Source: a virus | Reading direction: 5' to 3' (one strand) | DNA length: 18,258 nt | Virus genome (UHGV): UHGV-0272440 | Part shown: positions 1 through 18,258 of the stretch, one piece after another | How positions within the stretch are numbered: the first letter of the stretch is position 1 | Layout of the letters: each line of letters opens with the position of its first letter | The notes under the pieces: generated by a model | What the model was told of the DNA's origin: nothing | Seen by the model: the letters and a program-made list of their open reading frames with translations, nothing else | The model's database searches: none | Translations under genes and position numbers: made by a program

Positions 1-27
1 TCCTGATGAGCTAATGGCGGTATGTGA

Positions 28-103
28 TGGTGGCCCTTGCTGGATTTGAACCAGCGACCTGGCGATTATGAGTCGCTCGCTCTCACCACTGAGCTAAAGG
101 GCC
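28..103 (-). tRNA. tRNA with anticodon CAU, Ile2 (lysidine) type, resembling E. coli ileX and prophage ileZ
   Basis: Reverse complement of 28..103 is a 76-nt cloverleaf: acceptor stem GGCCCTT/AAGGGCC, D stem GCTC/GAGC, anticodon loop CTCATAA (anticodon CAT), T stem GCTGG/CCAGC with TTCAAAT loop, encoded CCA. Near-identical to my recollection of E. coli ileX. Lies downstream of Q in the late direction, where lambdoid phages carry ileZ-argN-argO. Confidence 0.88.
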
Positions 104-152
104 GGGAGCAGAATAATAATGGTGCGTAATTAATTCTGCAATCTCATCCGTT

Positions 153-1202
153 TCAAACGATTAAATCCTGAACTTCCCTGACTGTCTGCTCAAAACGTCC
201 GGTCTCCAGCTCAACACCAATTGCACGACGCCCAAGCGCCATAGCCGCCTTTATGGTTGAGCCAGAACCCATGAAGAAATCCGCCACCATGTCACCAGGA
301 CGACTGCTCGCGCTGATTATCTGCTGCAGCATTTCTGCCGGTTTTTCGCACGGATGTTTCCCGGGATAGAACTGCACCGGTTTATGTGTCCACACATCCG
401 TGTACGGCACCTGCGCCGTCACACCAAAATACCGCCGCAGATGCTTATATTCACTCTGCAGCTCCACATACTGCCGGTTCAGTGACGTATACGTATCCAC
501 CAGCTGGTGGTGGGGCTTTTCCAGTTCACCGCGCTGATGTTTCTCTTCTGCCACCCGGGCAAACAGCGACTGTAATTTCAGATAATCGCTTTCGTTCGGC
601 AACTGCCACTGACTGGCACTGAACCAGTGCGACACCATGTTTTTCTTTCCTGTGGCATCTGCAATCTGTTTTGCCGTTATCCCCAGGGCAGCGCGCGCAT
701 CACGAAAGTAAGCAATCAGCGGGGTCATCACATGCTGTTTCAGTTCCCTGCCCTTCGCCTCATACCCGGCATCTTTCGGACGATACGGCCCCTGATAATG
801 TTCCGCGAACAGAATGCGCTCTGTGGCGGGGAAATACGCCCGCAGGCTTTCCTTGTTGCATCCGTTCCAGCGTCCGGACGGCTTCGCCCAGATAATATGG
901 TTCAGCACACTGAAGCGTTCACGCATCATGATTTCGATATCAGATGCCAGGCGATGTCCACAGAACAGGTAAAGGCTTCCTGCAGGTTTTAACACCCGCC
1001 AGAACTGCGCCAGACAGTGGTCCAGCCACTTAAGGTAATCTTCGTCCCCTTTCCACTGATTGTCCCAGCCGTTGGGTTTCACCTTGAAGTACGGCGGATC
1101 GGTAACAATCAGGTCAATGGAATCATCAGGCAGGGACTGAATAAAATGCAGGCAATCAGCGTTGATTAAATCAACACTGTTTATTTTCACAGTGTTTTTC
1201 AT
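153..1202 (-). CDS. DNA methyltransferase, N6-adenine/N4-cytosine family (DPPY motif), orphan
   Basis: 349-aa ORF with motif IV 'IDLIVTDPPYF' near the N-terminus and an AdoMet-binding 'FFMGSGST' motif near the C-terminus (beta-class arrangement). ATG start at 1202. No restriction endonuclease partner nearby. Confidence 0.8.
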   Translation of the reverse strand: MKNTVKINSVDLINADCLHFIQSLPDDSIDLIVTDPPYFKVKPNGWDNQWKGDEDYLKWLDHCLAQFWRVLKPAGSLYLFCGHRLASDIEIMMRERFSVLNHIIWAKPSGRWNGCNKESLRAYFPATERILFAEHYQGPYRPKDAGYEAKGRELKQHVMTPLIAYFRDARAALGITAKQIADATGKKNMVSHWFSASQWQLPNESDYLKLQSLFARVAEEKHQRGELEKPHHQLVDTYTSLNRQYVELQSEYKHLRRYFGVTAQVPYTDVWTHKPVQFYPGKHPCEKPAEMLQQIISASSRPGDMVADFFMGSGSTIKAAMALGRRAIGVELETGRFEQTVREVQDLIV

Positions 1203-1352
1203 GGATCAGTAAGCGTAACTCTGGTAGGCTCACTCTGCTTTTGCGCTAAAGCAGTGGGCCGTGGTTCGCTTGTGACCAGTAAGCATGAGCGAATGGCTGG
1301 CAGGTGCTACCAACACCCACCAGCCGCCCATTTTCACAGCAGGAAACCGCCA

Positions 1353-1580
1353 TTACTGGCAGCGTCTGAATTTATTCCCGTACCCGCCGTTATCCTTCGC
1401 CAGACCCGCCAGAACTAACTGAGTCAGTATTAACTGGCACCGGGCTTCGCTTACTCCGGTAGTTCTCGTCATCATGCGTGGCGTTACCCACTTGTCAGCA
1501 GGTAAGAAATGAAGGACTGCGGCGGCGGTTTCTGTCATATCTTGCTGTTTTAGCATGTCTTTTTCCCTTCTTGTTAACAT
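1353..1580 (-). CDS. hypothetical small protein (75 aa) downstream of the late terminator
   Basis: ORF from ATG at 1580; no clear Shine-Dalgarno at the first ATG (a better one precedes the internal Met9). No recognisable family. Sits between tR' and the methyltransferase. Confidence 0.3.
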   Translation of the reverse strand: MLTRREKDMLKQQDMTETAAAVLHFLPADKWVTPRMMTRTTGVSEARCQLILTQLVLAGLAKDNGGYGNKFRRCQ

Positions 1581-1678
1581 GACATACCAATAACTCTTGT
1601 CTAAAAAGCCAGCAAGATAAAAAGTCAGTATTCACGACCACCAGCGTGTTTACTGTACTGCACCAAGTTTACAGGTAC

Positions 1679-1703
1679 AAAAAAACCCGCTCAGTGGCGG
1701 GTT
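1679..1703 (-). terminator. Rho-independent terminator, tR'-like, downstream of the late promoter
   Basis: On the minus strand: stem CCCGC (1697..1701), 6-nt loop, stem GCGGG (1686..1690), then a 7-nt U-run (1679..1685). Confidence 0.7.
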
Positions 1704-1737
1704 CTTAAATCTTATCAACGGTAGACATACAAAGCCC

Positions 1738-1778
1738 ATCGTTGTAAAAATCTTATCCATATTTTTTGAAAAACGCAA
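1738..1778 (-). promoter_or_regulatory. Late promoter pR'-like with initial-transcribed pause element (candidate Q engagement site)
   Basis: Minus strand reads TTGCGT (-35, 1773..1778) - 17 bp - TAAGAT (-10, 1750..1755), followed by AACGAT (1738..1743), the same hexamer I recall as the sigma70 pause-inducing element of lambda pR'. Located directly after the Q stop and about 40 nt before the terminator. Confidence 0.5.
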
Positions 1779-1809
1779 GCATCATGTCGTCATCTTCGGC
1801 GAAAACCAT

Positions 1810-2562
1810 TTATCTTGTCACCTTTCTCAATTGTATCTCTGCATATGCTTCTTCCTGCCAGCACTTTGTAACCAGTTTATCAATGACATCTGCATATCCT
1901 TTGTACCACTGATAATCCGTCAGGTCTGGTACCAGCTTCTGGACATGAAGCCGCGCCAGTGTGGTTGGTAAACGGCTAAACCGGTTTCCATTGCAACGCC
2001 CACAAACCTTATAAACAGGCGTGCCATGAAGCCGGGTTCTTTTTTCATCCAGGACAATACCTTTACCCTTACACCCTCTGCACGCTGTGCTGACTTCTCC
2101 CTTACCATGACAATGCTGACACAGTTCCTTCACCCACTCTTCCTTGATAACAGATTCCCCGCTTCTGGAGTGTTTCACCACTTCGCGCAATACATTATGA
2201 AATCCAGTACCAGCACAATGCTCACAGCGAGCCTTACTTGCCGCAGACCTGGAATAATCAGCAAAGGCAAAGTTCACAAGGTAAGGGATGATCTGTAACC
2301 GGGTTTCTTCACTCAATTTGTTCAATGTCGGGTTATCCAGTGCCATCGCGTAATTGAGCAGACCTTCAATCGCAAACTGAGGATCCTGAACACCAACTTT
2401 TGCCAGGAATAAGGCAAACCCAAGCGGTGCTTTCGACTGCACCATACCCTGCGCAGCCATTACATCCGTAATTGTTAAACCACCAGAGCCTGTCGCCGGT
2501 GCGTCATCGCTCAATTTTGGAGATTTCGGGGAGTAATATTTCGGTAAGGCTTCAAGGTTCAT
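1810..2562 (-). CDS. Late-gene antitermination protein Q (zinc-finger Q family, QuuQ/YdfT-like size)
   Basis: 250-aa ORF, ATG with GGAGA Shine-Dalgarno; four Cys pairs 'CEHCAGTG', 'CQHCHGKG', 'CRGCKGKG', 'CGRCNGN'; position immediately upstream of the pR'/tR' unit. Confidence 0.7.
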   Translation of the reverse strand: MNLEALPKYYSPKSPKLSDDAPATGSGGLTITDVMAAQGMVQSKAPLGFALFLAKVGVQDPQFAIEGLLNYAMALDNPTLNKLSEETRLQIIPYLVNFAFADYSRSAASKARCEHCAGTGFHNVLREVVKHSRSGESVIKEEWVKELCQHCHGKGEVSTACRGCKGKGIVLDEKRTRLHGTPVYKVCGRCNGNRFSRLPTTLARLHVQKLVPDLTDYQWYKGYADVIDKLVTKCWQEEAYAEIQLRKVTR

Positions 2563-2575
2563 GCTCGTTCTCCAC

Positions 2576-3571
2576 TTACGCCAGTACGCCTATTGCCAGC
2601 GCACGATCGATAAAACGAAATATCAGCTCCAGCTGGGAACCATACTTCTCTTCAAATGCCACGGTATCCGCATGCAGCTCGTCGTGATGCTTTCTGCACA
2701 AAGGCAACACAAAGAGGTCATGCGCTTTTGTTCCCATTCCACCCTGACCGTGACCTATCAGGTGGTGGGGATCATCAGCAGGCTTTCCACAACATGCGCA
2801 CGGCTGCGTCTTAACCCAGCGCGTGTACTTTTCATTAACCCAGCGGCGACGTTTTGGGCGTAACATAAAAGACTCCGGCGACTCCGGATCCACTTTCAGC
2901 GCCAGCACCTTTTTCGCTTTATCCTGGATGATGCTGGTGGCAGGAACCGAAGGCACAAGGTCACTCTCCCGGGTGACAGACGGCACAACAGGCTTCGGTA
3001 ATCTCAGTGCCTTACGGGCTGCGCTTTCCGGTAAGGCATCCGCCAGATCATTACGAACCAGCCACCAGCACAGTTCCGGCATTGTCACAACGTGACTATC
3101 ATCAAAACCGAGATCCCGACGCACAACAGATAACACCCAGCGGGCACAGTTATCCGTTGCCATTGATTCCAGCCGTTCCGTGAACTGATCGCGCAGCTGG
3201 TTATCGCAGTGCCAGCACAGACGGATTGCGCCCGGCGCGTGTCGCATTGTGGTCATGTTCTCGCTGTGCCAGTCGGAATGAGGCCACTGGCAGCCTTTTT
3301 CACGAAGTAACCAGCTTTCAAGACATTCCACGCCACCAGCACGACGAATCACTGCCTCATTGCGGAACACGGCCCGAACGGCAGGATCATCCGCCAGCGG
3401 TTGTGATGCCGCCGGAACGGCACCACTGGCGAAAGATGAATAACGTTCCGGCTCAGGCTCCAGCAGGACACGCCCCTGCATAAACAGGGGCATCAGCTCT
3501 GAACCTGGCCTGAACAATACGATCCCCATACGCGGGGCAATTTCAGGAGTCAGTAGTGCTCTCACGGTCAC
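2576..3571 (-). CDS. DUF968 (YdfU-like) protein with C-terminal HNH-like/zinc-binding motif
   Basis: 331-aa ORF; C-terminal 'CACCGKPADDPHHLIGHGQGGMGTKAHDLFVLPLCRKHHDELH' resembles an HNH/zinc-finger nuclease motif. GTG start at 3571 with no good Shine-Dalgarno, so the N-terminal boundary is uncertain. Confidence 0.55.
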   Translation of the reverse strand: MTVRALLTPEIAPRMGIVLFRPGSELMPLFMQGRVLLEPEPERYSSFASGAVPAASQPLADDPAVRAVFRNEAVIRRAGGVECLESWLLREKGCQWPHSDWHSENMTTMRHAPGAIRLCWHCDNQLRDQFTERLESMATDNCARWVLSVVRRDLGFDDSHVVTMPELCWWLVRNDLADALPESAARKALRLPKPVVPSVTRESDLVPSVPATSIIQDKAKKVLALKVDPESPESFMLRPKRRRWVNEKYTRWVKTQPCACCGKPADDPHHLIGHGQGGMGTKAHDLFVLPLCRKHHDELHADTVAFEEKYGSQLELIFRFIDRALAIGVLA

Positions 3572-3572
3572 C

Positions 3573-4382
3573 TCAATGAACGGTATCGAGCAGCTTTAAC
3601 AGCTCAGGGAATCGGGATTCGAAGAAATGCGGCTGCGTCTCGCGCGGATTTGCGGGACTGGTGATGTTCTTGCCGAACATGCAGCCTTTCGCCGTCAGCG
3701 ACCAGAATTTTTTGATGTTGTTAATCGCAGTGCGGCTGTATCGTTCACGTTGTTCAACGATCCCCAGCTTCGCCATCTGGTGATATGCCTGATTAGCTGT
3801 CAGGCGGATACCATACTGCTTCAGCAGTGCACTCAATGATAGCGTGGGGCGGCTTGAGCCATCAGGCGCGTCAGCAGGAGCATCAATGGCATAGCGCGGT
3901 GCCAGATTCGGTAAGCCAACAGCCTCCTGGAGTTTCTGACAGGCACCAAGCACTGAAGAGTTAGACAGGTTTAACTCCCGGCGCATAAAGTCCAGCAGGA
4001 TCACGCCAGCCTGCATCTTGTCAGCAGCCTGTCCGGATAATTTTTCCGGTGCGCTGGTTACCATATCGAAAGTACGGATCACCTTCAGATGGAATGACGG
4101 GCTGATCCACATTGCATAGGCATACACCAGTTCCTTGCAGACATACGTTCCCCGTTCATTTCCCCCATGAATCACACTCACCGGGTCAACACCCAAATTC
4201 TGGGTGTTGGTCAATTCATGAACAAGCTCAACAGTTTGTTGGCTGGAAAGAAACTTTCCCGGCTCCTTGGTTCTGGCATTTGCACCAGATGCTACTGCTG
4301 CGCGATGCAGATCGTTCAGGCTGTAACGCCCATAAGCATCACGACGAACTTCAATACCATCAATGACCATCAGATTATTCAT
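3573..4382 (-). CDS. KilA-N domain protein (antirepressor-like)
   Basis: N-terminal region 'IDGIEVRRDAYGRYSLNDLHRAAV...GTYVCKELVYAYAMWISPSFHLKVIRTF' matches the KilA-N fold family. Start set at the ATG at 4382 (AAGGAGA upstream) rather than the ATG at 4415, which overlaps rusA. Confidence 0.65.
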   Translation of the reverse strand: MNNLMVIDGIEVRRDAYGRYSLNDLHRAAVASGANARTKEPGKFLSSQQTVELVHELTNTQNLGVDPVSVIHGGNERGTYVCKELVYAYAMWISPSFHLKVIRTFDMVTSAPEKLSGQAADKMQAGVILLDFMRRELNLSNSSVLGACQKLQEAVGLPNLAPRYAIDAPADAPDGSSRPTLSLSALLKQYGIRLTANQAYHQMAKLGIVEQRERYSRTAINNIKKFWSLTAKGCMFGKNITSPANPRETQPHFFESRFPELLKLLDTVH

Positions 4383-4401
4383 ACTTCGTTTCTCCTTTTG
4401 C

Positions 4402-4791
4402 TCAGGCGGCTGCACCCGCCGTTTTCTCGTACTTACTGATAGTGATCTCGACCTTCCCTTCCGGGATAACCGGTCCCCACTCCACCAGCATTCTTTTCAC
4501 CTGACTGTCGTCTTCCCACACACCCGCGTGGGTCAGGGCGTCAAACAGCGCCTTGTTATAGTTGTCCAGATCGCGGATCCGGTTATCTGGAGGAAACAAC
4601 ACGATCGCCACTGAAGCAGGTGCCGACGTTGGTTTCGGCAGGCGACGTAACTGCTCAACTATTGCTGCGCACGCCGCGCTCTGGAATTTTCGCCCCGCCG
4701 CGCTTATCAGACTCTTACCAGCAAACGCCCCTTTGTTGGGGTGTCGCCAGTACGTGTTCACGCTGGGCGGAAAAGGCAGGATCAGCTTCAT
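4402..4791 (-). CDS. rusA: Holliday junction resolvase RusA
   Basis: 129-aa ORF with the RusA hallmarks 'LPFPPSVNTYWR' and acidic catalytic cluster 'RRDLDNYNKALFDALTHAGVWEDDSQV'. Start overlaps the upstream stop (ATGA). Confidence 0.85.
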   Translation of the reverse strand: MKLILPFPPSVNTYWRHPNKGAFAGKSLISAAGRKFQSAACAAIVEQLRRLPKPTSAPASVAIVLFPPDNRIRDLDNYNKALFDALTHAGVWEDDSQVKRMLVEWGPVIPEGKVEITISKYEKTAGAAA

Positions 4792-5114
4792 ACTTTCAGG
4801 TCCCTCTCATGTAACCAGTGGGTTGCACGCAGCCTTGCGTTTTCCTCACCGGCAAGCAGTGCGCGGATAATCCCGACCGCCTCGCTGTCGTCGTCCTTCA
4901 CCGCGGTATGAAGCGTTATCCCCCGGGCCACGCCACGCTTTATCGTGATGACGCCTTTTTTCTCCAGTGCGCGAAGATGCTCCACCGCTGCATTCACTGA
5001 ACGGTATCCCAGCATGGTTGCCACCTCCTGATTGGTTGGCGGGAAGCCACGTTCTTTCTGATAAGAAATCAGCATATCCAGCACCTGCTGCTGGCATTGA
5101 GTTAACGTCGTCAT
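4788..5114 (-). CDS. LexA N-terminal DNA-binding-domain protein lacking the S24 peptidase domain
   Basis: 108 aa; aligns with the LexA winged-helix region: 'LTQCQQQVLDMLISYQKERGFPPTNQEVATMLGYRSVNAAVEHLRALEKKGVITIKRGVARGI' versus LexA '[63 protein letters not shown]'. No Ser/Lys catalytic domain follows. Confidence 0.7.
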   Translation of the reverse strand: MTTLTQCQQQVLDMLISYQKERGFPPTNQEVATMLGYRSVNAAVEHLRALEKKGVITIKRGVARGITLHTAVKDDDSEAVGIIRALLAGEENARLRATHWLHERDLKV

Positions 5115-5764
5115 GCCGCCATCTCCCTGACCAGTTTTTCCGCCTGCTGGCGAACCTGCGCCAGAAACGCCTCACCACATGCCTCAAGTTCATCGCGCCC
5201 GATGTAGCTGATTGCCGGTCCCTTCCAGGTCTTGTCAAAAACAGCAATAGCACCAGCGAAAAAAGCTCCTGTCGGTACCTGCTTCTCGTCTTTCGGGATA
5301 AACCAGACAGGCAGTTCAAAACCAATACGCCCGCGAATAAAAGCAATATGATCTGCATCTTCCGGCCACCACACTTCGCTGGTGGCAGCTTTGATCAGGA
5401 AAACATAGCGCCCGCCCTTATCACGCATGGCACTGGCATGTTTCATGATGTAACGCATGCCGGTGATGTATTGCCCCTCATGCTGACTGGCGCGGCTGTA
5501 TGGGGGATTACCAAAGGCAGCACCTTTAAGCTCCGCAAGACGTTCTGACCAGTCATGCGCAAGCGCGTTGTCTTCCGCCGTGTAATACGCGGCACATTTG
5601 GCGTTATCACCGTCAGTGAACAGATCCAGAACAAACGGGCCAAACAGGGTGTTAATTCCCCAGAAAATGTTGTCCGGCGTGCGCCACTGATCGCCCACTT
5701 CCTTCAGTTCATGGGCTGGTTTGTTCCGCAGTTCCACCAGCGCCTGGCAATATTTATTACTCAT
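5111..5764 (-). CDS. Phage N6-adenine DNA methyltransferase (Dam-type, NPPY motif), orphan
   Basis: Contains 'WRTP' and 'FGNPPYS' motifs typical of the phage Dam family. Start set at the ATG at 5764, which overlaps the upstream stop (TAATG), rather than the ORF-track start at 5797. Confidence 0.8.
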   Translation of the reverse strand: MSNKYCQALVELRNKPAHELKEVGDQWRTPDNIFWGINTLFGPFVLDLFTDGDNAKCAAYYTAEDNALAHDWSERLAELKGAAFGNPPYSRASQHEGQYITGMRYIMKHASAMRDKGGRYVFLIKAATSEVWWPEDADHIAFIRGRIGFELPVWFIPKDEKQVPTGAFFAGAIAVFDKTWKGPAISYIGRDELEACGEAFLAQVRQQAEKLVREMAA

Positions 5765-6252
5765 TAAGCCCCCACGTAATTCCCTGACAGATACCACTCT
5801 TCACCCGATGCAGCGCGCTTGCTGCTTTTCCGTAAGCACCGCTCACGACGCGCCAGAAAATTGTTTCGTTCTGGCTGGGAGTGGCTTTCACGGAATGCCG
5901 CCATCCACACGGTTGCAGCACGACGGTATAAGCCCCTGGACTCCAGTTCTTCCGCCTGACGGGTCAGGCACAAAATCACACGGGGATCGTTAGTGCCGAC
6001 ATAGAAATTGCGCACAGGTCTGGTTTCACGAACTGGTTGTGGTTCCGGTTCCTGCGCTCTCTCAGTCAGGCGCGGGAAATGTCTGCGTGTATCTCCTTCA
6101 CAACGGTGAGCCACACGCCCACTCTGACGTAACTTGCTTGCTGACTGCAGAACGCGCTGCCGTGAGTAACCTGCAAAAGCATCCGCAATGTCTCCGGAAG
6201 TACACCCCGGATGGGCTTCAATGAATTTCTGAACTTCATTCAAAATACTCAT
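5764..6252 (-). CDS. Hypothetical regulator, N-terminal winged-helix-like with possible PerC-like C-terminal motif; YfdN-like by size and position
   Basis: ORF of about 162 aa. ATG at 6252 preceded by AGGGGG; the GTG at 6258 overlaps the upstream stop. Motif 'ELESRGLYRRAATVWMAAF' is reminiscent of PerC/Pch regulators; recalled from memory, low certainty. Confidence 0.45.
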   Translation of the reverse strand: MSILNEVQKFIEAHPGCTSGDIADAFAGYSRQRVLQSASKLRQSGRVAHRCEGDTRRHFPRLTERAQEPEPQPVRETRPVRNFYVGTNDPRVILCLTRQAEELESRGLYRRAATVWMAAFRESHSQPERNNFLARRERCLRKSSKRAASGEEWYLSGNYVGA

Positions 6253-6254
6253 AA

Positions 6255-7247
6255 TCACCCCCTGAATCCTGCCGGGATCTGGCTGTAGTCCACGTTGTCG
6301 TAACTGGCTTTGAAGTACGGGTCTTCGCGTTTTTCTGTGTACGTGCTGACGGACGGCGATAAGCGCAGGGAAAGCTCATCCCATTTTTCCCGCAGCTTCG
6401 ACGGGCTGAGCACGTTACGGCACCAGAACGGATCGCGGCTGACGCGGCTGTACATCTCGCAGATTTGTTTGTGAGTACGCCCATCCTGTACACACATCAG
6501 GCGAATTTCGTTTGCCCAGGCTGTCCAGTTCGGTTCTTTAGGACGTACCACTTCGCCGTCACATTCGGCGGCCTGCTCGTACAGAGCGATGATTTTTTTC
6601 CAGAGCCACTGTGCGCAGGTCAAATCATCCTGCGTTCCCCACTGGCGCTTTTTAGGGCTGAATACAACCGCATCAGGATGGCGAGTTAAAAAATCCTGTT
6701 CAGCCATCTGCGTGTCCGGTTGCGAAGCGTCCGGACGAGAAGAGGTTTTATTCTCTGTAGTAATCTCTGTTGTATTCTCTGTAAGATCATTGGGCCATTT
6801 TGACCCGATGACAGCGTGTCGTTTTGAACCAATGGATCGTGTCATTTTGCGCTCATCCATCAGGTCACTTTGACCCGATGGAGAGGTGCATTTTGACCTG
6901 ATGGATTCGTTCACTTTGACCTCTTCTAAAAGCTCACTTTCATAGTTGATCGTGTAGAAGTTGGTCATGTCACGCTTCGATTTATTGAGTTGCTCGCGAC
7001 GCAAAACCCCAAGTGATTTCAGGCTTGCAAATGTGCGTTTCAGAGTGGACTCTGACCAGAACGGAAACTGCTCCAGCCACTGTTCTGTCGTGTTATAAAC
7101 CCAGCGAATTCCGCCATGCTCAGTGCCTGAATTCGTTTCATTCAGCCAGTAATGAAGCTGCTGCAACACAATTGCCTCATTCAGACCAATACGGCATGCA
7201 AGATCACGATTTATCACAATGGGCTGGGATGTCATTAACAGGCTCAT
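6255..7247 (-). CDS. Phage replication initiation protein (O-like functional analogue) containing ori iterons
   Basis: 330-aa ORF with GGAGG Shine-Dalgarno; N-terminal helix-turn-helix-like region; 6 to 7 direct repeats embedded in the coding sequence (lambda O/ori arrangement). The called product is positional and architectural, not a homology match. Confidence 0.6.
   Translation of the reverse strand: MSLLMTSQPIVINRDLACRIGLNEAIVLQQLHYWLNETNSGTEHGGIRWVYNTTEQWLEQFPFWSESTLKRTFASLKSLGVLRREQLNKSKRDMTNFYTINYESELLEEVKVNESIRSKCTSPSGQSDLMDERKMTRSIGSKRHAVIGSKWPNDLTENTTEITTENKTSSRPDASQPDTQMAEQDFLTRHPDAVVFSPKKRQWGTQDDLTCAQWLWKKIIALYEQAAECDGEVVRPKEPNWTAWANEIRLMCVQDGRTHKQICEMYSRVSRDPFWCRNVLSPSKLREKWDELSLRLSPSVSTYTEKREDPYFKASYDNVDYSQIPAGFRG
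6795..6945. repeat. Iteron array (candidate replication origin) inside the initiator gene
   Basis: Direct repeats with consensus about CAYTTTGACCYGATGG: 'ccattttgacccgatg' (6795..6810), 'tcactttgacccgatgg' (6865..6881), 'gcattttgacctgatgg' (6888..6904), 'tcactttgacctc' (6911..6923), plus degenerate copies near 6819..6835, 6842..6858 and 6933..6945. Confidence 0.75.
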
Positions 7248-7468
7248 GCCGCACCTCCGAGATGCTTCATGTTTTTTCCGGAGCGAAAGGCTATAAGCGG
7301 CATACTGACGCGGTAATTACGGCCCAGCGGTTCACAAATCACCTTCTGGCATTCACGGTCAACCAGGCTAACACGTAGAACATGCCCTGCAGGCGTGGTG
7401 TACCACTGACCCGGACGAGGACAACGGAAAGTATGATTGGTAAACCGTTTGAAAATATTCCGGATCAT
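7244..7468 (-). CDS. hypothetical small protein (74 aa), translationally coupled on both sides
   Basis: ATG at 7468 overlaps the upstream stop (ATGA) and its own stop overlaps the initiator ATG (ATGA). No recognisable family. Confidence 0.4.
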   Translation of the reverse strand: MIRNIFKRFTNHTFRCPRPGQWYTTPAGHVLRVSLVDRECQKVICEPLGRNYRVSMPLIAFRSGKNMKHLGGAA

Positions 7469-8616
7469 TTGCGCCCCCTTACCTCTGAAGGGTTCAGCGA
7501 CAAATTTATGAGACTGGCCAGTAGCGCCGCGTCGTTGATGCGGTCATACAGACTTACAGCCAGCGGGGATTCGGCTTTTGCCAACATGGGATAAAGCTGC
7601 TGCAGCCAGACCTGATGAATTGATGAAATGTAGGAATAGAGAACGCTGGCGTTATGTGCAACGTCGCTCGGTACAGAGGGCTTTGAAAGCTGTTTCTCCA
7701 TCTGGTTAAAGGCATTGATGTATGCCTCTTTGAACTGGGCAGCACGTTTACCCGTGAAACCCATAGCAAGAAACGCAAAACCGTCGCGTGTGATTTGGTA
7801 GCAAGGAAGTTTGCGACCTGTGCAATCAGTGTAATCACTCACCGAAAAATTGCGGGCAGTGAATGATGCTGAGCATTCAAGCGTGCGGATCTTTTTCAGT
7901 ACATCGTCATGACGTTTAGAGAAGAAGTCAGCAACAGCCAAAGAAGATGTAACAGCCTGACCATCAACGATGGCAATTTCAGGTTGAGAGATGGTTGGGA
8001 GAGTAGTCATGGTGACAGCCCCGGTAGTCAGTTTTTTAGAAAACTCACCACATGGGACGCCAATCACAGAGGTGGTGAGACGTACAGGGTTGGCGTTACC
8101 GGAGACTACCGAACCCGGCCCGACCGAAGTCGGCCCTGTACGCCACACCATAATTTGGGCGTAGCAATGCTCATGACACGAAAAAACCGCATGAGCGCGG
8201 TTATGCTCAGTAATCAATTTCAGGACGCCAATCCCGGCACCCGCTTTATAAGGTGCCTGAACAGTGTAACGTCCCGGAATGGCAGAATCAATGTGCTGGT
8301 GGTCCTTCACACTCAACAAAATCACGCCTGAATTTCCACAAAGGACTAAAGCACTCATGCGGGTAGTCTTTGCGAAGATAGATAACGCGCTGTGTTTCTG
8401 GCTCCCAACGAATAACATGAACATAAAGTCCTCTTCCGTCACGAAACCAGCGGTTAAGTTCCTGCACAACTCGCCCCCCACAGTCAGGTAAAGTTCTCTG
8501 TGGTTACTTACAGCCAGGTGATTTGGTAATCTGCATTCATGCCGTAACAACAGGTGTGCAGCGACACTGACCACCAGCTGTTGCGACAAACGGTTATTTG
8601 CCGTTAAACTGTTCAT
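7465..8616 (-). CDS. Rha-domain phage regulatory protein with an uncharacterised N-terminal region of about 200 aa
   Basis: C-terminal half ('IAIVDGQAVTSSLAVADFFSKRHDDVLKKIRTLE...YQITRDGFAFLAMGFTGKRAAQFKEAYINAFNQMEKQL') matches the Rha/phage-regulatory domain. The ATG at 8616 overlaps the upstream stop (ATGA) with GGAGA upstream. The internal ATG at 8010 is an alternative start that would give a roughly 180-aa Rha protein. Confidence 0.55.
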   Translation of the reverse strand: MNSLTANNRLSQQLVVSVAAHLLLRHECRLPNHLAVSNHRELYLTVGGELCRNLTAGFVTEEDFMFMLFVGSQKHSALSIFAKTTRMSALVLCGNSGVILLSVKDHQHIDSAIPGRYTVQAPYKAGAGIGVLKLITEHNRAHAVFSCHEHCYAQIMVWRTGPTSVGPGSVVSGNANPVRLTTSVIGVPCGEFSKKLTTGAVTMTTLPTISQPEIAIVDGQAVTSSLAVADFFSKRHDDVLKKIRTLECSASFTARNFSVSDYTDCTGRKLPCYQITRDGFAFLAMGFTGKRAAQFKEAYINAFNQMEKQLSKPSVPSDVAHNASVLYSYISSIHQVWLQQLYPMLAKAESPLAVSLYDRINDAALLASLINLSLNPSEVRGRK

Positions 8617-9164
8617 GCGTTAGTTTCTCCACAGACACAAAACGCCACGACGCCCGGAGCTGCACACTCGCGGGCGTCACTCTTTTCTGGAGCGCAGAAA
8701 ATTTTGTAGACCAGTGCCGCATGCTCCTGGAGCTTCGAAATTGACAGATACAATTCATCATTAATTGCTGTCTGCTCGTGTGGCTCCACTACCCCATCTT
8801 CGATTGCCGAACGAATCTGCTTTGAGTAACTCCCGATCTGTTCGATGACTTCCAGCAGGCGCTGGTTTATATCTGCGTTCTCTACTTCCTCAATTTCAGG
8901 AAGCGATACAAACACCCCACCAGCAGACTGTGCGACAGCATCCGCAATGTAGTGAGTGCCAGCAGCACGCTGTAAAATCATTGCCCATCCCAGCGGGAAA
9001 ATCTGATCGCCATCTGCACGAAGGCGGTTGAATAAAGCGTTCTCTGTAACATCCAGCCACTCAGCAGCTTCAGCGTAACCCCCTGGCAACGCCGCGATGG
9101 TTTTTCTGACAGCTTTCACGTACCACTCAGGCTGTTTTTCCACTTTCCAGTGATGATTACCCAC
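8613..9164 (-). CDS. Putative CII-like/YdaT-family regulatory protein
   Basis: 183-aa ORF immediately downstream of cro. GTG start with strong AGGAGG Shine-Dalgarno 6 nt upstream. Family assignment is from position and recollection of YdaT-like proteins following cro-like genes; not verified. Confidence 0.4.
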   Translation of the reverse strand: MGNHHWKVEKQPEWYVKAVRKTIAALPGGYAEAAEWLDVTENALFNRLRADGDQIFPLGWAMILQRAAGTHYIADAVAQSAGGVFVSLPEIEEVENADINQRLLEVIEQIGSYSKQIRSAIEDGVVEPHEQTAINDELYLSISKLQEHAALVYKIFCAPEKSDARECAAPGVVAFCVCGETNA

Positions 9165-9417
9165 GGCTTACCTCCTGTTCCTGTGGTTTAAACCCATTCT
9201 GGTTTTGGCTAGATTGAAAACGTGCCGGATAAAGAATCTGCATTTCGCTGATTTCACCCTTAAAAAAATTGGCCAGACGTTCTGCAAGATCGATAGATGG
9301 AATTTGTTCCAGTCTTTCAATACGACTCAGCGTCGCTGGATTGACCTGAACGCCAGCAGCAACATGCTGCAAAGTAAATCCGTGCGCCTTACGCACATTC
9401 CGTAATGGTGATTGCAT
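9157..9417 (-). CDS. Cro-like helix-turn-helix transcriptional regulator
   Basis: 86 aa; XRE-type HTH 'FTLQHVAAGVQVNPATLSRIERLEQIPSIDLAERLANFF'; GGAGGT Shine-Dalgarno; divergent from the repressor gene. Confidence 0.7.
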   Translation of the reverse strand: MQSPLRNVRKAHGFTLQHVAAGVQVNPATLSRIERLEQIPSIDLAERLANFFKGEISEMQILYPARFQSSQNQNGFKPQEQEVSRG

Positions 9418-9514
9418 ATAACCTCCACATATTGCGTGATGAGCATATTATTTCACGCAAATATTTTGCGCAAGTTGATTTGCTTAACGCGCAATAAAGA
9501 AATGTAATAAACGC
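9418..9514. promoter_or_regulatory. Divergent immunity promoter/operator region (OR-like)
   Basis: Inverted repeat TTGCGTGA...TCACGCAA (9435..9463), self-complementary TTGCGCAA (9469..9476) and GCGCAA (9492..9497). Candidate cro promoter on the minus strand: TTGCGC (-35, 9471..9476) - 17 bp - TAATAT (-10, 9448..9453), overlapping these repeats. Confidence 0.5.
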
Positions 9515-10207
9515 ATGAACATAGGAAACCGAGTCAGACAACTTCGCCAGGCGAAGAACATGAAAATCGCCGATCTCGCTGAAGCAATAGGAGTGGATGC
9601 GGCGAATATCTCACGCCTGGAAACAGGTAAGCAGAAACAATTCACTGAACAAGCCCTGAGTAATATTGCCAAGAGCTTAGGTGTTGATATTGCTGATCTC
9701 TTTACCTCAGACTTCAAAAGTAATACTGTATGTAAAAACAGTATTAGTGAGGATGTTGCGCAGGTGAAGGATGTATTCCGTATTGAAATGCTGGATGTCA
9801 GTGCCAGTGCGGGAAATGGCCTTATCCAGGGCGGTGATGTCATTGATGTGATTCATGCCATTGAATACAGAACTGATAATGCTGTATCGATGTTTGGTGG
9901 ACGGCCAGCCAATCACATTAAAGTTATCAACGTTCGTGGGGACAGTATGTGTCCAACCATTGAGCCAGGAGATCTCATCTTCGTTGATGTCAGTATCAAT
10001 CAGTTTGATGGAGATGGTATCTATGTATTTGGTTTTGATGATAAAATTTATGTCAAACGACTGCAAATGATACCTGACAAACTACTGGTGATTTCTGATA
10101 ACCAGATTTACCGTGAATGGGGAATTACCAGCGAAAATGAACACCGGTTTATGGTCTTTGGAAAGGTCTTAATCAGCCAGTCACAAACCATTAAGCGACA
10201 CAATTAA
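9515..10207 (+). CDS. CI-type prophage repressor (HTH plus S24 LexA-like autopeptidase domain)
   Basis: 230 aa; N-terminal HTH 'MKIADLAEAIGVDAANISRLETGK'; C-terminal S24 motifs 'VRGDSMCPTIEPGDLIFVD' (Ser nucleophile) and 'YVKRL' (Lys). Confidence 0.85.
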   Translation: MNIGNRVRQLRQAKNMKIADLAEAIGVDAANISRLETGKQKQFTEQALSNIAKSLGVDIADLFTSDFKSNTVCKNSISEDVAQVKDVFRIEMLDVSASAGNGLIQGGDVIDVIHAIEYRTDNAVSMFGGRPANHIKVINVRGDSMCPTIEPGDLIFVDVSINQFDGDGIYVFGFDDKIYVKRLQMIPDKLLVISDNQIYREWGITSENEHRFMVFGKVLISQSQTIKRHN

Positions 10208-10227
10208 CCCTTACCTCCTCATCAATT

Positions 10228-10249
10228 AGCCACCCAAAGGTGGCTTTTC
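10228..10249 (+). terminator. Rho-independent terminator after the repressor gene
   Basis: Stem AGCCACC (10228..10234), loop CAAA, stem GGTGGCT (10239..10245), then TTTT (10246..10249). Confidence 0.65.
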
Positions 10250-10259
10250 ATTACCCTTT

Positions 10260-10301
10260 AAATTGCATATCTCGCAACAAAAACACTTGCATAATGCGCA
10301 A
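10260..10301 (+). promoter_or_regulatory. Candidate early-left promoter/operator (pL/OL-like)
   Basis: Two 15-bp units of form TTGCA-N5-CGCAA ('TTGCATATCTCGCAA' 10263..10277; 'TTGCATAATGCGCAA' 10287..10301) sharing the CGCAA half-site with the OR repeats; -10-like CATAAT at 10290..10295. The promoter assignment is an inference. Confidence 0.35.
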
Positions 10302-10715
10302 CTTCATTTTATCTTTCTTTCCAGACAAACAAACAAGGTACTAACAAAATTTGGTTGTAACACGGCGTATGGCACATGCGTCGTTAGCGGTCTGGGGACG
10401 TTAAAGGGGACAATCCACTCCTTGCTCGGGCAAACAAACCAGGTAGCCGGAATGTGCAAGTCAATGATGATGCTGATAAGACGCCTAACCAGCGTGGCGA
10501 TTCGGTTTGACGCCTGGGAAGAGACCAGGGTGCAACGATGAGGGCATTTATGGAGCCGCGACAAAGTGTGGTGCCGTAACTGGCTAAGTGCTCTCAGCGT
10601 TGTGGTAATCCGCGAAATGGCGCGGCGGTAAGTATGGCGGGGTTACTCTTTCCCCGTTGAGGACACCGGATTGTCAGGTTGACCATACGCCTGAGTGACA
10701 ACCCCACCACAACAG

Positions 10716-10772
10716 CCACTGCTTTGGCGGTACCAGTTTGTACCCTTGCTTCCGGCTGGTACCGCTCTTTTT
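10716..10772 (+). ncRNA. DicF-like small RNA ending in an intrinsic terminator
   Basis: 'CTTTGGCGGTACCAGTTTGTACCC' closely parallels the 5'/seed region of E. coli DicF as I recall it ('GTTTGGCGGTATCAGTTTTACTCC'). Followed by a perfect 10-bp hairpin GCGGTACCAG (10727..10736) / CTGGTACCGC (10756..10765) and TCTTTTT. The 5' boundary is approximate. Confidence 0.5.
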
Positions 10773-10778
10773 ACAAAA

Positions 10779-10859
10779 CAGAGAAGAGCATCACCGGACG
10801 ACGGGCTCATAACCCAATCCATCCGGGCGGCAGCCACCGCAGGTGTTCTTCTCTGTTTT
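10779..10859 (+). terminator. Second large hairpin followed by a U-run (terminator/attenuator-like) in the early-left leader
   Basis: 12-bp stem CAGAGAAGAGCA (10779..10790) / TGTTCTTCTCTG (10844..10855, one G-U pair) enclosing a structured 53-nt loop, followed by TTTTGT. Confidence 0.4.
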
Positions 10860-10909
10860 GTGGAGAAACTAATCGGCCTTGCAGGGTCGATATGATGAGG
10901 AGCAGCAAA

Positions 10910-11272
10910 ATGGCTAGCGAACGCAGTACTGATGTGCAGGCATTTATCGGGGAGCTGGACGGCGGCGTATTTGAAACCAAAATCGGCGCAGTTCTCAGTG
11001 AAGTCGCTTCCGGTGTGATGAACACGAAAACCAAAGGTAAGGTCTCACTCAACCTGGAAATCGAACCATTTGATGAGAACCGTGTGAAAATCAAACACAA
11101 ACTCTCATATGTTCGCCCGACTAACCGCGGGAAAATTTCTGAAGAAGACACCACCGAAACACCGATGTATGTCAATCGCGGTGGTCGCCTGACTATTCTG
11201 CAGGAAGACCAGGGACAATTACTGACTCTTGCCGGTGAACCTGACGGAAAACTCCGCGCAGCAGGTCATTAA
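10910..11272 (+). CDS. hypothetical early-left protein (YfdP-like by size and position)
   Basis: 121-aa ORF from the ATG at 10910 with GAGGAG Shine-Dalgarno 8 nt upstream. The ORF-track start at 10679 would run through the terminator hairpins and is rejected. Confidence 0.55.
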   Translation: MASERSTDVQAFIGELDGGVFETKIGAVLSEVASGVMNTKTKGKVSLNLEIEPFDENRVKIKHKLSYVRPTNRGKISEEDTTETPMYVNRGGRLTILQEDQGQLLTLAGEPDGKLRAAGH

Positions 11273-11337
11273 TATCGTTCTTAATTAACTGATTATTTAT
11301 CTCATCACTGAATATCTTTATATAGTGAGGACTTATT

Positions 11338-12162
11338 ATGTCTCAGAACTTAGACGCAACCGCAATTAATCAAATCCATGCTCTTATTTCTGCTCAGGAT
11401 GTTAATGAAATTATCAGTAAGATTGGTGCCGATGCTGTGGCATTGCCTGAGAATTTCCGCATTCATGATCTGGAAAAATTTAATTTAAATCGCTTCCGTT
11501 TCCGTGGTGCGCTTTCCACTGCCAGCATTGATGACTTTACCCGTTATTCTAAAGATCTTGCAGATGAAGGCACCCGCTGCTTTATCGATGCCGATAATAT
11601 GCGAGCCATCAGTGTGCTTAACCTGGGTACTATTGATGAACCAGGTCACGCAGATAACACCGCCACTCTCAAACTGAAAAAGACAGCACCGTTCTCTGCC
11701 CTGTTGTCTGTTAACGGCGAGCGTAACTCCCAGAAGTCACTAGCAGAATGGATTGAAGACTGGGCCGACTACCTTGTGGGCTTTGATGCTAATGGTGACG
11801 CCATTCAGGCAACCAAAGCGGCTGCGGCGATCCGTAAAATCACAATTGAAGCGAACCAGACCGCTGATTTTGAAGATAATGACTTCAGCGGCAAACGCTC
11901 CCTGATGGAGTCTGTCGAAGCGAAGACCAAAGACATTATGCCAGTGGCATTTGAATTTAAATGCGTTCCGTTTGAAGGTCTGAAAGAACGTCCGTTTAAA
12001 TTACGCCTCAGCATTATCACTGGCGATCGTCCTGTACTGGTTCTGCGCATTATTCAGCTGGAAGCGGTGCAGGAAGAAATGGCTAACGAATTTCGTGATC
12101 TGCTTGTTGAGAAATTCAAAGACAGCAAAGTAGAAACCTTTATTGGTACTTTCACCGCCTGA
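11338..12162 (+). CDS. yfdQ: DUF2303/YfdQ-like protein
   Basis: 274-aa ORF with GTGAGGA Shine-Dalgarno. Length and N-terminus match my recollection of E. coli CPS-53 YfdQ; memory-based, no search run. Confidence 0.5.
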
Positions 12163-12176
12163 TTTCATTACTGCAA

Positions 12177-12198
12177 ATGCCCCTGCGGGGGCATTTAT
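12177..12198 (+). terminator. GC-rich hairpin (possible intrinsic terminator/attenuator) between early genes
   Basis: Perfect 9-bp stem AAATGCCCC (12177..12185) / GGGGCATTT (12190..12198) with loop TGCG. No extended U-run beyond the stem, so terminator function is uncertain. Confidence 0.3.
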
Positions 12199-12289
12199 GG
12201 AAACGTAATTAACTCAATAATCACCGAATGGTGAGGGCTTCCTTTTACCAGAATTCAGCGCGGTGCAGTGCATATACGTGGAGAACAAA

Positions 12290-12826
12290 ATGTCATTTAT
12301 TAAAACTTTTTCCGGGAAGCATTTTTATTATGACAAGATAAATAAAGACGACATCGATATTAACGATATCGCGGTTTCCCTTTCAAATATCTGTCGCTTT
12401 GCCGGTCATCTTTCGCACTTCTACAGCGTCGCCCAACATGCGGTTCTTTGCAGCCAGCTGGTGCCGCAGGAATTTGCTTTTGAAGCGTTAATGCATGATG
12501 CAACAGAAGCGTATTGCCAGGACATTCCCGCACCACTGAAACGTCTTCTTCCTGACTATAAACGGATGGAAGAAAAAATAGACGCCGTAATCCGTGAGAA
12601 ATACGGGTTACCCCCGGTTATGAGCACGCCAGTGAAATATGCCGATCTCATCATGCTGGCAACCGAACGCCGCGATCTCGGACTTGATGATGGCTCTTTC
12701 TGGCCTGTATTGGAAGGTATCCCGGCAACAGAGATGTTCAAAGTTATTCCACTGTCGCCAGGCCATGCCTATGGGATGTTTATGGAACGTTTTAACGAGT
12801 TATCGGAGTTACGCAAATGCGCATGA
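12290..12826 (+). CDS. yfdR: HD-domain phosphohydrolase (YfdR-like 5'-deoxynucleotidase)
   Basis: HD motifs 'SVAQHAV' and 'ALMHDATEAY'. 178 aa from the ATG at 12290 with GGAGA Shine-Dalgarno; the ORF-track start at 12263 is a GTG. Confidence 0.7.
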   Translation: MSFIKTFSGKHFYYDKINKDDIDINDIAVSLSNICRFAGHLSHFYSVAQHAVLCSQLVPQEFAFEALMHDATEAYCQDIPAPLKRLLPDYKRMEEKIDAVIREKYGLPPVMSTPVKYADLIMLATERRDLGLDDGSFWPVLEGIPATEMFKVIPLSPGHAYGMFMERFNELSELRKCA

Positions 12827-13167
12827 ATGTTATCGAAATGGAAGGGTTTCTTCGCGGGAAATGTGTACCGCGAGATCTGAAAGTGAATGAAACAAATGCT
12901 GAGTATCTGGTGCGTAAATTCGATGAAGTACGTGCTGAGGCTCGCAACGAGGGTATTAACTATACCGCAAGCCGTCTTGCTGCTGCTTTCAATCACGGAT
13001 TTATCAATAAGCCTTTGGCTGAAGTTTTCGACGTTACACGCATGATTCTGTCAGCAAAAGAAGAGTTAGCTAATGAATCGCATCCGATTGATGGCCTGTC
13101 CGGTGAATATGCAGAGAAATCCCTTGAAGAATGGGCGGAACAGATTCGCAAAGGAGTTCAGTCATGA
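12817..13167 (+). CDS. hypothetical protein (YfdS-like by position)
   Basis: 116-aa ORF overlapping the upstream stop; GGAG about 8 nt upstream. No recognised domain. Confidence 0.5.
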   Translation: MRMNVIEMEGFLRGKCVPRDLKVNETNAEYLVRKFDEVRAEARNEGINYTASRLAAAFNHGFINKPLAEVFDVTRMILSAKEELANESHPIDGLSGEYAEKSLEEWAEQIRKGVQS

Positions 13168-13397
13168 GCATCCGAACTGAACATGGATTTGGTCCTTCAA
13201 CGGTCGAAGTCGAATGGCTTGATGATTGCCCTAAGTGCCAGCACGGCAAAGCCAAGGTAACAGGATGGTCGGTAACCAAAGATTCTTTGTGGGCGGGTGA
13301 TGAGGCCGTTTGTTCCAAATGCGGTCACAAAGGTGAAATCGATGCTGATGGAGAGAATGCCTGGGTGGAATGGGACGAAATCGAGGAGGCACAATGA
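13164..13397 (+). CDS. small Cys4 zinc-ribbon protein
   Basis: 77 aa from the ATG at 13164 (AAGGAG Shine-Dalgarno, ATGA overlap with upstream stop). Two CxxC pairs: 'CPKC' and 'CSKC'. Confidence 0.55.
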   Translation: MSIRTEHGFGPSTVEVEWLDDCPKCQHGKAKVTGWSVTKDSLWAGDEAVCSKCGHKGEIDADGENAWVEWDEIEEAQ

Positions 13398-14032
13398 GCA
13401 AAATCGACATCGACACACTGGCGCTGCGTGAGGCGGCAGAACGTGCAATTCCGGCAATGGAACGCCTGTTAATGTTGCCAGTTGATGATGATCTGATAAG
13501 TGAACAGGAACTTAAAGATTACGGTGTGGATATTGATGCGCTCAACGCCTTCAAATTTCTGGCCGGACCAGAAACCGTGCTGGCGCTTCTGGATGAACGG
13601 GAAAGAAACCAGCAATACATCAAACGCCGCGACCAGGAGAACGAGGATATTGCGCTTACGGTTGGGAAGCTGCGCGTTGAGCTTGAAGCAGCAAAATCAA
13701 AACTCAACGAGCAGCGTGAGTATTACGAAGGTGTTATCTCGGATGGAAGTAAGCGCATTGCAGAACTGGAAGCACGGGAAATAAAACCAGCCAAAGGTGA
13801 AGTTCTTGTCGTTGTTTCTGGTTTTACTGGTTGCGGAAAAAGCGCCATTGCCGGGGAAATAGAAATCGCGATGAAGGCTATTGGTGTACCGGTTCAGTGG
13901 ACTAATGGCGATGCGGAAAAGCGCATGACAGGAGCTGACTGGTTGACAGCGATTGAGATGTACAAACCAACAGTGCGCATCGTGGAAGTTAATGTGCCAC
14001 GCGCCGCAGGCATTCGCATCAAAGGAGAGTGA
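13394..14032 (+). CDS. coiled-coil protein, Ead/Ea22-like, with a Walker-A-like motif near the C-terminus
   Basis: 212 aa from the ATG at 13394 (GAGGAGG Shine-Dalgarno, ATGA overlap). Charged heptad-like segment 'LRVELEAAKSKLNEQREYYEGVISDGSKRIAELEARE'; 'SGFTGCGKS' fits GxxxxGK[ST]. The Ea22-like label is from memory. Confidence 0.5.
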   Translation: MSKIDIDTLALREAAERAIPAMERLLMLPVDDDLISEQELKDYGVDIDALNAFKFLAGPETVLALLDERERNQQYIKRRDQENEDIALTVGKLRVELEAAKSKLNEQREYYEGVISDGSKRIAELEAREIKPAKGEVLVVVSGFTGCGKSAIAGEIEIAMKAIGVPVQWTNGDAEKRMTGADWLTAIEMYKPTVRIVEVNVPRAAGIRIKGE

Positions 14033-14033
14033 G

Positions 14034-14225
14034 ATGAACGGACAAATATCAATTGTTCGACCGGGAGCATGTGACGATCGCGAGATACGAATGATTATTC
14101 GTCTGGCGATGGGGAAAACAATAACTGCTCTCATTACTCCTGAAAATCTCGCATTAGCATTAACAGGAAAGTCAGACCTGCCAGTAGAGCTAAAGCTGCG
14201 AAATATTGAGATTAAAGTGAAATAG
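14034..14225 (+). CDS. hypothetical small protein (63 aa)
   Basis: ATG at 14034 with AAGGAGAG Shine-Dalgarno, directly after the upstream stop. No recognised domain. Confidence 0.45.
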   Translation: MNGQISIVRPGACDDREIRMIIRLAMGKTITALITPENLALALTGKSDLPVELKLRNIEIKVK

Positions 14226-14227
14226 TT

Positions 14228-14980
14228 ATGAATACTCTTACCAAAGAATGGTTACAGAACACGATTACCGGAATTGAGTCGATAATAGACGATAAATCGT
14301 TTGTATGTAGTGAAATAGCATTCGAAATAGGTCAGGTTAACAACATACTTACCGCATTTAAAATTACACTGGCATCGCTGGCAGCAGTATCGGATGAACG
14401 AGCAGCCTATGAATTATTTATGGAGAAGCGTTTCGGGGAATCTGTAGATCGCCGTAGGGCAAAAAATGGCGATAGAGAATACATGGCATGGGATATGGCG
14501 CTTGGCTGGATTATCTGGTGTCACCGCGCCGCCATGCTTCAGGGTAGCCAACCTGTAAGCCAAACTTACAACTTGCCAGAATTAATCGAAGGCATGGAAG
14601 TTTCCATTGATGTAAGCACTTGTGATGCTGATTTAGGTAATCGCTATTTCGGCACCGTCACCGAGGCGTTAGAACTTGATACAGCCAAGAATGGTTACAT
14701 CCTCCTGGTTCAGGACGCAGAGCCAAACTTCGATGTAAATGGCAACTCTCCGGGAACTCCGGATAGTTGGATAAGCTGTAGTGATCGAATGCCTGAAAAG
14801 GGCCAGAACGTGCTTATTTCGGTGAATTTCGATAGCTCTCTGGTTGAACCGCTAATATGCTCCGCACGCTATACCGGAAGCACCTTTCGGCGCGGAGATG
14901 CAACGATTAAGCCGGGTAATGGTATTGAGCAAGCAACTCACTGGATGCCGCTACCGGAACCGCCGCAGGAGGTGAAGTGA
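14228..14980 (+). CDS. hypothetical protein with possible DUF551-like C-terminal domain
   Basis: 250-aa ORF; C-terminal 'WISCSDRMPEKGQNVLIS...HWMPLPEPP' resembles the DUF551 pattern as I recall it. Uncertain. Confidence 0.45.
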   Translation: MNTLTKEWLQNTITGIESIIDDKSFVCSEIAFEIGQVNNILTAFKITLASLAAVSDERAAYELFMEKRFGESVDRRRAKNGDREYMAWDMALGWIIWCHRAAMLQGSQPVSQTYNLPELIEGMEVSIDVSTCDADLGNRYFGTVTEALELDTAKNGYILLVQDAEPNFDVNGNSPGTPDSWISCSDRMPEKGQNVLISVNFDSSLVEPLICSARYTGSTFRRGDATIKPGNGIEQATHWMPLPEPPQEVK

Positions 14981-15552
14981 TGAACAACTTAATGATCGAC
15001 CTTGAGACAATGGGGAAAAATAAGGATGCACCGATCGTTTCCATTGGCGCGGTGTTCTTCACTCCAGAAACCGGAGACATCGGACAAGAATTCTATACGG
15101 TTGTCAGCCTGGACAGTGCTATGGAGCAAGGGGCCACACCTGACGGCGATACCATCCTGTGGTGGTTGAAACAAAGCCCTGAAGCACGAGCTGCAATCTG
15201 TATTGATGATACTTTGTCGATCAGCGATGCACTCTCTGAACTGAGCCATTTCATTAATCGGCACGCAGGCAATACGAAATATTTAAAAGTTTGGGGTAAC
15301 GGGGCCACCTTCGACAACGTAATTTTACGCGGAGCTTATGAACGAGCAGGACAAATCTGCCCATGGGCGTACTGGAATGATCACGATGTACGCACGATCG
15401 TTACGCTTGGGCGTTCCATCGGATTCGCCCCCAAAATGGACATGCCTTTCGATGGCGAACGGCACAACGCCCTGGCTGATGCTCGTCATCAGGCAAAATA
15501 TGTTTCAGCTATCTGGCAGAAGTTAATTCCTGCCACCAGCACAGAATTATGA
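14980..15552 (+). CDS. DnaQ-like 3'-5' exonuclease (DEDDh family)
   Basis: Exo motifs 'MIDLETMG' (D-x-E), 'VWGNGATFDNVIL' (D) and 'HNALADARHQ' (H-x4-D). ATG at 14980 with AGGAGGTG Shine-Dalgarno; GTG at 14977 is the alternative. Confidence 0.7.
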   Translation: MNNLMIDLETMGKNKDAPIVSIGAVFFTPETGDIGQEFYTVVSLDSAMEQGATPDGDTILWWLKQSPEARAAICIDDTLSISDALSELSHFINRHAGNTKYLKVWGNGATFDNVILRGAYERAGQICPWAYWNDHDVRTIVTLGRSIGFAPKMDMPFDGERHNALADARHQAKYVSAIWQKLIPATSTEL

Positions 15553-15588
15553 TTTTCCCGGGTGCAGCCGGTTTTGATGGAGAAAATT

Positions 15589-15861
15589 ATGAACACCTTG
15601 TTTTTACTGATGGCTGAATTCAATACCCCAAACATTGAGCTGTCAGCTGTATGCCAAAAGTATTTCGGTATGAGCCCTAACACAGCAGAAGCGAAAGCAA
15701 ATGCATGCCAGTTGCCGATCCCGACTTATCGTGTTGGTACATCACAGAAAGCAAAGCGCTGCATCAACATTCAGGATCTTGCTGAATATATAGATAAACG
15801 GCGTGAAGAAGGCAGAATTGAATGGGAGAGGGTAAGAACAAATAGGAAAATAAATAACTAA
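15589..15861 (+). CDS. small DNA-binding protein, excisionase-like/PrtN-like
   Basis: 90 aa from the ATG at 15589 (GGAGA Shine-Dalgarno). Last gene of the early-left operon, the usual xis position. Similarity to PrtN-type proteins is from memory. Confidence 0.45.
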   Translation: MNTLFLLMAEFNTPNIELSAVCQKYFGMSPNTAEAKANACQLPIPTYRVGTSQKAKRCINIQDLAEYIDKRREEGRIEWERVRTNRKINN

Positions 15862-15873
15862 TCTCACAAAAAA

Positions 15874-15895
15874 CCCGCTTCGGCGGGTTAGTTTT
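15874..15895. terminator. Bidirectional Rho-independent terminator between convergent genes
   Basis: Stem CCCGC (15874..15878), loop TTCG, stem GCGGG (15883..15887), flanked by an A-run upstream (U-run on the minus strand) and TTAGTTTT downstream. Confidence 0.7.
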
Positions 15896-16322
15896 CATCT
15901 TTATAATTCTGGGCAATTCGCGCCAGATAGCTCATCACATCATGTTTTCTTGCTTTTTCATGTGCATCGGGATACATAATAGCAATGAGTGAATATTTAT
16001 TCTCATAAAGCTCACCTTGGACATACACAAGACAAGCATCATTATCAGGATCACCTTTCTTGCAGACCCTATCCGGTTGTGGAAGTTTCTCGGGAAACTT
16101 GTTTGGCGGTAGACAAAGATGGATATGCATCAACCCAGCCCGAAAAGCACCATAAGGCTGAGTATACGCAACGTCCCTACCGAAATAATGCGGAAGCTCA
16201 CCGGTTGCTTTGTATCTCTTGAAATCATCAATGATAGAAGACTCTAGCTCCGGGAATTTGAGAAAAATTTCATCAAAAAATTCAGCTCTAGTTTCTGGAT
16301 TAATAGAGACTTCTAGATGCAT
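15888..16322 (-). CDS. YafO-family toxin-like protein (ribosome-dependent mRNA interferase family)
   Basis: 144 aa; blocks parallel to E. coli YafO as recalled: 'HYFGRDVAYTQPY' vs 'DIFGRDALYDDSF', 'HIHLC' vs 'HIHLA', 'ACLVYVQG' vs 'AHLVYCQG', 'SLIAIMYPDAHEKAR' vs 'LLIAILKPEPHKLAR'. Lies in AT-rich DNA. Confidence 0.6.
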   Translation of the reverse strand: MHLEVSINPETRAEFFDEIFLKFPELESSIIDDFKRYKATGELPHYFGRDVAYTQPYGAFRAGLMHIHLCLPPNKFPEKLPQPDRVCKKGDPDNDACLVYVQGELYENKYSLIAIMYPDAHEKARKHDVMSYLARIAQNYKDEN

Positions 16323-16338
16323 GGTCGTCCGCTATCGG

Positions 16339-16878
16339 TTAGTGAAATTGCATCGATTTTAGCTTATTTGATGTGTGACTAGCTAGTGCTGCAATTCCAG
16401 CAAGATCCGCGCGCCCGCTAAAAGTAACAGTTTCTTTAAATATGCTCTTTATGTAATTGTTAAGGCGAGTGACAGATGAGCGAGCTTTAGCAATATGACG
16501 CCAGTAAACCTTCAGTTCTGACCTGATAAATTCAGGCAGAGGCGATTCAATTGTACGCTTCACTTCTTCTTCAAAAGCACGCAGGAACATTTCGCATGCC
16601 TCTGTCGTATCTGTCCCGTTTTTGGAAACAAACTCGCGAGCATCTTGGCTATTAAGATCAATCAAACAGATATAGTAGTCATCTGCTGCAATTGTTAACT
16701 TTTGCAAGATCTCCTTACCCTCTTCCATTTTGCGTGAGAATTCCTCAACAGAAGGAGAGTACTCAAAAGGTTTAGCAATCACAGGGGCTGGCTGGATGAT
16801 GAACTCCTGCGCCATAGCAGCAGGACAAGCCAGAGGCCCGCACAATGCAGCAAAAGTAATGGCGTTAAACGGATTCAT
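16339..16878 (-). CDS. hypothetical protein with hydrophobic N-terminus (possible signal peptide), upstream partner of the YafO-like gene
   Basis: 179 aa; ATG with GAGGT Shine-Dalgarno; N-terminus 'MNPFNAITFAALCGPLACPAAMAQE' is hydrophobic with an AxA-like site but no basic n-region. No resemblance to YafN/Phd-type antitoxins. Confidence 0.5.
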   Translation of the reverse strand: MNPFNAITFAALCGPLACPAAMAQEFIIQPAPVIAKPFEYSPSVEEFSRKMEEGKEILQKLTIAADDYYICLIDLNSQDAREFVSKNGTDTTEACEMFLRAFEEEVKRTIESPLPEFIRSELKVYWRHIAKARSSVTRLNNYIKSIFKETVTFSGRADLAGIAALASHTSNKLKSMQFH

Positions 16879-17481
16879 GGCAACCTCAACTGTTTTACTT
16901 ACTAAGCAATAGCCTTAGCTATTTGGAGCAAAGTCTATAACCGCGGTTGTTTTTGGTCAATCAGATAAGGTAGCAAATGGTGCTTTATGAATAGATATGA
17001 ATAGAAAGAGCAAAACTTCAGGTTCCCAATAGGCTCCCACAAAGTGTATAACTAGTTGTTTTTCAAAAACGGTACATCCTATCGAGCATTGGTGCAACGC
17101 TAAACCAACCACTCCAGTGAACGTCAGTTTTTTCAGGCATTGCGCTGGTTTGGTTGATTTTTTGCATTTCAGAATTACCGTGCATTTTCAAATGTAGAGA
17201 TTATTTTATCGATATATCATGGAGTTATGTTATTCAGCATCACTGTTCAGGAGGCTCAATAACGGGGTACTATACCATAACAACAGGAAGCGCCTGTCTC
17301 ATTGCAAAAGAAAAATGAGATCCTCTCAAGGCATGAAGCTCTCACGAAGTGAAGATCTAATCTTATTAGATGTTAGCGTTGTGAAAAGCAATGATAAACA
17401 ATACAGATTCGACGATAAATAAAAATCACACATTAAACTCCGGTGATATCTCTCCCTGCTAATAGCACTGATAGAGAAAAA

Positions 17482-17509
17482 AGAACCCAATAAGCATTGG
17501 GTTCTTTTA
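17482..17509 (-). terminator. Rho-independent terminator downstream of the IS1-disrupted gene
   Basis: 10-bp stem AGAACCCAAT (17482..17491) / ATTGGGTTCT (17496..17505) with loop AAGC, followed on the minus strand by a U-run (complement of the A-run at 17476..17481). Confidence 0.6.
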
Positions 17510-17545
17510 TGTAATACCTTTCATACCATCGAAGAACTTCACATA

Positions 17546-18120
17546 TTATTTCTCCGATTTAACCCCGAATAAATCATAAATTAATTTAGAAGTACCTGTA
17601 TATATTTTAATCTTTTCCTTTGAGTTTGGGTCAAACGACTTAGCAAAGTCAATTAATTTCGGTGCAGCATCTCGCATTTTGCTTAAAATATCAGGGGCGA
17701 GCGTTCCTTCATTCACCAGATGTGACATCTTATCCAGATAGCCATCAAAATTCATTTCTCCCCCATCTGCCAGACGCTTCATTTCTCCCAGGTACTTCTT
17801 CATATCACGTTGAGATAACTCTTCAAACTGAGCTGTCAGATAGTTCCCATTATGATCATTAATATTCACTTTTTCTGCTCCTGCTAAATCTGTGTAGGCA
17901 CTAGAGTATGAAAGTGAAATCAACAGCGAAGCGAATAATTTTAAGCTGTTGTCATCATATTTCTGACATGCATTAACAAACGTTAAAAAACCAGAACCTA
18001 TTGCTTGCAAATGTATATTCGCTAAAGGTTCATTATCTTTAGATTCCTCATAAAATAGCTGAACCGTGGAGGGAAGGCCATTCTTGGTTTCTACATCAAA
18101 AGTATATCGTTCTATGGGCG
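17546..18120 (-). pseudogene. 3' fragment of an unknown-function gene truncated at its 5' end by IS1
   Basis: The minus-strand reading frame stays open from 18010 up to the IS1 boundary at 18120/18121 and into IS1; it contains no ATG before the boundary, only a TTG at 18010. AT-rich, no recognisable domain. Confidence 0.5.
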
Positions 18121-18258
18121 GGTGATGCTGCCAACTTACTGATTTAGTGTATGATGGTGTTTTTGAGGTGCTCCAGTGGCTTCTGTTTCTATCAGCTGTC
18201 CCTCCTGTTCAGCTACTGACGGGGTGGTGCGTAACGGCAAAAGCACCGCCGGACATCA
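18121..18258 (+). mobile_element. IS1 insertion sequence, left end (continues beyond the window)
   Basis: 18121 onward matches the IS1 left terminus as I recall it: inverted repeat GGTGATGCTGCCAACTTACTGAT followed by the insA leader and coding start. Confidence 0.93.
18176..18258 (+). CDS. insA: IS1 InsA (5' partial)
   Basis: From the GTG at 18176 the translation reads (M)[26 protein letters not shown], the known InsA N-terminus; cut by the window end. Confidence 0.9.

Follow-up and report, generated by a model that had tools for sequence, protein, structure and literature searches.

The gene located between the Dam-type methyltransferase gene and rusA of virus genome UHGV-0272440 encodes a stand-alone protein of 108 residues, which clearly belongs to the LexA family by fold and by homology. 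The DNA that we analyzed, hereafter the window, is 18,258 nucleotides long and comes from a lambdoid prophage of the SfV/mEp460 type. The protein associates a LexA-type winged helix-turn-helix domain (residues 1–70) with a 38-residue tail predicted to form a helical hairpin, which would replace the S24 autocleavage and dimerization domain. The SOS response governs mutagenesis, prophage and Shiga-toxin induction, and antibiotic tolerance, and it is normally turned on by RecA-stimulated self-cleavage of LexA. We tentatively propose that the LexA-like protein is a RecA-insensitive repressor of the LexA type, dimerized by its tail, which, during lytic growth, targets operators resembling the SOS box.

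A stand-alone LexA DNA-binding domain

The initial annotation had described a LexA winged-helix domain devoid of the autocleavage domain and had recommended a profile search. Both parts of this description were borne out. The Pfam profile LexA_DNA_bind (PF01726) was matched in full, residues 1–65 of the protein aligning with profile positions 1–65 of 65 (E 2.9e-19; 69 bits for a cut-off of 23.7 bits). Peptidase_S24 (PF00717), the domain that carries the Ser/Lys catalytic dyad of LexA, also serves in dimerization, and covers residues 77–193 of the E. coli protein, had no match in the 108-residue protein, the sequence of which ends at residue 108. The NCBIfam equivalog model for lexA (TIGR00498) was matched only over positions 1–91 of 203, with a score of 70.6 bits that is below the cut-off of 110.95 bits. 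The labels 'LexA repressor' and 'SOS-response repressor and protease LexA' that some copies carry are wrong since there is no protease domain.

The best sequence match in the PDB was the DNA-binding domain of E. coli LexA (1lea), aligned without gaps over residues 2–70 (E 6.2e-16). Identity with residues 1–70 of E. coli LexA is about 50%. The AlphaFold2 model was superimposed by Foldseek on the structure of DNA-bound LexA (3jso) with an rmsd of 1.4 Å over 68 residues (50% identity). Helices are predicted at residues 6–22, 28–35, and 40–52, the last being the recognition helix, and the strands of the wing at residues 56–59 and 65–68.

Residues S39, N41, A42, E44, and E45 of E. coli LexA are listed as DNA-binding (PMC13416735). 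The window protein matches LexA at S39, N41, A42, and E45, i.e. at four of the five listed base-contact residues, and also at R64 in the wing, position 44 being occupied by Val rather than Glu. Comparison of 164 family variants revealed that S39, N41, and the R64-G65-I66 motif of the wing are invariant and that A42 is 98% conserved. Position 44 is never Glu, as all 164 variants have A, T, V, or F. Four residues (E, D, A, and L) occur at position 45, which is acidic in 80% of the variants and displays an E/A dimorphism inside one closely related clade.

A conserved tail in place of the S24 domain

The DNA-binding domain had been described as encoded alone. This holds with respect to the absence of the S24 domain but not for residues 71–108, which form a conserved, family-specific tail that had been missed. 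AlphaFold2 predicts a short acidic linker followed by a helical hairpin (helices 74–87 and 93–103), with pLDDT values of 87–88 across both helices. The 38-residue tail is conserved in relatives down to about 38% identity, and L86, L87, A97, and L101 are invariant or nearly so in family alignments. A profile built from the tail only had no sequence match in the PDB, LexA included, at E values up to 10. We infer that the tail may be a dimerization or partner-binding element replacing the S24 domain, and that this helical region probably makes the LexA-like protein work as a dimer.

Residues A88-G89 of the window protein align with the A84-G85 cleavage site of LexA. A pairwise HMMER alignment extends to LexA residue 86 (to about residue 90 in another HMMER match), and in a MAFFT alignment part of the tail faces the Ser119 region of LexA. 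The Ala-Gly pair is not kept across the family, since relatives carry AN, VG, TR, ER, DD, and other pairs at this position, and the A88-G89 region of the window protein is predicted to be helical. These features, together with the failure of the tail profile to detect LexA, led us to reject the tail as a relic of the cleavage site. Its resemblance to the cleavage-site region of LexA is vestigial at most.

Position in the early operon

The LexA-like open reading frame 4788–5114 (minus strand) starts with an ATG codon preceded, 8 nucleotides upstream, by a GGAG Shine-Dalgarno sequence read from the DNA. The coordinates of the gene, its domains, its neighbors, and two candidate operators are given in Table 1. 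Translational coupling to the flanking genes, as initially annotated, was found at both ends: the TGA stop codon of the Dam-type gene overlaps the ATG codon of the LexA-like gene (ATGA at 5111–5114), and the stop codon of the latter overlaps the ATG codon of rusA (ATGA at 4788–4791). The same 4-nucleotide overlap with a Dam homolog was present in 98 related viral loci. The Dam-type methyltransferase also matched the PADLOC model MTase_II over positions 1–217 of 217. RusA was encoded by the next gene in 215 of the 269 related loci that were not cut at a contig edge, and a DUF968 gene or an unrelated gene was found downstream in about 20% of the loci.

Table 1. Features of the window.
Feature	Coordinates	Strand	Evidence or remark
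LexA-like gene	4788..5114	-	108-aa stand-alone LexA-family DNA-binding protein; PHROG 362
LexA-type winged helix-turn-helix, codons 1-70	4905..5114	-	Pfam, PDB alignment, AlphaFold2, Foldseek
Family-specific tail, codons 71-108	4791..4904	-	AlphaFold2, family conservation
Stop codon of the LexA-like gene	4788-4790	-	Sequence
Dam-type N6-adenine methyltransferase gene	5111..5764	-	Upstream neighbor; PF05869, E 1.1e-45
RusA Holliday-junction resolvase gene	4402..4791	-	Downstream neighbor; PF05866, E 9.7e-15
Candidate operator, SOS box CACTGTGAAAATAAACAGTG	1175..1194		Read on the minus strand; start of methylase gene
Candidate operator, near-consensus SOS box TACTGTATGTAAAAACAGTA	9724..9743		In the cI repressor gene

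The gene order in the window, the annotation of mEp460, and 275 viral loci agree in placing the gene in the nin region, as had been proposed, between the replication genes and Q. In the window, the gene is inside the tightly packed early-right string that runs from cro to Q. No promoter-like or strong terminator-like site was found on the minus strand between cro and the LexA-like gene. From its place in the early-right string, production of the protein is expected only after loss of the prophage repressor or on infection.

A widespread gene under purifying selection

The LexA-like gene was detected in 2233 of 5426 complete E. coli genomes (41%), where it appears in RefSeq as 'LexA family transcriptional regulator'. 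The gene is thus common and already annotated in E. coli prophages, by homology only. The window protein aligned end to end with phrog_362 (residues 1–108 against profile positions 1–106 of 106; E 3.8e-59), and we found in the literature neither a functional study of the PHROG 362 family nor experimental data on it. Identity of the window gene to its counterparts in numerous deposited phages and E. coli prophages is 97–100%. A profile scan of viral contigs gave near-identical loci only, and the diversity of the family was reached with five separate queries.

Close homologs (97–100% identity) are 107–108 residues long, and length is uniform in the family as a whole (106–135 residues). The dN/dS ratio of the N-terminal domain was 0.20 in one clade and 0.02 in the clade of the window; that of the tail was 0.19 and 0.25, respectively. 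Purifying selection acts on both halves of the protein. The initial annotation had allowed for homologs with a fused peptidase domain, of which this copy would be a truncation. The homologs examined instead define a genuine stand-alone gene, based on their length, a dN/dS ratio of about 0.2, and occurrence in 41% of the genomes.

Stx2-converting phages are among the carriers of the gene. Another carrier, phage phi1720a-02, suppresses co-resident prophages; we did not retain this 'bully phage' effect as one of the LexA-like gene since the corresponding paper credits Cro alone.

Distribution of SOS boxes

A scan of the window for likely binding sites, also recommended at the outset, identified three exact CTGT-N8-ACAG motifs for 0.19 expected, a number reached in none of 200 shuffled sequences. 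Enrichment of CTGT/ACAG pairs was observed for the 8-nucleotide spacing only. The box TACTGTATGTAAAAACAGTA is located 211 nucleotides after the ATG codon of cI. Among 65 CI homologs from related loci, 50 contain an exact CTGT-N8-ACAG motif, in most cases at this offset. The box CACTGTGAAAATAAACAGTG starts 10 nucleotides after the ATG codon of a late-region N6_N4 DNA methylase gene (153–1202, minus strand), and the offset is the same in 30 of 45 methylase homologs. The 34 nucleotides comprising the methylase ATG codon and the box are 97% conserved in Klebsiella phages.

The enrichment was found in the window and in three clades and was absent in two clades. In these two large clades, 0.17 and 0.14 SOS boxes per locus were counted within 6 kb of the gene for 0.17 expected. 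Phage phiP27 retains the box at the methylase start in the form CTGT-N8-CCAG, and no gene of the LexA-like family was found in its early/nin region (5–18 kb of the record, 13 kb examined). Enrichment of SOS boxes, which does not distinguish the LexA-like protein from host LexA, was for these reasons rejected as a pointer to the target of the protein. As to the cI box, every deposited phage with the cI allele of the window (at least 92% identity) also carries the LexA-like gene, so that none could serve as a negative control.

In one subclade, a terminator and an SOS-box promoter precede the LexA-like gene in 24 of 31 distinct loci. The order of the genes is DinI (PF06183) or RecA (PF00154), an open reading frame of about 80 codons, the LexA-like gene, and a 67-aa open reading frame. 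Upstream from the gene, the SOS box is the only evident operator in this subclade. Gifsy prophages harbor a dinI-antirepressor-irsA operon under LexA control (PMC3121763). This operon shares with the subclade the terminator, the SOS-box promoter, dinI, a small open reading frame, a gene at the position of irsA, and a homologous 67-aa open reading frame at the end. In contrast, the window copy is part of the cro-to-Q early operon. The Gifsy-2 irsA homolog, STM1020, has no sequence relationship with the LexA-like protein, and no LexA-like gene was found at the equivalent position of the Gifsy-2 operon that was examined. Identity of IrsA with the LexA-like protein was accordingly rejected in spite of the equivalent position. 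The box of phiP27 and the LexA-controlled operons known in Gifsy phages indicate that host LexA suffices to explain the boxes. For the cI box in particular, host LexA is at least as good a candidate binder as the LexA-like protein.

Possible functions

In the mechanism that we tentatively put forward, the tail would dimerize the LexA-like protein. The dimer would bind palindromic operators with half-sites resembling the CTGT of LexA, since S39, N41, A42, and R64 of the wing are kept. Because the protein would not be cleavable, it might bring SOS-box-type promoters back under repression at a time when RecA* is active and host LexA has disappeared. In the phage itself, the boxes located in cI and at the methylase gene are candidate targets; in relatives, the SOS-box promoter of the dinI/recA-antirepressor-type operon that contains the gene is a further one. 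Possible targets also include host SOS genes and those functions of rival elements that LexA controls. The phage would thereby make a damage-proof stand-in for LexA, with which SOS-controlled expression would be timed or shut off in the course of lytic growth.

Occupancy of SOS boxes combined with resistance to RecA, the idea originally advanced for this gene, is plausible but unproven. Conservation of the four residues cited above and the SOS-box operon with DinI or RecA favor it. Replacement of Glu44, variation at position 45, and the boxes present in phiP27 count against it. As the host SOS box is invariant, its binding predicts a conserved recognition helix, against which the loss of Glu44 and the varying position 45 also count. 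The SOS boxes enriched in the window speak for the proposed mechanism, but host LexA alone can account for them. The lack of enrichment near the gene in two large clades speaks against it, as does gp6 of phage GIL01, a truncated LexA homolog that binds another palindrome and is an activator.

As the main alternative, the protein would be a transcription factor specific to the phage which, like gp6 of phage GIL01, has drifted away from SOS-box specificity and activates or represses phage promoters from operators of the phage's own. We regard this explanation as possible but rather doubtful. The gp6 protein provides a precedent (PMC6182141), and the absence of Glu at position 44 together with E, D, A, or L at position 45, even within one clade, is what a diversifying DNA specificity would be expected to produce. 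The two clades without SOS-box enrichment near the gene are in agreement with such a factor. So are the Foldseek matches that cover most of the length of the protein, which are weak and involve dimeric winged-helix regulators with helical dimerization regions (BlaI-like, MntR, MarR, and Rrf2 proteins). However, no alternative conserved palindrome was found, and the gp6-type operator CACA-N2-TGTG occurs nowhere in the window. Only the LexA-type 8-nucleotide spacing of CTGT/ACAG is enriched, the SOS box is the sole evident upstream operator in the SOS-box-operon subclade, and S39, N41, A42, and R64 are as in LexA throughout the family.

It is unlikely that the LexA-like protein is a damage-proof surrogate LexA that re-occupies SOS boxes and shuts down the host SOS regulon. 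Such a surrogate would act after prophage induction or, in the subclade with the SOS-box promoter, upon cleavage of host LexA. It would block LexA-controlled antirepressors, colicins, and rival prophages in the same cell, and would exert negative feedback on the phage's own SOS-box operons.

A protein that is not primarily a transcription factor appears improbable. It would be an accessory of recombination or repair, acting with RusA and sometimes with RecA or DinI, or would contact other proteins, such as the N-terminal domains of host LexA on DNA or RecA filaments. Linkage to RusA is tight and often involves translational coupling, including with divergent forms of RusA (the 215 of 269 loci mentioned above), but it is not universal, and overlaps are normal in the nin region, where the gene order is mosaic. 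One locus (L250) encodes a LexA-like::RusA fusion, which is probably a frameshift. DinI or RecA co-occurs with the LexA-like protein in one subclade, and a tail without recognizable homolog leaves room for a partner, although the strictly conserved residues are the DNA contacts of LexA, as fits sequence-specific binding. The window proteins tested with PADLOC matched no specific known defense system (generic methyltransferase models and two weak matches only). An anti-phage defense role of the LexA-like protein was rejected, its only PADLOC match being a weak one to a generic HTH model.

The extension of the HMMER alignment to about LexA residue 90 and the Ala-Gly pair at the position of the cleavage site suggest descent from a full-length lexA. 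The LexA-like gene as a functionless remnant of a captured lexA lacking its 3' half is nevertheless extremely improbable, and effectively refuted by selection and conservation, since neither half exceeds a dN/dS ratio of about 0.2, relatives with as little as about 38% identity keep the length and the tail, thousands of genomes carry the gene intact, and the Ala-Gly pair and the tail profile fail as links to LexA for the reasons given above. A truncated pseudogene was likewise ruled out by the dN/dS ratio, the conserved tail, and the uniform length.

A non-cleavable LexA look-alike of phage origin could reset the SOS switch from inside an induced cell. If the protein does act as a surrogate LexA, it would constitute a widespread, unrecognized layer of SOS control and prophage competition in about 40% of complete E. 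coli genomes. If it has an operator of its own instead, the early operon of a very common type of prophage would contain a regulator that has gone unrecognized.

Relation to characterized LexA-type proteins

The window gene is the equivalent of mEp460_046 and of SfV orf42, which belong to PHROG 362, as does Stx-phage pham 237, and display the same gene order. With E. coli LexA (1lea, 3jso), the protein shares the winged helix-turn-helix without insertion or deletion over residues 1–70, the residues S39, N41, A42, and E45, and the R64-G65-I66 wing. In contrast to E. coli LexA, it has neither the S24 peptidase and dimerization domain nor a conserved Ala-Gly site, Glu44 is replaced, and a helical tail of 38 residues is found where the hinge and the catalytic domain would be. 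It is also encoded by a phage, in an early lytic operon, and is devoid of autoregulation by an SOS box of its own, except possibly in one subclade.

The DNA-binding domain of LexA alone does not repress sulA-lacZ and does so once fused to any dimerizing protein, as in the Dmitrova system used in PMC7160566, a principle that favors the proposed mechanism. These fusions have the same architecture as that proposed here, a LexA DNA-binding domain and a heterologous dimerizing element without cleavage domain. They are artificial, contain authentic LexA residues 1–87, and repress the SOS box of sulA, whereas the domain of the window protein is 50% diverged, has lost Glu44, and would depend on a tail for which dimerization is only inferred.

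The only characterized phage-encoded truncated homolog of LexA is gp6 of GIL01, a tectivirus of Bacillus thuringiensis, which activates the late promoter P3 (PMC6182141). It binds the palindrome GaCACAnnTGTGtC, which is not an SOS box, and is described as a winged helix-turn-helix whose wing is formed by a C-terminal extension of 14 residues, no further domain being present (PMC6182141). Both gp6 and the window protein are phage-encoded LexA DNA-binding domains without the cleavage domain. In contrast to gp6, from a tectivirus of a Gram-positive host, the LexA-like family belongs to lambdoid phages of Enterobacterales and, as judged from the description of gp6, is set apart by its extra conserved helical hairpin.

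Domain identity and fold of the LexA-like protein

The LexA-like protein matched the Pfam profile LexA_DNA_bind over its full length (positions 1–65 of 65, E = 2.9e-19), and its nearest solved structure by sequence was the DNA-binding domain of E. coli LexA (1lea, E = 6.2e-16). The latter alignment was free of gaps across residues 2–70, and LexA numbering therefore applies directly. Peptidase_S24, which spans residues 77–193 of E. coli LexA, gave no match in the Pfam search, and the NCBIfam lexA equivalog model scored 70.6 bits (cut-off, 110.95 bits) through model positions 1–91 only. These results bear out the initial annotation in its claim that a LexA DNA-binding domain is encoded alone, devoid of the peptidase domain. 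Lacking both an S24 domain and a conserved cleavage site, the protein falls outside the LexA repressors proper, and the name 'SOS-response repressor and protease LexA' given to some deposited copies is wrong.

The AlphaFold2 model (mean pLDDT 78.7) contained the three helices and the two-stranded wing of LexA and superposed on DNA-bound LexA (3jso) with a deviation of 1.4 Å over 68 residues. Residues 71–108 (the tail) formed two predicted helices (74–87 and 93–103), which held the highest confidence of the model (block means of 87–88). The tail is conserved among relatives and is not a random overhang; it had been missed when the protein was first described as a winged-helix domain and nothing more. 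No sequence match to the tail was found in the PDB, and the Foldseek matches spanning most of the model were weak and involved winged-helix regulators that are dimers and have a helical C-terminal part. We infer that the tail dimerizes the protein.

A widespread family under selection

On sequence grounds, the gene is assigned to PHROG 362, a family of short phage proteins that the LexA-like protein matched end to end (E = 3.8e-59). Close homologues were all about 106–108 aa in length, and an exhaustive profile search retrieved tail-bearing relatives of 106–135 aa at about 38–49% identity. Nei-Gojobori dN/dS ratios for residues 1–70 and for the tail were 0.20 and 0.19, respectively, in one clade (n = 68 sequences), and 0.02 and 0.25 in the clade of the window (n = 34 sequences). 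Thus, the objection that this copy might be a truncation of homologues always fused to a peptidase fails here: the gene stands alone, and selection acts on both of its halves.

The 1.6-kb Dam–LexA-like–RusA stretch was present at 95–99% identity in 50 of the 51 matching deposited phage records, including SfV (orf42), SfII, mEp460, phi1720a-02, and Stx2a and Stx2c converting phages. Among 5426 complete E. coli genomes, 2233 contained the 327-nt gene, at most four times each, and its RefSeq name there is 'LexA family transcriptional regulator'. It is labeled 'LexA DNA binding domain protein' in mEp460 and appears only as a pham with pfam01726 in a comparative study of Stx phages. The presence of the gene is therefore already recorded in databases and the new question is its function, for which full-text literature searches retrieved no study of the family. 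The annotation is ordinary; the prevalence of the gene, Stx phages included, makes it worth a simple experiment, and existing LexA reporter strains would quickly settle the main question.

Six queries yielded 275 viral contigs, all of which had the gene in the nin region. RusA, divergent forms included, was encoded next in 215 of the 269 loci that were not truncated by the end of a contig, the remainder having DUF968 or another gene in this position. In 98 loci, a Dam homologue directly preceded the gene with an identical 4-nt overlap. One viral contig (L250, 6001–6702) contained a 233-aa ORF joining the LexA-like protein in frame to RusA, and several Dam–LexA_DNA_bind fusions were found among database proteins (P0026, P0092, P0098, and P0119); both types probably stem from frameshifts or from errors in gene calling where ATGA overlaps occur. 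Other proteins from the exhaustive profile search (140–350 aa; P0128, P0129, P0130, P0134, P0138, P0140, and others) contained two separate LexA_DNA_bind stretches and may represent a tandem form of the domain, a 'covalent dimer'.

Gene neighborhood and expression

The window represents the early region of an SfV/mEp460-type lambdoid prophage. The ATGA overlaps proposed to couple the LexA-like ORF to its neighbors were found at both ends, its start overlapping the Dam stop and its stop overlapping the RusA start. A simple scan of the minus strand between cro and the LexA-like ORF detected no promoter-like and no strong terminator-like site, from which we infer that the gene is delayed-early and expressed only upon infection or loss of the repressor.

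Features of the window and example loci of the SOS-box operon subclade
Feature	Position	Strand	Remarks
cro	9157-9417	-	first in gene order
cII-like gene		-	after cro
Fused Ash/Rha gene	7465-8616	-	383 aa; Ash (PF10554) and Rha (PF09669) domains in one ORF
Replication gene		-	after Ash/Rha
PerC-family gene		-	before Dam
Dam-type methyltransferase	5111-5764	-	directly 5' of LexA-like gene
LexA-like ORF	4788-5114	-	108 aa; ATG start with GGAG ahead
RusA	4402-4791	-	directly 3' of LexA-like gene
KilA-N gene, then DUF968 gene		-	between RusA and Q
Q	1810-2562	-	after DUF968 gene
75-aa ORF	1353-1580	-	just 5' of methylase gene
N6_N4 DNA methylase	153-1202	-	last in gene order; late region
CI repressor	9515-10207	+	S24 domain; divergent from minus-strand genes
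PrtN/Xis-like gene	15562-15861
YafO-type toxin homologue	15888-16322	-	PF13957, E = 1.9e-21
179-aa ORF	16339-16878	-	no Pfam match; adjoins toxin homologue
Box TACTGTATGTAAAAACAGTA	9724-9743		inside cI, about 211 nt from ATG; linker between HTH and S24 domains
Box CACTGTGAAAATAAACAGTG	1175-1194		begins 10 nt past methylase ATG
Third CTGT-N8-ACAG	8498-8513		5' part of Ash/Rha ORF; GC-richer spacer, poor flanks
Subclade locus L202	4536-4572 and 4598-5683
Subclade locus L189	5320-5592
Subclade locus L177	5559-5961

The late region encodes another small protein that putatively binds DNA: the product of the 75-aa ORF, a homologue of phiP27 L23 (annotation: TrmB-family transcriptional regulator). 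At the end of the prophage, beyond the PrtN/Xis-like gene, the YafO-type homologue and the 179-aa ORF may constitute a toxin-antitoxin pair.

DNA-contact residues and expected half-site

The DNA-binding residues of E. coli LexA listed in PMC13416735 (citing Knegtel et al.) are S39, N41, A42, E44, and E45. Among 164 distinct family proteins, S39, N41, and the wing residues R64-G65-I66 were invariant and A42 was 98% conserved. Position 44 was never Glu but Ala, Thr, Val, or Phe (Val in the window protein), and position 45 was Glu (54%), Asp (26%), Ala (13%), or Leu (7%), with an E/A dimorphism within one closely related clade. This combination of retained (S39, N41, A42, R64) and varied (44, 45) positions suggests a domain adapted to a target resembling the LexA half-site, with a specificity surface partly changed and still changing. 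In the LexA-DNA crystal structures of Zhang, Pigli and Rice (2010), both wings reportedly touch in one minor groove, fixing the 8-nt spacing; such a wing-wing contact would favor the same spacing for the LexA-like protein.

In experiments with the Dmitrova system, as described in PMC7160566, the LexA DNA-binding domain alone did not repress the sulA SOS box, and repression was regained upon fusion to any dimerizing protein. By analogy, a natural LexA domain with a dimerizing tail would be a working SOS-box repressor that activated RecA could not remove.

SOS boxes as candidate targets

A scan of the window for likely binding sites, as the initial annotation had advised, revealed three exact CTGT-N8-ACAG matches (0.19 expected; 0 of 200 shuffles reached three), and N8 alone was enriched among CTGT/ACAG spacings of 0 to 20. 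The sites were thus found, but they fit host LexA equally well. The third match is probably due to chance. The cI box is a near-consensus SOS box, and exact CTGT-N8-ACAG was present within 50 of 65 CI homologues encoded at related viral loci; in most of them its offset was unchanged, and the spacer sequences differed. A LexA site inside cI could provide a roadblock, an internal promoter, or an antisense promoter. All deposited phages with this cI allele (at least 92% identity) also have the LexA-like gene, so that this box comes without a control.

The methylase-start box recurred at the same offset in 30 of 45 methylase homologues of related loci. The 34 nt comprising the ATG and the box were 97% conserved in Klebsiella phages with an otherwise diverged methylase, and phiP27 has kept CTGT-N8-CCAG at this place. 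This recurrence suggests that the phage methylase may be under LexA control.

The cI and methylase boxes are candidate targets of the LexA-like protein. The evidence does not discriminate, because SOS boxes were not enriched within 6 kb of the gene in two family clades, phiP27 keeps its box with no family gene found in the 13 kb of its early and nin region examined, and LexA-controlled prophage promoters are already accounted for by host LexA (PMC3121763). In some close relatives (L072, at about 6765–6784, and nine other loci), a hairpin resembling a terminator and then an SOS box, TACTGTATTTATGAACAGTG, lie between RusA and the KilA-N gene; the window has no box at this place, and its KilA-N gene directly overlaps RusA.

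Proposed mechanism and alternatives

The best explanation, to which we give tentative preference while rating it somewhat short of probable, is that the tail would bring two LexA-like proteins together, that the dimer would recognize SOS-box-like operators, and that repression would be regained at such sites in lytic development, when host LexA has already been destroyed, since a protein without the cleavage domain would withstand the SOS response. The main alternative, a phage-specific regulator whose specificity has drifted from the SOS box, is rather unlikely: it has a precedent in GIL01 gp6, a truncated homologue of LexA that recognizes a different palindrome and acts as an activator of the late promoter, and it agrees with the variability of positions 44 and 45, but a non-systematic search of the window (CTGT/ACAG spacings and the gp6 site) revealed neither an alternative conserved palindrome nor a gp6-type site. 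A role as partner of RusA, RecA, DinI, or LexA itself, proposed solely from gene linkage, is improbable, and a dead remnant can be dismissed as hardly credible. Mechanisms beyond those named take up the remaining probability.

Comparison with known systems

In 24 of the 31 distinct loci of one subclade, a canonical SOS box precedes the LexA-like gene by 520–690 nt, a distance that grows to about 1500 nt when a recA gene lies in between. This box overlaps a promoter and is preceded by a terminator-like hairpin. Downstream of the box is a gene for either a homologue of DinI (PF06183, E = 1e-21) or, where two tandem SOS boxes stand ahead, a phage-encoded RecA (PF00154, E = 2.6e-130). Next come a conserved ORF of roughly 80 aa, which takes the place held by the antirepressor in Gifsy, the LexA-like gene, and a 67-aa ORF. 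This layout is that of the LexA-regulated dinI-antirepressor-irsA operon, which triggers Gifsy prophage induction (PMC3121763). By eye, the 67-aa ORF resembles the ORF following irsA in Gifsy-2, whereas the Gifsy-2 irsA homologue is unrelated to the LexA-like protein. Since a non-cleavable LexA-type protein is encoded within a LexA-repressed operon, this arrangement suggests negative feedback via the same box.

Phage phi1720a-02 carries the LexA-like gene, and its paper ascribes interference with other prophages to Cro. The PHROG 362 protein shares with gp6 of the Bacillus thuringiensis tectivirus GIL01 the property of being a phage-encoded, stand-alone LexA DNA-binding protein. Its target is only putative, and it differs from gp6 by this and by its Gram-negative lambdoid context and its conserved helical tail.

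Follow-up and report, generated by a model that had tools for sequence, protein, structure and literature searches.

The 383-codon open reading frame at 7465-8616 on the minus strand of the UHGV virus genome UHGV-0272440 (the window, the whole 18,258-nt stretch analysed here) probably represents two nested genes in a single frame, a long form made only from transcripts of the early operon and a short Rha-family form made from an internal promoter under the control of the IsrK and C4 RNAs. We place the probability of this reading at roughly two in three, and give the same weight to the locus being the lambdoid-prophage form of an antisense-RNA cassette for immunity and antirepression known from P1/P7 (c4-icd-ant), P4 (seqA-CI-seqC within eta/kil) and Gifsy-1 (isrK-orf45-anrP). 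On this reading residues 1-202 of the long product would be a translated leader, the amino-acid sequence of which is largely irrelevant.

Organization of the locus

The protein-coding features are:

8613-9164, minus: CII/CP76 (YmfL-like) gene, 183 aa; Pfam PF06892, E=7.9e-15; RefSeq relatives are named YmfL
7465-8616, minus: long "Eta-like" ORF, 383 aa, read from the ATG at 8616 to the stop at 7465; Pfam Ash and Rha matches
8288-8467, minus, in a frame different from that of the long ORF: DUF4222 gene, 59 aa, GTG start; Pfam PF13973, E=9.5e-14
7465-8010, minus: nested gene for a 181-aa Rha-family protein, a presumed antirepressor; PF09669, E=3.8e-31; TIGR02681, E=2.4e-30

The initial annotation had described a 383-aa ORF with a well-supported start, and both points held, the strand, which that description lacked, being the minus strand. 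The ATG of the long ORF (8616-8614) and the TGA of the CII/CP76 gene (8615-8613) share the tetranucleotide ATGA at 8616-8613, and GGAG is present upstream at 8630-8627. The CII/CP76 gene is a member of the early (PR-type) operon, downstream of a cro-like gene (9417-9157), and an S24-type repressor is encoded at 9515-10207. The Rha-like block had likewise been correctly placed in the C-terminal half, where the Pfam Rha domain (PF09669) is found at residues 223-308 (E=1.2e-30); the ATG at 8010 is residue 203, in frame. The N-terminal half, said to match nothing, is in fact matched by Pfam Phage_ASH (PF10554, residues 117-212, E=1.2e-10), by the Rfam models for isrK and C4 and, in another frame, by DUF4222. 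The Ash+Rha architecture (PF10554+PF09669) is already common in the databases, where it is annotated as a single protein, and the architecture of the "ash family protein" or "Rha/Ash" proteins of Stx "Eru" phages (PMC8951638) is identical to that in the window. Thousands of records label the ORF as a 383- or 387-aa "Rha family transcriptional regulator" or "peptidase", and the start chosen for the same frame differs between entries (383, 297, 287 or 181 aa).

This widespread annotation as one protein, the strength of the Ash match and the view taken of Ash in the Stx-phage literature, as a protein domain whose function is unknown (PMC8951638), would all favor a true protein of two domains, with Rha joined to a folded, possibly metal-binding His/Cys-rich domain made up of residues 1-200 or of the Ash segment (117-212). 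We consider such a protein very improbable. The reported richness in His and Cys is real but modest, with the two making up 17/202 (8.4%) of residues 1-202 as against 3.3% of the Rha half, and a zinc-binding His/Cys domain was rejected on this low content. AlphaFold2 models of the 383-aa ORF, built on a shallow alignment of 17 close homologues in which the Rha control itself reaches only 43-58, have a mean pLDDT of 33.6 and values of 21-30 over residues 1-210. The stretch HNRAHAVFSCHEHCYAQIMVWR (residues 138-159, 8205-8140) is the translated isrK terminator hairpin, U-tract, linker and 5' end of C4. As laid out below, residues 50-110 are an out-of-frame reading of a gene under purifying selection, residues 121-183 translate two structured RNAs in which base changes compensate one another, and the variable stretches lose amino-acid identity while keeping RNA complementarity.

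Conservation of the open frame

What is conserved in the long frame is its openness and not its amino-acid sequence. The DUF4222 gene, which PGAP annotates in relatives, overlies residues 50-110 of the long ORF, and its TGA lies within the putative -35 hexamer of the isrK promoter. In codon-position counts restricted to truly homologous sequence pairs, the DUF4222 frame differs from that of one relative (L010) at 24 synonymous and 10 non-synonymous codons, with the changes falling at third codon positions, and by this pattern the gene is under purifying selection in its own frame. Read in the long frame, the same overlap contains 3 synonymous and 31 non-synonymous codon differences from L010, and no amino-acid-level purifying selection was found for residues 50-110 in this comparison. 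The variable leader segments of the relatives encode amino-acid sequences that are wholly unrelated.

The openness of the frame was surveyed in 113 distinct relatives, for which the counts are not independent owing to shared ancestry: the long frame runs through the cassette without a stop in 78 of them, and the other two frames do so in 16 and 3. The long frame averages 0.90 stops per sequence and the others 2.34 and 3.24, with shuffling predicting 3.2; for 8256-8011 about 3.2 stops are expected per frame. A chance ORF was rejected on these counts. The frame is preserved by compensating non-triplet indels, and in P2-like loci, where indels between isrK and C4 amount to a net +9 nt (a spacing of 110 rather than 101 nt), the same frame is still open. 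Lineages whose DUF4222 genes differ at 43 nt also keep it open, and in some tandem arrays it continues unbroken through two modules. All the long-ORF starts lie upstream of the isrK promoter, and in 45 of the 78 open-frame (class A) loci the start overlaps by 4 nt the stop of a preceding ORF that is 60 codons or longer, with 14 different junction sequences among the overlapping loci; a mis-called start followed by non-coding DNA was rejected on the strength of these overlaps. The upstream start of the long ORF also seems to be meaningful, since many relatives, like P4 eta, keep the frame open and its start coupled to the preceding gene. When E. coli K-12 e14 was compared with the query, only the ymfL end matched, the cassette being absent from e14.

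An unlikely alternative is that only the 181-aa Rha protein is made. The preceding 600 bp would then be an untranslated regulatory leader plus DUF4222, the open frame would be a by-product of RNA-level conservation freezing a stop-less sequence, and gene callers would extend the ORF to the first ATG. The RNA elements and DUF4222 do account for the leader, the long frame is without amino-acid conservation, an intrinsic terminator stands in the middle of the "ORF", and AlphaFold2 gives no confident fold for residues 1-210, within the limits of a shallow alignment and a poor Rha control. In 24 of the 113 relatives, the experimentally studied Gifsy-1 among them, the frame is closed by a stop just before C4 and a short uORF is found instead, and the cassette can therefore do without read-through translation. 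Moreover, the 16 relatives in which frame 1 is open imply that long open stretches are not very rare in a G+C-rich structured region. Against this stand the parts of the frame outside the RNAs, which are also free of stops (P ~0.06 for 8616-8468 and ~0.04 across the DUF4222 overlap), the openness of the frame despite the 43 nt that distinguish the DUF4222 genes of different lineages, its survival of mutually compensating non-triplet indels, the overlap of start and upstream stop at 14 junction sequences, the unbroken tandem arrays, and the translation of the homologous P4 eta, as summarized in PMC10111431.

The IsrK and C4 RNAs and the internal start

The RNA-level features, all within the long ORF, are:

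8263-8291, minus: putative sigma-70 isrK promoter, TTGATT (8291-8286), 17 nt, TACACT (8268-8263), read from the sequence
8180-8256, minus: IsrK / P4 seqA-type sRNA; Rfam RF01394, 59.3 bits (gathering score 50), E=1.1e-10
8231-8225, minus: b1 site in IsrK, 7 bp complementary to C4 b'
8215-8205, minus: a1 site in IsrK, 11 bp (G.U pairs included) complementary to C4 a'
8202-8185, minus: hairpin of the intrinsic terminator of isrK, followed by a U-tract, from a terminator scan
8068-8155, minus: C4 / P4 CI-type antisense RNA; Rfam RF01695, 77.7 bits (gathering score 45), E=5e-14
8149-8151, minus: AUG within the C4 5' helix and in frame with Rha; counterpart of the first AUG in Gifsy-1 orf45
8114-8104 and 8096-8090, minus: a' loop and b' single-stranded stretch of C4
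8020-8063, minus: C4 target region in the mRNA leader, with b2 at 8063-8057 (TTGGCGT) and a2 at 8029-8020 (GACTACCGGG)

Both isrK and C4 score above the Rfam gathering thresholds in the window, in 16/16 of the first-fetched relatives, in P4 and in Gifsy-1, and their DNA underlies residues 121-146 and 154-183 of the long ORF, respectively. Transcription of isrK is predicted to start at G8256, and its terminator lies within the early operon, with the replication genes and Q located downstream of it. The promoter falls below the threshold of a simple promoter scan, its hexamers matching at 8/12 positions, and for this reason we infer it from conservation and from its geometry: the block is kept in the relatives L001-L012, even where the upstream genes differ, and its spacing agrees with that of the Gifsy-1 isrK promoter (TTGACA-17-TATATT), for which activity has been shown (PMC4825925). 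In C4, 10 of the 27 consensus pairs have compensatory changes among 40 relatives, and a U.U mismatch in the long helix (8145/8078) is peculiar to this window. By these patterns of variation, the conserved blocks of residues 121-183 are RNA helices.

The sites to which C4 is predicted to bind in the leader offer 10 bp (a2) and 7 bp (b2) of complementarity, and a2 includes GGGG, a Shine-Dalgarno surrogate 9 nt upstream of the ATG at 8010, which is weak in comparison with the GGAGG of most relatives. Across 59 specificity types the C4 loops, the IsrK sites and the leader sites covary three ways, and the a'-a2 runs average 9.9 for cognate pairs and 6.3 for non-cognate ones. When RNAduplex was applied to whole C4 against the leader or isrK, ignoring intramolecular structure, 106/500 shuffled leaders and 25/500 shuffled isrK sequences equalled the real ones; the evidence for the C4 targets consists of the site-specific complementarity and the comparison of cognate with non-cognate pairs. 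In Gifsy-1 the mutations G28A and G31A have been validated with compensatory changes (PMC4825925), and their positions fall within the b1 site.

The three-site covariation and the complementarity of C4 to its Shine-Dalgarno sequence thus argue that the ATG at 8010 is a genuine, RNA-controlled start of the 181-aa Rha-family protein. This ATG is kept in 16/16 of the first-fetched relatives and aligns with the start of P4 kil; the MTT/MAT-x-P start is conserved in all the aligned loci and in P4 kil, and GGAGGCTGCCATCATGGC with its ATG is conserved ahead of differing cargo genes. The nested product passes the family cut-offs comfortably, with 106-108 bits for PF09669 (cut-off 29.9) and about 103-105 bits for TIGR02681 (cut-off 45.95), and from its place in the cassette it is a presumed antirepressor.

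It is conceivable that regulation acts instead as in Gifsy-1, at the AUG at 8151 (the orf45 equivalent). As the window has no stop between this AUG and the ATG at 8010, the main regulated product would then be a 228-aa extended Rha protein rather than the 181-aa one, an arrangement that is compatible with nested genes but that we hold to be quite improbable. This AUG is conserved and in frame, and expression of Gifsy-1 anrP needs translation from the equivalent AUG (PMC4825925). However, 8151 is not preceded by a Shine-Dalgarno sequence, the AUG sits within the C4 5' helix so that its conservation is accounted for by the RNA, and the covarying a2 site lies on the Shine-Dalgarno sequence of the ATG at 8010 and not on that of 8151.

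Taken with the nested reading, these observations bear on the two proposals of the initial annotation. Neither holds in the form given. A novel domain fusion is not supported, as the Ash+Rha architecture is already common, residues 1-202 show no amino-acid-level selection and their conserved blocks are RNA helices. The suggestion of two genes with a missed start at the ATG at 8010 comes closer, in that the internal start is conserved, carries a2 on its Shine-Dalgarno sequence and corresponds to the P4 kil start, but the 600 bp upstream contain no second protein gene of that frame. That region, for which a non-coding or poorly conserved sequence had been envisaged as the other outcome, comprises an RNA cassette and a small gene in a different frame. 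The evidence from this locus indicates that what is conserved in the Ash family is the IsrK and C4 RNAs, together with their targets, as seen through one reading frame, and not a folded protein domain.

Relationship to known cassettes

The P4 immunity region has nested genes, eta and kil, that contain seqA and the CI RNA (Forti et al. 1999, as summarized in PMC10111431). Translation of eta has been shown to prevent termination or immunity on transcripts from the upstream promoter. P4 and the window have the same order of elements: upstream gene, ATGA, long ORF, internal promoter, seqA/IsrK, CI/C4, target on the ribosome-binding site and internal ATG. P4 eta (199 aa) is ATGA-coupled to ORF88, extends across isrK and C4, and reads C4 in the same frame as does the long ORF of the window. 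Both proteins match Pfam Ash, P4 Eta over residues 22-146 (E=3.8e-23), and the context of the internal start is homologous (EAAIMAT in P4, GAVTMTT in the window). As in P4, the start of the window's long ORF precedes the internal promoter, and its frame covers the two RNAs and includes the internal ATG. The nested product of P4, however, is the 65-aa Icd-like Kil and that of the window a 181-aa Rha-family protein; the NCBIfam Icd-like model matches P4 Eta at residues 146-193 and gives no match to the window ORF. P4 is a satellite, whereas the window belongs to the early operon of a lambdoid prophage; the spacing between seqA and CI is longer in P4, and, unlike in P4, DUF4222 overlaps the long ORF of the window in another frame.

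Gifsy-1, a Salmonella lambdoid prophage like that of the window, has in isrK-orf45-anrP a tandem arrangement of IsrK and a C4-like RNA (STnc1160), with the same promoter geometry and a'/a1/a2 and b'/b1/b2 sites. Its cargo is an antirepressor-type gene, the translation of which IsrK activates in trans (PMC4825925). The two differ in frame organization: Gifsy-1 (class B) has TGA-ATT-ATG, with a TGA just ahead of the AUG in C4, and a uORF of 45 codons that ends in an ATGA overlap with the start of anrP, whereas in the window (class A) the frame is open and continuous with the cargo, and there is no Gifsy-1-type short uORF from the C4 AUG. BLASTP detected no homology between AnrP and the Rha protein of the window (E=0.74). 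Further, the Gifsy-1 cassette lies after Q and that of the window between the cII-like gene and the replication genes.

The window also has the features of C4/CI cassettes in general, namely a C4-type RNA, an upstream a1/b1 element and a2/b2 over the ribosome-binding site. In the immI operon of P1/P7 (c4, icd, ant), C4 is cut from the leader of the operon that it represses, its a' and b' elements pair with a2 and b2 over the ribosome-binding site of the next gene and with a1 and b1 upstream, and the cargo is an antirepressor. The likeness to P1/P7 rests on the Rfam families (RF01695, RF03163) and on this established knowledge, and the window, unlike P1/P7, lacks an icd-like uORF. A related C4-type system is found in N15 (PMC3632133).

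Proposed mechanism

We infer from sequence and by homology the promoter, the transcription start, the processing of C4 and the use of either start codon in the following scheme. In the lysogen the internal promoter would yield short IsrK and some read-through RNA, from which C4 would be released. C4 would pair with a2/b2 and block initiation at the ATG at 8010, such that the 181-aa Rha-family protein would be absent and the untranslated RNA would probably be terminated. The decoy sites in IsrK may titrate C4 or refold the leader, and by homology with Gifsy-1 accumulated IsrK would turn translation on. Once the early PR-type promoter is active, ribosomes finishing the CII/YmfL-like gene would re-initiate at the overlapping ATG at 8616, a coupling that is predicted to operate here, and would then cross DUF4222 (out of frame), the isrK terminator, C4 and a2/b2. 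Their passage would prevent formation of the terminator hairpin and of C4 duplexes and deny Rho access to the RNA. This could let the early transcript extend to the downstream replication genes and Q, and Rha would be produced as the C-terminal portion of the 383-aa product. Such a mechanism has been demonstrated for P4 eta.

Implications

As biology this is not new: the P4 eta/kil and Gifsy-1 IsrK paradigms are extended to another lambdoid prophage, with an Rha cargo. A broader proposal, which we offer tentatively and at a little under even odds, is that translating through the cassette is a general, selected device of lambdoid prophages rather than a peculiarity of P4. An ORF with an irrelevant amino-acid sequence would be maintained without stops over the out-of-frame small gene, the promoter, the sRNA with its terminator and the antisense RNA, and ribosomes coming from the early operon would erase both the terminator and the RNA-RNA repression in cis. 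Lytic transcripts could thereby pass, and the Rha protein would be delivered as a long isoform. The Ash domain of Pfam would then be no more than an RNA switch seen in translation, and the Rha/Ash proteins of Stx and other phages would occur in two or three nested forms (383, 228 and 181 aa), each regulated differently.

If half of this ORF is indeed an IsrK/C4 switch with a nested start, annotation of such loci would need to include the RNA genes, DUF4222 and the internal start. It would also change the view of how induction is controlled in these E. coli and Shigella prophages, many of which are relatives of Stx phages, and would bear on how protein-family resources handle families that mirror structured RNAs.

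An isrK-C4 cassette within the long reading frame

The 383-codon ATG-to-stop ORF at 7465-8616 described in the initial annotation is present on the minus strand, and its upstream start is well supported, as had been proposed: the ATG (8616-8614) shares an ATGA with the stop codon (TGA, 8615-8613) of the 183-aa gene before it, and GGAG lies 10 nt upstream. The Rha block likewise falls in the C-terminal half (Pfam Rha, residues 223-308, E=1.2e-30). The N-terminal half had been thought to match nothing recognisable, which is contradicted both at the protein level, where Pfam Phage_ASH matches residues 117-212 (E=1.2e-10), and at the DNA level, where a covariance-model scan detects isrK and C4. 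The peptide quoted as an example of this half, HNRAHAVFSCHEHCYAQIMVWR, corresponds to 8205-8140 and is the isrK terminator, linker and C4 5' end in translation.

RNA elements of the cassette
8256-8180, minus: isrK (Rfam RF01394, 59.3 bits, above curated threshold)
8231-8225, minus: b1, site in IsrK
8215-8205, minus: a1, site in IsrK
8202-8185 and U-tract, minus: hairpin of the intrinsic terminator closing the isrK match (terminator scan)
8155-8068, minus: C4 antisense RNA (Rfam RF01695, 77.7 bits, above curated threshold)
8114-8104, minus: a', loop of C4 hairpin 2
8096-8090, minus: b', single-stranded stretch after C4 hairpin 2
8063-8057, minus: b2, site downstream of C4
8029-8020, minus: a2, site downstream of C4

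As located from an alignment of relatives, a' and b' of C4 are complementary to a1 and b1 in IsrK and to b2 and a2 downstream of C4, and the GGGG within a2 serves as the Shine-Dalgarno sequence for the ATG at 8010, 9 nt before it. The long closing helix of the window's C4 contains a U.U mismatch (8145/8078, minus strand) at a pair kept in 39 of 40 sampled sequences; it arises from a G to T change at 8145, which in the long frame replaces Gly by Trp (MVGR to MVWR), and the closest relative (L001) has G.

The N-terminal half had also been called His/Cys-rich, and residues 1-202 are indeed richer in His and Cys than the Rha half (8.4% vs 3.3%), but this enrichment is modest, and we consider a folded domain here very unlikely. 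AlphaFold2 gave a pLDDT of 21-30 for residues 1-210, a weak test given a shallow alignment with which the Rha half itself reached just 43-58.

The suggestion of two genes, the second starting at ATG 8010 (residue 203 of the long ORF), holds in that this ATG is a conserved start, but the DNA upstream is not a second protein gene in that frame. An equivalent ATG is kept in every aligned locus, mostly as AGGAGGCTGCCATCATGGC. The cargo genes that it opens differ: some encode one of several Rha variants, SfV-type phages have a 77-aa protein in this position and Gifsy-1 has AnrP; the P4 counterpart begins kil (MATTLTPSHPEF..., 65 aa). Because the ATG is conserved before differing cargo genes and is the kil start in P4, ATG 8010 appears to be a genuine start placed under antisense-RNA control.

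Conservation and covariation of the RNA sites

Related sequence is frequent, with 3085 matching E. coli RefSeq records, of which 565 match across most of the query; a 311-bp core has matches in 120 phage records. The tandem arrangement of isrK and C4 was found in all 16 loci of the first comparison, which include 1720a-02, mEp460, ST64B, SfV, 2H10, Stx phages, ASU11, P2-like phages and a Yersinia phage, and also in P4 and Gifsy-1. All three copies of the sites (C4, IsrK and downstream) vary jointly between phages in the alignment of loci, and this joint variation of C4 a'/b' with complementary sites in IsrK and downstream is a signature shared with the P1/P4 antisense systems. A wider sample, picked blind to reading frames with a DNA pattern based on the 5' core of C4, yielded 113 distinct cores with 59 distinct a'/b' types, among which a'-a2 complementarity averages 9.9 contiguous pairs for cognate vs 6.3 for non-cognate combinations. 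The C4 consensus structure has 27 pairs, with compensatory double changes in 10 and almost none broken. Two Gifsy-1 mutations confirmed experimentally through compensatory changes, G28A and G31A (PMC4825925), lie in the b1 site.

Tandem arrays, in which two or three full isrK-C4-cargo modules are repeated every ~653-659 nt, occur on certain viral contigs (L022, at 6638 and 7294; L035; L036; L052, with three copies; L095; L112; also L093 and L098), and the two modules typed in L052 differ in a'/b' type. A single open frame runs unbroken across two modules in L093, L098 and L112; such a frame may be the source of P0005 (598 aa) and P0026 (593 aa), two proteins that exceed the 383-aa form by ~210 aa. 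Among other Rfam elements near the cassette, STnc100 lies beside the repressor gene of an E. coli prophage (L001, 1217-1433, minus) and ryfA in Yersinia phage vB_YpM_41 (L015, 149-447, minus); the Rfam scan found neither in the window.

Maintenance of the long frame

A further gene overlaps the long ORF and is annotated by PGAP in close relatives:
8467-8288, minus: DUF4222 gene, 59 codons, in a frame other than that of the long ORF (Pfam, E=9.5e-14)

In this stretch third codon positions of the DUF4222 frame take 29 of 43 substitutions against the locus L010 and 14 of 20 against ST64B, both diverged relatives. Codon differences from L010 are 24 synonymous and 10 non-synonymous in the DUF4222 frame, and 3 and 31 in the long frame. 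As the substitutions follow DUF4222 third positions and not the long frame, residues 50-110 of the long ORF are free of protein-level selection; in the variable segments the amino-acid sequence is not at all conserved. The main alternative, that the long frame is never translated, is nonetheless one we regard as unlikely. From isrK +1 to the internal ATG, the long-ORF frame (set relative to the AUG in C4) is open in 78 of the 113 distinct sequences, and the other two in 16 and 3.

Mean stops per sequence
Long-ORF frame: 0.90
Frame 1: 2.34
Frame 2: 3.24
Shuffled expectation: 3.2

Within the window, the chance of freedom from stops is ~0.06 before DUF4222 and ~0.04 over it (synonymous resampling of DUF4222). 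Leader indels among aligned relatives are triplets, and the P2-like phages combine a deletion of 2 nt with an insertion of 11 nt, for a net gain of 9 nt. All 78 long ORFs begin upstream of the putative isrK promoter, the nearest first ATG lying 51 nt upstream of the predicted transcription start, and 45 of them have a 4-nt start/stop overlap with a preceding ORF of 60 codons or more, in 14 junction sequences; by a rough control, the rate of such overlaps among start codons of the other two frames is ~5%. These comparisons indicate that the long frame is maintained and is not an accident.

Genomic surroundings

The window is the early region of a lambdoid prophage, with the following landmarks.

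9515-10207, plus: S24/LexA-type repressor
9417-9157, minus: Cro-like HTH gene
9164-8613, minus: CII/CP76 (YmfL-like) gene, 183 aa
7247-6255, minus: replication-region gene
2562-1810, minus: antiterminator Q

The minus-strand order is Cro-like, CII/CP76, long ORF, 74-aa ORF, replication-region gene, PerC, Dam, LexA-DBD protein, RusA, KilA-N protein, DUF968, Q, methylase and tRNA-Met; given this order, transcription of the early rightward-type operon meets the isrK terminator before it reaches the replication genes and Q. The 74-aa ORF (7468-7244), whose ATG shares an ATGA with the Rha ORF stop (7465-7468) and which precedes the replication gene, lacks a Pfam match but is conserved in E. coli relatives, SfV and mEp460, where it is listed as a hypothetical protein. 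The operon has a second "Bro network" gene (KilA-N domain, 280 aa; 3573-4415, minus), with RusA on one side and DUF968/Q on the other, and the Rfam scan of the window found no C4 or isrK match beside it. Adjoining RusA in the early operon, a 108-aa protein (4788-5114, minus) consists of the LexA DNA-binding domain alone, without the S24 peptidase part. Downstream of Q and the DNA methylase is a tRNA-Met (CAT anticodon; 28-103, minus), a position where tRNA genes are frequent in Stx and Gifsy-type phages; in Gifsy-1 a tRNA-Arg lies close to the isrK locus. The leftward region has at its far end a YafO-type toxin domain protein (15888-16322, minus) and an adjacent 179-aa ORF without a Pfam match (16339-16878), and the two may form a toxin-antitoxin pair.

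Comparison with P4 and Gifsy-1, and a model

The arrangement recurs in P4, where eta (199 codons, 8767-8168) is ATGA-coupled to ORF88, reads across both isrK/seqA and C4/CI in the frame used by the long ORF, and ends as kil; residues 22-146 of Eta match Pfam Ash (E=3.8e-23). In P4 the eta-internal promoter is constitutive and its transcript is terminated via CI-seqA interactions, Kil being translated on read-through; full-length Eta is translated only from an upstream promoter, coupled to the alpA homologue, and its translation prevents termination (PMC10111431, summarising Forti et al. 1999). The cargo in the window differs from that of P4 in not being Icd/Kil-like. Two Gifsy-1 features are also missing, namely homology of the cargo to AnrP and a short uORF whose stop overlaps the start of the cargo. 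Judged from sequence, the locus displays every testable feature of a C4-type cassette and of the nested-ORF layout.

We propose that in the lysogen a putative internal promoter would produce IsrK and C4, with C4 masking the ribosome-binding site of ATG 8010 and so keeping the Rha-family protein, a presumed antirepressor, off; IsrK would offer decoy sites and, by analogy with Gifsy-1, might turn this protein on. Once the early promoter is active, ribosomes that arrive by coupling from the CII/YmfL-like gene would translate the long ORF across the terminator and the RNA-RNA target sites; the early transcript would then no longer respond to the cassette, and Rha would be made as a long isoform. 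The in-frame AUG at 8151, inside the C4 5' helix and equivalent to the Gifsy-1 orf45 start, might be the start of a third isoform, 228 aa long.

Earlier work has noted that lambdoid prophages have IsrK/C4 homologues (PMC3632133) and has placed CI inside a "Bro network" gene (PMC10111431). Ash is still a domain of unknown function in the Stx-phage literature (PMC8951638), and a survey of P4-like satellites used PF10554 as the profile for the epsilon component (PMC8628076). As PF10554 matches P4 Eta residues 22-146, which is the seqA-CI region upstream of epsilon, its hits may point to the RNA immunity cassette and not to epsilon. The 383/387-aa Pfam Ash+Rha protein is widespread in databases as a "Rha family transcriptional regulator" or "peptidase". 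The value of the present analysis lies in correcting the annotation of this ORF and in comparative evidence that an open frame and its coupling appear to be maintained across many lambdoid cassettes.

Follow-up and report, generated by a model that had tools for sequence, protein, structure and literature searches.

In K-12 Qin, the ends of a 190-nt precursor of the sRNA DicF map to RNase III and RNase E cleavage (10.1101/2023.04.14.536235; PMC5069750), and transcripts beyond dicF went undetected (10.1101/2023.04.14.536235). The leader of the P1 ban operon runs from Pban through a ‘dicF-like region’, tRNA-Asn, tRNA-Thr, tciABC and tRNA-Ile to ban. At the level of individual hairpins, mRNA operators can mimic tRNAs, an example being the thrS leader with its imitation of the tRNA-Thr anticodon arm. 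In HK022, the put RNAs of lambdoid phages without N are structured elements located just 3′ of an early promoter, upstream of terminators (PMC9378689). Here, we compare these systems with a region that combines features of several of them.

Within an 18,258-nt window (the whole stretch of DNA analysed), positions 10250-10909 are non-coding, lie behind operator repeats and are strongly structured. They are preceded by an S24/HTH repressor gene (9515-10207) and its intrinsic terminator on the plus strand, identified by a terminator scan and from the sequence (AGCCACC-CAAA-GGTGGCT plus TTTT; 10228-10249, hairpin 10228-10245). They are followed by the first early-left gene, which encodes a YfdP-like protein of 120 aa and whose ATG is at 10910, not 10911; with its Shine-Dalgarno sequence GAGGAG (10897-10902), this feature spans 10897-11272 on the plus strand. 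A yfdQ-like DUF2303 gene (11338-12162) lies 3′ of it, and the Q gene of the window is at 1810-2562.

The original prediction of a protein-free, highly structured stretch of ~660 bp held up on both counts. The only ORFs across 10250-10909 are mechanical TTG/GTG ones, and no frame is kept in relatives, in which the core of the first module (module A, see below) varies between 160 and 192 nt, covers all residue classes modulo 3 and retains no open frame. Paired columns carry compensatory changes, including G-U wobbles on the plus strand; together with lengths in every modulo-3 class, this identifies the product as a non-coding RNA of the plus strand. The minimum free energy of the 611-nt leader is -235 kcal/mol, as compared to -201 ± 6 for shuffled sequences (z = -5.5), and its base composition over 588 untranslated nt is 28.7% G and 24.5% C. 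More than a simple leader, the region strings together modules, each of which is met again on its own in other temperate phages of enterobacteria. The leader is shared by mEp460, cdtI and Ayreon. We consider it probable that the region constitutes the untranslated 5′ part of an early-left (pL-type) transcript under repressor control in an SfV/mEp460-type lambdoid prophage, serving as a polycistronic ncRNA precursor. RNA processing had been listed among the alternatives of the earlier reading and is supported by homology, but the mosaic of autonomous RNA cassettes and the DicF locus had been overlooked. An ‘empty’ 660-bp gap, for which public records hold nothing or doubtful opposite-strand ORFs, thereby becomes a defined set of RNA genes.

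At the upstream border, the predicted promoter/operator-like repeats were recovered as two operator-like 16-mers of the pattern TTGC-N7-GCAA, TTGCATATCTCGCAAC (10263-10278) and TTGCATAATGCGCAAC (10287-10302), which are spaced 24 bp apart and together occupy 10263-10302 without assignment to a strand. A third copy is found at 9480-9495, in the cI-cro interval, and all three are presumably bound by the repressor. A candidate pL-type promoter on the plus strand (10287-10322), read from the sequence, comprises a -35 element TTGCAT (10287-10292), a 17-nt spacer and a -10 element TATCTT (10310-10315), and would initiate transcription at ~10322. It is too weak for the consensus promoter scan, which misses it. 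Homology with phages of other immunity begins at ~10334-10343, so the promoter must lie upstream of there.

Consistent with the anticipated absence of an N-like antiterminator gene, Pfam recognised no N-type family among 20 flanking ORFs scanned, a weak negative given that N proteins are small and divergent. A lambda-type N/nut arrangement was likewise not seen, the first pL gene being YfdP-like and without a Pfam match. A boxA-like sequence, CGCUCUUUUUACAA at 10763-10776, was discarded as the tail of a terminator; relatives carry CGCCCUUUUUAC or CGCAUUUUUUUAC, so it is not conserved as a boxA.

The first cassette, module A (10348-10535, plus strand), is a pseudoknotted structured RNA of ~175 nt supported by covariation across 101 unique homologues. 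It comprises the helices P1 (10363-10383, loop GGCAC), P2a (10388-10390 with 10447-10449), P2b (10391-10395 with 10439-10443), P4 (10481-10495, loop CUAACCA) and P5 (10513-10529, loop GAAGAGA), and a pseudoknot between AACC (10487-10490) and GGUU (10504-10507). With this structure 96.8% of cells were paired, as opposed to 28-44% in slid controls; 14 pairs had changed on both sides, and none of 500 shuffles performed as well. An all-against-all search for covarying columns was swamped by phylogenetic signal and useful only for pairs of the proposed helices and the 159:179 pseudoknot pair. Divergent copies, recovered with nhmmer profiles, set the register of P2a (35-37 with 104-106 in alignment numbering) and led us to discard the register 34-35 with 103-104. 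An alternative proposed by RNAalifold, in which GCACAU pairs with AUGUGC instead of P1 forming, was also rejected, as pair 14:26 covaries perfectly. The module may contain a second pseudoknot, for which an invariant pair, GCAC (10372-10375) with GUGC (10454-10457), is the candidate. Invariant single-stranded motifs are a further feature of the module. As for the GCAC/GUGC pair, its invariance leaves no covariation signal at these positions.

Module A is widespread: about 34% of the complete genomes of E. coli contain a match to its sequence. A search of genome contigs with a 15-mer seed, too short and therefore yielding mostly chance matches, retrieved five true module A loci (L012, L053, L093, L099 and L125) among the 120 matches listed. 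In P1, where the annotation includes only the ‘dicF-like region’ and leaves module A unmarked, the module is located 11 nt after tRNA-Ile, upstream of ban. The epsilon15-like phages phiV10 and SPN1S carry, behind a conserved TTGACA-17-TACCTT, module A, the hairpin X1, tRNA-Arg and a terminator with the DicF scaffold, in this order. This arrangement reads as a stand-alone, ncRNA-only transcription unit headed by module A, with a promoter predicted from its sequence. When the Rfam 15 covariance models were run on the window and 12 related loci, none reached its gathering score on module A, module B, X1 or C2, and at E ≤ 10 over 10150-11000 only chance matches fell within the leader. Module A has a covariation-supported complexity of riboswitch or ribozyme grade, yet it is nameless, and at least two folds of the leader are widespread without a described family.

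Between module A and the next cassette, folding placed a hairpin, X1 (10533-10602, plus strand), with a 14-bp base stem (CAACGAUGAGGGCA / UGCUCUCAGCGUUG) and a variable top. phiV10 has a conserved X1 whose 3′ end directly adjoins tRNA-Arg, and the alignment of the two versions contains compensatory changes. By analogy with Qin, X1 would be an RNase III site. In a fold of the Qin sequence, the 5′ end that RNase III generates for the 190-nt species falls within a long hairpin that ends in GUUGUGG, on its 3′ strand, and the 3′ end of the 72-nt DicF falls inside a long hairpin whose base holds the U-tract; X1 and, further downstream, C2 occupy the equivalent positions in the window.

Module B (10599-10721, plus strand; 96 unique homologues) is a structured domain closed by GUUGUGG (10599-10605) and CCACAAC (10707-10713). 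It is identical at 110 of 123 ungapped positions (89.4%) to the K-12 Qin sequence directly upstream of dicF, a match that stops 9 nt before dicF, and by this alignment module B is the counterpart of the main part of the 190-nt DicF precursor, its body. In P1, it adjoins Pban on the downstream side of the promoter. Its consensus fold received modest support. The homologue sets were collected with exact-match seeds, and for this module diversity, and with it the power of covariation, is limited.

Next in line is a DicF-family sRNA with its intrinsic terminator (10722-10772, plus strand): a stem (10727-10736 / 10756-10765), a 19-nt loop and a U-tract (10766-10772). The stem consists of 10 perfect base pairs (GCGGTACCAG/CTGGTACCGC) followed by TCTTTTT, so the first hairpin-plus-U-run of the original prediction was borne out, and from its sequence it looks like a genuine intrinsic terminator. 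The assignment to the DicF family draws on operon position (behind a cI-like repressor gene and operators, and preceded by the upstream domain of the precursor) and on the predicted terminator with its GGCGG/CCGCC stem and U-tract. The scaffold GGCGG...CCGCC-UUUUU is common to all variants compared, K-12 DicF included, and the 19-nt loop differs between relatives. The Rfam DicF model (RF00039), which scored K-12 DicF at 76.7 bits as a control, found no match in 10150-11000 even at E ≤ 10 and none in the variants of P1 and six other module-B-associated loci. As to pairing with ftsZ, which we deduced by inspecting both sequences and not from published work, the window sRNA keeps CAGUUU and has lost CUCCG. 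RNAduplex predictions against the ftsZ 5′ region gave p = 0.44 for the window sRNA and p = 0.11 for authentic DicF, a comparison of little power in which, over long windows, authentic DicF itself could not be clearly told from shuffled sequences. The textbook DicF is apparently a single representative of a far more extensive family with a constant upstream domain, a constant terminator scaffold and a hypervariable loop, every scanned variant of which, except K-12 DicF, was missed by the Rfam model. Prophages may thus keep a fixed chassis on which they diversify sRNAs aimed at the host.

The terminator is followed by C2 (also X2; 10773-10861, plus strand), a long hairpin with a three-way junction at its top, identified by folding and covariation. 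It had been taken for a second hairpin-plus-U-run. The hairpin is exact, with arms of 25 nt, but the ‘U-run’ UGUUUUGU belongs to the stem as its 3′ strand and does not form a tail, so C2 is not a canonical terminator. Ten of 39 predicted pairs had changed on both sides among 15 sequences, counted over the entire 10766-10900 alignment. Beyond C2, an invariant UGGAGAAACUAA and a small covarying hairpin (10874-10889; alignment pairs 151-154 with 159-162) fill positions 10861-10889 of the plus strand. The GGAGA of UGGAGAAACUAA pairs with the U-tract of the terminator, lengthening the C2 stem (alignment pairs 3-7 with 124-128). Taken over homologous loci, covariation backs the proposed structures strongly for module A and also for C2, with modest consensus support for module B.

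The first arm of the C2 junction holds CGGGCUCAUAACCC (10802-10815), 14 nt that exactly match the anticodon stem-loop of initiator tRNA-fMet, as determined by comparison with metZ; the second reads GCGG-CAGCCA-CCGC (10827-10840). The anticodon-arm copy is positioned ~95 nt upstream of the start codon, and C2 recurs in over 100 other contexts, in which it precedes a wide variety of first genes. We rejected C2 as a tRNA, the 14-mer of the anticodon arm being all that it has in common with metZ, and neither ARAGORN nor Rfam detected a tRNA in the leader (the sole tRNA of the window is at 28-103). We know of no partner protein for this anticodon-arm mimic. The copy is a lead to a new phage-host interaction, in translation initiation or tRNA cleavage.

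The cassettes shuffle independently of one another and carry punctuation stems of the type GUUGUGG/CCACAAC. Among 82 C2 loci, five had module A and two had module B; of 94 module B loci, none contained module A and two contained C2. In 77 leader segments, GTTGTG occurred 77 times (10.6 expected) and CACAAC 46 times (11.4 expected). Such punctuation offers a mechanism for RNA processing and for the mosaic exchange of non-coding modules. It is conceivable, and we put it forward tentatively, that enterobacterial temperate phages (lambdoid, P1-like and epsilon15-like) share undescribed mobile ncRNA cassettes with GUUGUGG/CCACAAC processing stems and induced expression. Module A might then be a new pseudoknotted protein-binding RNA or a ribozyme travelling with tRNAs, and C2 a mimic of the anticodon arm of initiator tRNA, directed at the host machinery for translation initiation or tRNA targeting; it could, for instance, serve as a decoy of VapC-type tRNA-fMet anticodon nucleases or bind the 30S P site, IF3 or MetRS.

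On our model of a polycistronic precursor, derepression would lead to transcription from ~10322 through module A, X1, module B and the DicF-family sRNA, in that order, and most transcripts would end at the 10727-10772 terminator, giving a primary RNA of ~450 nt. RNase III would cut in the punctuating hairpins (X1 and, after read-through, C2) and RNase E upstream of the sRNA, releasing a stable A RNA, a B+sRNA species of ~175 nt and an Hfq-type sRNA of ~50 nt. Polymerases that read through would transcribe C2 and the genes from yfdP and yfdQ onwards, such that the terminator would set the ratio of ncRNA to mRNA; a cut in the C2 stem, of which the U-tract is part, would split the transcript into sRNA and mRNA. 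The idea that processing liberates a small RNA was already part of the original prediction and gains support from homology to the Qin precursor and the matching flanking hairpins. The cleavage sites in the present phage, the leakiness of the terminator, the targets of the sRNA and a function of modules A, B and C2 in trans are presumptive steps of this model. The locus provides a handle on early-left expression across an intrinsic terminator in N-less lambdoid phages.

The strong structure of module A, module B and C2 could equally serve purely cis roles. A leader that shields the transcript from Rho loading and 5′ decay and/or tunes translation of the first gene, leaving the DicF-like sRNA as the only element acting in trans, is in keeping with the G-rich, not C-rich, composition and high structure of the 588-nt leader, which would make it a poor Rho substrate, and with C2 and the small hairpin immediately preceding the ribosome-binding site, before many different first genes. 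However, generic shielding requires neither invariant loops and junctions, nor pseudoknots, nor conservation across P1, lambdoid and epsilon15-like phages, and where module A stands beside tRNAs with what appears to be its own conserved promoter, there is no mRNA to protect. We regard this explanation as unlikely.

The original prediction had listed antitermination of the put type among its options. Nascent module A and/or B would bind RNA polymerase, override the DicF-like and later terminators and thus substitute for N. No N-like gene was recognised; module B is placed upstream of an intrinsic terminator that has to be passed in the window, in Qin and in P1; and the invariant single-stranded motifs of module A suggest a specific macromolecular partner. 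Against this, nhmmer and blastn comparisons of module A, module B and the whole leader with the HK022 nun-cI-cro-cII region gave chance matches only, with no similarity to putL/putR or the PL/PR regions. Unlike putL/putR, the modules have no partner on the pR side: a second copy of A, X1, B or C2 was absent from the 18-kb window, and the pR side was empty at E ≤ 10. Modules A and B are multi-helix RNAs of 115-175 nt, as opposed to two-stem elements of ~70 nt, and A, B and the terminator sRNA occur independently of one another. In the epsilon15-like phages, module A stands first in a short ncRNA operon closed by a terminator, with no long operon to antiterminate, and every unit associated with module B ends in an sRNA-yielding terminator, the opposite of suppression. 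RNA-based antitermination therefore strikes us as improbable.

Were the operon driven by a promoter of its own directly ahead of the first gene, the upstream hairpins would be an unrelated sRNA gene plus decoration. In K-12 CPS-53, all that yfdP retains of the leader is its last 30 nt, so the gene can exist in its absence. Yet the promoter scan returned no sigma-70-like site in 10773-10909, a stretch conserved instead as covarying RNA structure, 10862-10909 included, and the pairing of the C2 stem with the terminator U-tract ties C2 to the upstream transcript. The separate downstream promoter that the original prediction had allowed for, coupled to hairpins unconserved in relatives, thus finds no match here, the hairpins being conserved, and we give this scenario very little credence. 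Equally far-fetched are hidden small protein genes (compare the opposite-strand annotations of mEp460 and F1055) or DNA-level sites such as recombination linkers: GenBank does annotate hypothetical proteins over these sequences, and recombination at the GTTGTGG/CCACAAC boundary repeats could favour the exchange of modules, but length changes fall in all modulo-3 classes without keeping frames, the compensatory helix substitutions with their G-U wobbles fit plus-strand RNA only, and recombination at boundaries is compatible with the RNA model and no alternative to it.

Returning to the polycistronic precursor that we favour, a literature search on the conserved strings, the P1 ban leader and the epsilon15/phiV10 ncRNAs returned nothing relevant, and HnrS (PMC13502914), located in late genes, was set aside as unrelated. 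Compared with the HK022 put RNAs, which are ~70 nt long, form two stems and come as a pL/pR pair, the window modules are larger, single and also found outside long operons. C2 resembles a thrS-type operator as a hairpin with 14 nt identical to an anticodon stem-loop ahead of a start codon; it differs in that its mimic is embedded in the three-way junction of a probable processing hairpin and stands before many unrelated first genes. The likeness to the P1 ban leader includes module B and a terminator sRNA directly after a C1-controlled promoter, the presence of module A, and structured RNAs interleaved with tRNAs in a repressor-controlled operon. In P1, however, a distance of 2.3 kb with tRNAs and protein genes separates A from B, their order is reversed, and C2 is absent. 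From Qin dicBF, the locus is set apart by a different sRNA body, whose window version Rfam DicF fails to recognise, by the absence of the ydfABC ORFs, by downstream genes of the yfdP/yfdQ type instead of dicB, and by module A and the C2 three-way junction, which Qin lacks. Both loci nevertheless follow the same plan: a repressor gene, a repressor-controlled promoter, structured untranslated RNA, an sRNA with its terminator, a long hairpin and then protein genes.

The stretch covers the middle of a lambdoid prophage of E. coli that belongs to the SfV/SfII/mEp460 type. Its minus strand carries a DNA methylase (153-1202), the Q antiterminator (1810-2562), replication and nin-type genes, a Rha/Ash antirepressor, a CII/CP76 homologue and cro (9157-9417). 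Downstream of the methylase and Q lies a phage-borne tRNA-Met(CAU) (28-103, minus strand), the anticodon arm of which, GCGACUCAUAAUCGC, is of the non-initiator type. In the pR operon, the C4 antisense RNA (8068-8155, minus strand; 77.7 bits) and isrK RNA (8180-8256, minus strand; 59.3 bits) fall within a mechanical 383-aa ORF (7465-8616, minus strand) bearing Ash and Rha domains, an arrangement resembling an antirepressor control module of the P1 immI kind; the RNA pair is also found in mEp460 and several related loci. The plus strand bears the S24/HTH repressor (9515-10207), its terminator (10228-10245) and, after the leader, the YfdP-like gene (ATG at 10910), followed by a yfdQ-like DUF2303 gene, a YfbR-like gene, Ea22, DUF551 and an exoribonuclease.

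The leader itself is real and out of the ordinary. As originally predicted, it is protein-free, with only mechanical TTG/GTG ORFs across 10250-10909, and highly structured, folding far better than shuffles (z = -5.5). The proposed operator-like repeats correspond to a TTGC-N7-GCAA 16-mer in three copies, two of them 24 bp apart (10263-10302) and one in the cI-cro interval. Overlapping the second copy is a candidate promoter (TTGCAT, 17 nt, TATCTT), read by eye and absent from the consensus-scan list, which is plausible as a weak one.

In BLAST searches against phage genomes, sub-segments of the leader matched independently of one another in unrelated phages. With phages of other immunity types (cdtI, Ayreon, 2H10, Stx2c phages), homology starts at ~10334-10343, just past the predicted start site. 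From there, module A (10348-10535), hairpin X1 (10533-10602), module B (10599-10721), a terminator sRNA (10722-10772) and hairpin C2 with its tail (10773-10889) follow one another. This order is one of many cassette combinations: loci selected for C2 had A upstream in 5 of 82 cases and B in 2 of 82, and those selected for B contained A in 0 of 94 and C2 in 2 of 94. Literature searches returned no description of this cassette architecture. In K-12 CPS-53 (L252 7586-7615), yfdP keeps just the final 30 nt of the leader, preceded by unrelated, repeat-rich sequence (TTTTGACGGGTCAGA-type repeats).

For module A, profile searches and an IMG/VR scan seeded with an invariant 19-mer together yielded 101 unique versions. 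In a 45-sequence alignment, its fold (P1, P2a, P2b, a three-pair junction stem, P4, P5 and a P4-loop pseudoknot) left 96.8% of cells paired, as against 28-44% with partners slid by 1-3 columns. Both partners had changed in 14 pairs, and covariation scored 0.255 versus 0.120; none of 500 shuffles matched the observed percentage of paired cells, both-side changes or covariation score. The pseudoknot joins the P4 loop to a downstream GGUG/GGUU, and five sequences have A:U instead of C:G at one of its pairs; the junction stem (10460-10462 with 10496-10498) showed zero double-sided changes in its three pairs. The GCAC of the P1 loop and a distant GUGC are complementary and both invariant, hence without covariation signal; by sequence, they could form a second pseudoknot or a conformational switch. 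G-U wobbles assign the RNA to the plus strand. Its core ranges from 160 to 192 nt among relatives, in every class modulo 3. Opposite-strand hypothetical proteins annotated over modules A, B and C2 in mEp460 (L001; mEp460_037, 3106-3474, and mEp460_036, 3516-3659) and F1055 (L003 2535-3368; F1055_0036 and F1055_0037) are probably spurious because of the covariation and frame-breaking indels. Module A matched no Rfam 15 family, and its invariant strings did not occur in the searchable literature.

Since later profile searches recovered divergent copies without the 19-mer (L412 3912-4073; L431 7288-7448; L435 1554-1705; L443 4581-4741), the family is broader than seed-based sampling. These carry GGACAACUGG or GGAAUUCCGGAAG in place of GGUAGCCGG and retain the P1 loop, AAUGUGCAAGC, the CACC/GGUG pseudoknot and the GGAAGAG loop. 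Aligned manually, they give G:C, A:U and C:G at P2a position 36:105; the automated count on alignment A7, in which MAFFT mis-aligned two copies, gave only G:C, A:U and G:U. Among complete E. coli genomes, 1834 of 5426 matched the query 10349-10600 (module A and most of X1), with no annotated feature at any listed match. One viral contig (L147) holds module A twice on the same strand, at 3994-4160 and 4802-4962, ~800 nt apart.

The genomic neighbourhood of module A varies. In P1 and P7 it occupies an unannotated site 11 nt past tRNA-Ile2(CAU) and ~100 nt ahead of ban; in mEp390 it is located after the repressor; and in epsilon15-like phages (phiV10, TL-2011b, SPN1S, PAT1 and a Klebsiella phage) it lies directly upstream of tRNA-Arg(UCU). 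In phiV10 (L005 2883-3402) and SPN1S (L006 ~1380-1990), what reads as a stand-alone noncoding RNA operon, oriented opposite to the terminase and portal genes, occupies the interval between them. Both phages have TTGACA-17-TACCTT ahead of module A, with differing spacer sequences. The order is predicted promoter, module A, X1, tRNA-Arg(UCU) and a terminator sRNA built on the DicF scaffold (GGCGGUGAUGG...CACCGCC-CUUUUU in phiV10); module A would therefore head a transcription unit consisting of noncoding RNAs only. This unit is the strongest argument that module A would be an RNA gene product rather than simply a cis element within the pL mRNA.

Hairpin C2 was collected in a third scan (>120 loci, 107 unique contexts). 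Its 25-bp stem covaries (e.g. ACAAAACAGAG/CUCUGUUUUGU to ACGCAACACAC/GUGUGUUGUGU) and, according to RNAalifold, is extended by pairing of the terminator U-tract with an invariant GGAGA. The cap is a three-way junction with a small covarying hairpin in one arm and ACGGGCUCAUAACCCAAUCC in the other; some loci place the same junction inside short outer stems of different sequence. Aligned to metZ, a 14-mer of C2, CGGGCUCAUAACCC (CGGGCTCATAACCC, 10802-10815), equals the anticodon stem-loop of E. coli initiator tRNA-fMet, with the three G-C pairs and the CUCAUAA loop both present. The CUCAU is invariant in the unbiased set and in >100 related phage loci. Neither tRNA detection nor Rfam recognised C2 as a tRNA in the window. 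C2 is nearly always downstream of a DicF-scaffold terminator, and on its 3' side come UGGAGAAACUAAC and a small hairpin that covaries, ahead of the ribosome-binding sites of various first genes.

Upstream of C2, other loci showed chains of the form ...CACAAC [long hairpin] GUUGUGG [module] CCACAAC [long hairpin] GUUGUGG... In 77 unique 600-nt leader segments, GTTGTG occurred 77 times (10.6 expected) and CACAAC 46 times (11.4 expected), figures that, the segments being kin by descent, denote a 4- to 7-fold enrichment and not a probability. GUUGUGG/CCACAAC and compensated variants alternate along leaders, closing modules or the intervening long hairpins. The window reads GGUUGUAAC (10352-10360), A, UGCAAC (10537-10542)/CAACG, X1, CGUUG/GUUGUGG (10599-10605), B, CCACAAC (10707-10713), sRNA, ACAAAAC (10773-10779), C2 and GUUUUGUGG (10854-10863); such sites also occur in L374, L378, L389 and L431, all compared loci. 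Divergent A copies lie between CAGUUGUGAAC and ACACAAC, and the phiV10 tRNA-Arg begins immediately 3' of CGUUGUG. Because strands are shared (UGCAAC/CAACG; CGUUG/GUUGUGG), adjacent closing stems are mutually exclusive; any regulatory meaning of this is speculation. When the Qin sequences were folded, a long hairpin of this kind held the mapped RNase III 5' end (GUGCGC^UUCCGGUUGUGG) in its 3' strand, and the long hairpin between dicF and dicB, the base of which includes the U-tract, held the 3' end of the 72-nt form. By analogy, X1 and C2 would be the processing hairpins of the window. The punctuation stems may double as RNase III stems and as linkers at which modules are exchanged by recombination.

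How polymerase reaches yfdP bears on the proposed analogy to HK022 put RNAs (PMC9378689). The HK022 nun-cI-cro region lacks similarity to any module, and no module is duplicated on the pR side, which bears C4 and isrK RNAs instead. A put-like reading is unlikely. A boxA-like string proved to be merely the unconserved terminator tail. No N-like protein was recognised in the window, in line with the original prediction. Both predicted hairpin-plus-U-run elements are where they had been placed, but in the second the U-run belongs to the stem itself. For transcription into yfdP, the most economical assumption is passive, partial read-through, and the leader, being structured and G-rich, should be a poor Rho substrate. 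Long read-through transcripts were likewise not seen in the Qin study (10.1101/2023.04.14.536235). On balance, we lean towards the leader being a polycistronic noncoding RNA precursor that would be processed by RNase III/E, and in which the sRNA terminator would halt part of the transcription before the early-left genes.

The leader contains at least two widespread RNA folds backed by covariation, A and C2, which Rfam 15 lacks, and part of it is a variant form of a known system, the DicF precursor locus. Segment 10599-10721 matches K-12 Qin gaplessly at 110 of 123 positions, the Qin segment stopping 9 nt before dicF. Three DicF species come from Qin, one of 190 nt whose 5' end depends on RNase III, one of 53 nt whose 5' end depends on RNase E, and one of 72 nt whose 3' end is made by RNase III (10.1101/2023.04.14.536235; PMC5069750); the 190-nt species is B plus DicF. 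A second IMG/VR scan returned 96 unique B-containing units. Module B has a consensus fold with modest covariation, and its closing stem GUUGUGG/CCACAAC shows only pairing-compatible changes (CCACAAC, GCUGCAAC, GCUACAAC, GUCACAAC). Every representative has a hairpin with a GGCGG...CCGCC stem and U-tract within ~20-60 nt downstream of B, with widely different loops; among the variants scanned, Rfam DicF recognises the K-12 type only. The invariant GGCGCGGCGGUAAG of B (10614-10628) is similar to the 5' strand in each of the associated terminators (GGCGGUA...; 10726-10736 in the window), and it could pair with the terminator 3' strand (UACCGCC/U, 10756-10766), which would be a possible alternative of antiterminator type. 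Of the DicF-ftsZ pairing as deduced by inspection, the window sRNA keeps CAGUUU and has lost CUCCG. In P1, B and its terminator hairpin lie immediately after Pban, within and adjoining the annotated 'dicF-like region'.

Follow-up and report, generated by a model that had tools for sequence, protein, structure and literature searches.

The feature at positions 10716–10772 of the window (the whole stretch of DNA analysed, 18,258 nt of the UHGV virus genome UHGV-0272440) is probably a Rho-independent terminator hairpin that forms the 3′ end of a structured early-left leader RNA of ~173 nt located between cI and yfdP, and constitutes an allele of the dicF locus. Judged by sequence, the feature looks functional and is homologous to dicF by descent but is not a DicF by the features that define this family.

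Genomic context

The 1.1 kb surrounding the feature are 99.5% identical to many E. coli chromosomes and 97–98% identical to phages including mEp460, cdtI and Stx2c phages; going by these similarities, the window is a part of an E. coli lambdoid prophage of the mEp460/SfV-like kind. Its gene map (Table 1) was built from the RefSeq annotation of relatives and from Pfam and PHROG domain searches. The cI-type gene, labelled as an XRE family regulator in the RefSeq relatives, is followed by ~700 bp with no called gene and then by yfdP, yfdQ, yfdR and more genes on the plus strand. The palindrome TTGC-N7-GCAA occurs five times in the window against an expectation of 0.76, and the three copies flanking cI are likely to be operators (OR and OL) of the immunity type. 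The gene map and the positions of these operator-like sites place the feature in the leader of a repressor-controlled early-left operon. The original prediction had drawn a parallel to dicF of the Qin prophage, which lies in a repressor-controlled operon next to the immunity region, and this parallel was borne out by the succession of cI, operator-like sites, homologous leader and hairpin.

Two other parts of the window carry RNA genes or matches to RNA families. A tRNA-Met gene (anticodon CAT, 28–103, minus strand) lies beyond a DNA methyltransferase gene (153–1202), downstream of Q, which is the usual site of lambdoid phage tRNA genes; the 349-aa ORF adjoining the tRNA gene is the methyltransferase and not an integrase. 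The ORF 7465–8616 (383 aa), called 'Rha family phage regulatory protein' in the RefSeq relatives, contains minus-strand matches to the Rfam families C4 antisense RNA (8068–8155, 77.7 bits) and isrK (8180–8256, 59.3 bits), and the Pfam domain Phage_ASH (PF10554, aa 117–212) falls on the same DNA, so that one stretch (7981–8268, minus strand) is claimed by a protein family and two RNA families.

Table 1. Positions of the features of the window that are discussed in the text.
Feature	Position	Strand	Basis or remark
Q	1810–2562	-	relatives' annotation and domain searches
Replication genes, Rha genes, ymfL		-	relatives' annotation and domain searches
Cro-like HTH gene	9157–9417	-	relatives' annotation and domain searches
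Third operator-like TTGC-N7-GCAA site	9480–9494		between the cro-like gene and cI
cI-type repressor gene (HTH and Peptidase_S24)	9515–10207	+	Pfam, PHROG; upstream of the leader and co-oriented
Terminator-like hairpin after cI	10228–10245	+	consensus scan
Two operator-like TTGC-N7-GCAA sites	10263–10277, 10287–10301	+	candidate OL/pL region with predicted promoter position
Predicted leader RNA, ~173 nt	10599–10771	+	predicted ends, homologous to the RACE-mapped ends of sRNA-17 (GTTGTGG..., ...CTCTTTT)
P1 helix, 5′ arm GUUGUGGU	10599–10606	+	MFE folds
DicF-leader cassette, hairpins Ha, Hd, Hb, Hc	10609–10705	+	93% identical to the UTR upstream of Qin dicF
P1 helix, 3′ arm ACCACAAC	10706–10713	+	MFE folds
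DicF-like core TTTGGCGGTACCAGTTT	10723–10739	+	match to the DicF core TTTGGCGGTATCAGTTT
Intrinsic-terminator hairpin	10726–10772	+	5′ arm 10727–10736, loop 10737–10755, 3′ arm 10756–10765, U-run 10766–10772
Long imperfect stem	10773–10861	+	arms 10773–10797 and 10837–10861, 25 nt each; ~22 bp; directly after the U-run
yfdP	10910–11272	+	first early-left operon gene past the terminator; RefSeq annotation of relatives; phrog_204

The hairpin and its DicF-like core

The segment had been taken for a near copy of the 5′ half of DicF, with a hairpin and a U-run behind it. The near-identity is real for the core, in which 16 of the 17 bases are those of DicF (none of 200 shuffles matches so well), and the DicF sequence quoted in the original prediction agrees with K-12, but its full 24-mer has no match within three ungapped mismatches because the similarity falls off after GTTT. 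The hairpin and the U-run are also present: the perfect 10-bp stem of GCGGTACCAG with CTGGTACCGC, extended by G-U pairs to 13 bp, encloses a pyrimidine-rich loop and is followed by the tail TCTTTTT, the U-run being short (five U with UC before them), and the predicted folding energy is −22.5 kcal/mol (z = −2.7; 2 of 200 shuffles fold as well). The hairpin does not stand behind the core, however, since its 5′ arm is the core itself, and in DicF the same bases make up the 5′ arm of the terminator (Rfam consensus structure). The 5′ half of DicF had further been regarded as the part that pairs with targets such as ftsZ mRNA. This did not hold, as the conserved 17-mer is mainly terminator stem while DicF pairs with ftsZ through its 3′/loop region (PMC5069750). 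The observation that the 3′ hairpin differs from that of Qin DicF was correct, the loop and the 3′ arm being different in the alignment with Qin.

Relation to DicF

In the alignment with K-12 Qin, 100 of the 107 bases at 10599–10705 (93%) are those of the untranslated region upstream of dicF; a gap of 19 nt follows exactly at the 5′ tail of DicF, and thereafter the core and the tail CCGC(C/T)CTTTTTA are conserved. The base of the window hairpin, GGCGGUACCAG/CUGGUACCGC followed by UCUUUUU, is built on the plan GGCGG...CCGCC, with G-U as the last stem pair because the tail reads CCGCU and not CCGCC. The two loci thus resemble each other in their place in the early-left leader, between the immunity genes and the first ORF downstream, in the ~107-nt leader cassette, in the hairpin base and tail UUUGGCGGUA(U/C)CAGUUU...CCGC(C/U)CUUUUU, and in a long stem directly downstream, where RNase III processes the read-through transcripts of dicF. 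Further downstream the similarity to Qin stops, dicB being found in Qin and yfdP in the window.

The family tests gave a different answer. Rfam RF00039 (DicF) had no match at the gathering cut-off and none at E ≤ 10 in 451 nt; in a search of 81 nt it reached 12.4 bits (E = 1.1, model positions 12–52 only) against a cut-off of 48 bits, whereas the positive control, K-12 dicF, scored 76.7 bits. The interval 10500–10950 is covered by no known Rfam family at any of the three stringencies searched. The view of the feature as a divergent member of the DicF family is therefore upheld as regards the homology of the locus, seen in leader, core and tail, and fails as regards the covariance model.

According to PMC5069750, DicF base-pairs through its 3′ region with ftsZ and pykA, and with xylR through its 5′ end, and its 3′ end arises by termination or by RNase III cutting of read-through transcripts. 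The window lacks the 5′ tail UUUCUGGUGAC with which DicF pairs to xylR, and TTTCTGGTGAC is missing throughout the window even with one mismatch allowed. The 19-nt gap also takes away the AU-rich stretch at which RNase E forms the 5′ end of DicF, so that a short form of DicF size may not exist. The inner stem UACCAG/CUGGUA is perfect in the window and bulged in DicF (UA-UCAG/CUG-CUC-UG), and the window loop, of 15–19 nt, has a different sequence with no complementarity to ftsZ. In a crude comparison of duplex energies that takes no account of accessibility, the loop pairs with the ftsZ ribosome-binding region at −10.0 kcal/mol, a value equalled or bettered by 86% of shuffled loops; DicF reaches −16.5 kcal/mol, which 0.9% of shuffles equal. 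Duplex energies of the full-length RNAs with ftsZ were uninformative due to the formation of long spurious duplexes, and were dropped in favour of this loop-restricted test.

One IMG/VR contig, L032, has the stem of the window with a different loop, GUUUCUCUCC, which shows perfect 11-nt complementarity to the Shine-Dalgarno region of ftsZ; a divergent yfdP homologue and no dicB lies downstream of it. The L032 loop pairs with the ftsZ ribosome-binding region at −19.5 kcal/mol, a stronger pairing than that of DicF and one equalled by 0.9% of shuffles, so targeting of ftsZ appears to recur in the lineage.

These data bear on the possibility that the feature is a functional DicF, i.e., a short Hfq-dependent sRNA that blocks cell division via the ftsZ ribosome-binding site, with some drift of its targets. 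The near-identical core, the homologous operon position and the behaviour of the L032 loop on the same stem speak for it, but the RF00039 score, the missing 5′ tail, the chance-level energy of the window loop with ftsZ and the fact that the conserved 17-mer is stem and not seed make it very improbable. Given the loss of the 5′ tail and a loop that does not match ftsZ, the canonical DicF function is improbable, and the window allele is unlikely to act on ftsZ as DicF does. That the allele may have an altered target range in comparison to DicF, as originally proposed, is plausible.

Link to sRNA-17 of E. coli K1

A 193-nt RNA, sRNA-17, was described by RACE and northern blot in a mEp460-like prophage of E. 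coli K1 RS218 (Sun 2020, PMC7719688). It was called novel there, having no Rfam match, and no relation to DicF was drawn. Its 3′ end was mapped by 3′ RACE and northern at the homologous U-run, and the supplementary alignment of the same paper contains the hairpin of the window verbatim as 'degenerative sRNA-17', for example in CP026199.1, which is among the closest relatives of the window. A literature search with the hairpin sequence gave no match. As the 3′ end of sRNA-17 the hairpin has been published before, and it represents a variant of an established kind of prophage RNA and not a new DicF.

The interval from GTTGTGG to CTCTTTT measures exactly 193 nt in mEp460, which is the published length of sRNA-17, and 173 nt in the window. 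The two sequences are near-identical over 10200–10608, which reaches from cI as far as the GTTGTGG of the published 5′ end, and again over 10705–10920; between these blocks mEp460 carries a 128-nt cassette and the window an unrelated cassette of 97 nt, that of the DicF leader. Over the last 67 nt of the window RNA, which comprise the P1 3′ arm, the linker, the hairpin and the U-run, a single loop base distinguishes it from the 3′ end of sRNA-17. The published RACE and northern primers, when mapped, place sRNA-17 in the plus sense of the window with its end at this U-run, while the site of the northern probe falls into the cassette that the window does not have. The window thus agrees with sRNA-17 in the cI–yfdP location, in the prophage type and in both end motifs, and departs from the full 193-nt sequence with its central cassette. 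By these alignments, the window RNA is a natural chimera in which the leader is that of DicF and the hairpin that of sRNA-17.

The strand of the mapped RNA is relevant to another reading of this interval, according to which the DNA codes for a protein on the minus strand (ORF 10643–10837, 64 aa, phrog_3651, mEp460 gp36) and the hairpin is incidental. The ORF matches phrog_3651 at E = 1e-37, its frame is open across the hairpin in all type-B loci examined (the hairpin type of the window, see below), and some RefSeq records call a hypothetical protein there. PHROG families inherit ORFs called by phage annotators on conserved DNA; the window ORF spans just the C-terminal half of the profile, and the stop-to-stop length varies from 92 to 266 codons among the loci. 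Pfam gives no match and PGAP calls nothing in this interval in the closest relatives; the RNA that was mapped runs in the plus sense, and the differences between genera keep the RNA stems and not the reading frame. We consider this reading hardly credible.

Expression, repression by ArcA and the phenotypes of sRNA-17 have been shown only for the 193-nt allele in RS218 (PMC7719688). The upstream 250 bp that were used as the 'promoter' fragment for sRNA-17 are conserved in the window. In the deletion strain, for which a phenotype was described, yfdP was up ~95-fold (PMC7719688). We considered this de-repression as a proof of termination in cis and rejected it: the deletion arms leave the hairpin in place, and the rise of yfdP cannot be assigned to loss of the terminator. 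The primers of Table S2 of PMC7719688 map to 10350–10371 and 10577–10599 of the window, and the forward qPCR primer for sRNA-17 lies 250 nt upstream of the 5′ end defined by RACE. There is consequently a longer leader transcript, from which the 193-nt form is probably processed, as DicF is. The start of this amplicon, together with the deletion that spares the hairpin, means that the published expression changes and the de-repression of yfdP concern the whole early-left leader and not the discrete 193-nt RNA.

Structure of the leader RNA and of the downstream region

In the predicted fold of the whole RNA, P1 encloses the cassette and is followed by a short linker and the terminator. Among 25 diverse leaders, 96.7% of cells are paired, against 33–63% when the partners are slid. 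The pair at the eighth position of P1 is C-G in 18 sequences, U-A in three and U-G in three, and both partners are changed in three leader pairs, of which one belongs to P1 (C-G to U-A) and two to Hb; this covariation is supportive but not decisive, as the sequences are closely related. The leader cassette of ~107 nt (10599–10716 and loci L003–L141) is >90% conserved across Escherichia, Shigella, Citrobacter, Trabulsiella and Erwinia. In hairpin Hb the stem is preserved by double changes, and the loop is always pyrimidine-rich (UUAUUCCUU, UUCCUCC, CUCCUU). The possibilities for the role of the cassette include a processing platform, a second seed or an antitermination element.

The long imperfect stem that begins directly after the U-run encloses a small conserved hairpin, GGGCUCAUAACCC, and its pairing is kept by compensatory changes in the Citrobacter, Erwinia and Trabulsiella homologues. 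In Qin, dicF is followed by an analogous stem, at which RNase III makes the 72-nt DicF, and on these grounds the window stem is a candidate RNase III site on read-through RNA or an element of the yfdP 5′-UTR.

A boxA/nut reading of CGCTCTTTTTACAAAAC was given up, since the corresponding position of the Qin allele lacks such a motif. The leader has no similarity to the HK022 immunity region, and the window contains no second copy of it, as regards an HK022 put-like antiterminator RNA. We identified no antitermination factor or site that would permit expression of the operon past this terminator.

Diversity of hairpins in the dicF slot

The hairpins that occupy this place were surveyed in 120 viral contigs and 16 species-representative genomes, using a 20-mer of the shared leader as an anchor. 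In Escherichia, Shigella, Citrobacter, Trabulsiella and Erwinia, this leader is followed by at least eight types of hairpin: the canonical DicF, the window type, designated B, and others, of which some combine the DicF 5′ tail with another hairpin and some show the opposite combination. All of them start with GGCGG and end with CCGCC and a U-run, and each folds as a terminator in which the complementary inner stem is specific to the type (UACCAG/CUGGUA, GUAUC/GAUAC, CAUCAG/CUGAUG or CAUC/GAUG). The loops differ from type to type and are mostly pyrimidine-rich, with anti-Shine-Dalgarno-like motifs CCUU/CUCC across genera, the stem base and the U-run being the only invariant parts.

A covariance model of the slot was built from variants A, C, D, E, F and H, with no type-B sequence included. 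It finds the window site at 20.1 bits, the sole match above 9 bits in the window, with an E-value of ~0.004 that is rough owing to a shortened calibration and becomes 0.09 in a search of 400 kb. Relatives with the type-B stem (Citrobacter, L032) score 34–38 bits and so bridge to the canonical DicF at >80 bits. Formal covariation for a single consensus hairpin is weak (one pair with both partners changed) owing to the different registers of the inner stems; the compensatory evidence for the slot hairpins comes from the predicted folds of the individual types.

Canonical DicF was found in 3967 of 5426 complete E. coli genomes and the type-B hairpin in 1872 (35%); the window form, i.e., the DicF leader joined to the type-B hairpin, occurs in 814 of the 5426 and the mEp460/sRNA-17 form in 586. 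Neither the type-B hairpin nor the canonical DicF is annotated as a feature in the RefSeq records among the matches listed, and the missing annotation thus says nothing on novelty.

Type B is followed by yfdP in all 18 loci with a readable downstream gene, while types A, C, D and E mostly have dicB downstream. This strict tie between hairpin and downstream gene is what one would expect if the element were a terminator or insulator acting in cis only, which stops pL transcription and cI read-through before yfdP, the RNA being an inert by-product and the loop differences resulting from neutral drift or from hitch-hiking with the downstream module. The invariance of the stem base and the U-run alone agrees with such a role, as does the lack of a phage-internal target above chance: when the loop was compared with both strands of the window, the best duplex, inside yfdQ, had −28.5 kcal/mol, which is the mean for shuffled loops. 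A bare terminator, however, needs no conserved structured leader of 100 nt. The homologous allele DicF is a proven trans-acting sRNA, sRNA-17 is detectable by northern blot and has a described deletion phenotype, and the nature of the loops across genera is also at odds with an inert RNA. A role restricted to cis is for these reasons rather unlikely, though it deserves consideration.

Proposed mechanism

We infer termination, processing and any trans function of this allele within our preferred reading, in which a structured leader RNA ends in a terminator hairpin. By descent the feature is a dicF-locus allele, with the same leader cassette and the same hairpin base UUUGGCGG...CCGC(C/U)CUUUUU, and modular recombination would have removed the single-stranded 5′ tail of DicF and swapped the loop and inner stem for those of sRNA-17. 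Transcripts from pL, or reading through from cI, would end at the U-run, and entry into yfdP-yfdQ-yfdR would thereby be attenuated. The terminated RNA may accumulate as a stable small RNA with a 5′ end probably processed at the base of P1, and the transcripts that read through are probably cut in the long stem just downstream, like those of DicF. A role in trans, if there is any, would be exerted via the pyrimidine-rich loop or the loops of the leader hairpins, and would not be directed to ftsZ, with which DicF pairs, or to xylR, the target of its 5′ tail.

A comparable arrangement is StxS, encoded in the PR′ leader (PMC7547250), which is likewise a short RNA from a phage operon leader ending at an intrinsic terminator. 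In leaders of this type the terminator must be bypassed for downstream expression and the by-product RNA can act in trans (PMC7547250). StxS belongs to a late operon and shares no sequence similarity with the feature of the window, which is part of the early-left operon.

Implications

The finding reveals no new kind of mechanism. The seemingly new points are the common scaffold of DicF, sRNA-17 and several other alleles, and the chimeric make-up of the window form, which joins two of these alleles. Faubladier and Bouche reportedly described dicF-like sequences in 1994, and their report may already cover some of the variants and hence a part of this conclusion.

As a tentative possibility, the dicF position may be considered to be a 'seed cassette' locus open to swapping by recombination, in which P1, the structured leader and the GGCGG/CCGCC terminator serve as a scaffold whereas the 5′ tails, internal cassettes and loops are exchanged. 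One sRNA superfamily with lineage-specific host targets would then comprise DicF, sRNA-17 and at least six other alleles, and the chimera of the window would have targets unlike those of both its parents.

DicF is a textbook prophage sRNA that tends to be regarded as a single sequence, the only one that annotation by Rfam finds; the window allele, present in 35% of the complete E. coli genomes, escapes the DicF model. For genome annotation, a result of 'no DicF' from Rfam does not mean that the locus is empty. Joining the literatures on DicF and sRNA-17 leads to the prediction that sRNA-17, like DicF, probably arises by processing of an early-left leader RNA, and that the alleles of the slot differ in their host targets, some, such as L032, probably hitting ftsZ and the window allele probably not.

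Follow-up and report, generated by a model that had tools for sequence, protein, structure and literature searches.

An AT-rich composite spanning one end of a lambda-like prophage probably inserted in dusA, with a candidate toxin–antitoxin cargo

Organization and composition of the locus

The window, i.e. the whole stretch of 18,258 nucleotides analysed here (UHGV virus genome UHGV-0272440), ends in an AT-rich block that follows the early-left operon of a phage. The gene closing this operon is xis (15589–15861, plus strand), a PrtN-family excisionase recognized by Pfam PF11112 (84.8 bits) and PHROG 1300 'excisionase' (E 2.5e-40) and annotated likewise in the RefSeq records of sibling genomes; its longest open reading frame starts from a GTG at 15562 and its GC content is 41.7%. 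It is followed by a bidirectional intrinsic terminator (15872–15889) that scores on both strands in a terminator scan, namely a GC-rich hairpin with a 7-bp stem and a TTCG loop (AACCCGC-TTCG-GCGGGTT), with TTTTTGTG following on the minus strand. The hairpin stops the early-left operon on the plus strand and the cargo operon described below on the minus strand. Beyond it, every gene lies on the minus strand and positions 16879–17545 are mostly non-coding, so that the terminator near 15,880, the strand switch and the long spacers described in an earlier sequence-only reading were all recovered.

The AT-richness noticed in that reading is real. The GC content of 15862–18120 is 0.398 (39.8%) versus 0.494 for 1–15861, about the lowest value among all 2259-nt segments (minimum 0.394, for the segment starting at 15783), and seven non-overlapping upstream segments range from 0.459 to 0.545, which gives z = -3.0 for the block. 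GC3 amounts to 0.338 in the YafO-like gene, 0.400 in orf179 and 0.335 in the yjbM fragment, versus a mean of 0.504 (sd 0.071) for the 23 upstream phage genes taken as reference. The two cargo genes thus differ in composition from the neighbouring phage genes, xis and the immunity region being about as low as they are.

Two points of the sequence-only reading had to be revised. Composition is not ordinary up to xis, since, in the early-left arm, the single GC change-point that fits best falls at 15572, at the start of that gene. Nor is the segment one homogeneous block, a second step near 16888 taking GC from 0.437 to 0.371: the phage part (15862–17081) has a GC content of 0.422, the immunity region (9229–10446) being no higher (<0.42), and the most AT-rich portion (0.369) is host DNA. 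The segment 15862–18120 is a composite of phage DNA (15862–17081) and native E. coli chromosome (17082–18120), with the integration junction at 17082–17099; its compositional "island" is made up of the end of a prophage, the att junction and DNA native to the host.

Host flank and IS1

Positions 17082–18258 align with the prophage-free E. coli strain JMF1 at 99.9% identity (1 mismatch in 1177); the homology stops exactly at 17081/17082, and dusA is intact in JMF1. The host flank is also 92% identical to the yjbM–dusA region of K-12. It begins with the displaced 5' remnant of the host dusA (17082–17186, minus strand), identified by its match to the 5' end of K-12 dusA, which comprises the first 35 codons (MHGNSEMQKINQ...APMLD) and which the annotation of sibling genomes calls a partial tRNA-dihydrouridine synthase. 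Next come the native yjbM–dusA intergenic region (17187–17545, 35.9% GC, 99.9% identical to JMF1), with a terminator-like hairpin located after yjbM (17479–17508, minus strand), and the 3' part of a host DUF2713 gene (yjbM-like; 17546–18118, minus strand, 191 codons). The latter matches Pfam PF10897 with 291 bits over profile positions 84–235 and is truncated by IS1.

The left end of IS1 (18121–18258, plus strand) displays the terminal inverted repeat GGTGATGCTGCCAACTTACTGAT at the boundary, followed by the start of insA, and is 99–100% identical to copies found in P1 and many genomes. It ends the AT-rich block at 18121 and its insertion is unrelated to the prophage; in the annotation of JMF1, both halves of the DUF2713 gene flank the identical IS1 insertion. 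The yjbL–yjbM region of K-12 natively has a GC content of 0.348–0.366 and, judging from these alignments, 17082–18120 is native, intrinsically AT-rich (about 35–37% GC) E. coli chromosome.

Attachment site, junction and location of the integrase

The int-distal prophage/host junction (17082–17099), delimited by BLAST and by aligning the window with K-12, PhiR40_1 and JMF1, sits within the 5' end of dusA, in the codons V-A-P-M-L-D, where prophages with a dusA-specific integrase (DAI) have their boundary. The crossover probably lies within the identity block TCGAGCAT (17082–17089); the following positions (17090–17099) are of host type, reading TGGTGCAACG versus AGGAGCAATG in the attP of free phages (mEp460 and SKA5 cores). 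The genome record of the plaque-forming phage PhiR40_1 ends at window position 17099, with 99.8% identity, and harbors at its other end an integrase and a surrogate dusA 5' end (81% identical). Strain 442/2 carries the same prophage, whose far end reads DinI – integrase – intact dusA – pspG. The end structures of a DAI-type element are also seen, namely the remnant in the window and the surrogate plus integrase in PhiR40_1 and, beside the intact dusA, the integrase in 442/2.

On the other side of the junction, the phage arm of the attachment site (16879–17081) is non-coding and is described via promoter scan, repeats and conservation. CAAAGTsTATAAC occurs in it as a direct repeat (at 16929 and 17040), and TATGAATAGA is present as two tandem copies at 16986–17005. 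Its last 63–70 nt (17012–17081) are common to about 350 E. coli genomes (351), all of which possess this att-proximal part of the slot or more of it. A candidate cargo promoter within the arm (16960–16932, minus strand) matches 9 of 12 positions, such sites being no commoner than the shuffled expectation.

Phages mEp460 and SKA5, in their free form, have the gene order xis – cargo – dusA' – int, with attP between xis and int; the mEp460 integrase carries the Pfam Phage_integrase domain. With attP in this position, the integrase is expected at the opposite end of the prophage, adjoining the restored dusA, and siblings suggest that the integrase of the window's own prophage lies about 45 kb away, beside an intact dusA. 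More generally, the free phage would have the order exo – xis – variable cargo slot (on the opposite strand) – attP – int – dinI – tail fibres, with the surrogate dusA 5' end carried by attP. Integration would split this map at attP, which places xis and the cargo at one prophage end and int at the other, adjoining a dusA with a 5' end rebuilt by the phage. The position of attP in dusA-integrating lambdoid phages thus explains the apparently missing integrase, and the idea that the integration module had been replaced can be abandoned.

A variable cargo slot between xis and attP

Between xis and attP lies a slot occupied by variable, phage-borne cargo, here the two-gene cassette and in siblings different two-gene modules. 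A related xis was found in 741 of 5426 E. coli genomes, versus 48 for the full cassette. Between conserved flanks, siblings fill the slot with other cargo, of at least three kinds; in dusA-integrating lambdoid phages this often consists of Panacea-type toxin–antitoxin pairs, as in the sibling prophages SKA5, PK8566, O177:H21 and 2014C-3338. Because such alternative modules occur there, the segment is not conserved and syntenic in all relatives. Whichever cargo is present, the GC content of the slot is 0.414–0.428 in every sibling checked. The accessory island postulated from the sequence alone therefore survives as variable cargo for the left 54% of the block (15862–17081), and falls for the host part (17082–18120) as it does for a replaced integrase.

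The cargo has the layout of a moron, with a terminator, a candidate promoter and a composition that deviates, and most sibling phages lack it. A related xis is present in about 14% of complete E. coli genomes, and the repeated filling of the slot next to it by two-gene modules of toxin–antitoxin appearance makes it a convenient site to seek prophage-encoded defence or stabilization genes.

The two cargo proteins

The cassette (15888–16878, minus strand) consists of orf179 followed, 16 nt on, by the YafO-like gene. The latter (15888–16322, minus strand), second in the operon, encodes a 144-amino acid homolog of the YafO toxin family (RelE/ParE-superfamily RNases). It scores 76.5 bits against Pfam PF13957 (gathering score 25) and 75.8 bits against the NCBIfam YafO equivalog model, its sole NCBIfam match, far under the cut-off of 153; the protein is thus a member of the YafO family and not an equivalog of K-12 YafO. 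It is 36% identical to K-12 YafO and retains the HIHL, LVYxQG and LIAIxxPxxHxxAR motifs. The AlphaFold model has a pLDDT of 95, and its best fold matches in the PDB are the HigB2, YoeB and HigB toxins, at a weak E of 2e-3; a sequence-profile search of the PDB returned nothing meaningful. A dN/dS of about 0.10–0.11 indicates purifying selection.

The first gene, orf179 (16339–16878, minus strand), encodes an all-helical protein of 179 amino acids (AlphaFold pLDDT 79) assigned to PHROG 8416, a small uncharacterized family. The protein has no match in Pfam, NCBIfam or PADLOC, and fold and sequence comparisons gave no informative match. The family is small, with 22 clusters at 90% identity and 23 representatives among 1.84 billion proteins. 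The orf179 gene, too, is under purifying selection (dN/dS 0.12–0.16). The N-terminus of its product is nearly invariant and signal-peptide-like, 32 residues being kept in the protein despite synonymous change, with an h-region AITFAALCGPLA, a proline at -5 and A-M-A before a glutamine. The divergent family members whose sequences were inspected also display a hydrophobic N-terminal segment, in several cases with basic residues ahead of it. By heuristic judgement, the start of orf179 resembles a cleavable Sec signal, in which case mature orf179 would reside in the periplasm, apart from a cytoplasmic RNase.

Other assignments of orf179 were considered. A lipoprotein was rejected by eye, the residues ahead of both cysteines misfitting a lipobox. 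An N-out/C-in membrane anchor is disfavoured; a cleavable signal is the better reading given the basic residues that precede the hydrophobic segment in divergent members and the AxA-like motifs that follow it. Kinship with YafN was discarded upon hhalign comparison of the family profile with K-12 YafN (probability 3%), orf179 having no Pfam match either. The mEp460 gp23 protein, of similar length (177 amino acids) and encoded in the same slot, could not be retained as a diverged homolog (BLASTP E = 0.19).

The two genes travel together. In all eight loci examined (Escherichia, Enterobacteriaceae isolate ENNIH3, Pantoea, Serratia, Yersinia, Photorhabdus, Providencia and Gilliamella), which span seven genera and four different prophage contexts, a homolog of orf179 precedes the YafO-like gene by 3–20 nt. 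The pair is also kept outside att contexts, for instance within tail-gene clusters. Across the paired loci the partner diverges faster than the toxin (24–74% versus 56–78% identity). The generic layout of a type II toxin–antitoxin system, i.e. bicistronic, closely spaced and co-occurring across taxa, is hence found in 8/8 loci. No further ORF or Rfam RNA was detected within the cassette unit, and a permissive Rfam scan of 15500–18258 gave two chance-level matches far under gathering scores, which argues that this interval encodes no RNA antitoxin or sRNA. Scanning xis, the YafO-like protein, orf179 and the DUF2713 protein with PADLOC-DB 2.0 matched no defence model, and a literature search returned no experimental work on the orf179/YafO-like pair.

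Functional interpretation

A lambda-like prophage has very probably integrated in the 5' end of dusA, and its int-distal end, with a cargo of toxin–antitoxin type, makes up the AT-rich block together with neighbouring host DNA. We infer a toxin–antitoxin or defence role for the cassette: orf179 and the YafO-like protein would act as a single module, in which the RNase would arrest translation and the protein encoded upstream would control it. Such a module, if expressed from the prophage, may stabilize the latter or abort or exclude superinfecting phages, and a defence or exclusion function of the cargo is plausible. The analysis establishes the anatomy, the junction, the variability of the cargo, the pairing of its genes and the selection on them. 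Toxicity and neutralization are predictions at this stage, as are an export of orf179 and a defence phenotype of any kind.

Prophage exclusion proteins are typically envelope proteins, and the cargo could accordingly be read as an exported periplasmic phage protein with a superinfection-exclusion or envelope-modifying role, co-travelling or otherwise linked with a YafO-like RNase that would be kept harmless by low activity, by the host YafN or by an unrecognized small antitoxin, instead of forming a toxin–antitoxin pair with it. This would suit the signal-peptide-like N-terminus seen across the orf179 family and the lack of similarity of orf179 to any antitoxin family. However, independent morons are expected to separate, whereas the two genes are strictly paired at 3–20 nt in 8/8 loci from seven genera and in unrelated phage contexts; the unit contains no other ORF or Rfam RNA, and hosts such as Gilliamella would need a compatible YafN as well. 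We regard this alternative as possible but unlikely.

Another reading keeps the toxin–antitoxin pair and makes export part of its mechanism. The pair would then represent a new toxin–antitoxin or defence class with a Sec-exported or membrane-inserted neutralizer, the RNase being checked only by the not-yet-exported precursor. Continuous export, and not proteolysis, would make the antitoxin labile; an expression stop or a perturbation of the envelope or of Sec (upon phage takeover, DNA injection or prophage loss) would free the toxin, and the nearly invariant 32 N-terminal residues of orf179 would be the functional heart of the switch. We view this proposal as speculative and rather improbable.

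It is very unlikely that the AT-richness reflects attachment-region structure only, i.e. bendable DNA binding IHF, Xis and Int, with ORFs that are decaying or non-functional filler. The GC change-point at the start of xis and the AT-richness of xis, slot and att arm in all siblings checked, with any cargo, would fit; against this, both ORFs are intact, with dN/dS of 0.10–0.16, conserved ribosome-binding sites and synonymous variation, and the pair is conserved outside att contexts. Finally, that the whole of 15862–18120 is one acquired island or a replaced integration module in the place of the integrase deserves almost no credence despite its uniformly low GC versus the rest of the window and the lack of an integrase after xis within the window, this view being already refuted by the empty site of JMF1, where 17082–18120 is found at 99.9% identity beside an intact dusA (it is also present in K-12), by the integrase located across attP at the other prophage end and by the second GC step near 16888.

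Within the preferred reading, a dusA-integrated prophage end with toxin–antitoxin-type cargo, the locus is mostly ordinary except for the uncharacterized partner of the toxin. In prophages of Enterobacterales and Orbales, a subfamily of YafO-type toxins has as its strict partner an exported-looking helical protein and not a YafN-type antitoxin. Should orf179 control the toxin, it would do so by an unusual mechanism, and this is easily testable since the plaque-forming phages PhiR40.1 and PhiR55.1 carry the cassette.

Comparison with known systems

Exclusion and abortive-infection systems such as lambda RexAB and P22 SieA are prophage-expressed, as the cargo would be, and, like it, located beside regulatory or recombination modules. 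Their combination of an envelope-associated component with a cytoplasmic effector can be likened to the cargo by analogy only, no homology being found. PanA–PanT systems, with their Panacea-domain antitoxin (PMC8832971, PMC10440598), occupy the same slot in siblings, on the same strand and with the same gene order (presumed antitoxin first); they have no sequence kinship to orf179 or to the YafO-like protein and are alternative cargo, not homologs.

Phage morons, such as lambda lom and bor and those of HK97 and HK022, are autonomous units on the opposite strand, lower in GC than their neighbours and with their own terminator; some relatives carry them, others lack them or have a replacement, and the cargo resembles them in this. 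In contrast to known morons, it lies between xis and attP, not in the late region or the b region, and its candidate promoter is a weak consensus match. YafN–YafO from the dinB operon of K-12, a type II toxin–antitoxin system, shares with the cargo the toxin family (PF13957) and a partner gene immediately upstream on the same strand after a short gap. However, orf179 (179 amino acids, helical, with a signal-peptide-like N-terminus) is unrelated to YafN (Phd/YefM type, 97 amino acids), the cargo toxin differs from K-12 YafO by its length of 144 amino acids with an extra N-terminal segment and its score under the NCBIfam equivalog cut-off, and the cargo pair is phage-borne whereas K-12 YafN–YafO belongs to the SOS dinB operon.

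A further correspondence is with the published DAI elements, both prophages and genomic islands (Farrugia et al. 2015, PMC4482086). Like the element of the window, they are inserted within the conserved dusA 5' end, at the APML codons, and have imperfect direct repeats at the junctions. As in the window's prophage type, a displaced dusA 5' remnant is found at one end, and a phage-supplied surrogate 5' end with a tyrosine integrase beside dusA at the other, as in the siblings. What the window shows is the int-distal end of what is probably a DAI-type element, with no essential difference from the type, of which mEp460 and PhiR40_1 are E. coli examples.

Composition of the AT-rich block

The sequence-only reading had described 15862-18120 as a single AT-rich accessory island or a replaced integration module following the early-left operon. 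The compositional shift itself held up: direct counts and a composition profile gave a GC content of 39.8% for this block versus 49.4% for 1-15861, close to the minimum among all 2259-nt windows (lowest 0.394, window starting at 15783) and corresponding to z = -3.0 relative to seven non-overlapping upstream windows (0.459-0.545). GC3 was 0.338 in the YafO-like toxin gene, 0.400 in its partner orf179 and 0.335 in the yjbM fragment, versus a mean of 0.504 (sd 0.071) in 23 upstream phage genes. The bidirectional terminator was recovered as a hairpin (AACCCGC-TTCG-GCGGGTT, 15872-15889) that scored on both strands, as was the strand switch, all genes past it lying on the minus strand. The position of the switch must be corrected: the maximum-likelihood change-point of the early-left arm falls at 15572, at the start rather than the end of xis (PrtN-family excisionase gene, 15589-15861, plus strand), whose own GC content is 41.7%.

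A second step occurs near 16888 (0.437 to 0.371), and the immunity region at 9229-10446 is at least as extreme as the phage-side part of the block (0.422). This immunity region, spanning cro-cI, forms the other AT-rich trough of the window (<0.42 GC), and the strongest change-point of the whole window lies near 9101 (0.517 to the left, 0.447 to the right). At the far left, a tRNA-Met (CAT) gene (28-103, minus strand) adjoins the phage DNA-methyltransferase and late-regulatory region and is presumably phage-borne.

Native chromosome right of the junction

Leads came from megablast searches that compared the window tail with complete E. coli genomes and with phages. In sibling genomes the annotated order is 3'-5' exonuclease, PrtN-family protein, YafO-family toxin, hypothetical protein, partial tRNA-dihydrouridine synthase and DUF2713 protein, then zur, yjbJ, dinF and lexA; the corresponding position in K-12 reads yjbL-yjbM-dusA-pspG, and K-12 matches 17082-18119 at 92%. 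E. coli JMF1 provides the cleanest control: it is prophage-free, has an intact dusA and shares the window's IS1 insertion within the DUF2713 gene. Because JMF1 is 99.9% identical to 17082-18258 (one mismatch in 1177) and its homology stops exactly at 17081/17082, 46% of the proposed island is native chromosome. The host chromosome is intrinsically AT-rich here (K-12 yjbL-yjbM, 0.348-0.366, versus 0.52-0.55 in zur, dusA and lexA-dinF), and the block ends at 18121 because IS1 begins there. This IS1 (18121-18258, in DUF2713/yjbM) occupies the identical position in JMF1 (locus L022, 5160-5930; 100% across the junction), with a near-identical junction in strain 600029 (98.3%); since JMF1 lacks the prophage, the insertion and the prophage are independent events, and this IS1 copy is probably a marker of a host lineage.

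The dusA junction and the integrase

When the window was aligned with the 5' end of K-12 dusA and with the two termini of PhiR40_1, a related dusA-integrating phage whose genome record terminates at window position 17099, the junction fell in dusA codons V-A-P-M-L-D. The attP of the free phages mEp460 and SKA5 reads TCGAGCATAGGAGCAATG and the window carries the host version, TCGAGCATTGGTGCAACG, a difference that places strand exchange within the common TCGAGCAT (17082-17089). The opposite end of PhiR40_1 encodes a tyrosine integrase and a 107-nt dusA 5' surrogate, 81% identical to the host. In strain 442/2, which carries the same prophage, the far end reads DinI, integrase, intact dusA and pspG, about 44.9 kb from the junction. 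The free phages mEp460 and SKA5 both run exo, xis, cargo (on the opposite strand), dusA', int, dinI and tail fibre. The integrase thus does follow xis in the phage genome, across attP; integration moves it to the other prophage end, and the idea of a replaced module falls.

The phage att arm contains direct repeats, CAATAGsCT (16907 and 17027), CAAAGTsTATAAC (16929 and 17040) and a tandem pair of TATGAATAGA (16986-17005), which are putative arm-type sites for Int, Xis or IHF (16907-17052), short two-copy repeats also being able to arise by chance. In E. coli 2014C-3338 (L024, 3800-5400), zur directly follows the cargo, and a search up to 3 kb from xis recovered no att core of the dusA type. 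This suggests a deletion of the DUF2713 gene together with the att junction, after which the prophage end would be 'grounded'.

A variable cargo slot between xis and attP

Variability among related prophages supports acquired cargo for 15862-17081, and 17082-18120, as native chromosome, drops out of that interpretation. This 1220-nt slot occurs in full in 48 of 5426 E. coli genomes and is matched at least partly in 351, the cassette-free ones sharing only its last 63-70 nt (att arm); a related PrtN-type xis occurs in 741, and orf179 is encoded in only 2 of 50,697 phage records. Siblings carry other cargo, always on the strand opposite xis: 57-aa and 177-aa hypothetical proteins in mEp460 and O157:H7 PV15-279; a 57-aa protein, a 128-139-aa protein and a 190-aa Panacea-domain protein in SKA5, PK8566 and O177:H21; and a 157-aa Panacea-domain protein with a 182-aa protein in 2014C-3338. 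Slot GC content remains 0.414-0.428 regardless of cargo. The Panacea domain has been documented in antitoxins (PMC8832971, PMC10440598), and the Panacea-domain (PanA-like) genes with their adjacent uncharacterised genes (L006, 3632-4620; L024, 3834-4878; L025 and L026, 4070-5059; all minus strand) are probable PanAT toxin-antitoxin pairs.

Records matching xis comprise 54 at ≥95% identity and 692 at 80-90%. The cassette (48 genomes) and the ≥95% allele (54 E. coli records) appear linked, none of the sampled carriers falling among the 692; xis (15562-15861) and cargo may be exchanged as a single AT-rich block.

The YafO-like gene and its partner

The 144-aa product of 15888-16322 (minus strand) matches Pfam YafO_toxin (76.5 bits), falls under the NCBIfam equivalog threshold and shares 36% identity with K-12 YafO, keeping the HIHL, LVYxQG and LIAIxxPxxHxxAR motifs. 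Its AlphaFold model (pLDDT 95) has the RelE-superfamily toxins HigB2, YoeB and HigB as closest, weakly matching PDB folds. We assign it to the YafO family.

The partner, orf179 (16339-16878, minus strand), begins at an ATG that follows a conserved GAGG. It has no match in Pfam, NCBIfam or PADLOC and belongs to PHROG 8416 (unknown function). Its family is very small, with 22 clusters at 90% identity and 23 representatives in a set of 1.84 billion proteins. The model (pLDDT 79), in which a disordered linker joins a hydrophobic N-terminal helix to a helical bundle, returned no informative structural neighbour. The label 'YafM antitoxin' in PV340560.1 and PV340571.1 is unsupported, orf179 having neither a family match nor similarity to YafN.

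Its N-terminus resembles a Sec signal of the cleavable kind, with AITFAALCGPLA as h-region, Pro at -5 and A-M-A preceding Q. The hydrophobic segment persists in those divergent members that were inspected at sequence level, several of which have basic residues before it and small ones after it. Among 23 closer members the first ~32 residues, MNPFNAITFAALCGPLA(C/Q)PAAMAQxFIxQPAP (16783-16878, minus strand), are almost invariant and their codons synonymously varied; this unusually strong constraint exceeds the requirements of a plain signal peptide.

The two genes stand together, 3-20 nt apart, at every locus examined. Searches from orf179 led to an Enterobacteriaceae isolate (same dusA-zur slot), Pantoea vagans (another context) and Serratia marcescens (within a tail-gene cluster); those from the YafO-like protein led to myovirus or siphovirus tail or lysis regions in Yersinia, Photorhabdus, Gilliamella and Providencia, where the upstream genes show 24-41% identity to orf179. 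In a Yersinia P2-like prophage (L015, 1328-2176) the pair adjoins a ParD-ParE pair and an additional ParD gene, a small toxin-antitoxin group in the tail module between tail tube and tape-measure genes.

Given this strict pairing, the faster divergence of the partner (24-74% identity versus 56-78% for the toxin) and purifying selection on both genes (dN/dS 0.10-0.16, synonymous sites near saturation), a two-component module of toxin-antitoxin type is the reading we rate most likely, somewhat above an even chance. The usual mode of neutralisation is closed to a periplasmic protein when the RNase is cytoplasmic; with the signal-like, near-invariant N-terminus, three possibilities therefore arise: the precursor could be the active neutraliser, the segment could be a membrane anchor, or the pair could do something besides classical toxin-antitoxin. 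No PADLOC defence model matched the pair. An identical cassette is present in the plaque-forming phages PhiR40.1 and PhiR55.1 (bioRxiv 10.1101/2025.11.03.685801), which makes the module hypothesis directly testable.

Comparison with known systems

Taken as a whole, the finding is mostly ordinary, and the sequence-only interpretation stands in part. What is modestly new lies in an uncharacterised, apparently exported partner that goes with this YafO subfamily at all loci inspected, and in the identification of the xis-attP slot as a hot spot for cargo resembling toxin-antitoxin modules. Together, the prophage end and its junction form a textbook case of elements with dusA-specific integrases, for which the same arrangement has been published (PMC4482086). 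The cargo unit fits the moron concept in terminator, composition and variability; a promoter-like site at 16960-16932 (minus strand) agrees with 9 of 12 consensus positions, and such sites are no more numerous than shuffling predicts. YafO itself is classified as an mRNA-cleaving BECR-fold toxin whose gene follows that of its antitoxin (PMC11980606); the orf179/YafO-like pair falls outside the YafN-YafO type, since orf179 is unrelated to YafN.

Follow-up and report, generated by a model that had tools for sequence, protein, structure and literature searches.

The YafO toxins are regarded as a small family of type II toxins, with YafN-YafO as the defining system. In Escherichia coli K-12, YafN-YafO is a type II toxin-antitoxin (TA) system with a ribosome-associated mRNA interferase, encoded in the dinB-yafN-yafO-yafP operon. 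Here, we describe a two-gene cassette in the viral genome UHGV-0272440, analysed as one stretch of 18,258 nucleotides (hereafter, the window). The toxin of this cassette belongs to the same Pfam family (PF13957) as K-12 YafO and is 36% identical to it over 117 aa (E 2e-19), and the two proteins share the blocks DF, P..FG.D..Y, H-I-H, LVY and P..H. Both loci place an upstream partner before the toxin gene with a short spacer. However, YafN is a 97-aa protein of the Phd/YefM type, whereas the cassette partner is an unrelated, all-helical protein of 179 aa that bears a predicted signal peptide. In addition, the cassette toxin is 12 aa longer than K-12 YafO, and the cassette is a phage moron, whereas YafN-YafO sits in the SOS dinB operon. 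Compared with the ribosome-dependent endonucleases RelE, HigB, YafQ and YoeB (BECR fold), the cassette toxin has an extra N-terminal helical segment at residues 9-40. The HigA, RelB, DinJ and YefM antitoxins are small, cytoplasmic, DNA-binding proteins. The marks of a type II antitoxin, namely, a cytoplasmic location and a DNA-binding domain that autoregulates the operon, are not recognizable together in the cassette partner, which has a predicted Sec-type signal, and at ~180 aa the partner is also larger than a typical antitoxin such as YafN.

Pairs of PanA (Panacea) and a toxin share with the cassette a prophage niche (that of phage Lys8385Vzw) and the two-gene, partner-first design, but the cassette is unlike the PanA and TAC modules in that its partner contains no Panacea domain and no chaperone gene is present. 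TAC modules tie the fate of the antitoxin to a SecB-like chaperone (PMC11980606). The parallel with the cassette is conceptual, in that the link to secretion would be provided by the partner's own signal peptide. In ToxM, a toxin of the BECR fold is fused to a transmembrane domain, and this system has been called the first possible membrane-associated type II TA (Gerdes 2025, PMC11980606). ToxM and the cassette are both RelE-superfamily toxin modules that are predicted to be connected to the cell envelope. The transmembrane segment of ToxM is part of the toxin, whereas the cassette toxin is soluble and the upstream partner bears a cleavable-looking Sec signal. The classical morons (lambda bor/lom and HK97 gp15) are likewise autonomous promoter-gene-terminator units of lower GC content, with insertion sites that vary between related phages and often lie in tail gene clusters. 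They carry a single envelope protein, whereas the cargo of the cassette is a two-gene module of the toxin type.

The layout given in the preliminary description, namely, two open reading frames with a gap of 16 bp, was reproduced exactly, and both frames lie on the minus strand (Table 1). The cassette is placed between xis and the dusA attachment site in the window. The dusA fragment is annotated in RefSeq as a partial tRNA-dihydrouridine synthase, and the phage records PhiR40_1 and PhiR55_1 terminate near it, at ~17084-17100; both of these isolated temperate phages carry the cassette. No terminator-like site was detected between the dusA fragment and the cassette by the terminator scan. The AT-rich character noted earlier also holds, as the GC content is 0.41-0.43 over positions 15501-17000 against ~0.48-0.58 across most of the prophage early region. 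Among complete E. coli genomes, 49 of 5426 carry the cassette, in every case intact and at least 99.5% identical.

Table 1. Features of the cassette and its surroundings, in positions of the window.
Feature	Position	Strand	Remarks
PrtN-family excisionase (xis)	15562..15861	+	convergent with the cassette; Pfam PyocinActivator, 84.8 bits; phrog_1300
Bidirectional intrinsic terminator	15872..15889	.	terminator scan; overlaps the toxin stop codon
YafO-family toxin gene (downstream gene of the pair)	15888..16322	-	144 aa; ATG start; phrog_1651; RelE/HigB (BECR) fold
Intergenic spacer, 16 bp	16323..16338	-	ribosome-binding site of the toxin gene is a weak GGA motif only
Partner gene (upstream gene of the pair)	16339..16878	-	179 aa; ATG start
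Partner, mature part: Pro-rich linker and five-helix bundle (residues 44-174)	16339..16809	-	phrog_8416
Partner, codons 1-23: Sec-type signal-like peptide MNPFNAITFAALCGPLACPAAMA	16810..16878	-	predicted cleavage AMA-QE
Strong Shine-Dalgarno sequence GAGGT of the partner gene	16883..16887	-	read from sequence
Inverted repeat AATAGC-taag-GCTATT	16908..16923	-	just downstream of the -10 element
Promoter-like site TTGACC - 17 nt - TAGACT	16932..16960	-	consensus scan
Host dusA 5' fragment, prophage end (attachment site)	17063..17191	-	same orientation as the cassette

As a whole, the locus is best read as a mobile moron that encodes a YafO-family RNase together with a neutralizing helical partner and serves as a TA or abortive-infection-type module, a reading to which we give a probability of about 0.5. 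The preliminary description offered two options for the partner, a new type of antitoxin or immunity protein and a component of another kind of two-gene module; of these, the evidence leans towards a cognate neutralizer. We infer that the downstream protein is toxic, that the partner neutralizes it and is exported, and that the pair plays a role in defence or addiction, as follows. The cassette is a self-contained, horizontally mobile unit that comprises the promoter, the partner gene, the toxin gene and the terminator; its expression probably takes place from the resident prophage. The toxin would be a cytoplasmic endoribonuclease of the RelE/HigB fold that arrests translation by cutting mRNA. 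The partner is an obligate, co-evolving protein that most likely neutralizes the toxin by direct binding, representing a new antitoxin or immunity family, and the pair would protect the lysogen or the prophage as a TA or abortive-infection-type module. The Sec-type signal of the partner may remove free partner from the cytoplasm through export or membrane targeting, which would do the job of proteolysis for classical labile antitoxins. If the partner is drained from the cytoplasm in this manner, release of the toxin would depend on continued partner synthesis.

Regarding the toxin, the assignment to the YafO family, proposed previously from several sequence blocks, was borne out by a match to Pfam YafO_toxin of 76.5 bits (cutoff, 25; E 1.9e-21) that covers profile positions 1-100 of 101. 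An alignment including K-12 YafO shows invariant columns at D-F, P..FG, Y, H-x-H, L.Y, L.A and the C-terminal H. A very confident structure model of the toxin revealed a RelE-like alpha/beta fold, and sequence identity to its fold-level relatives RelE, HigB, YafQ and YoeB is only 5-17%. A search with the YafO profile yielded 179 clusters in three length classes, including a 144-149-aa phage type and a 131-134-aa K-12 type. The score against the NCBIfam equivalog for K-12 YafO (NF007377) is 75.8 bits, below the cutoff of 153; judged by its sequence, the 144-aa protein is a member of the YafO family from a clade distinct from K-12 YafO. The same low equivalog score, together with the near-neutral to acidic character of the protein (pI about 5.7), would also suit an RNase or regulator that has been domesticated and is non-toxic, or a toxin in decay, in which case the pair would be no toxin system; a literature search, which found no toxicity test and no other experimental work on this clade, is in line with that explanation. 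It is nevertheless considered very unlikely, given that the YafO blocks, including HIH, LVY.QG and P..H, are kept from K-12 YafO to the most distant members, that the fold model is very confident, and that the genes are intact in all 49 of the E. coli genomes carrying them.

The upstream protein had been described as having no antitoxin-like features, and in agreement with this, it has no significant match in Pfam, NCBIfam or PADLOC and is unlike YafN (BLASTP, E 1.7). The Phd/YefM profile PF02604, which YafN itself matches, is not matched by the partner, and no HTH, RHH, Phd or AbrB domain was detected in it with Pfam and NCBIfam. The lack of a recognizable DNA-binding domain, in contrast to classical type II antitoxins, and the size of ~180 aa count against the favoured reading. 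The AF2 model of the partner (pLDDT 78.9) is all-alpha, and the conserved motifs are CExFLRxFE, AKARSxxTRLN and a C-terminal FxSxxDxxGLxxLAxxTT...FH. Sequence and fold searches related the partner to no known periplasmic protein and no known antitoxin, returning generic helical bundles only, and its sequence or profile gave chance-level matches only against the PDB. The partner represents a novel, small family of all-helical proteins. Among the defence models of PADLOC-DB v2, the toxin matched 0 families and the partner gave a chance-level match only (E 0.017); this lack of a PADLOC match for either protein was counted against the favoured reading. In the literature, we found no paper that mentions these accessions or PHROGs, none on a signal-peptide partner of YafO, and no documented exported antitoxin of this kind. 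A tblastn search of phages with the partner recovered only two near-identical phages, because the partner family diverges too fast. As a side observation, the PhiR40_1 record names the partner "YafM antitoxin", a label unsupported in the paper using that phage.

The signal-peptide-like N-terminus noted earlier for the partner is a 24-residue, uncharged, moderately hydrophobic stretch that ends in AMA-QE, the predicted cleavage site at residue 23. A heuristic scan of ~35 family members revealed an uncharged stretch of 15-27 residues, usually preceded by 0-2 K/R residues (up to 5), and a small-x-small site near residue 23. These Sec-type features recur in most partner lineages and are therefore not an accident of one sequence; in the E. 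coli clade, the n-region is free of K/R, the HK639 type is borderline, and the pJN2 type has no signal. In the AF2 model, an isolated helix at residues 6-24 is followed by a low-confidence linker. Comparison of the E. coli and Pantoea signal regions showed 13-14 synonymous versus 4-5 non-synonymous codon changes, and on this codon pattern the predicted signal peptide is under purifying selection. A signal-less isoform produced from an internal start was considered and rejected, as codons 1-21 are under selection at the amino-acid level and neither M22 nor M51 is conserved beyond the E. coli clade. A lipoprotein partner was also rejected, as the E. coli clade contains no lipobox.

Within the Escherichia-Pantoea-Serratia clade, conservation of the partner is highest over residues 1-33, and the N-terminal constraint, with many synonymous and few non-synonymous changes, exceeds what export normally imposes. 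These features point to a conventional cytoplasmic antitoxin of a new family, in which the N-terminus would be a toxin-binding, membrane-associating or degradation-tag helix, as do the lack of n-region K/R in the E. coli clade, the hydrophobic core of the HK639 type (7 residues, interrupted by D/K) and the Ala/Gly/Thr/Pro-rich, weakly hydrophobic composition of the segment (KD19 <=1.45 in E. coli). Such an antitoxin appears rather unlikely in view of the textbook signal peptides, of unrelated sequence, that are found in Photorhabdus, Pseudomonas, Salinicola, Gilliamella and metagenomic members, which argues that selection acts on competence for export and not on one particular binding motif.

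Efficient export would prevent the partner from sitting on a cytoplasmic toxin, which counts against neutralization. Such export would be at home in a two-compartment exclusion module, in which a periplasmic or envelope partner would act, for example, by blocking or sensing a phage or colicin with no direct neutralization, and the cytoplasmic RNase would be held in check otherwise, by low expression, intrinsic instability or a host factor. This arrangement is possible, if unlikely. It is favoured by the n-region K/R, h-region and small-x-small site at ~23 that divergent members share (AMA-Q, ASA-Q, VLA-R and VAA-QEF), by the disordered Pro-rich linker that separates the N-terminal helix from the bundle in the AF2 model, and by a lipoprotein gene that adjoins the pair in HK639; phage morons, moreover, often encode envelope proteins. 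Against it, a RelE-fold toxin left unneutralized behind a promoter that looks constitutive would be costly, and one branch without a signal still keeps the pairing. In the pJN2-26/Pluralibacter branch, the partner core is kept (hhalign probability 88.7%, E 2.6e-6; hmmsearch 4.6e-10) with no signal-like N-terminus, indicating that the core domain can work in the cytoplasm, in support of the favoured reading. In a more specific version of the favoured reading, the partner would be an export-coupled antitoxin, the precursor of which would bind and silence the toxin in the cytoplasm while unbound partner is continually drained by Sec, and not by proteolysis, or held at the membrane. The RNase would then be freed by whatever halts partner synthesis or disturbs its targeting, for example, phage-induced host shut-off, prophage loss or envelope/translocon stress. 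This specific version is regarded as decidedly unlikely.

An argument for a functional coupling comes from linkage. All 19 of the distinct loci examined carry the two genes side by side and in one and the same order, and this bicistronic arrangement, with the partner directly next to the toxin, is conserved across genomes as in type II TA systems. The hosts are Escherichia, Phytobacter, Enterobacter, Pantoea, Serratia, Klebsiella, Yersinia, Photorhabdus, Gilliamella, Pseudomonas, Salinicola and Pluralibacter, spanning Enterobacterales, Orbales, Pseudomonas and Salinicola, and the set also includes one metagenome contig and the phages HK639, YMC11/02/R656 and pJN2-26. All loci except one lie in prophages, phages or phage-plasmids, at differing map positions. 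In every 136-149-aa member with a locus examined, the upstream gene belongs to the ~180-aa partner family and is not YafN. The pair co-diverges (Spearman 0.81 between partner and toxin identity, 17 pairs), and the partner evolves faster (18-75% identity versus 30-81% for the toxin), as antitoxin and immunity proteins typically do. In Photorhabdus antumapuensis, the toxin is truncated and the partner is intact. The 19/19 linkage, the co-divergence and this erosion pattern support the favoured reading, with the co-divergence and the faster evolution of the partner as indirect support for neutralization, and adjacency, fixed order and co-divergence are hard to explain for the two-compartment module without functional coupling.

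Neutralization of the toxin by the partner would define a new family of antitoxins and possibly a novel means of keeping an antitoxin short-lived; without neutralization, an RNase of the RelE fold would be coupled to an envelope protein in an undescribed way. Should the export-coupled version be true, it would provide a new control logic for TA and abortive-infection systems, common to the 144-149-aa clade and hence to most of the sequence diversity among YafO proteins. A large part of this diversity falls into the longer length classes. Inducible temperate phages of E. coli (PhiR40_1, PhiR55_1 and HK639), Pseudomonas and Klebsiella carry the module, which makes it experimentally tractable.

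The position and expression signals of the cassette are consistent with a TA-type module. In the sister phage Lys8385Vzw, a SocA/Panacea antitoxin gene and a downstream 139-aa gene occupy the same xis-attP slot in identical orientation, which supports the TA or abortive-infection-type reading and marks the module as a good candidate for a function in defence or addiction encoded by the prophage. The insertion points of the cassette differ among phages (tail-chaperone/TMP, TMP/minor-tail, baseplate, tail-fibre/lysis, cI-proximal and xis-att), and as in other phage morons, these variable positions are accompanied by a deviating GC content and by a promoter-like site and terminator of its own, with which the cassette behaves as a mobile moron. 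The earlier view of the pair as prophage cargo is thus upheld: the cassette is mobile and, in the window, occupies a hot spot for TA-type genes. Its TA-like anatomy (partner first, 16-bp gap, strong partner Shine-Dalgarno sequence and weak toxin Shine-Dalgarno sequence) also supports the TA-type reading; at other loci, the gap between partner and toxin is 3-20 bp, and the GAGGT(T) of the partner gene is nearly invariant between loci. An RNA antitoxin or known RNA element was rejected, since Rfam gave only a sub-threshold isrK-like match on the terminator and the 5' UTR folds no better than shuffled controls (z = 0.16). The inverted repeat next to the -10 element is possibly an operator or a 5'-end hairpin, and other lineages carry an inverted repeat of other sequence at the same position (GATAAC/GTTATC in Pantoea and ATAGC/GCTAT in Gilliamella). 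The same -35/-10 pattern (TTGACC or TTGCTC, then TAnAnT) precedes the partner gene in cassettes from unrelated phage backgrounds (L003, L004, L005, L006, L010, HK639, L024 and L025). At the other end of the cassette, a GC hairpin with a T-run right after the toxin stop codon is also present in L009, L012, L014 and L018, and in L003, a hairpin follows the toxin stop codon without a clear T-run.

The cassette consists of two ORFs, a 179-aa partner gene and a 144-aa YafO-family toxin gene 16 bp downstream of it, as the preliminary description had stated for 15888-16878; both lie on the minus strand, and the AT-richness that it noted is also seen, the GC content at 15.5-17 kb being 0.41-0.43 versus ~0.48-0.58 for most of the early region. 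E. coli chromosomes match the 2-kb cassette region at 98-99.8% identity; in them, RefSeq labels the toxin "type II toxin-antitoxin system YafO family toxin" (WP_000549966.1) and the partner "hypothetical protein" (WP_001067896.1), and the neighbors of the pair are a PrtN-family protein and a partial tRNA-dihydrouridine synthase. Two isolated temperate phages, PhiR40_1 and PhiR55_1, also match this region with their ends, at 99.7-99.8% identity. By Pfam annotation, a lambdoid early region makes up the remainder of the window, with genes for Q antiterminator, DUF968, KilA-N, RusA, Dam, PerC-like, Rha/Ash, cII and Cro on the minus strand and cI, YfdQ/R, Ea22, DUF551, 3'-5' exonuclease and PrtN-type excisionase on the plus strand. 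The prophage ends at a fragment of host dusA, which places the cassette between xis and the attachment site; this setting, together with the promoter-like site and terminator of the cassette itself, bears out the proposal of prophage cargo. Chromosomal yjbM (DUF2713) comes after the dusA fragment and is frameshifted in a near-identical genome according to RefSeq.

Features of the window with their positions and strands
Feature	Position	Strand	Remarks
Partner ORF	16339..16878	-	179 aa, ATG start
Partner codons 1-33	16780-16878	-	MNPFNAITFAALCGPLAQPAAMAQEFIxQPAPV
Toxin ORF	15888..16322	-	144 aa, ATG start
Predicted sigma-70-like promoter	16960..16932	-	TTGACC-17-TAGACT
Inverted repeat	16908-16923	-	just past -10 of cassette promoter
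Predicted intrinsic terminator	15872-15889		overlaps toxin stop codon
Host dusA 5' fragment	17063-17191	-	marks prophage end
yjbM (DUF2713) ORF	17546-18010	-	TTG start; profile positions 84-235 only
N6_N4_Mtase methyltransferase	153-1202	-	
Dam-type methyltransferase	5111-5797	-	
LexA-domain protein	4788-5114	-	108 aa
ORF without Pfam family	6255-7247	-	330 aa
ORF without Pfam family	10679-11272	+	197 aa
ORF without Pfam family	12817-13167	+	116 aa

The suspected YafO-like nature of the 144-aa protein (phrog_1651, function unknown) was confirmed by a match to nearly the entire Pfam YafO_toxin profile (PF13957; 76.5 bits versus a cutoff of 25). The protein shares 36% identity with K-12 YafO over 117 residues (E 2e-19) and scores under the NCBIfam YafO equivalog cutoff (75.8 versus 153), so that, judged by sequence, it is a family member rather than an orthologue of K-12 YafO, that is, a new clade member within a known family. 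H66-I67-H68, R85, D95, Y100, G103 and H121 are invariant in a 40-sequence alignment, and the HxH, LxY and C-terminal His columns are still invariant with K-12 YafO, HK639, Pseudomonas and phage-plasmid members included. A heuristic scan showed no hydrophobic stretch at the N-terminus. The toxin was concluded to be an intact cytoplasmic endoribonuclease of the YafO family with the BECR fold of RelE/HigB-type toxins, presumably with RNase activity and toxicity; a rival explanation, to be weighed beside these invariant columns, is that it is a domesticated, non-toxic RNase. Across the entire YafO family, a profile search yielded 179 clusters in three length classes, namely 144-149 aa (phage type), 136-138 aa (phage-plasmid or chromosomal type) and 131-134 aa (K-12 type, with YafN). 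Every examined member of the 144-149-aa and 136-138-aa classes is paired with the partner family, not YafN. The unusual pairing is a systematic feature of much of the YafO family and directly testable in easily handled phages.

The 179-aa partner (phrog_8416, function unknown) gave no significant match in Pfam, NCBIfam or PADLOC and no relationship (E 1.7) to YafN, a member of Phd/YefM (PF02604), in line with its earlier description as a gene without antitoxin-like features. The partner family is small: 5.8 billion proteins yielded 22 clusters at 90% identity, and a profile search of 1.84 billion proteins yielded 23 representatives at 50% identity. Nearly all members are 172-212 aa long. An AF2 model (pLDDT 78.9) contains a lone N-terminal helix (residues 6-24), a Pro-rich linker of low confidence and a five-helix bundle (residues 44-174); fold and profile searches with the partner returned generic helical-bundle matches only. 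The motifs CExFLRxFE, AKARSxxTRLN and C-terminal FxSxxDxxGLxxLAxxTT...FH are conserved in a diverse 29-sequence alignment. In the literature searched, YafO is discussed only as YafN-YafO, and the PF_YafO entry of the Gerdes 2025 survey has the antitoxin-toxin gene order (PMC11980606). ToxM, in which a transmembrane segment is fused to the toxin, has been termed the first possible membrane-associated type II TA (PMC11980606). Pseudomonas prophage surveys give the present toxin as a lone "YafO toxin" with the partner unrecognised (PMC10449497). The PhiR40_1 record calls the partner "YafM antitoxin", a label that is unsupported in the paper using this phage, and a literature search found no paper on these proteins or on a signal-peptide partner for YafO. 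The partner family and its pairing with YafO are undescribed.

Conservation of the gene neighborhood, which had been suggested as a check, was found at all 19 distinct loci examined: each has the two genes in the same order, the YafO-family gene being immediately preceded by a partner-family gene at a spacing of 3-20 bp where measured. These loci are the window, Phytobacter, Enterobacter, two Pantoea, Ca. Pantoea multigeneris, Serratia, Yersinia, Photorhabdus, Gilliamella, a Klebsiella-like locus, the phages HK639, YMC11/02/R656 and pJN2-26, K. michiganensis, a metagenome contig, Salinicola, Pluralibacter and P. antumapuensis. The identities of partner and toxin to the window pair co-vary (Spearman 0.81), and the partner diverges faster (18-75% identity versus 30-81% for the toxin). 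In P. antumapuensis (L028, 98-1098), the partner is intact (186 aa) and the YafO-like gene, which begins 93 bp past the partner stop, is N-terminally truncated (115 aa); the toxin appears to have decayed before the partner. The cassette is intact in 49 of 5426 complete E. coli genomes, all at least 99.5% identical. One of 50 cassette-bearing records (NZ_CP142787.1, 30251-31241) is a 55.6-kb E. coli plasmid-type record, possibly an episomal phage or phage-plasmid.

Eighteen of the 19 loci are prophages, phages or phage-plasmids, the exception being the chromosomal Pluralibacter locus with no phage genes in view, and the map position of the cassette varies: between the tail chaperone and tape-measure genes (including Serratia), between tape-measure and minor-tail genes (HK639), near tube and tape-measure genes adjoining a ParDE pair (the Yersinia mollaretii prophage L012), in a baseplate cluster, between tail-fibre and lysis genes, adjoining cI (a Pseudomonas phage) and, in the window, adjoining xis and the attachment site. 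Cassettes from unrelated contexts share the promoter-like site, a strong ribosome-binding site (GAGGT) precedes the partner and a weak one (GGA) the toxin, and terminator equivalents occur in the cassette loci L009, L012, L014 and L018; the hairpin in L003 lacks a clear T-run. The cassette fits the textbook definition of a moron, an autonomous phage cargo unit with its own promoter and terminator. An Rfam isrK-like match at 15868-15921 (-) coincides with the terminator and, at 19.6 bits versus a gathering score of 50, is almost certainly the terminator hairpin alone. The inverted repeat is conserved in position (L003, L004, L005, L010, L016), whereas its sequences differ (AATAGC/GCTATT, GATAAC/GTTATC, ATAGC/GCTAT), and the RNA fold z-score of the region is only 0.16; it may be a putative operator or 5' hairpin. 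In L012 (2328-4438), a single slot between the genes for tail tube and tape measure contains a stack of two TA-type morons, the cassette and, directly upstream of it, a ParD-ParE pair with an additional ParD fragment.

Sister dusA phages carry other cargo, in the same orientation, in the identical xis-attP slot: two genes without family in mEp460 (L029, 1919-2822) and, in Lys8385Vzw (L030, 2132-3120), an antitoxin gene with a SocA/Panacea domain (PF13274, E 2.2e-19) and a 139-aa gene after it. The slot is therefore a variable cargo hot spot able to house TA-type genes. The dusA fragment is co-directional with the cassette, and a scan of the intervening 16879-17062 showed no terminator-like site; thus, the host dusA promoter could transcribe into the partner and toxin genes, in the integrated state only.

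A heuristic scan of ~35 partner-family members showed that almost all contain an uncharged, moderately hydrophobic stretch of 15-27 residues, preceded by usually 0-2 and up to 5 Lys/Arg, and a small-x-small site at ~residue 23 (AMA|Q, ASA|Q, ALA|E, TLA|Q, VLA|R). The partners of Photorhabdus, Gilliamella, Pseudomonas phage R656 and Salinicola bear textbook signal peptides of unrelated sequence, which argues that the selected property is export competence itself, with export predicted. This would suit a rival explanation, a truly periplasmic partner in a two-compartment exclusion system. Three features complicate the export-competence reading. First, in the Escherichia-Pantoea-Serratia clade, no other part of the partner is as well conserved as the initial 33 residues, and the codon differences between E. 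coli and Pantoea are 13-14 synonymous and only 4-5 non-synonymous, a constraint that seems unusually strong for a signal peptide; another rival explanation is a cytoplasmic antitoxin whose hydrophobic N-terminus serves another role. Second, the hydrophobic core of HK639-type partners is only short. Third, the branch with 136-aa toxins (phage-plasmid pJN2-26, Pluralibacter chromosome) is without a signal-like N-terminus and retains the partner core (hhalign probability 88.7%, E 2.6e-6; hmmsearch 4.6e-10 and 4.9e-8), suggesting that the core is able to act in the cytoplasm.

The best-supported interpretation of the cassette is a non-canonical toxin-antitoxin or abortive-infection-type module, in which a RelE-fold YafO RNase and a cognate neutraliser from a new family would both be expressed from the prophage. 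It is favored by the TA-like operon anatomy, the strict linkage, the faster evolution of the partner, the single case of toxin-first erosion in P. antumapuensis, the TA-type hot-spot location and the signal-less branch, and it supports the hedged proposal of the preliminary description, a new antitoxin or immunity type or a different two-gene module. The main objection to a neutraliser comes from the predicted signal peptide: if exported efficiently, the protein would be unable to hold a cytoplasmic toxin. As a speculative reconciliation, the signal may shorten the cytoplasmic life of the free partner, export or membrane targeting replacing proteolysis, and toxin release would thereby follow partner synthesis.

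Elsewhere in the window, the early region encodes two DNA methyltransferases and a protein with the LexA DNA-binding domain only, and the 330-aa ORF without Pfam family occupies the expected place of the replication initiator.

Follow-up and report, generated by a model that had tools for sequence, protein, structure and literature searches.

What did IS1 interrupt at the right-hand end of this stretch of DNA (the window, 18,258 nucleotides, catalogued as UHGV virus genome UHGV-0272440), and on which side of the boundary between mobile element and host chromosome did the interrupted gene stand? The window breaks off within the insertion sequence, which adjoins a minus-strand reading frame that lacks a beginning, so that neither the gene nor its owner is evident at first reading. 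The account that we regard as highly probable is that IS1 transposed into a solitary chromosomal gene of the DUF2713 family, situated between dusA and zur in Escherichia coli.

The last 138 bp of the window (18121..18258, plus strand) are the left end of IS1, that is, the first 138 of its 768 bp, or 18% of the element. All of them (138/138) coincide with positions 1-138 of an element of 768 bp in E. coli JMF1 that carries the annotation “IS1 family transposase,” a match that cannot be chance. The left terminal inverted repeat, GGTGATGCTGCCAACTTACTGAT (18121..18143, plus strand), can be read directly, is the same as the IS1 end in JMF1, and is mirrored at the right end of that copy as ...ATCAGTAAGTTGGAGTCATTACC. 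The insA frame begins ~55 bp within the left end, with a GTG at 18176; at the JMF1 locus (L021, position 20227) the annotated transposase coding sequence of IS1 starts at the corresponding place, and translation gives the first 27 codons of insA before the frame is cut at the window end (18176..18258, plus strand). A promoter-like site at 18128-18155 (plus strand) overlaps the left inverted repeat, at the place expected for the insA promoter, and insA reads away from the gene remnant. In its terminal inverted repeat, its insA start and all 138 bases, the visible part is without difference from the IS1A/IS1R-type copies of E. coli and Shigella; the JMF1 copy, which represents the same insertion, is 768 bp long with a 9-bp duplication, and its insAB' coding sequence is annotated with a programmed frameshift.

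The interrupted frame (17546..18120, minus strand) is the 3' remnant of a DUF2713 (yjbLM-type) gene and comprises codons 141-330 and the stop. It matches Pfam family PF10897 (DUF2713) with E = 1e-110 and 369 bits, the gathering cut-off being 27, while an intact allele reaches E = 1.4e-140 and 467 bits. This intact allele is a 330-aa protein (WP_000912575.1) encoded between dusA and zur in strain CP53; the 190 residues of the remnant are identical to its C-terminus, with 0 mismatches in the DNA, and the IS1 junction falls within codon 140 (Thr) of the 330-codon gene. On the minus strand the frame, with its TAA at 17546-17548, stays open through the IS1 boundary. The first possible start in the remnant is a TTG at 18010, which would give a product of just 154 aa, and upstream of it, as far as a stop inside IS1, the frame contains no ATG, GTG or TTG. 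The start used by intact homologues lies 140 codons upstream of the junction. A hairpin resembling an intrinsic terminator, with a 13-bp stem followed by a T-run (TTCTCT...), is found at 17479..17508 (minus strand), 38 bp downstream of the stop codon of the gene. No promoter-like site directed from IS1 towards the remnant was found. Since the remnant is left without promoter and start codon, and since no outward promoter-like site is present at the IS1 end, it is presumably a silent pseudogene, devoid of promoter, ribosome-binding site and start codon alike.

A preliminary description of the window, made from its letters alone, had recognized much of this. It placed the left end of IS1 and the start of InsA at 18121 onward, an assignment now confirmed by the 138/138 identity to the JMF1 element, and it described the minus-strand frame ending at 17546 as open across the IS1 boundary without an ATG, as is indeed the case. 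It also allowed for a genuine start codon just inside 18011..18120 in intact homologues; none is there, the true start being 420 bp further upstream. Its statement that the protein belongs to no recognizable family has to be withdrawn in light of PF10897, and the profile-HMM search that it suggested for the uninterrupted gene returns that same family.

With the window ending 138 bp into IS1, the remaining IS1, a second copy of CTATGGGCG and the 5' part of the gene would lie beyond 18258. IS1 usually generates a target duplication of 9 bp, and the 9 bp that adjoin the element here, CTATGGGCG (18112..18120), are most probably the left copy of such a duplication. The junction is present in this one complete chromosome at 309/309 bases, and the order there is CTATGGGCG, the 768-bp IS1, CTATGGGCG once more, the intact 5' part of the gene, and then zur. 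In uninterrupted alleles, CTATGGGCG has a single occurrence. The 5' part in JMF1 retains the first 140 codons intact (it is translated as 142, the last two representing the target duplication), a run of adenines within it has the full A8 length, and IS1 is the sole lesion of the JMF1 gene. For JMF1, the earlier proposals that 18112..18120 is a target-site duplication, and that the missing 5' portion would be either across IS1 or lost, are answered together: the other IS1 end, the matching 9-bp repeat and the 5' portion, whose presence had been suggested as a check, are all to be seen in JMF1, the last of them beyond IS1.

Over flank and IS1 together, JMF1 and the window differ at 1/1160 aligned bases, and the two insertions are likely identical by descent; the genome from which the window derives would be expected to have the same far side as JMF1. 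JMF1 has no prophage in dusA and hence is not the strain of the window. Among complete E. coli genomes searched by megablast with window positions 13000-18120, none exceeds 98.3% identity; exact-protein look-ups with three reading frames of the window led to no matching genome either, and a 31-mer spanning the junction is absent from the collections of viral, GTDB and JGI metagenome sequences. An independent IS1 insertion lies merely 4 bp away in strain 600029. Because the remnant has not diverged at all from an intact allele (100% identity), and because IS1 is the only lesion in JMF1, the event appears to be recent. In mechanistic terms, transposition of IS1 would have copied the target CTATGGGCG and parted codons 1-140 of the gene from codons 141-330, whereas the prophage 465 bp off integrated into dusA in a separate event. 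The gene that IS1 entered lies in an AT-rich interval (35% GC) with a promoter-island upstream region, is under weak constraint and is subject to loss by IS1, by slippage in the A8 run and by deletion.

A junction of this appearance may also arise when IS1 mediates an adjacent deletion or an inversion, or when two IS1 copies recombine, in which case the 5' part of the gene would be lost or relocated and no matching 9-bp repeat would be found. The window does end within IS1, its far side being beyond view, and E. coli chromosomes, with a median of ~10 IS1 copies and as many as 68, offer ample substrates for recombination. Such a history is nevertheless quite unlikely, as JMF1 shows at this very junction a simple insertion, its duplication perfect, in a sequence that departs from the window at that single base in 1160, and as all 17 other IS1 copies examined at the locus are likewise simple insertions with both flanks, the exception being wlxctx60, where IS26 follows. 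The same genome, JMF1, bears on the suggestion that the gene was already a pseudogene when IS1 arrived, through a frameshift from A8 to A7, such that IS1 landed in dead DNA. The A7 state occurs in 12/28 loci examined, including members of the tight allele group to which the window belongs (T16R, i.e. L001, together with L003 and L039), and T16R carries the frameshift and an IS1 together. JMF1, however, the only genome with the junction of the window, retains A8 together with an undamaged 5' part, and the remnant in the window is itself lesion-free and identical to an intact allele, so that we regard a prior frameshift as unlikely. One might finally ask whether the junction is real, given that the window includes just 138 bp of a multicopy repeat before it ends, as is typical of short-read contigs, and a contig end could have been chimerically extended into such a repeat. 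That the same junction recurs base for base, with a proper duplication, in an independent chromosome-level assembly makes an assembly artefact scarcely credible. Simple transposition of IS1 into the DUF2713 gene remains the reading to which we hold in what follows.

To whom, then, did this gene belong? Comparison of window positions 16880-17560 with the prophage-free strains CP53 and JMF1 gives continuous identity from 17082 rightwards and unrelated sequence leftwards. Positions 1-17081 are accordingly a lambdoid prophage in the 5' end of dusA, with its boundary at 17081/17082, and the chromosomal 5' end of dusA follows at 17082..17185 (minus strand), where alignment with CP53 and JMF1 recovers ~35 codons, with the start codon at 17185 and a translation beginning MHGNSEMQKINQTSAMPEKTDVHWSG... 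Together with the intergenic DNA, this beginning of dusA makes up the left flank of the gene, which is 99.9% identical to both CP53 and JMF1. The integrase end of the prophage and the rest of dusA fall outside the window. Prophages and islands have been described that integrate at this end of dusA (Farrugia et al., 2015; PMC4482086), and the element in the window ends, as these do, within the first ~35 dusA codons, which constitute their attachment region. Its genes, as taken from gene calls in related loci, include CI-like and Cro-like regulators, Ash/Rha, Dam, RusA, Ea22, a 3'-5' exonuclease, PrtN and YafO.

Several further features of the prophage may be recorded here. A tRNA-Met gene lies at the window start (28-103, minus strand). 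Rfam matches to the C4 antisense RNA and to the Hfq-binding RNA isrK, at 8068-8155 and 8180-8256 (both minus strand), overlap a same-strand 383-aa frame (7465-8616), apparently an Ash/Rha-type gene. In the dusA-proximal part of the prophage, a YafO-family toxin frame and a 179-aa frame occupy 15888-16322 and 16339-16878 (both minus strand); the latter precedes the YafO frame, has an N-terminus that resembles a signal peptide (MNPFNAITFAALCGPLACPAAMAQE), matches no Pfam family, and is not a recognizable antitoxin. The pair is widespread in related prophages.

The preliminary description had supposed that the disrupted gene sits in an AT-rich island and that IS1 may have inactivated part of a cargo system. 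The region is AT-rich, as was stated, with a GC content of 0.36-0.43 from ~15.6 kb to the window end, and the DUF2713 gene does seem to form one AT-rich block with the accessory genes that close the prophage. This block is not one island, since those accessory genes (GC 0.41-0.43) there adjoin the backbone dusA-zur interval (GC 0.35). Other observations that might be taken in favor of cargo are that distant homologues of the protein occur in mobile contexts, and that two “phage” families, PHROG 29005 and 28007, match the chromosomal DUF2713 gene; these families have probably absorbed the gene through predictions of dusA prophages that overrun into it. Against the idea that IS1 struck the cargo of a mobile island or prophage stand the boundary at 17081/17082, inside dusA, which leaves the remnant 465 bp outside the prophage, and the occurrence of the gene at the same dusA-zur site in 4245/5426 complete E. 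coli genomes (~78%, by megablast of the flank), in which it carries the annotation “DUF2713 family protein,” as well as in prophage-free genomes such as CP53, JMF1 and K-12. Conversely, five related loci (L012-L014, L017 and L020) have a prophage at the site and no DUF2713 gene, with zur ~420 bp from the prophage or dusA. In every related locus, zur follows. The gene, moreover, is solitary, with its own terminator-like hairpin and no partner genes, and its product has no match among the NCBIfam models and none at E ≤ 0.1 among the PADLOC defence profiles. The DUF2713 gene was therefore rejected as cargo of the dusA prophage, lying as it does outside the attachment boundary and showing no co-variation with the element; it is a backbone gene, and a cargo system inactivated by IS1 is highly improbable. 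We consider both this reading and that of an assembly artefact to be effectively excluded.

The insertion in the window is far from the only one in this interval. When the IS1 copies of 23 related loci were mapped on one reference (coordinates 837 to 1622; loci covered in the dusA-zur interval, L001, L021, L023-L032 and L047-L051), 17 distinct insertion points were found within 786 bp, 11 of them in the open reading frame and 6 upstream. The copies are in both orientations and are 92.6-100% identical to the JMF1 IS1; given these differing sequences and orientations, most of the insertions are independent events. Some 26 of 5426 complete genomes (~26/5426) carry an IS1 insertion at the locus. 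One related locus (L011) has another insertion sequence in the gene, the flanks of the IS1 in X14-3 overlap by 14 bp, and four short-read contigs (L006, L007, L009 and L010) break at a junction of the T16R type. The NCBI annotation pipeline PGAP lists pseudogenes as “DUF2713 family protein, incomplete” in strains such as JMF1, T16R, S171-1, 600029 and X14-3, and these concern the same gene and the same kind of lesion as that in the window; JMF1 has the very same site, whereas the sites of the other flagged strains are 4 to 600 bp away and are occupied by different IS1 sequence variants. A statistically enriched IS1 hotspot was considered and is unproven, the raw copy count being close to a naive uniform expectation in which ~62,000 chromosomal IS1 copies would place ~20 in such an interval, with the proviso that these copies are not independent events.

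Loss of one adenine provides a second route to inactivation. When the A-run was compared across L001-L045, the A7 and A8 states were both found within each of two tight allele groups, and, since each group has members of either kind, the A8-to-A7 frameshift appears to have arisen more than once. The A-run might therefore behave like a phase-variable tract.

In E. coli K-12, yjbL (b4047, 84 aa) and yjbM (b4048, 235 aa) are, on translation, two frames of one open reading frame (3322-4307 of the K-12 locus, L022), split because one A was lost from the A8 run, giving A7, at about codon 81. The K-12 genes and the interrupted gene in the window occupy the same zur-dusA locus and belong to the same protein family; they differ in the lesion, which in K-12 is a 1-base deletion in the A8 run at about codon 81 and in the window is IS1 at codon 140. 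The Pfam DUF2713 model has 235 positions and covers the YjbM part only, while intact alleles are 320-340 aa long. The pair yjbL-yjbM has been placed among young genes with no known function (PMC12218254), and the zur/yjbL region of K-12 has been listed as a promoter island, a class linked to H-NS complex formation (PMC3661553).

What kind of protein the gene encodes can be approached from its distribution and its variation. Its GC content is 0.34, versus 0.50 in the surrounding DNA; alleles diverge by 5-10% at the DNA level with dN/dS of 0.4-0.6, and an N-terminal 10-residue repeat varies in number, which accounts for lengths of 320-340 aa. When 1.84 billion cluster representatives were scanned in full with HMMER, 52 matched, for the most part fragments of the E. 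coli protein, and a word-indexed search returned 140, the named ones almost all from E. coli. A divergent allele, with ~48% amino acid identity, is found at the same dusA-zur site in some strains (L018, 8328-9332; L033, 6001-6894). Distant relatives are few, have 21-28% identity overall and 26-38% over the matched stretches, and share a conserved core, AKLDxFxQxITxxLW...DRxIFxF. For the C-terminal two-thirds of the protein a helical bundle is predicted (pLDDT 72.6); no specific or informative structural neighbors of this C-terminal model were obtained, a PDB profile search with the protein gave noise only, and the full-length AlphaFold model, at a mean pLDDT of 51, is unusable. Distant homologues lie in mobile contexts (L036, 1187-2380 and 3842-4777; L046, 1-943; L034, 4175-5455), some with ~100 extra N-terminal residues. 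Their neighbors include a pentapeptide/SopD-like frame with KfrA, hok with an AIDA autotransporter, and ISL3 or mutator transposases.

Taken together, these properties point to a gene that is dispensable, recently acquired and weakly constrained, and that tolerates or attracts IS1. A more specific proposal would be that the dusA-zur DUF2713 gene is a contingency-type locus, repeatedly switched off by A8 slippage and by IS1 if its product is costly or counter-selected in some hosts, and that the product might be a secreted factor or one that interacts with host or phage. The traits to be accommodated are those of a fast-evolving protein, near-confined to E. coli, with a low-complexity N-terminus of variable repeats and a predicted helical bundle at its C-terminus. 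A secreted or interacting factor would fit with the divergent alleles at the site and with the distant paralogues that lie near effector-like, autotransporter and plasmid genes. We nonetheless judge it very unlikely that the locus is of the contingency type.

What the window shows is, in the end, one more pseudogene made by IS1 in the ordinary way; PGAP already flags such cases in public genomes, and in itself it matters little. What it brings to attention is rather the setting. The K-12 names yjbL and yjbM, like the Pfam model DUF2713, stand for pieces of one open reading frame of ~330 codons; a gene that stands beside a dusA prophage, as this one does, is not to be counted as cargo of the prophage; and the dusA-zur interval of E. 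coli is a recurrent landing site for IS1, at which short-read assemblies can break.
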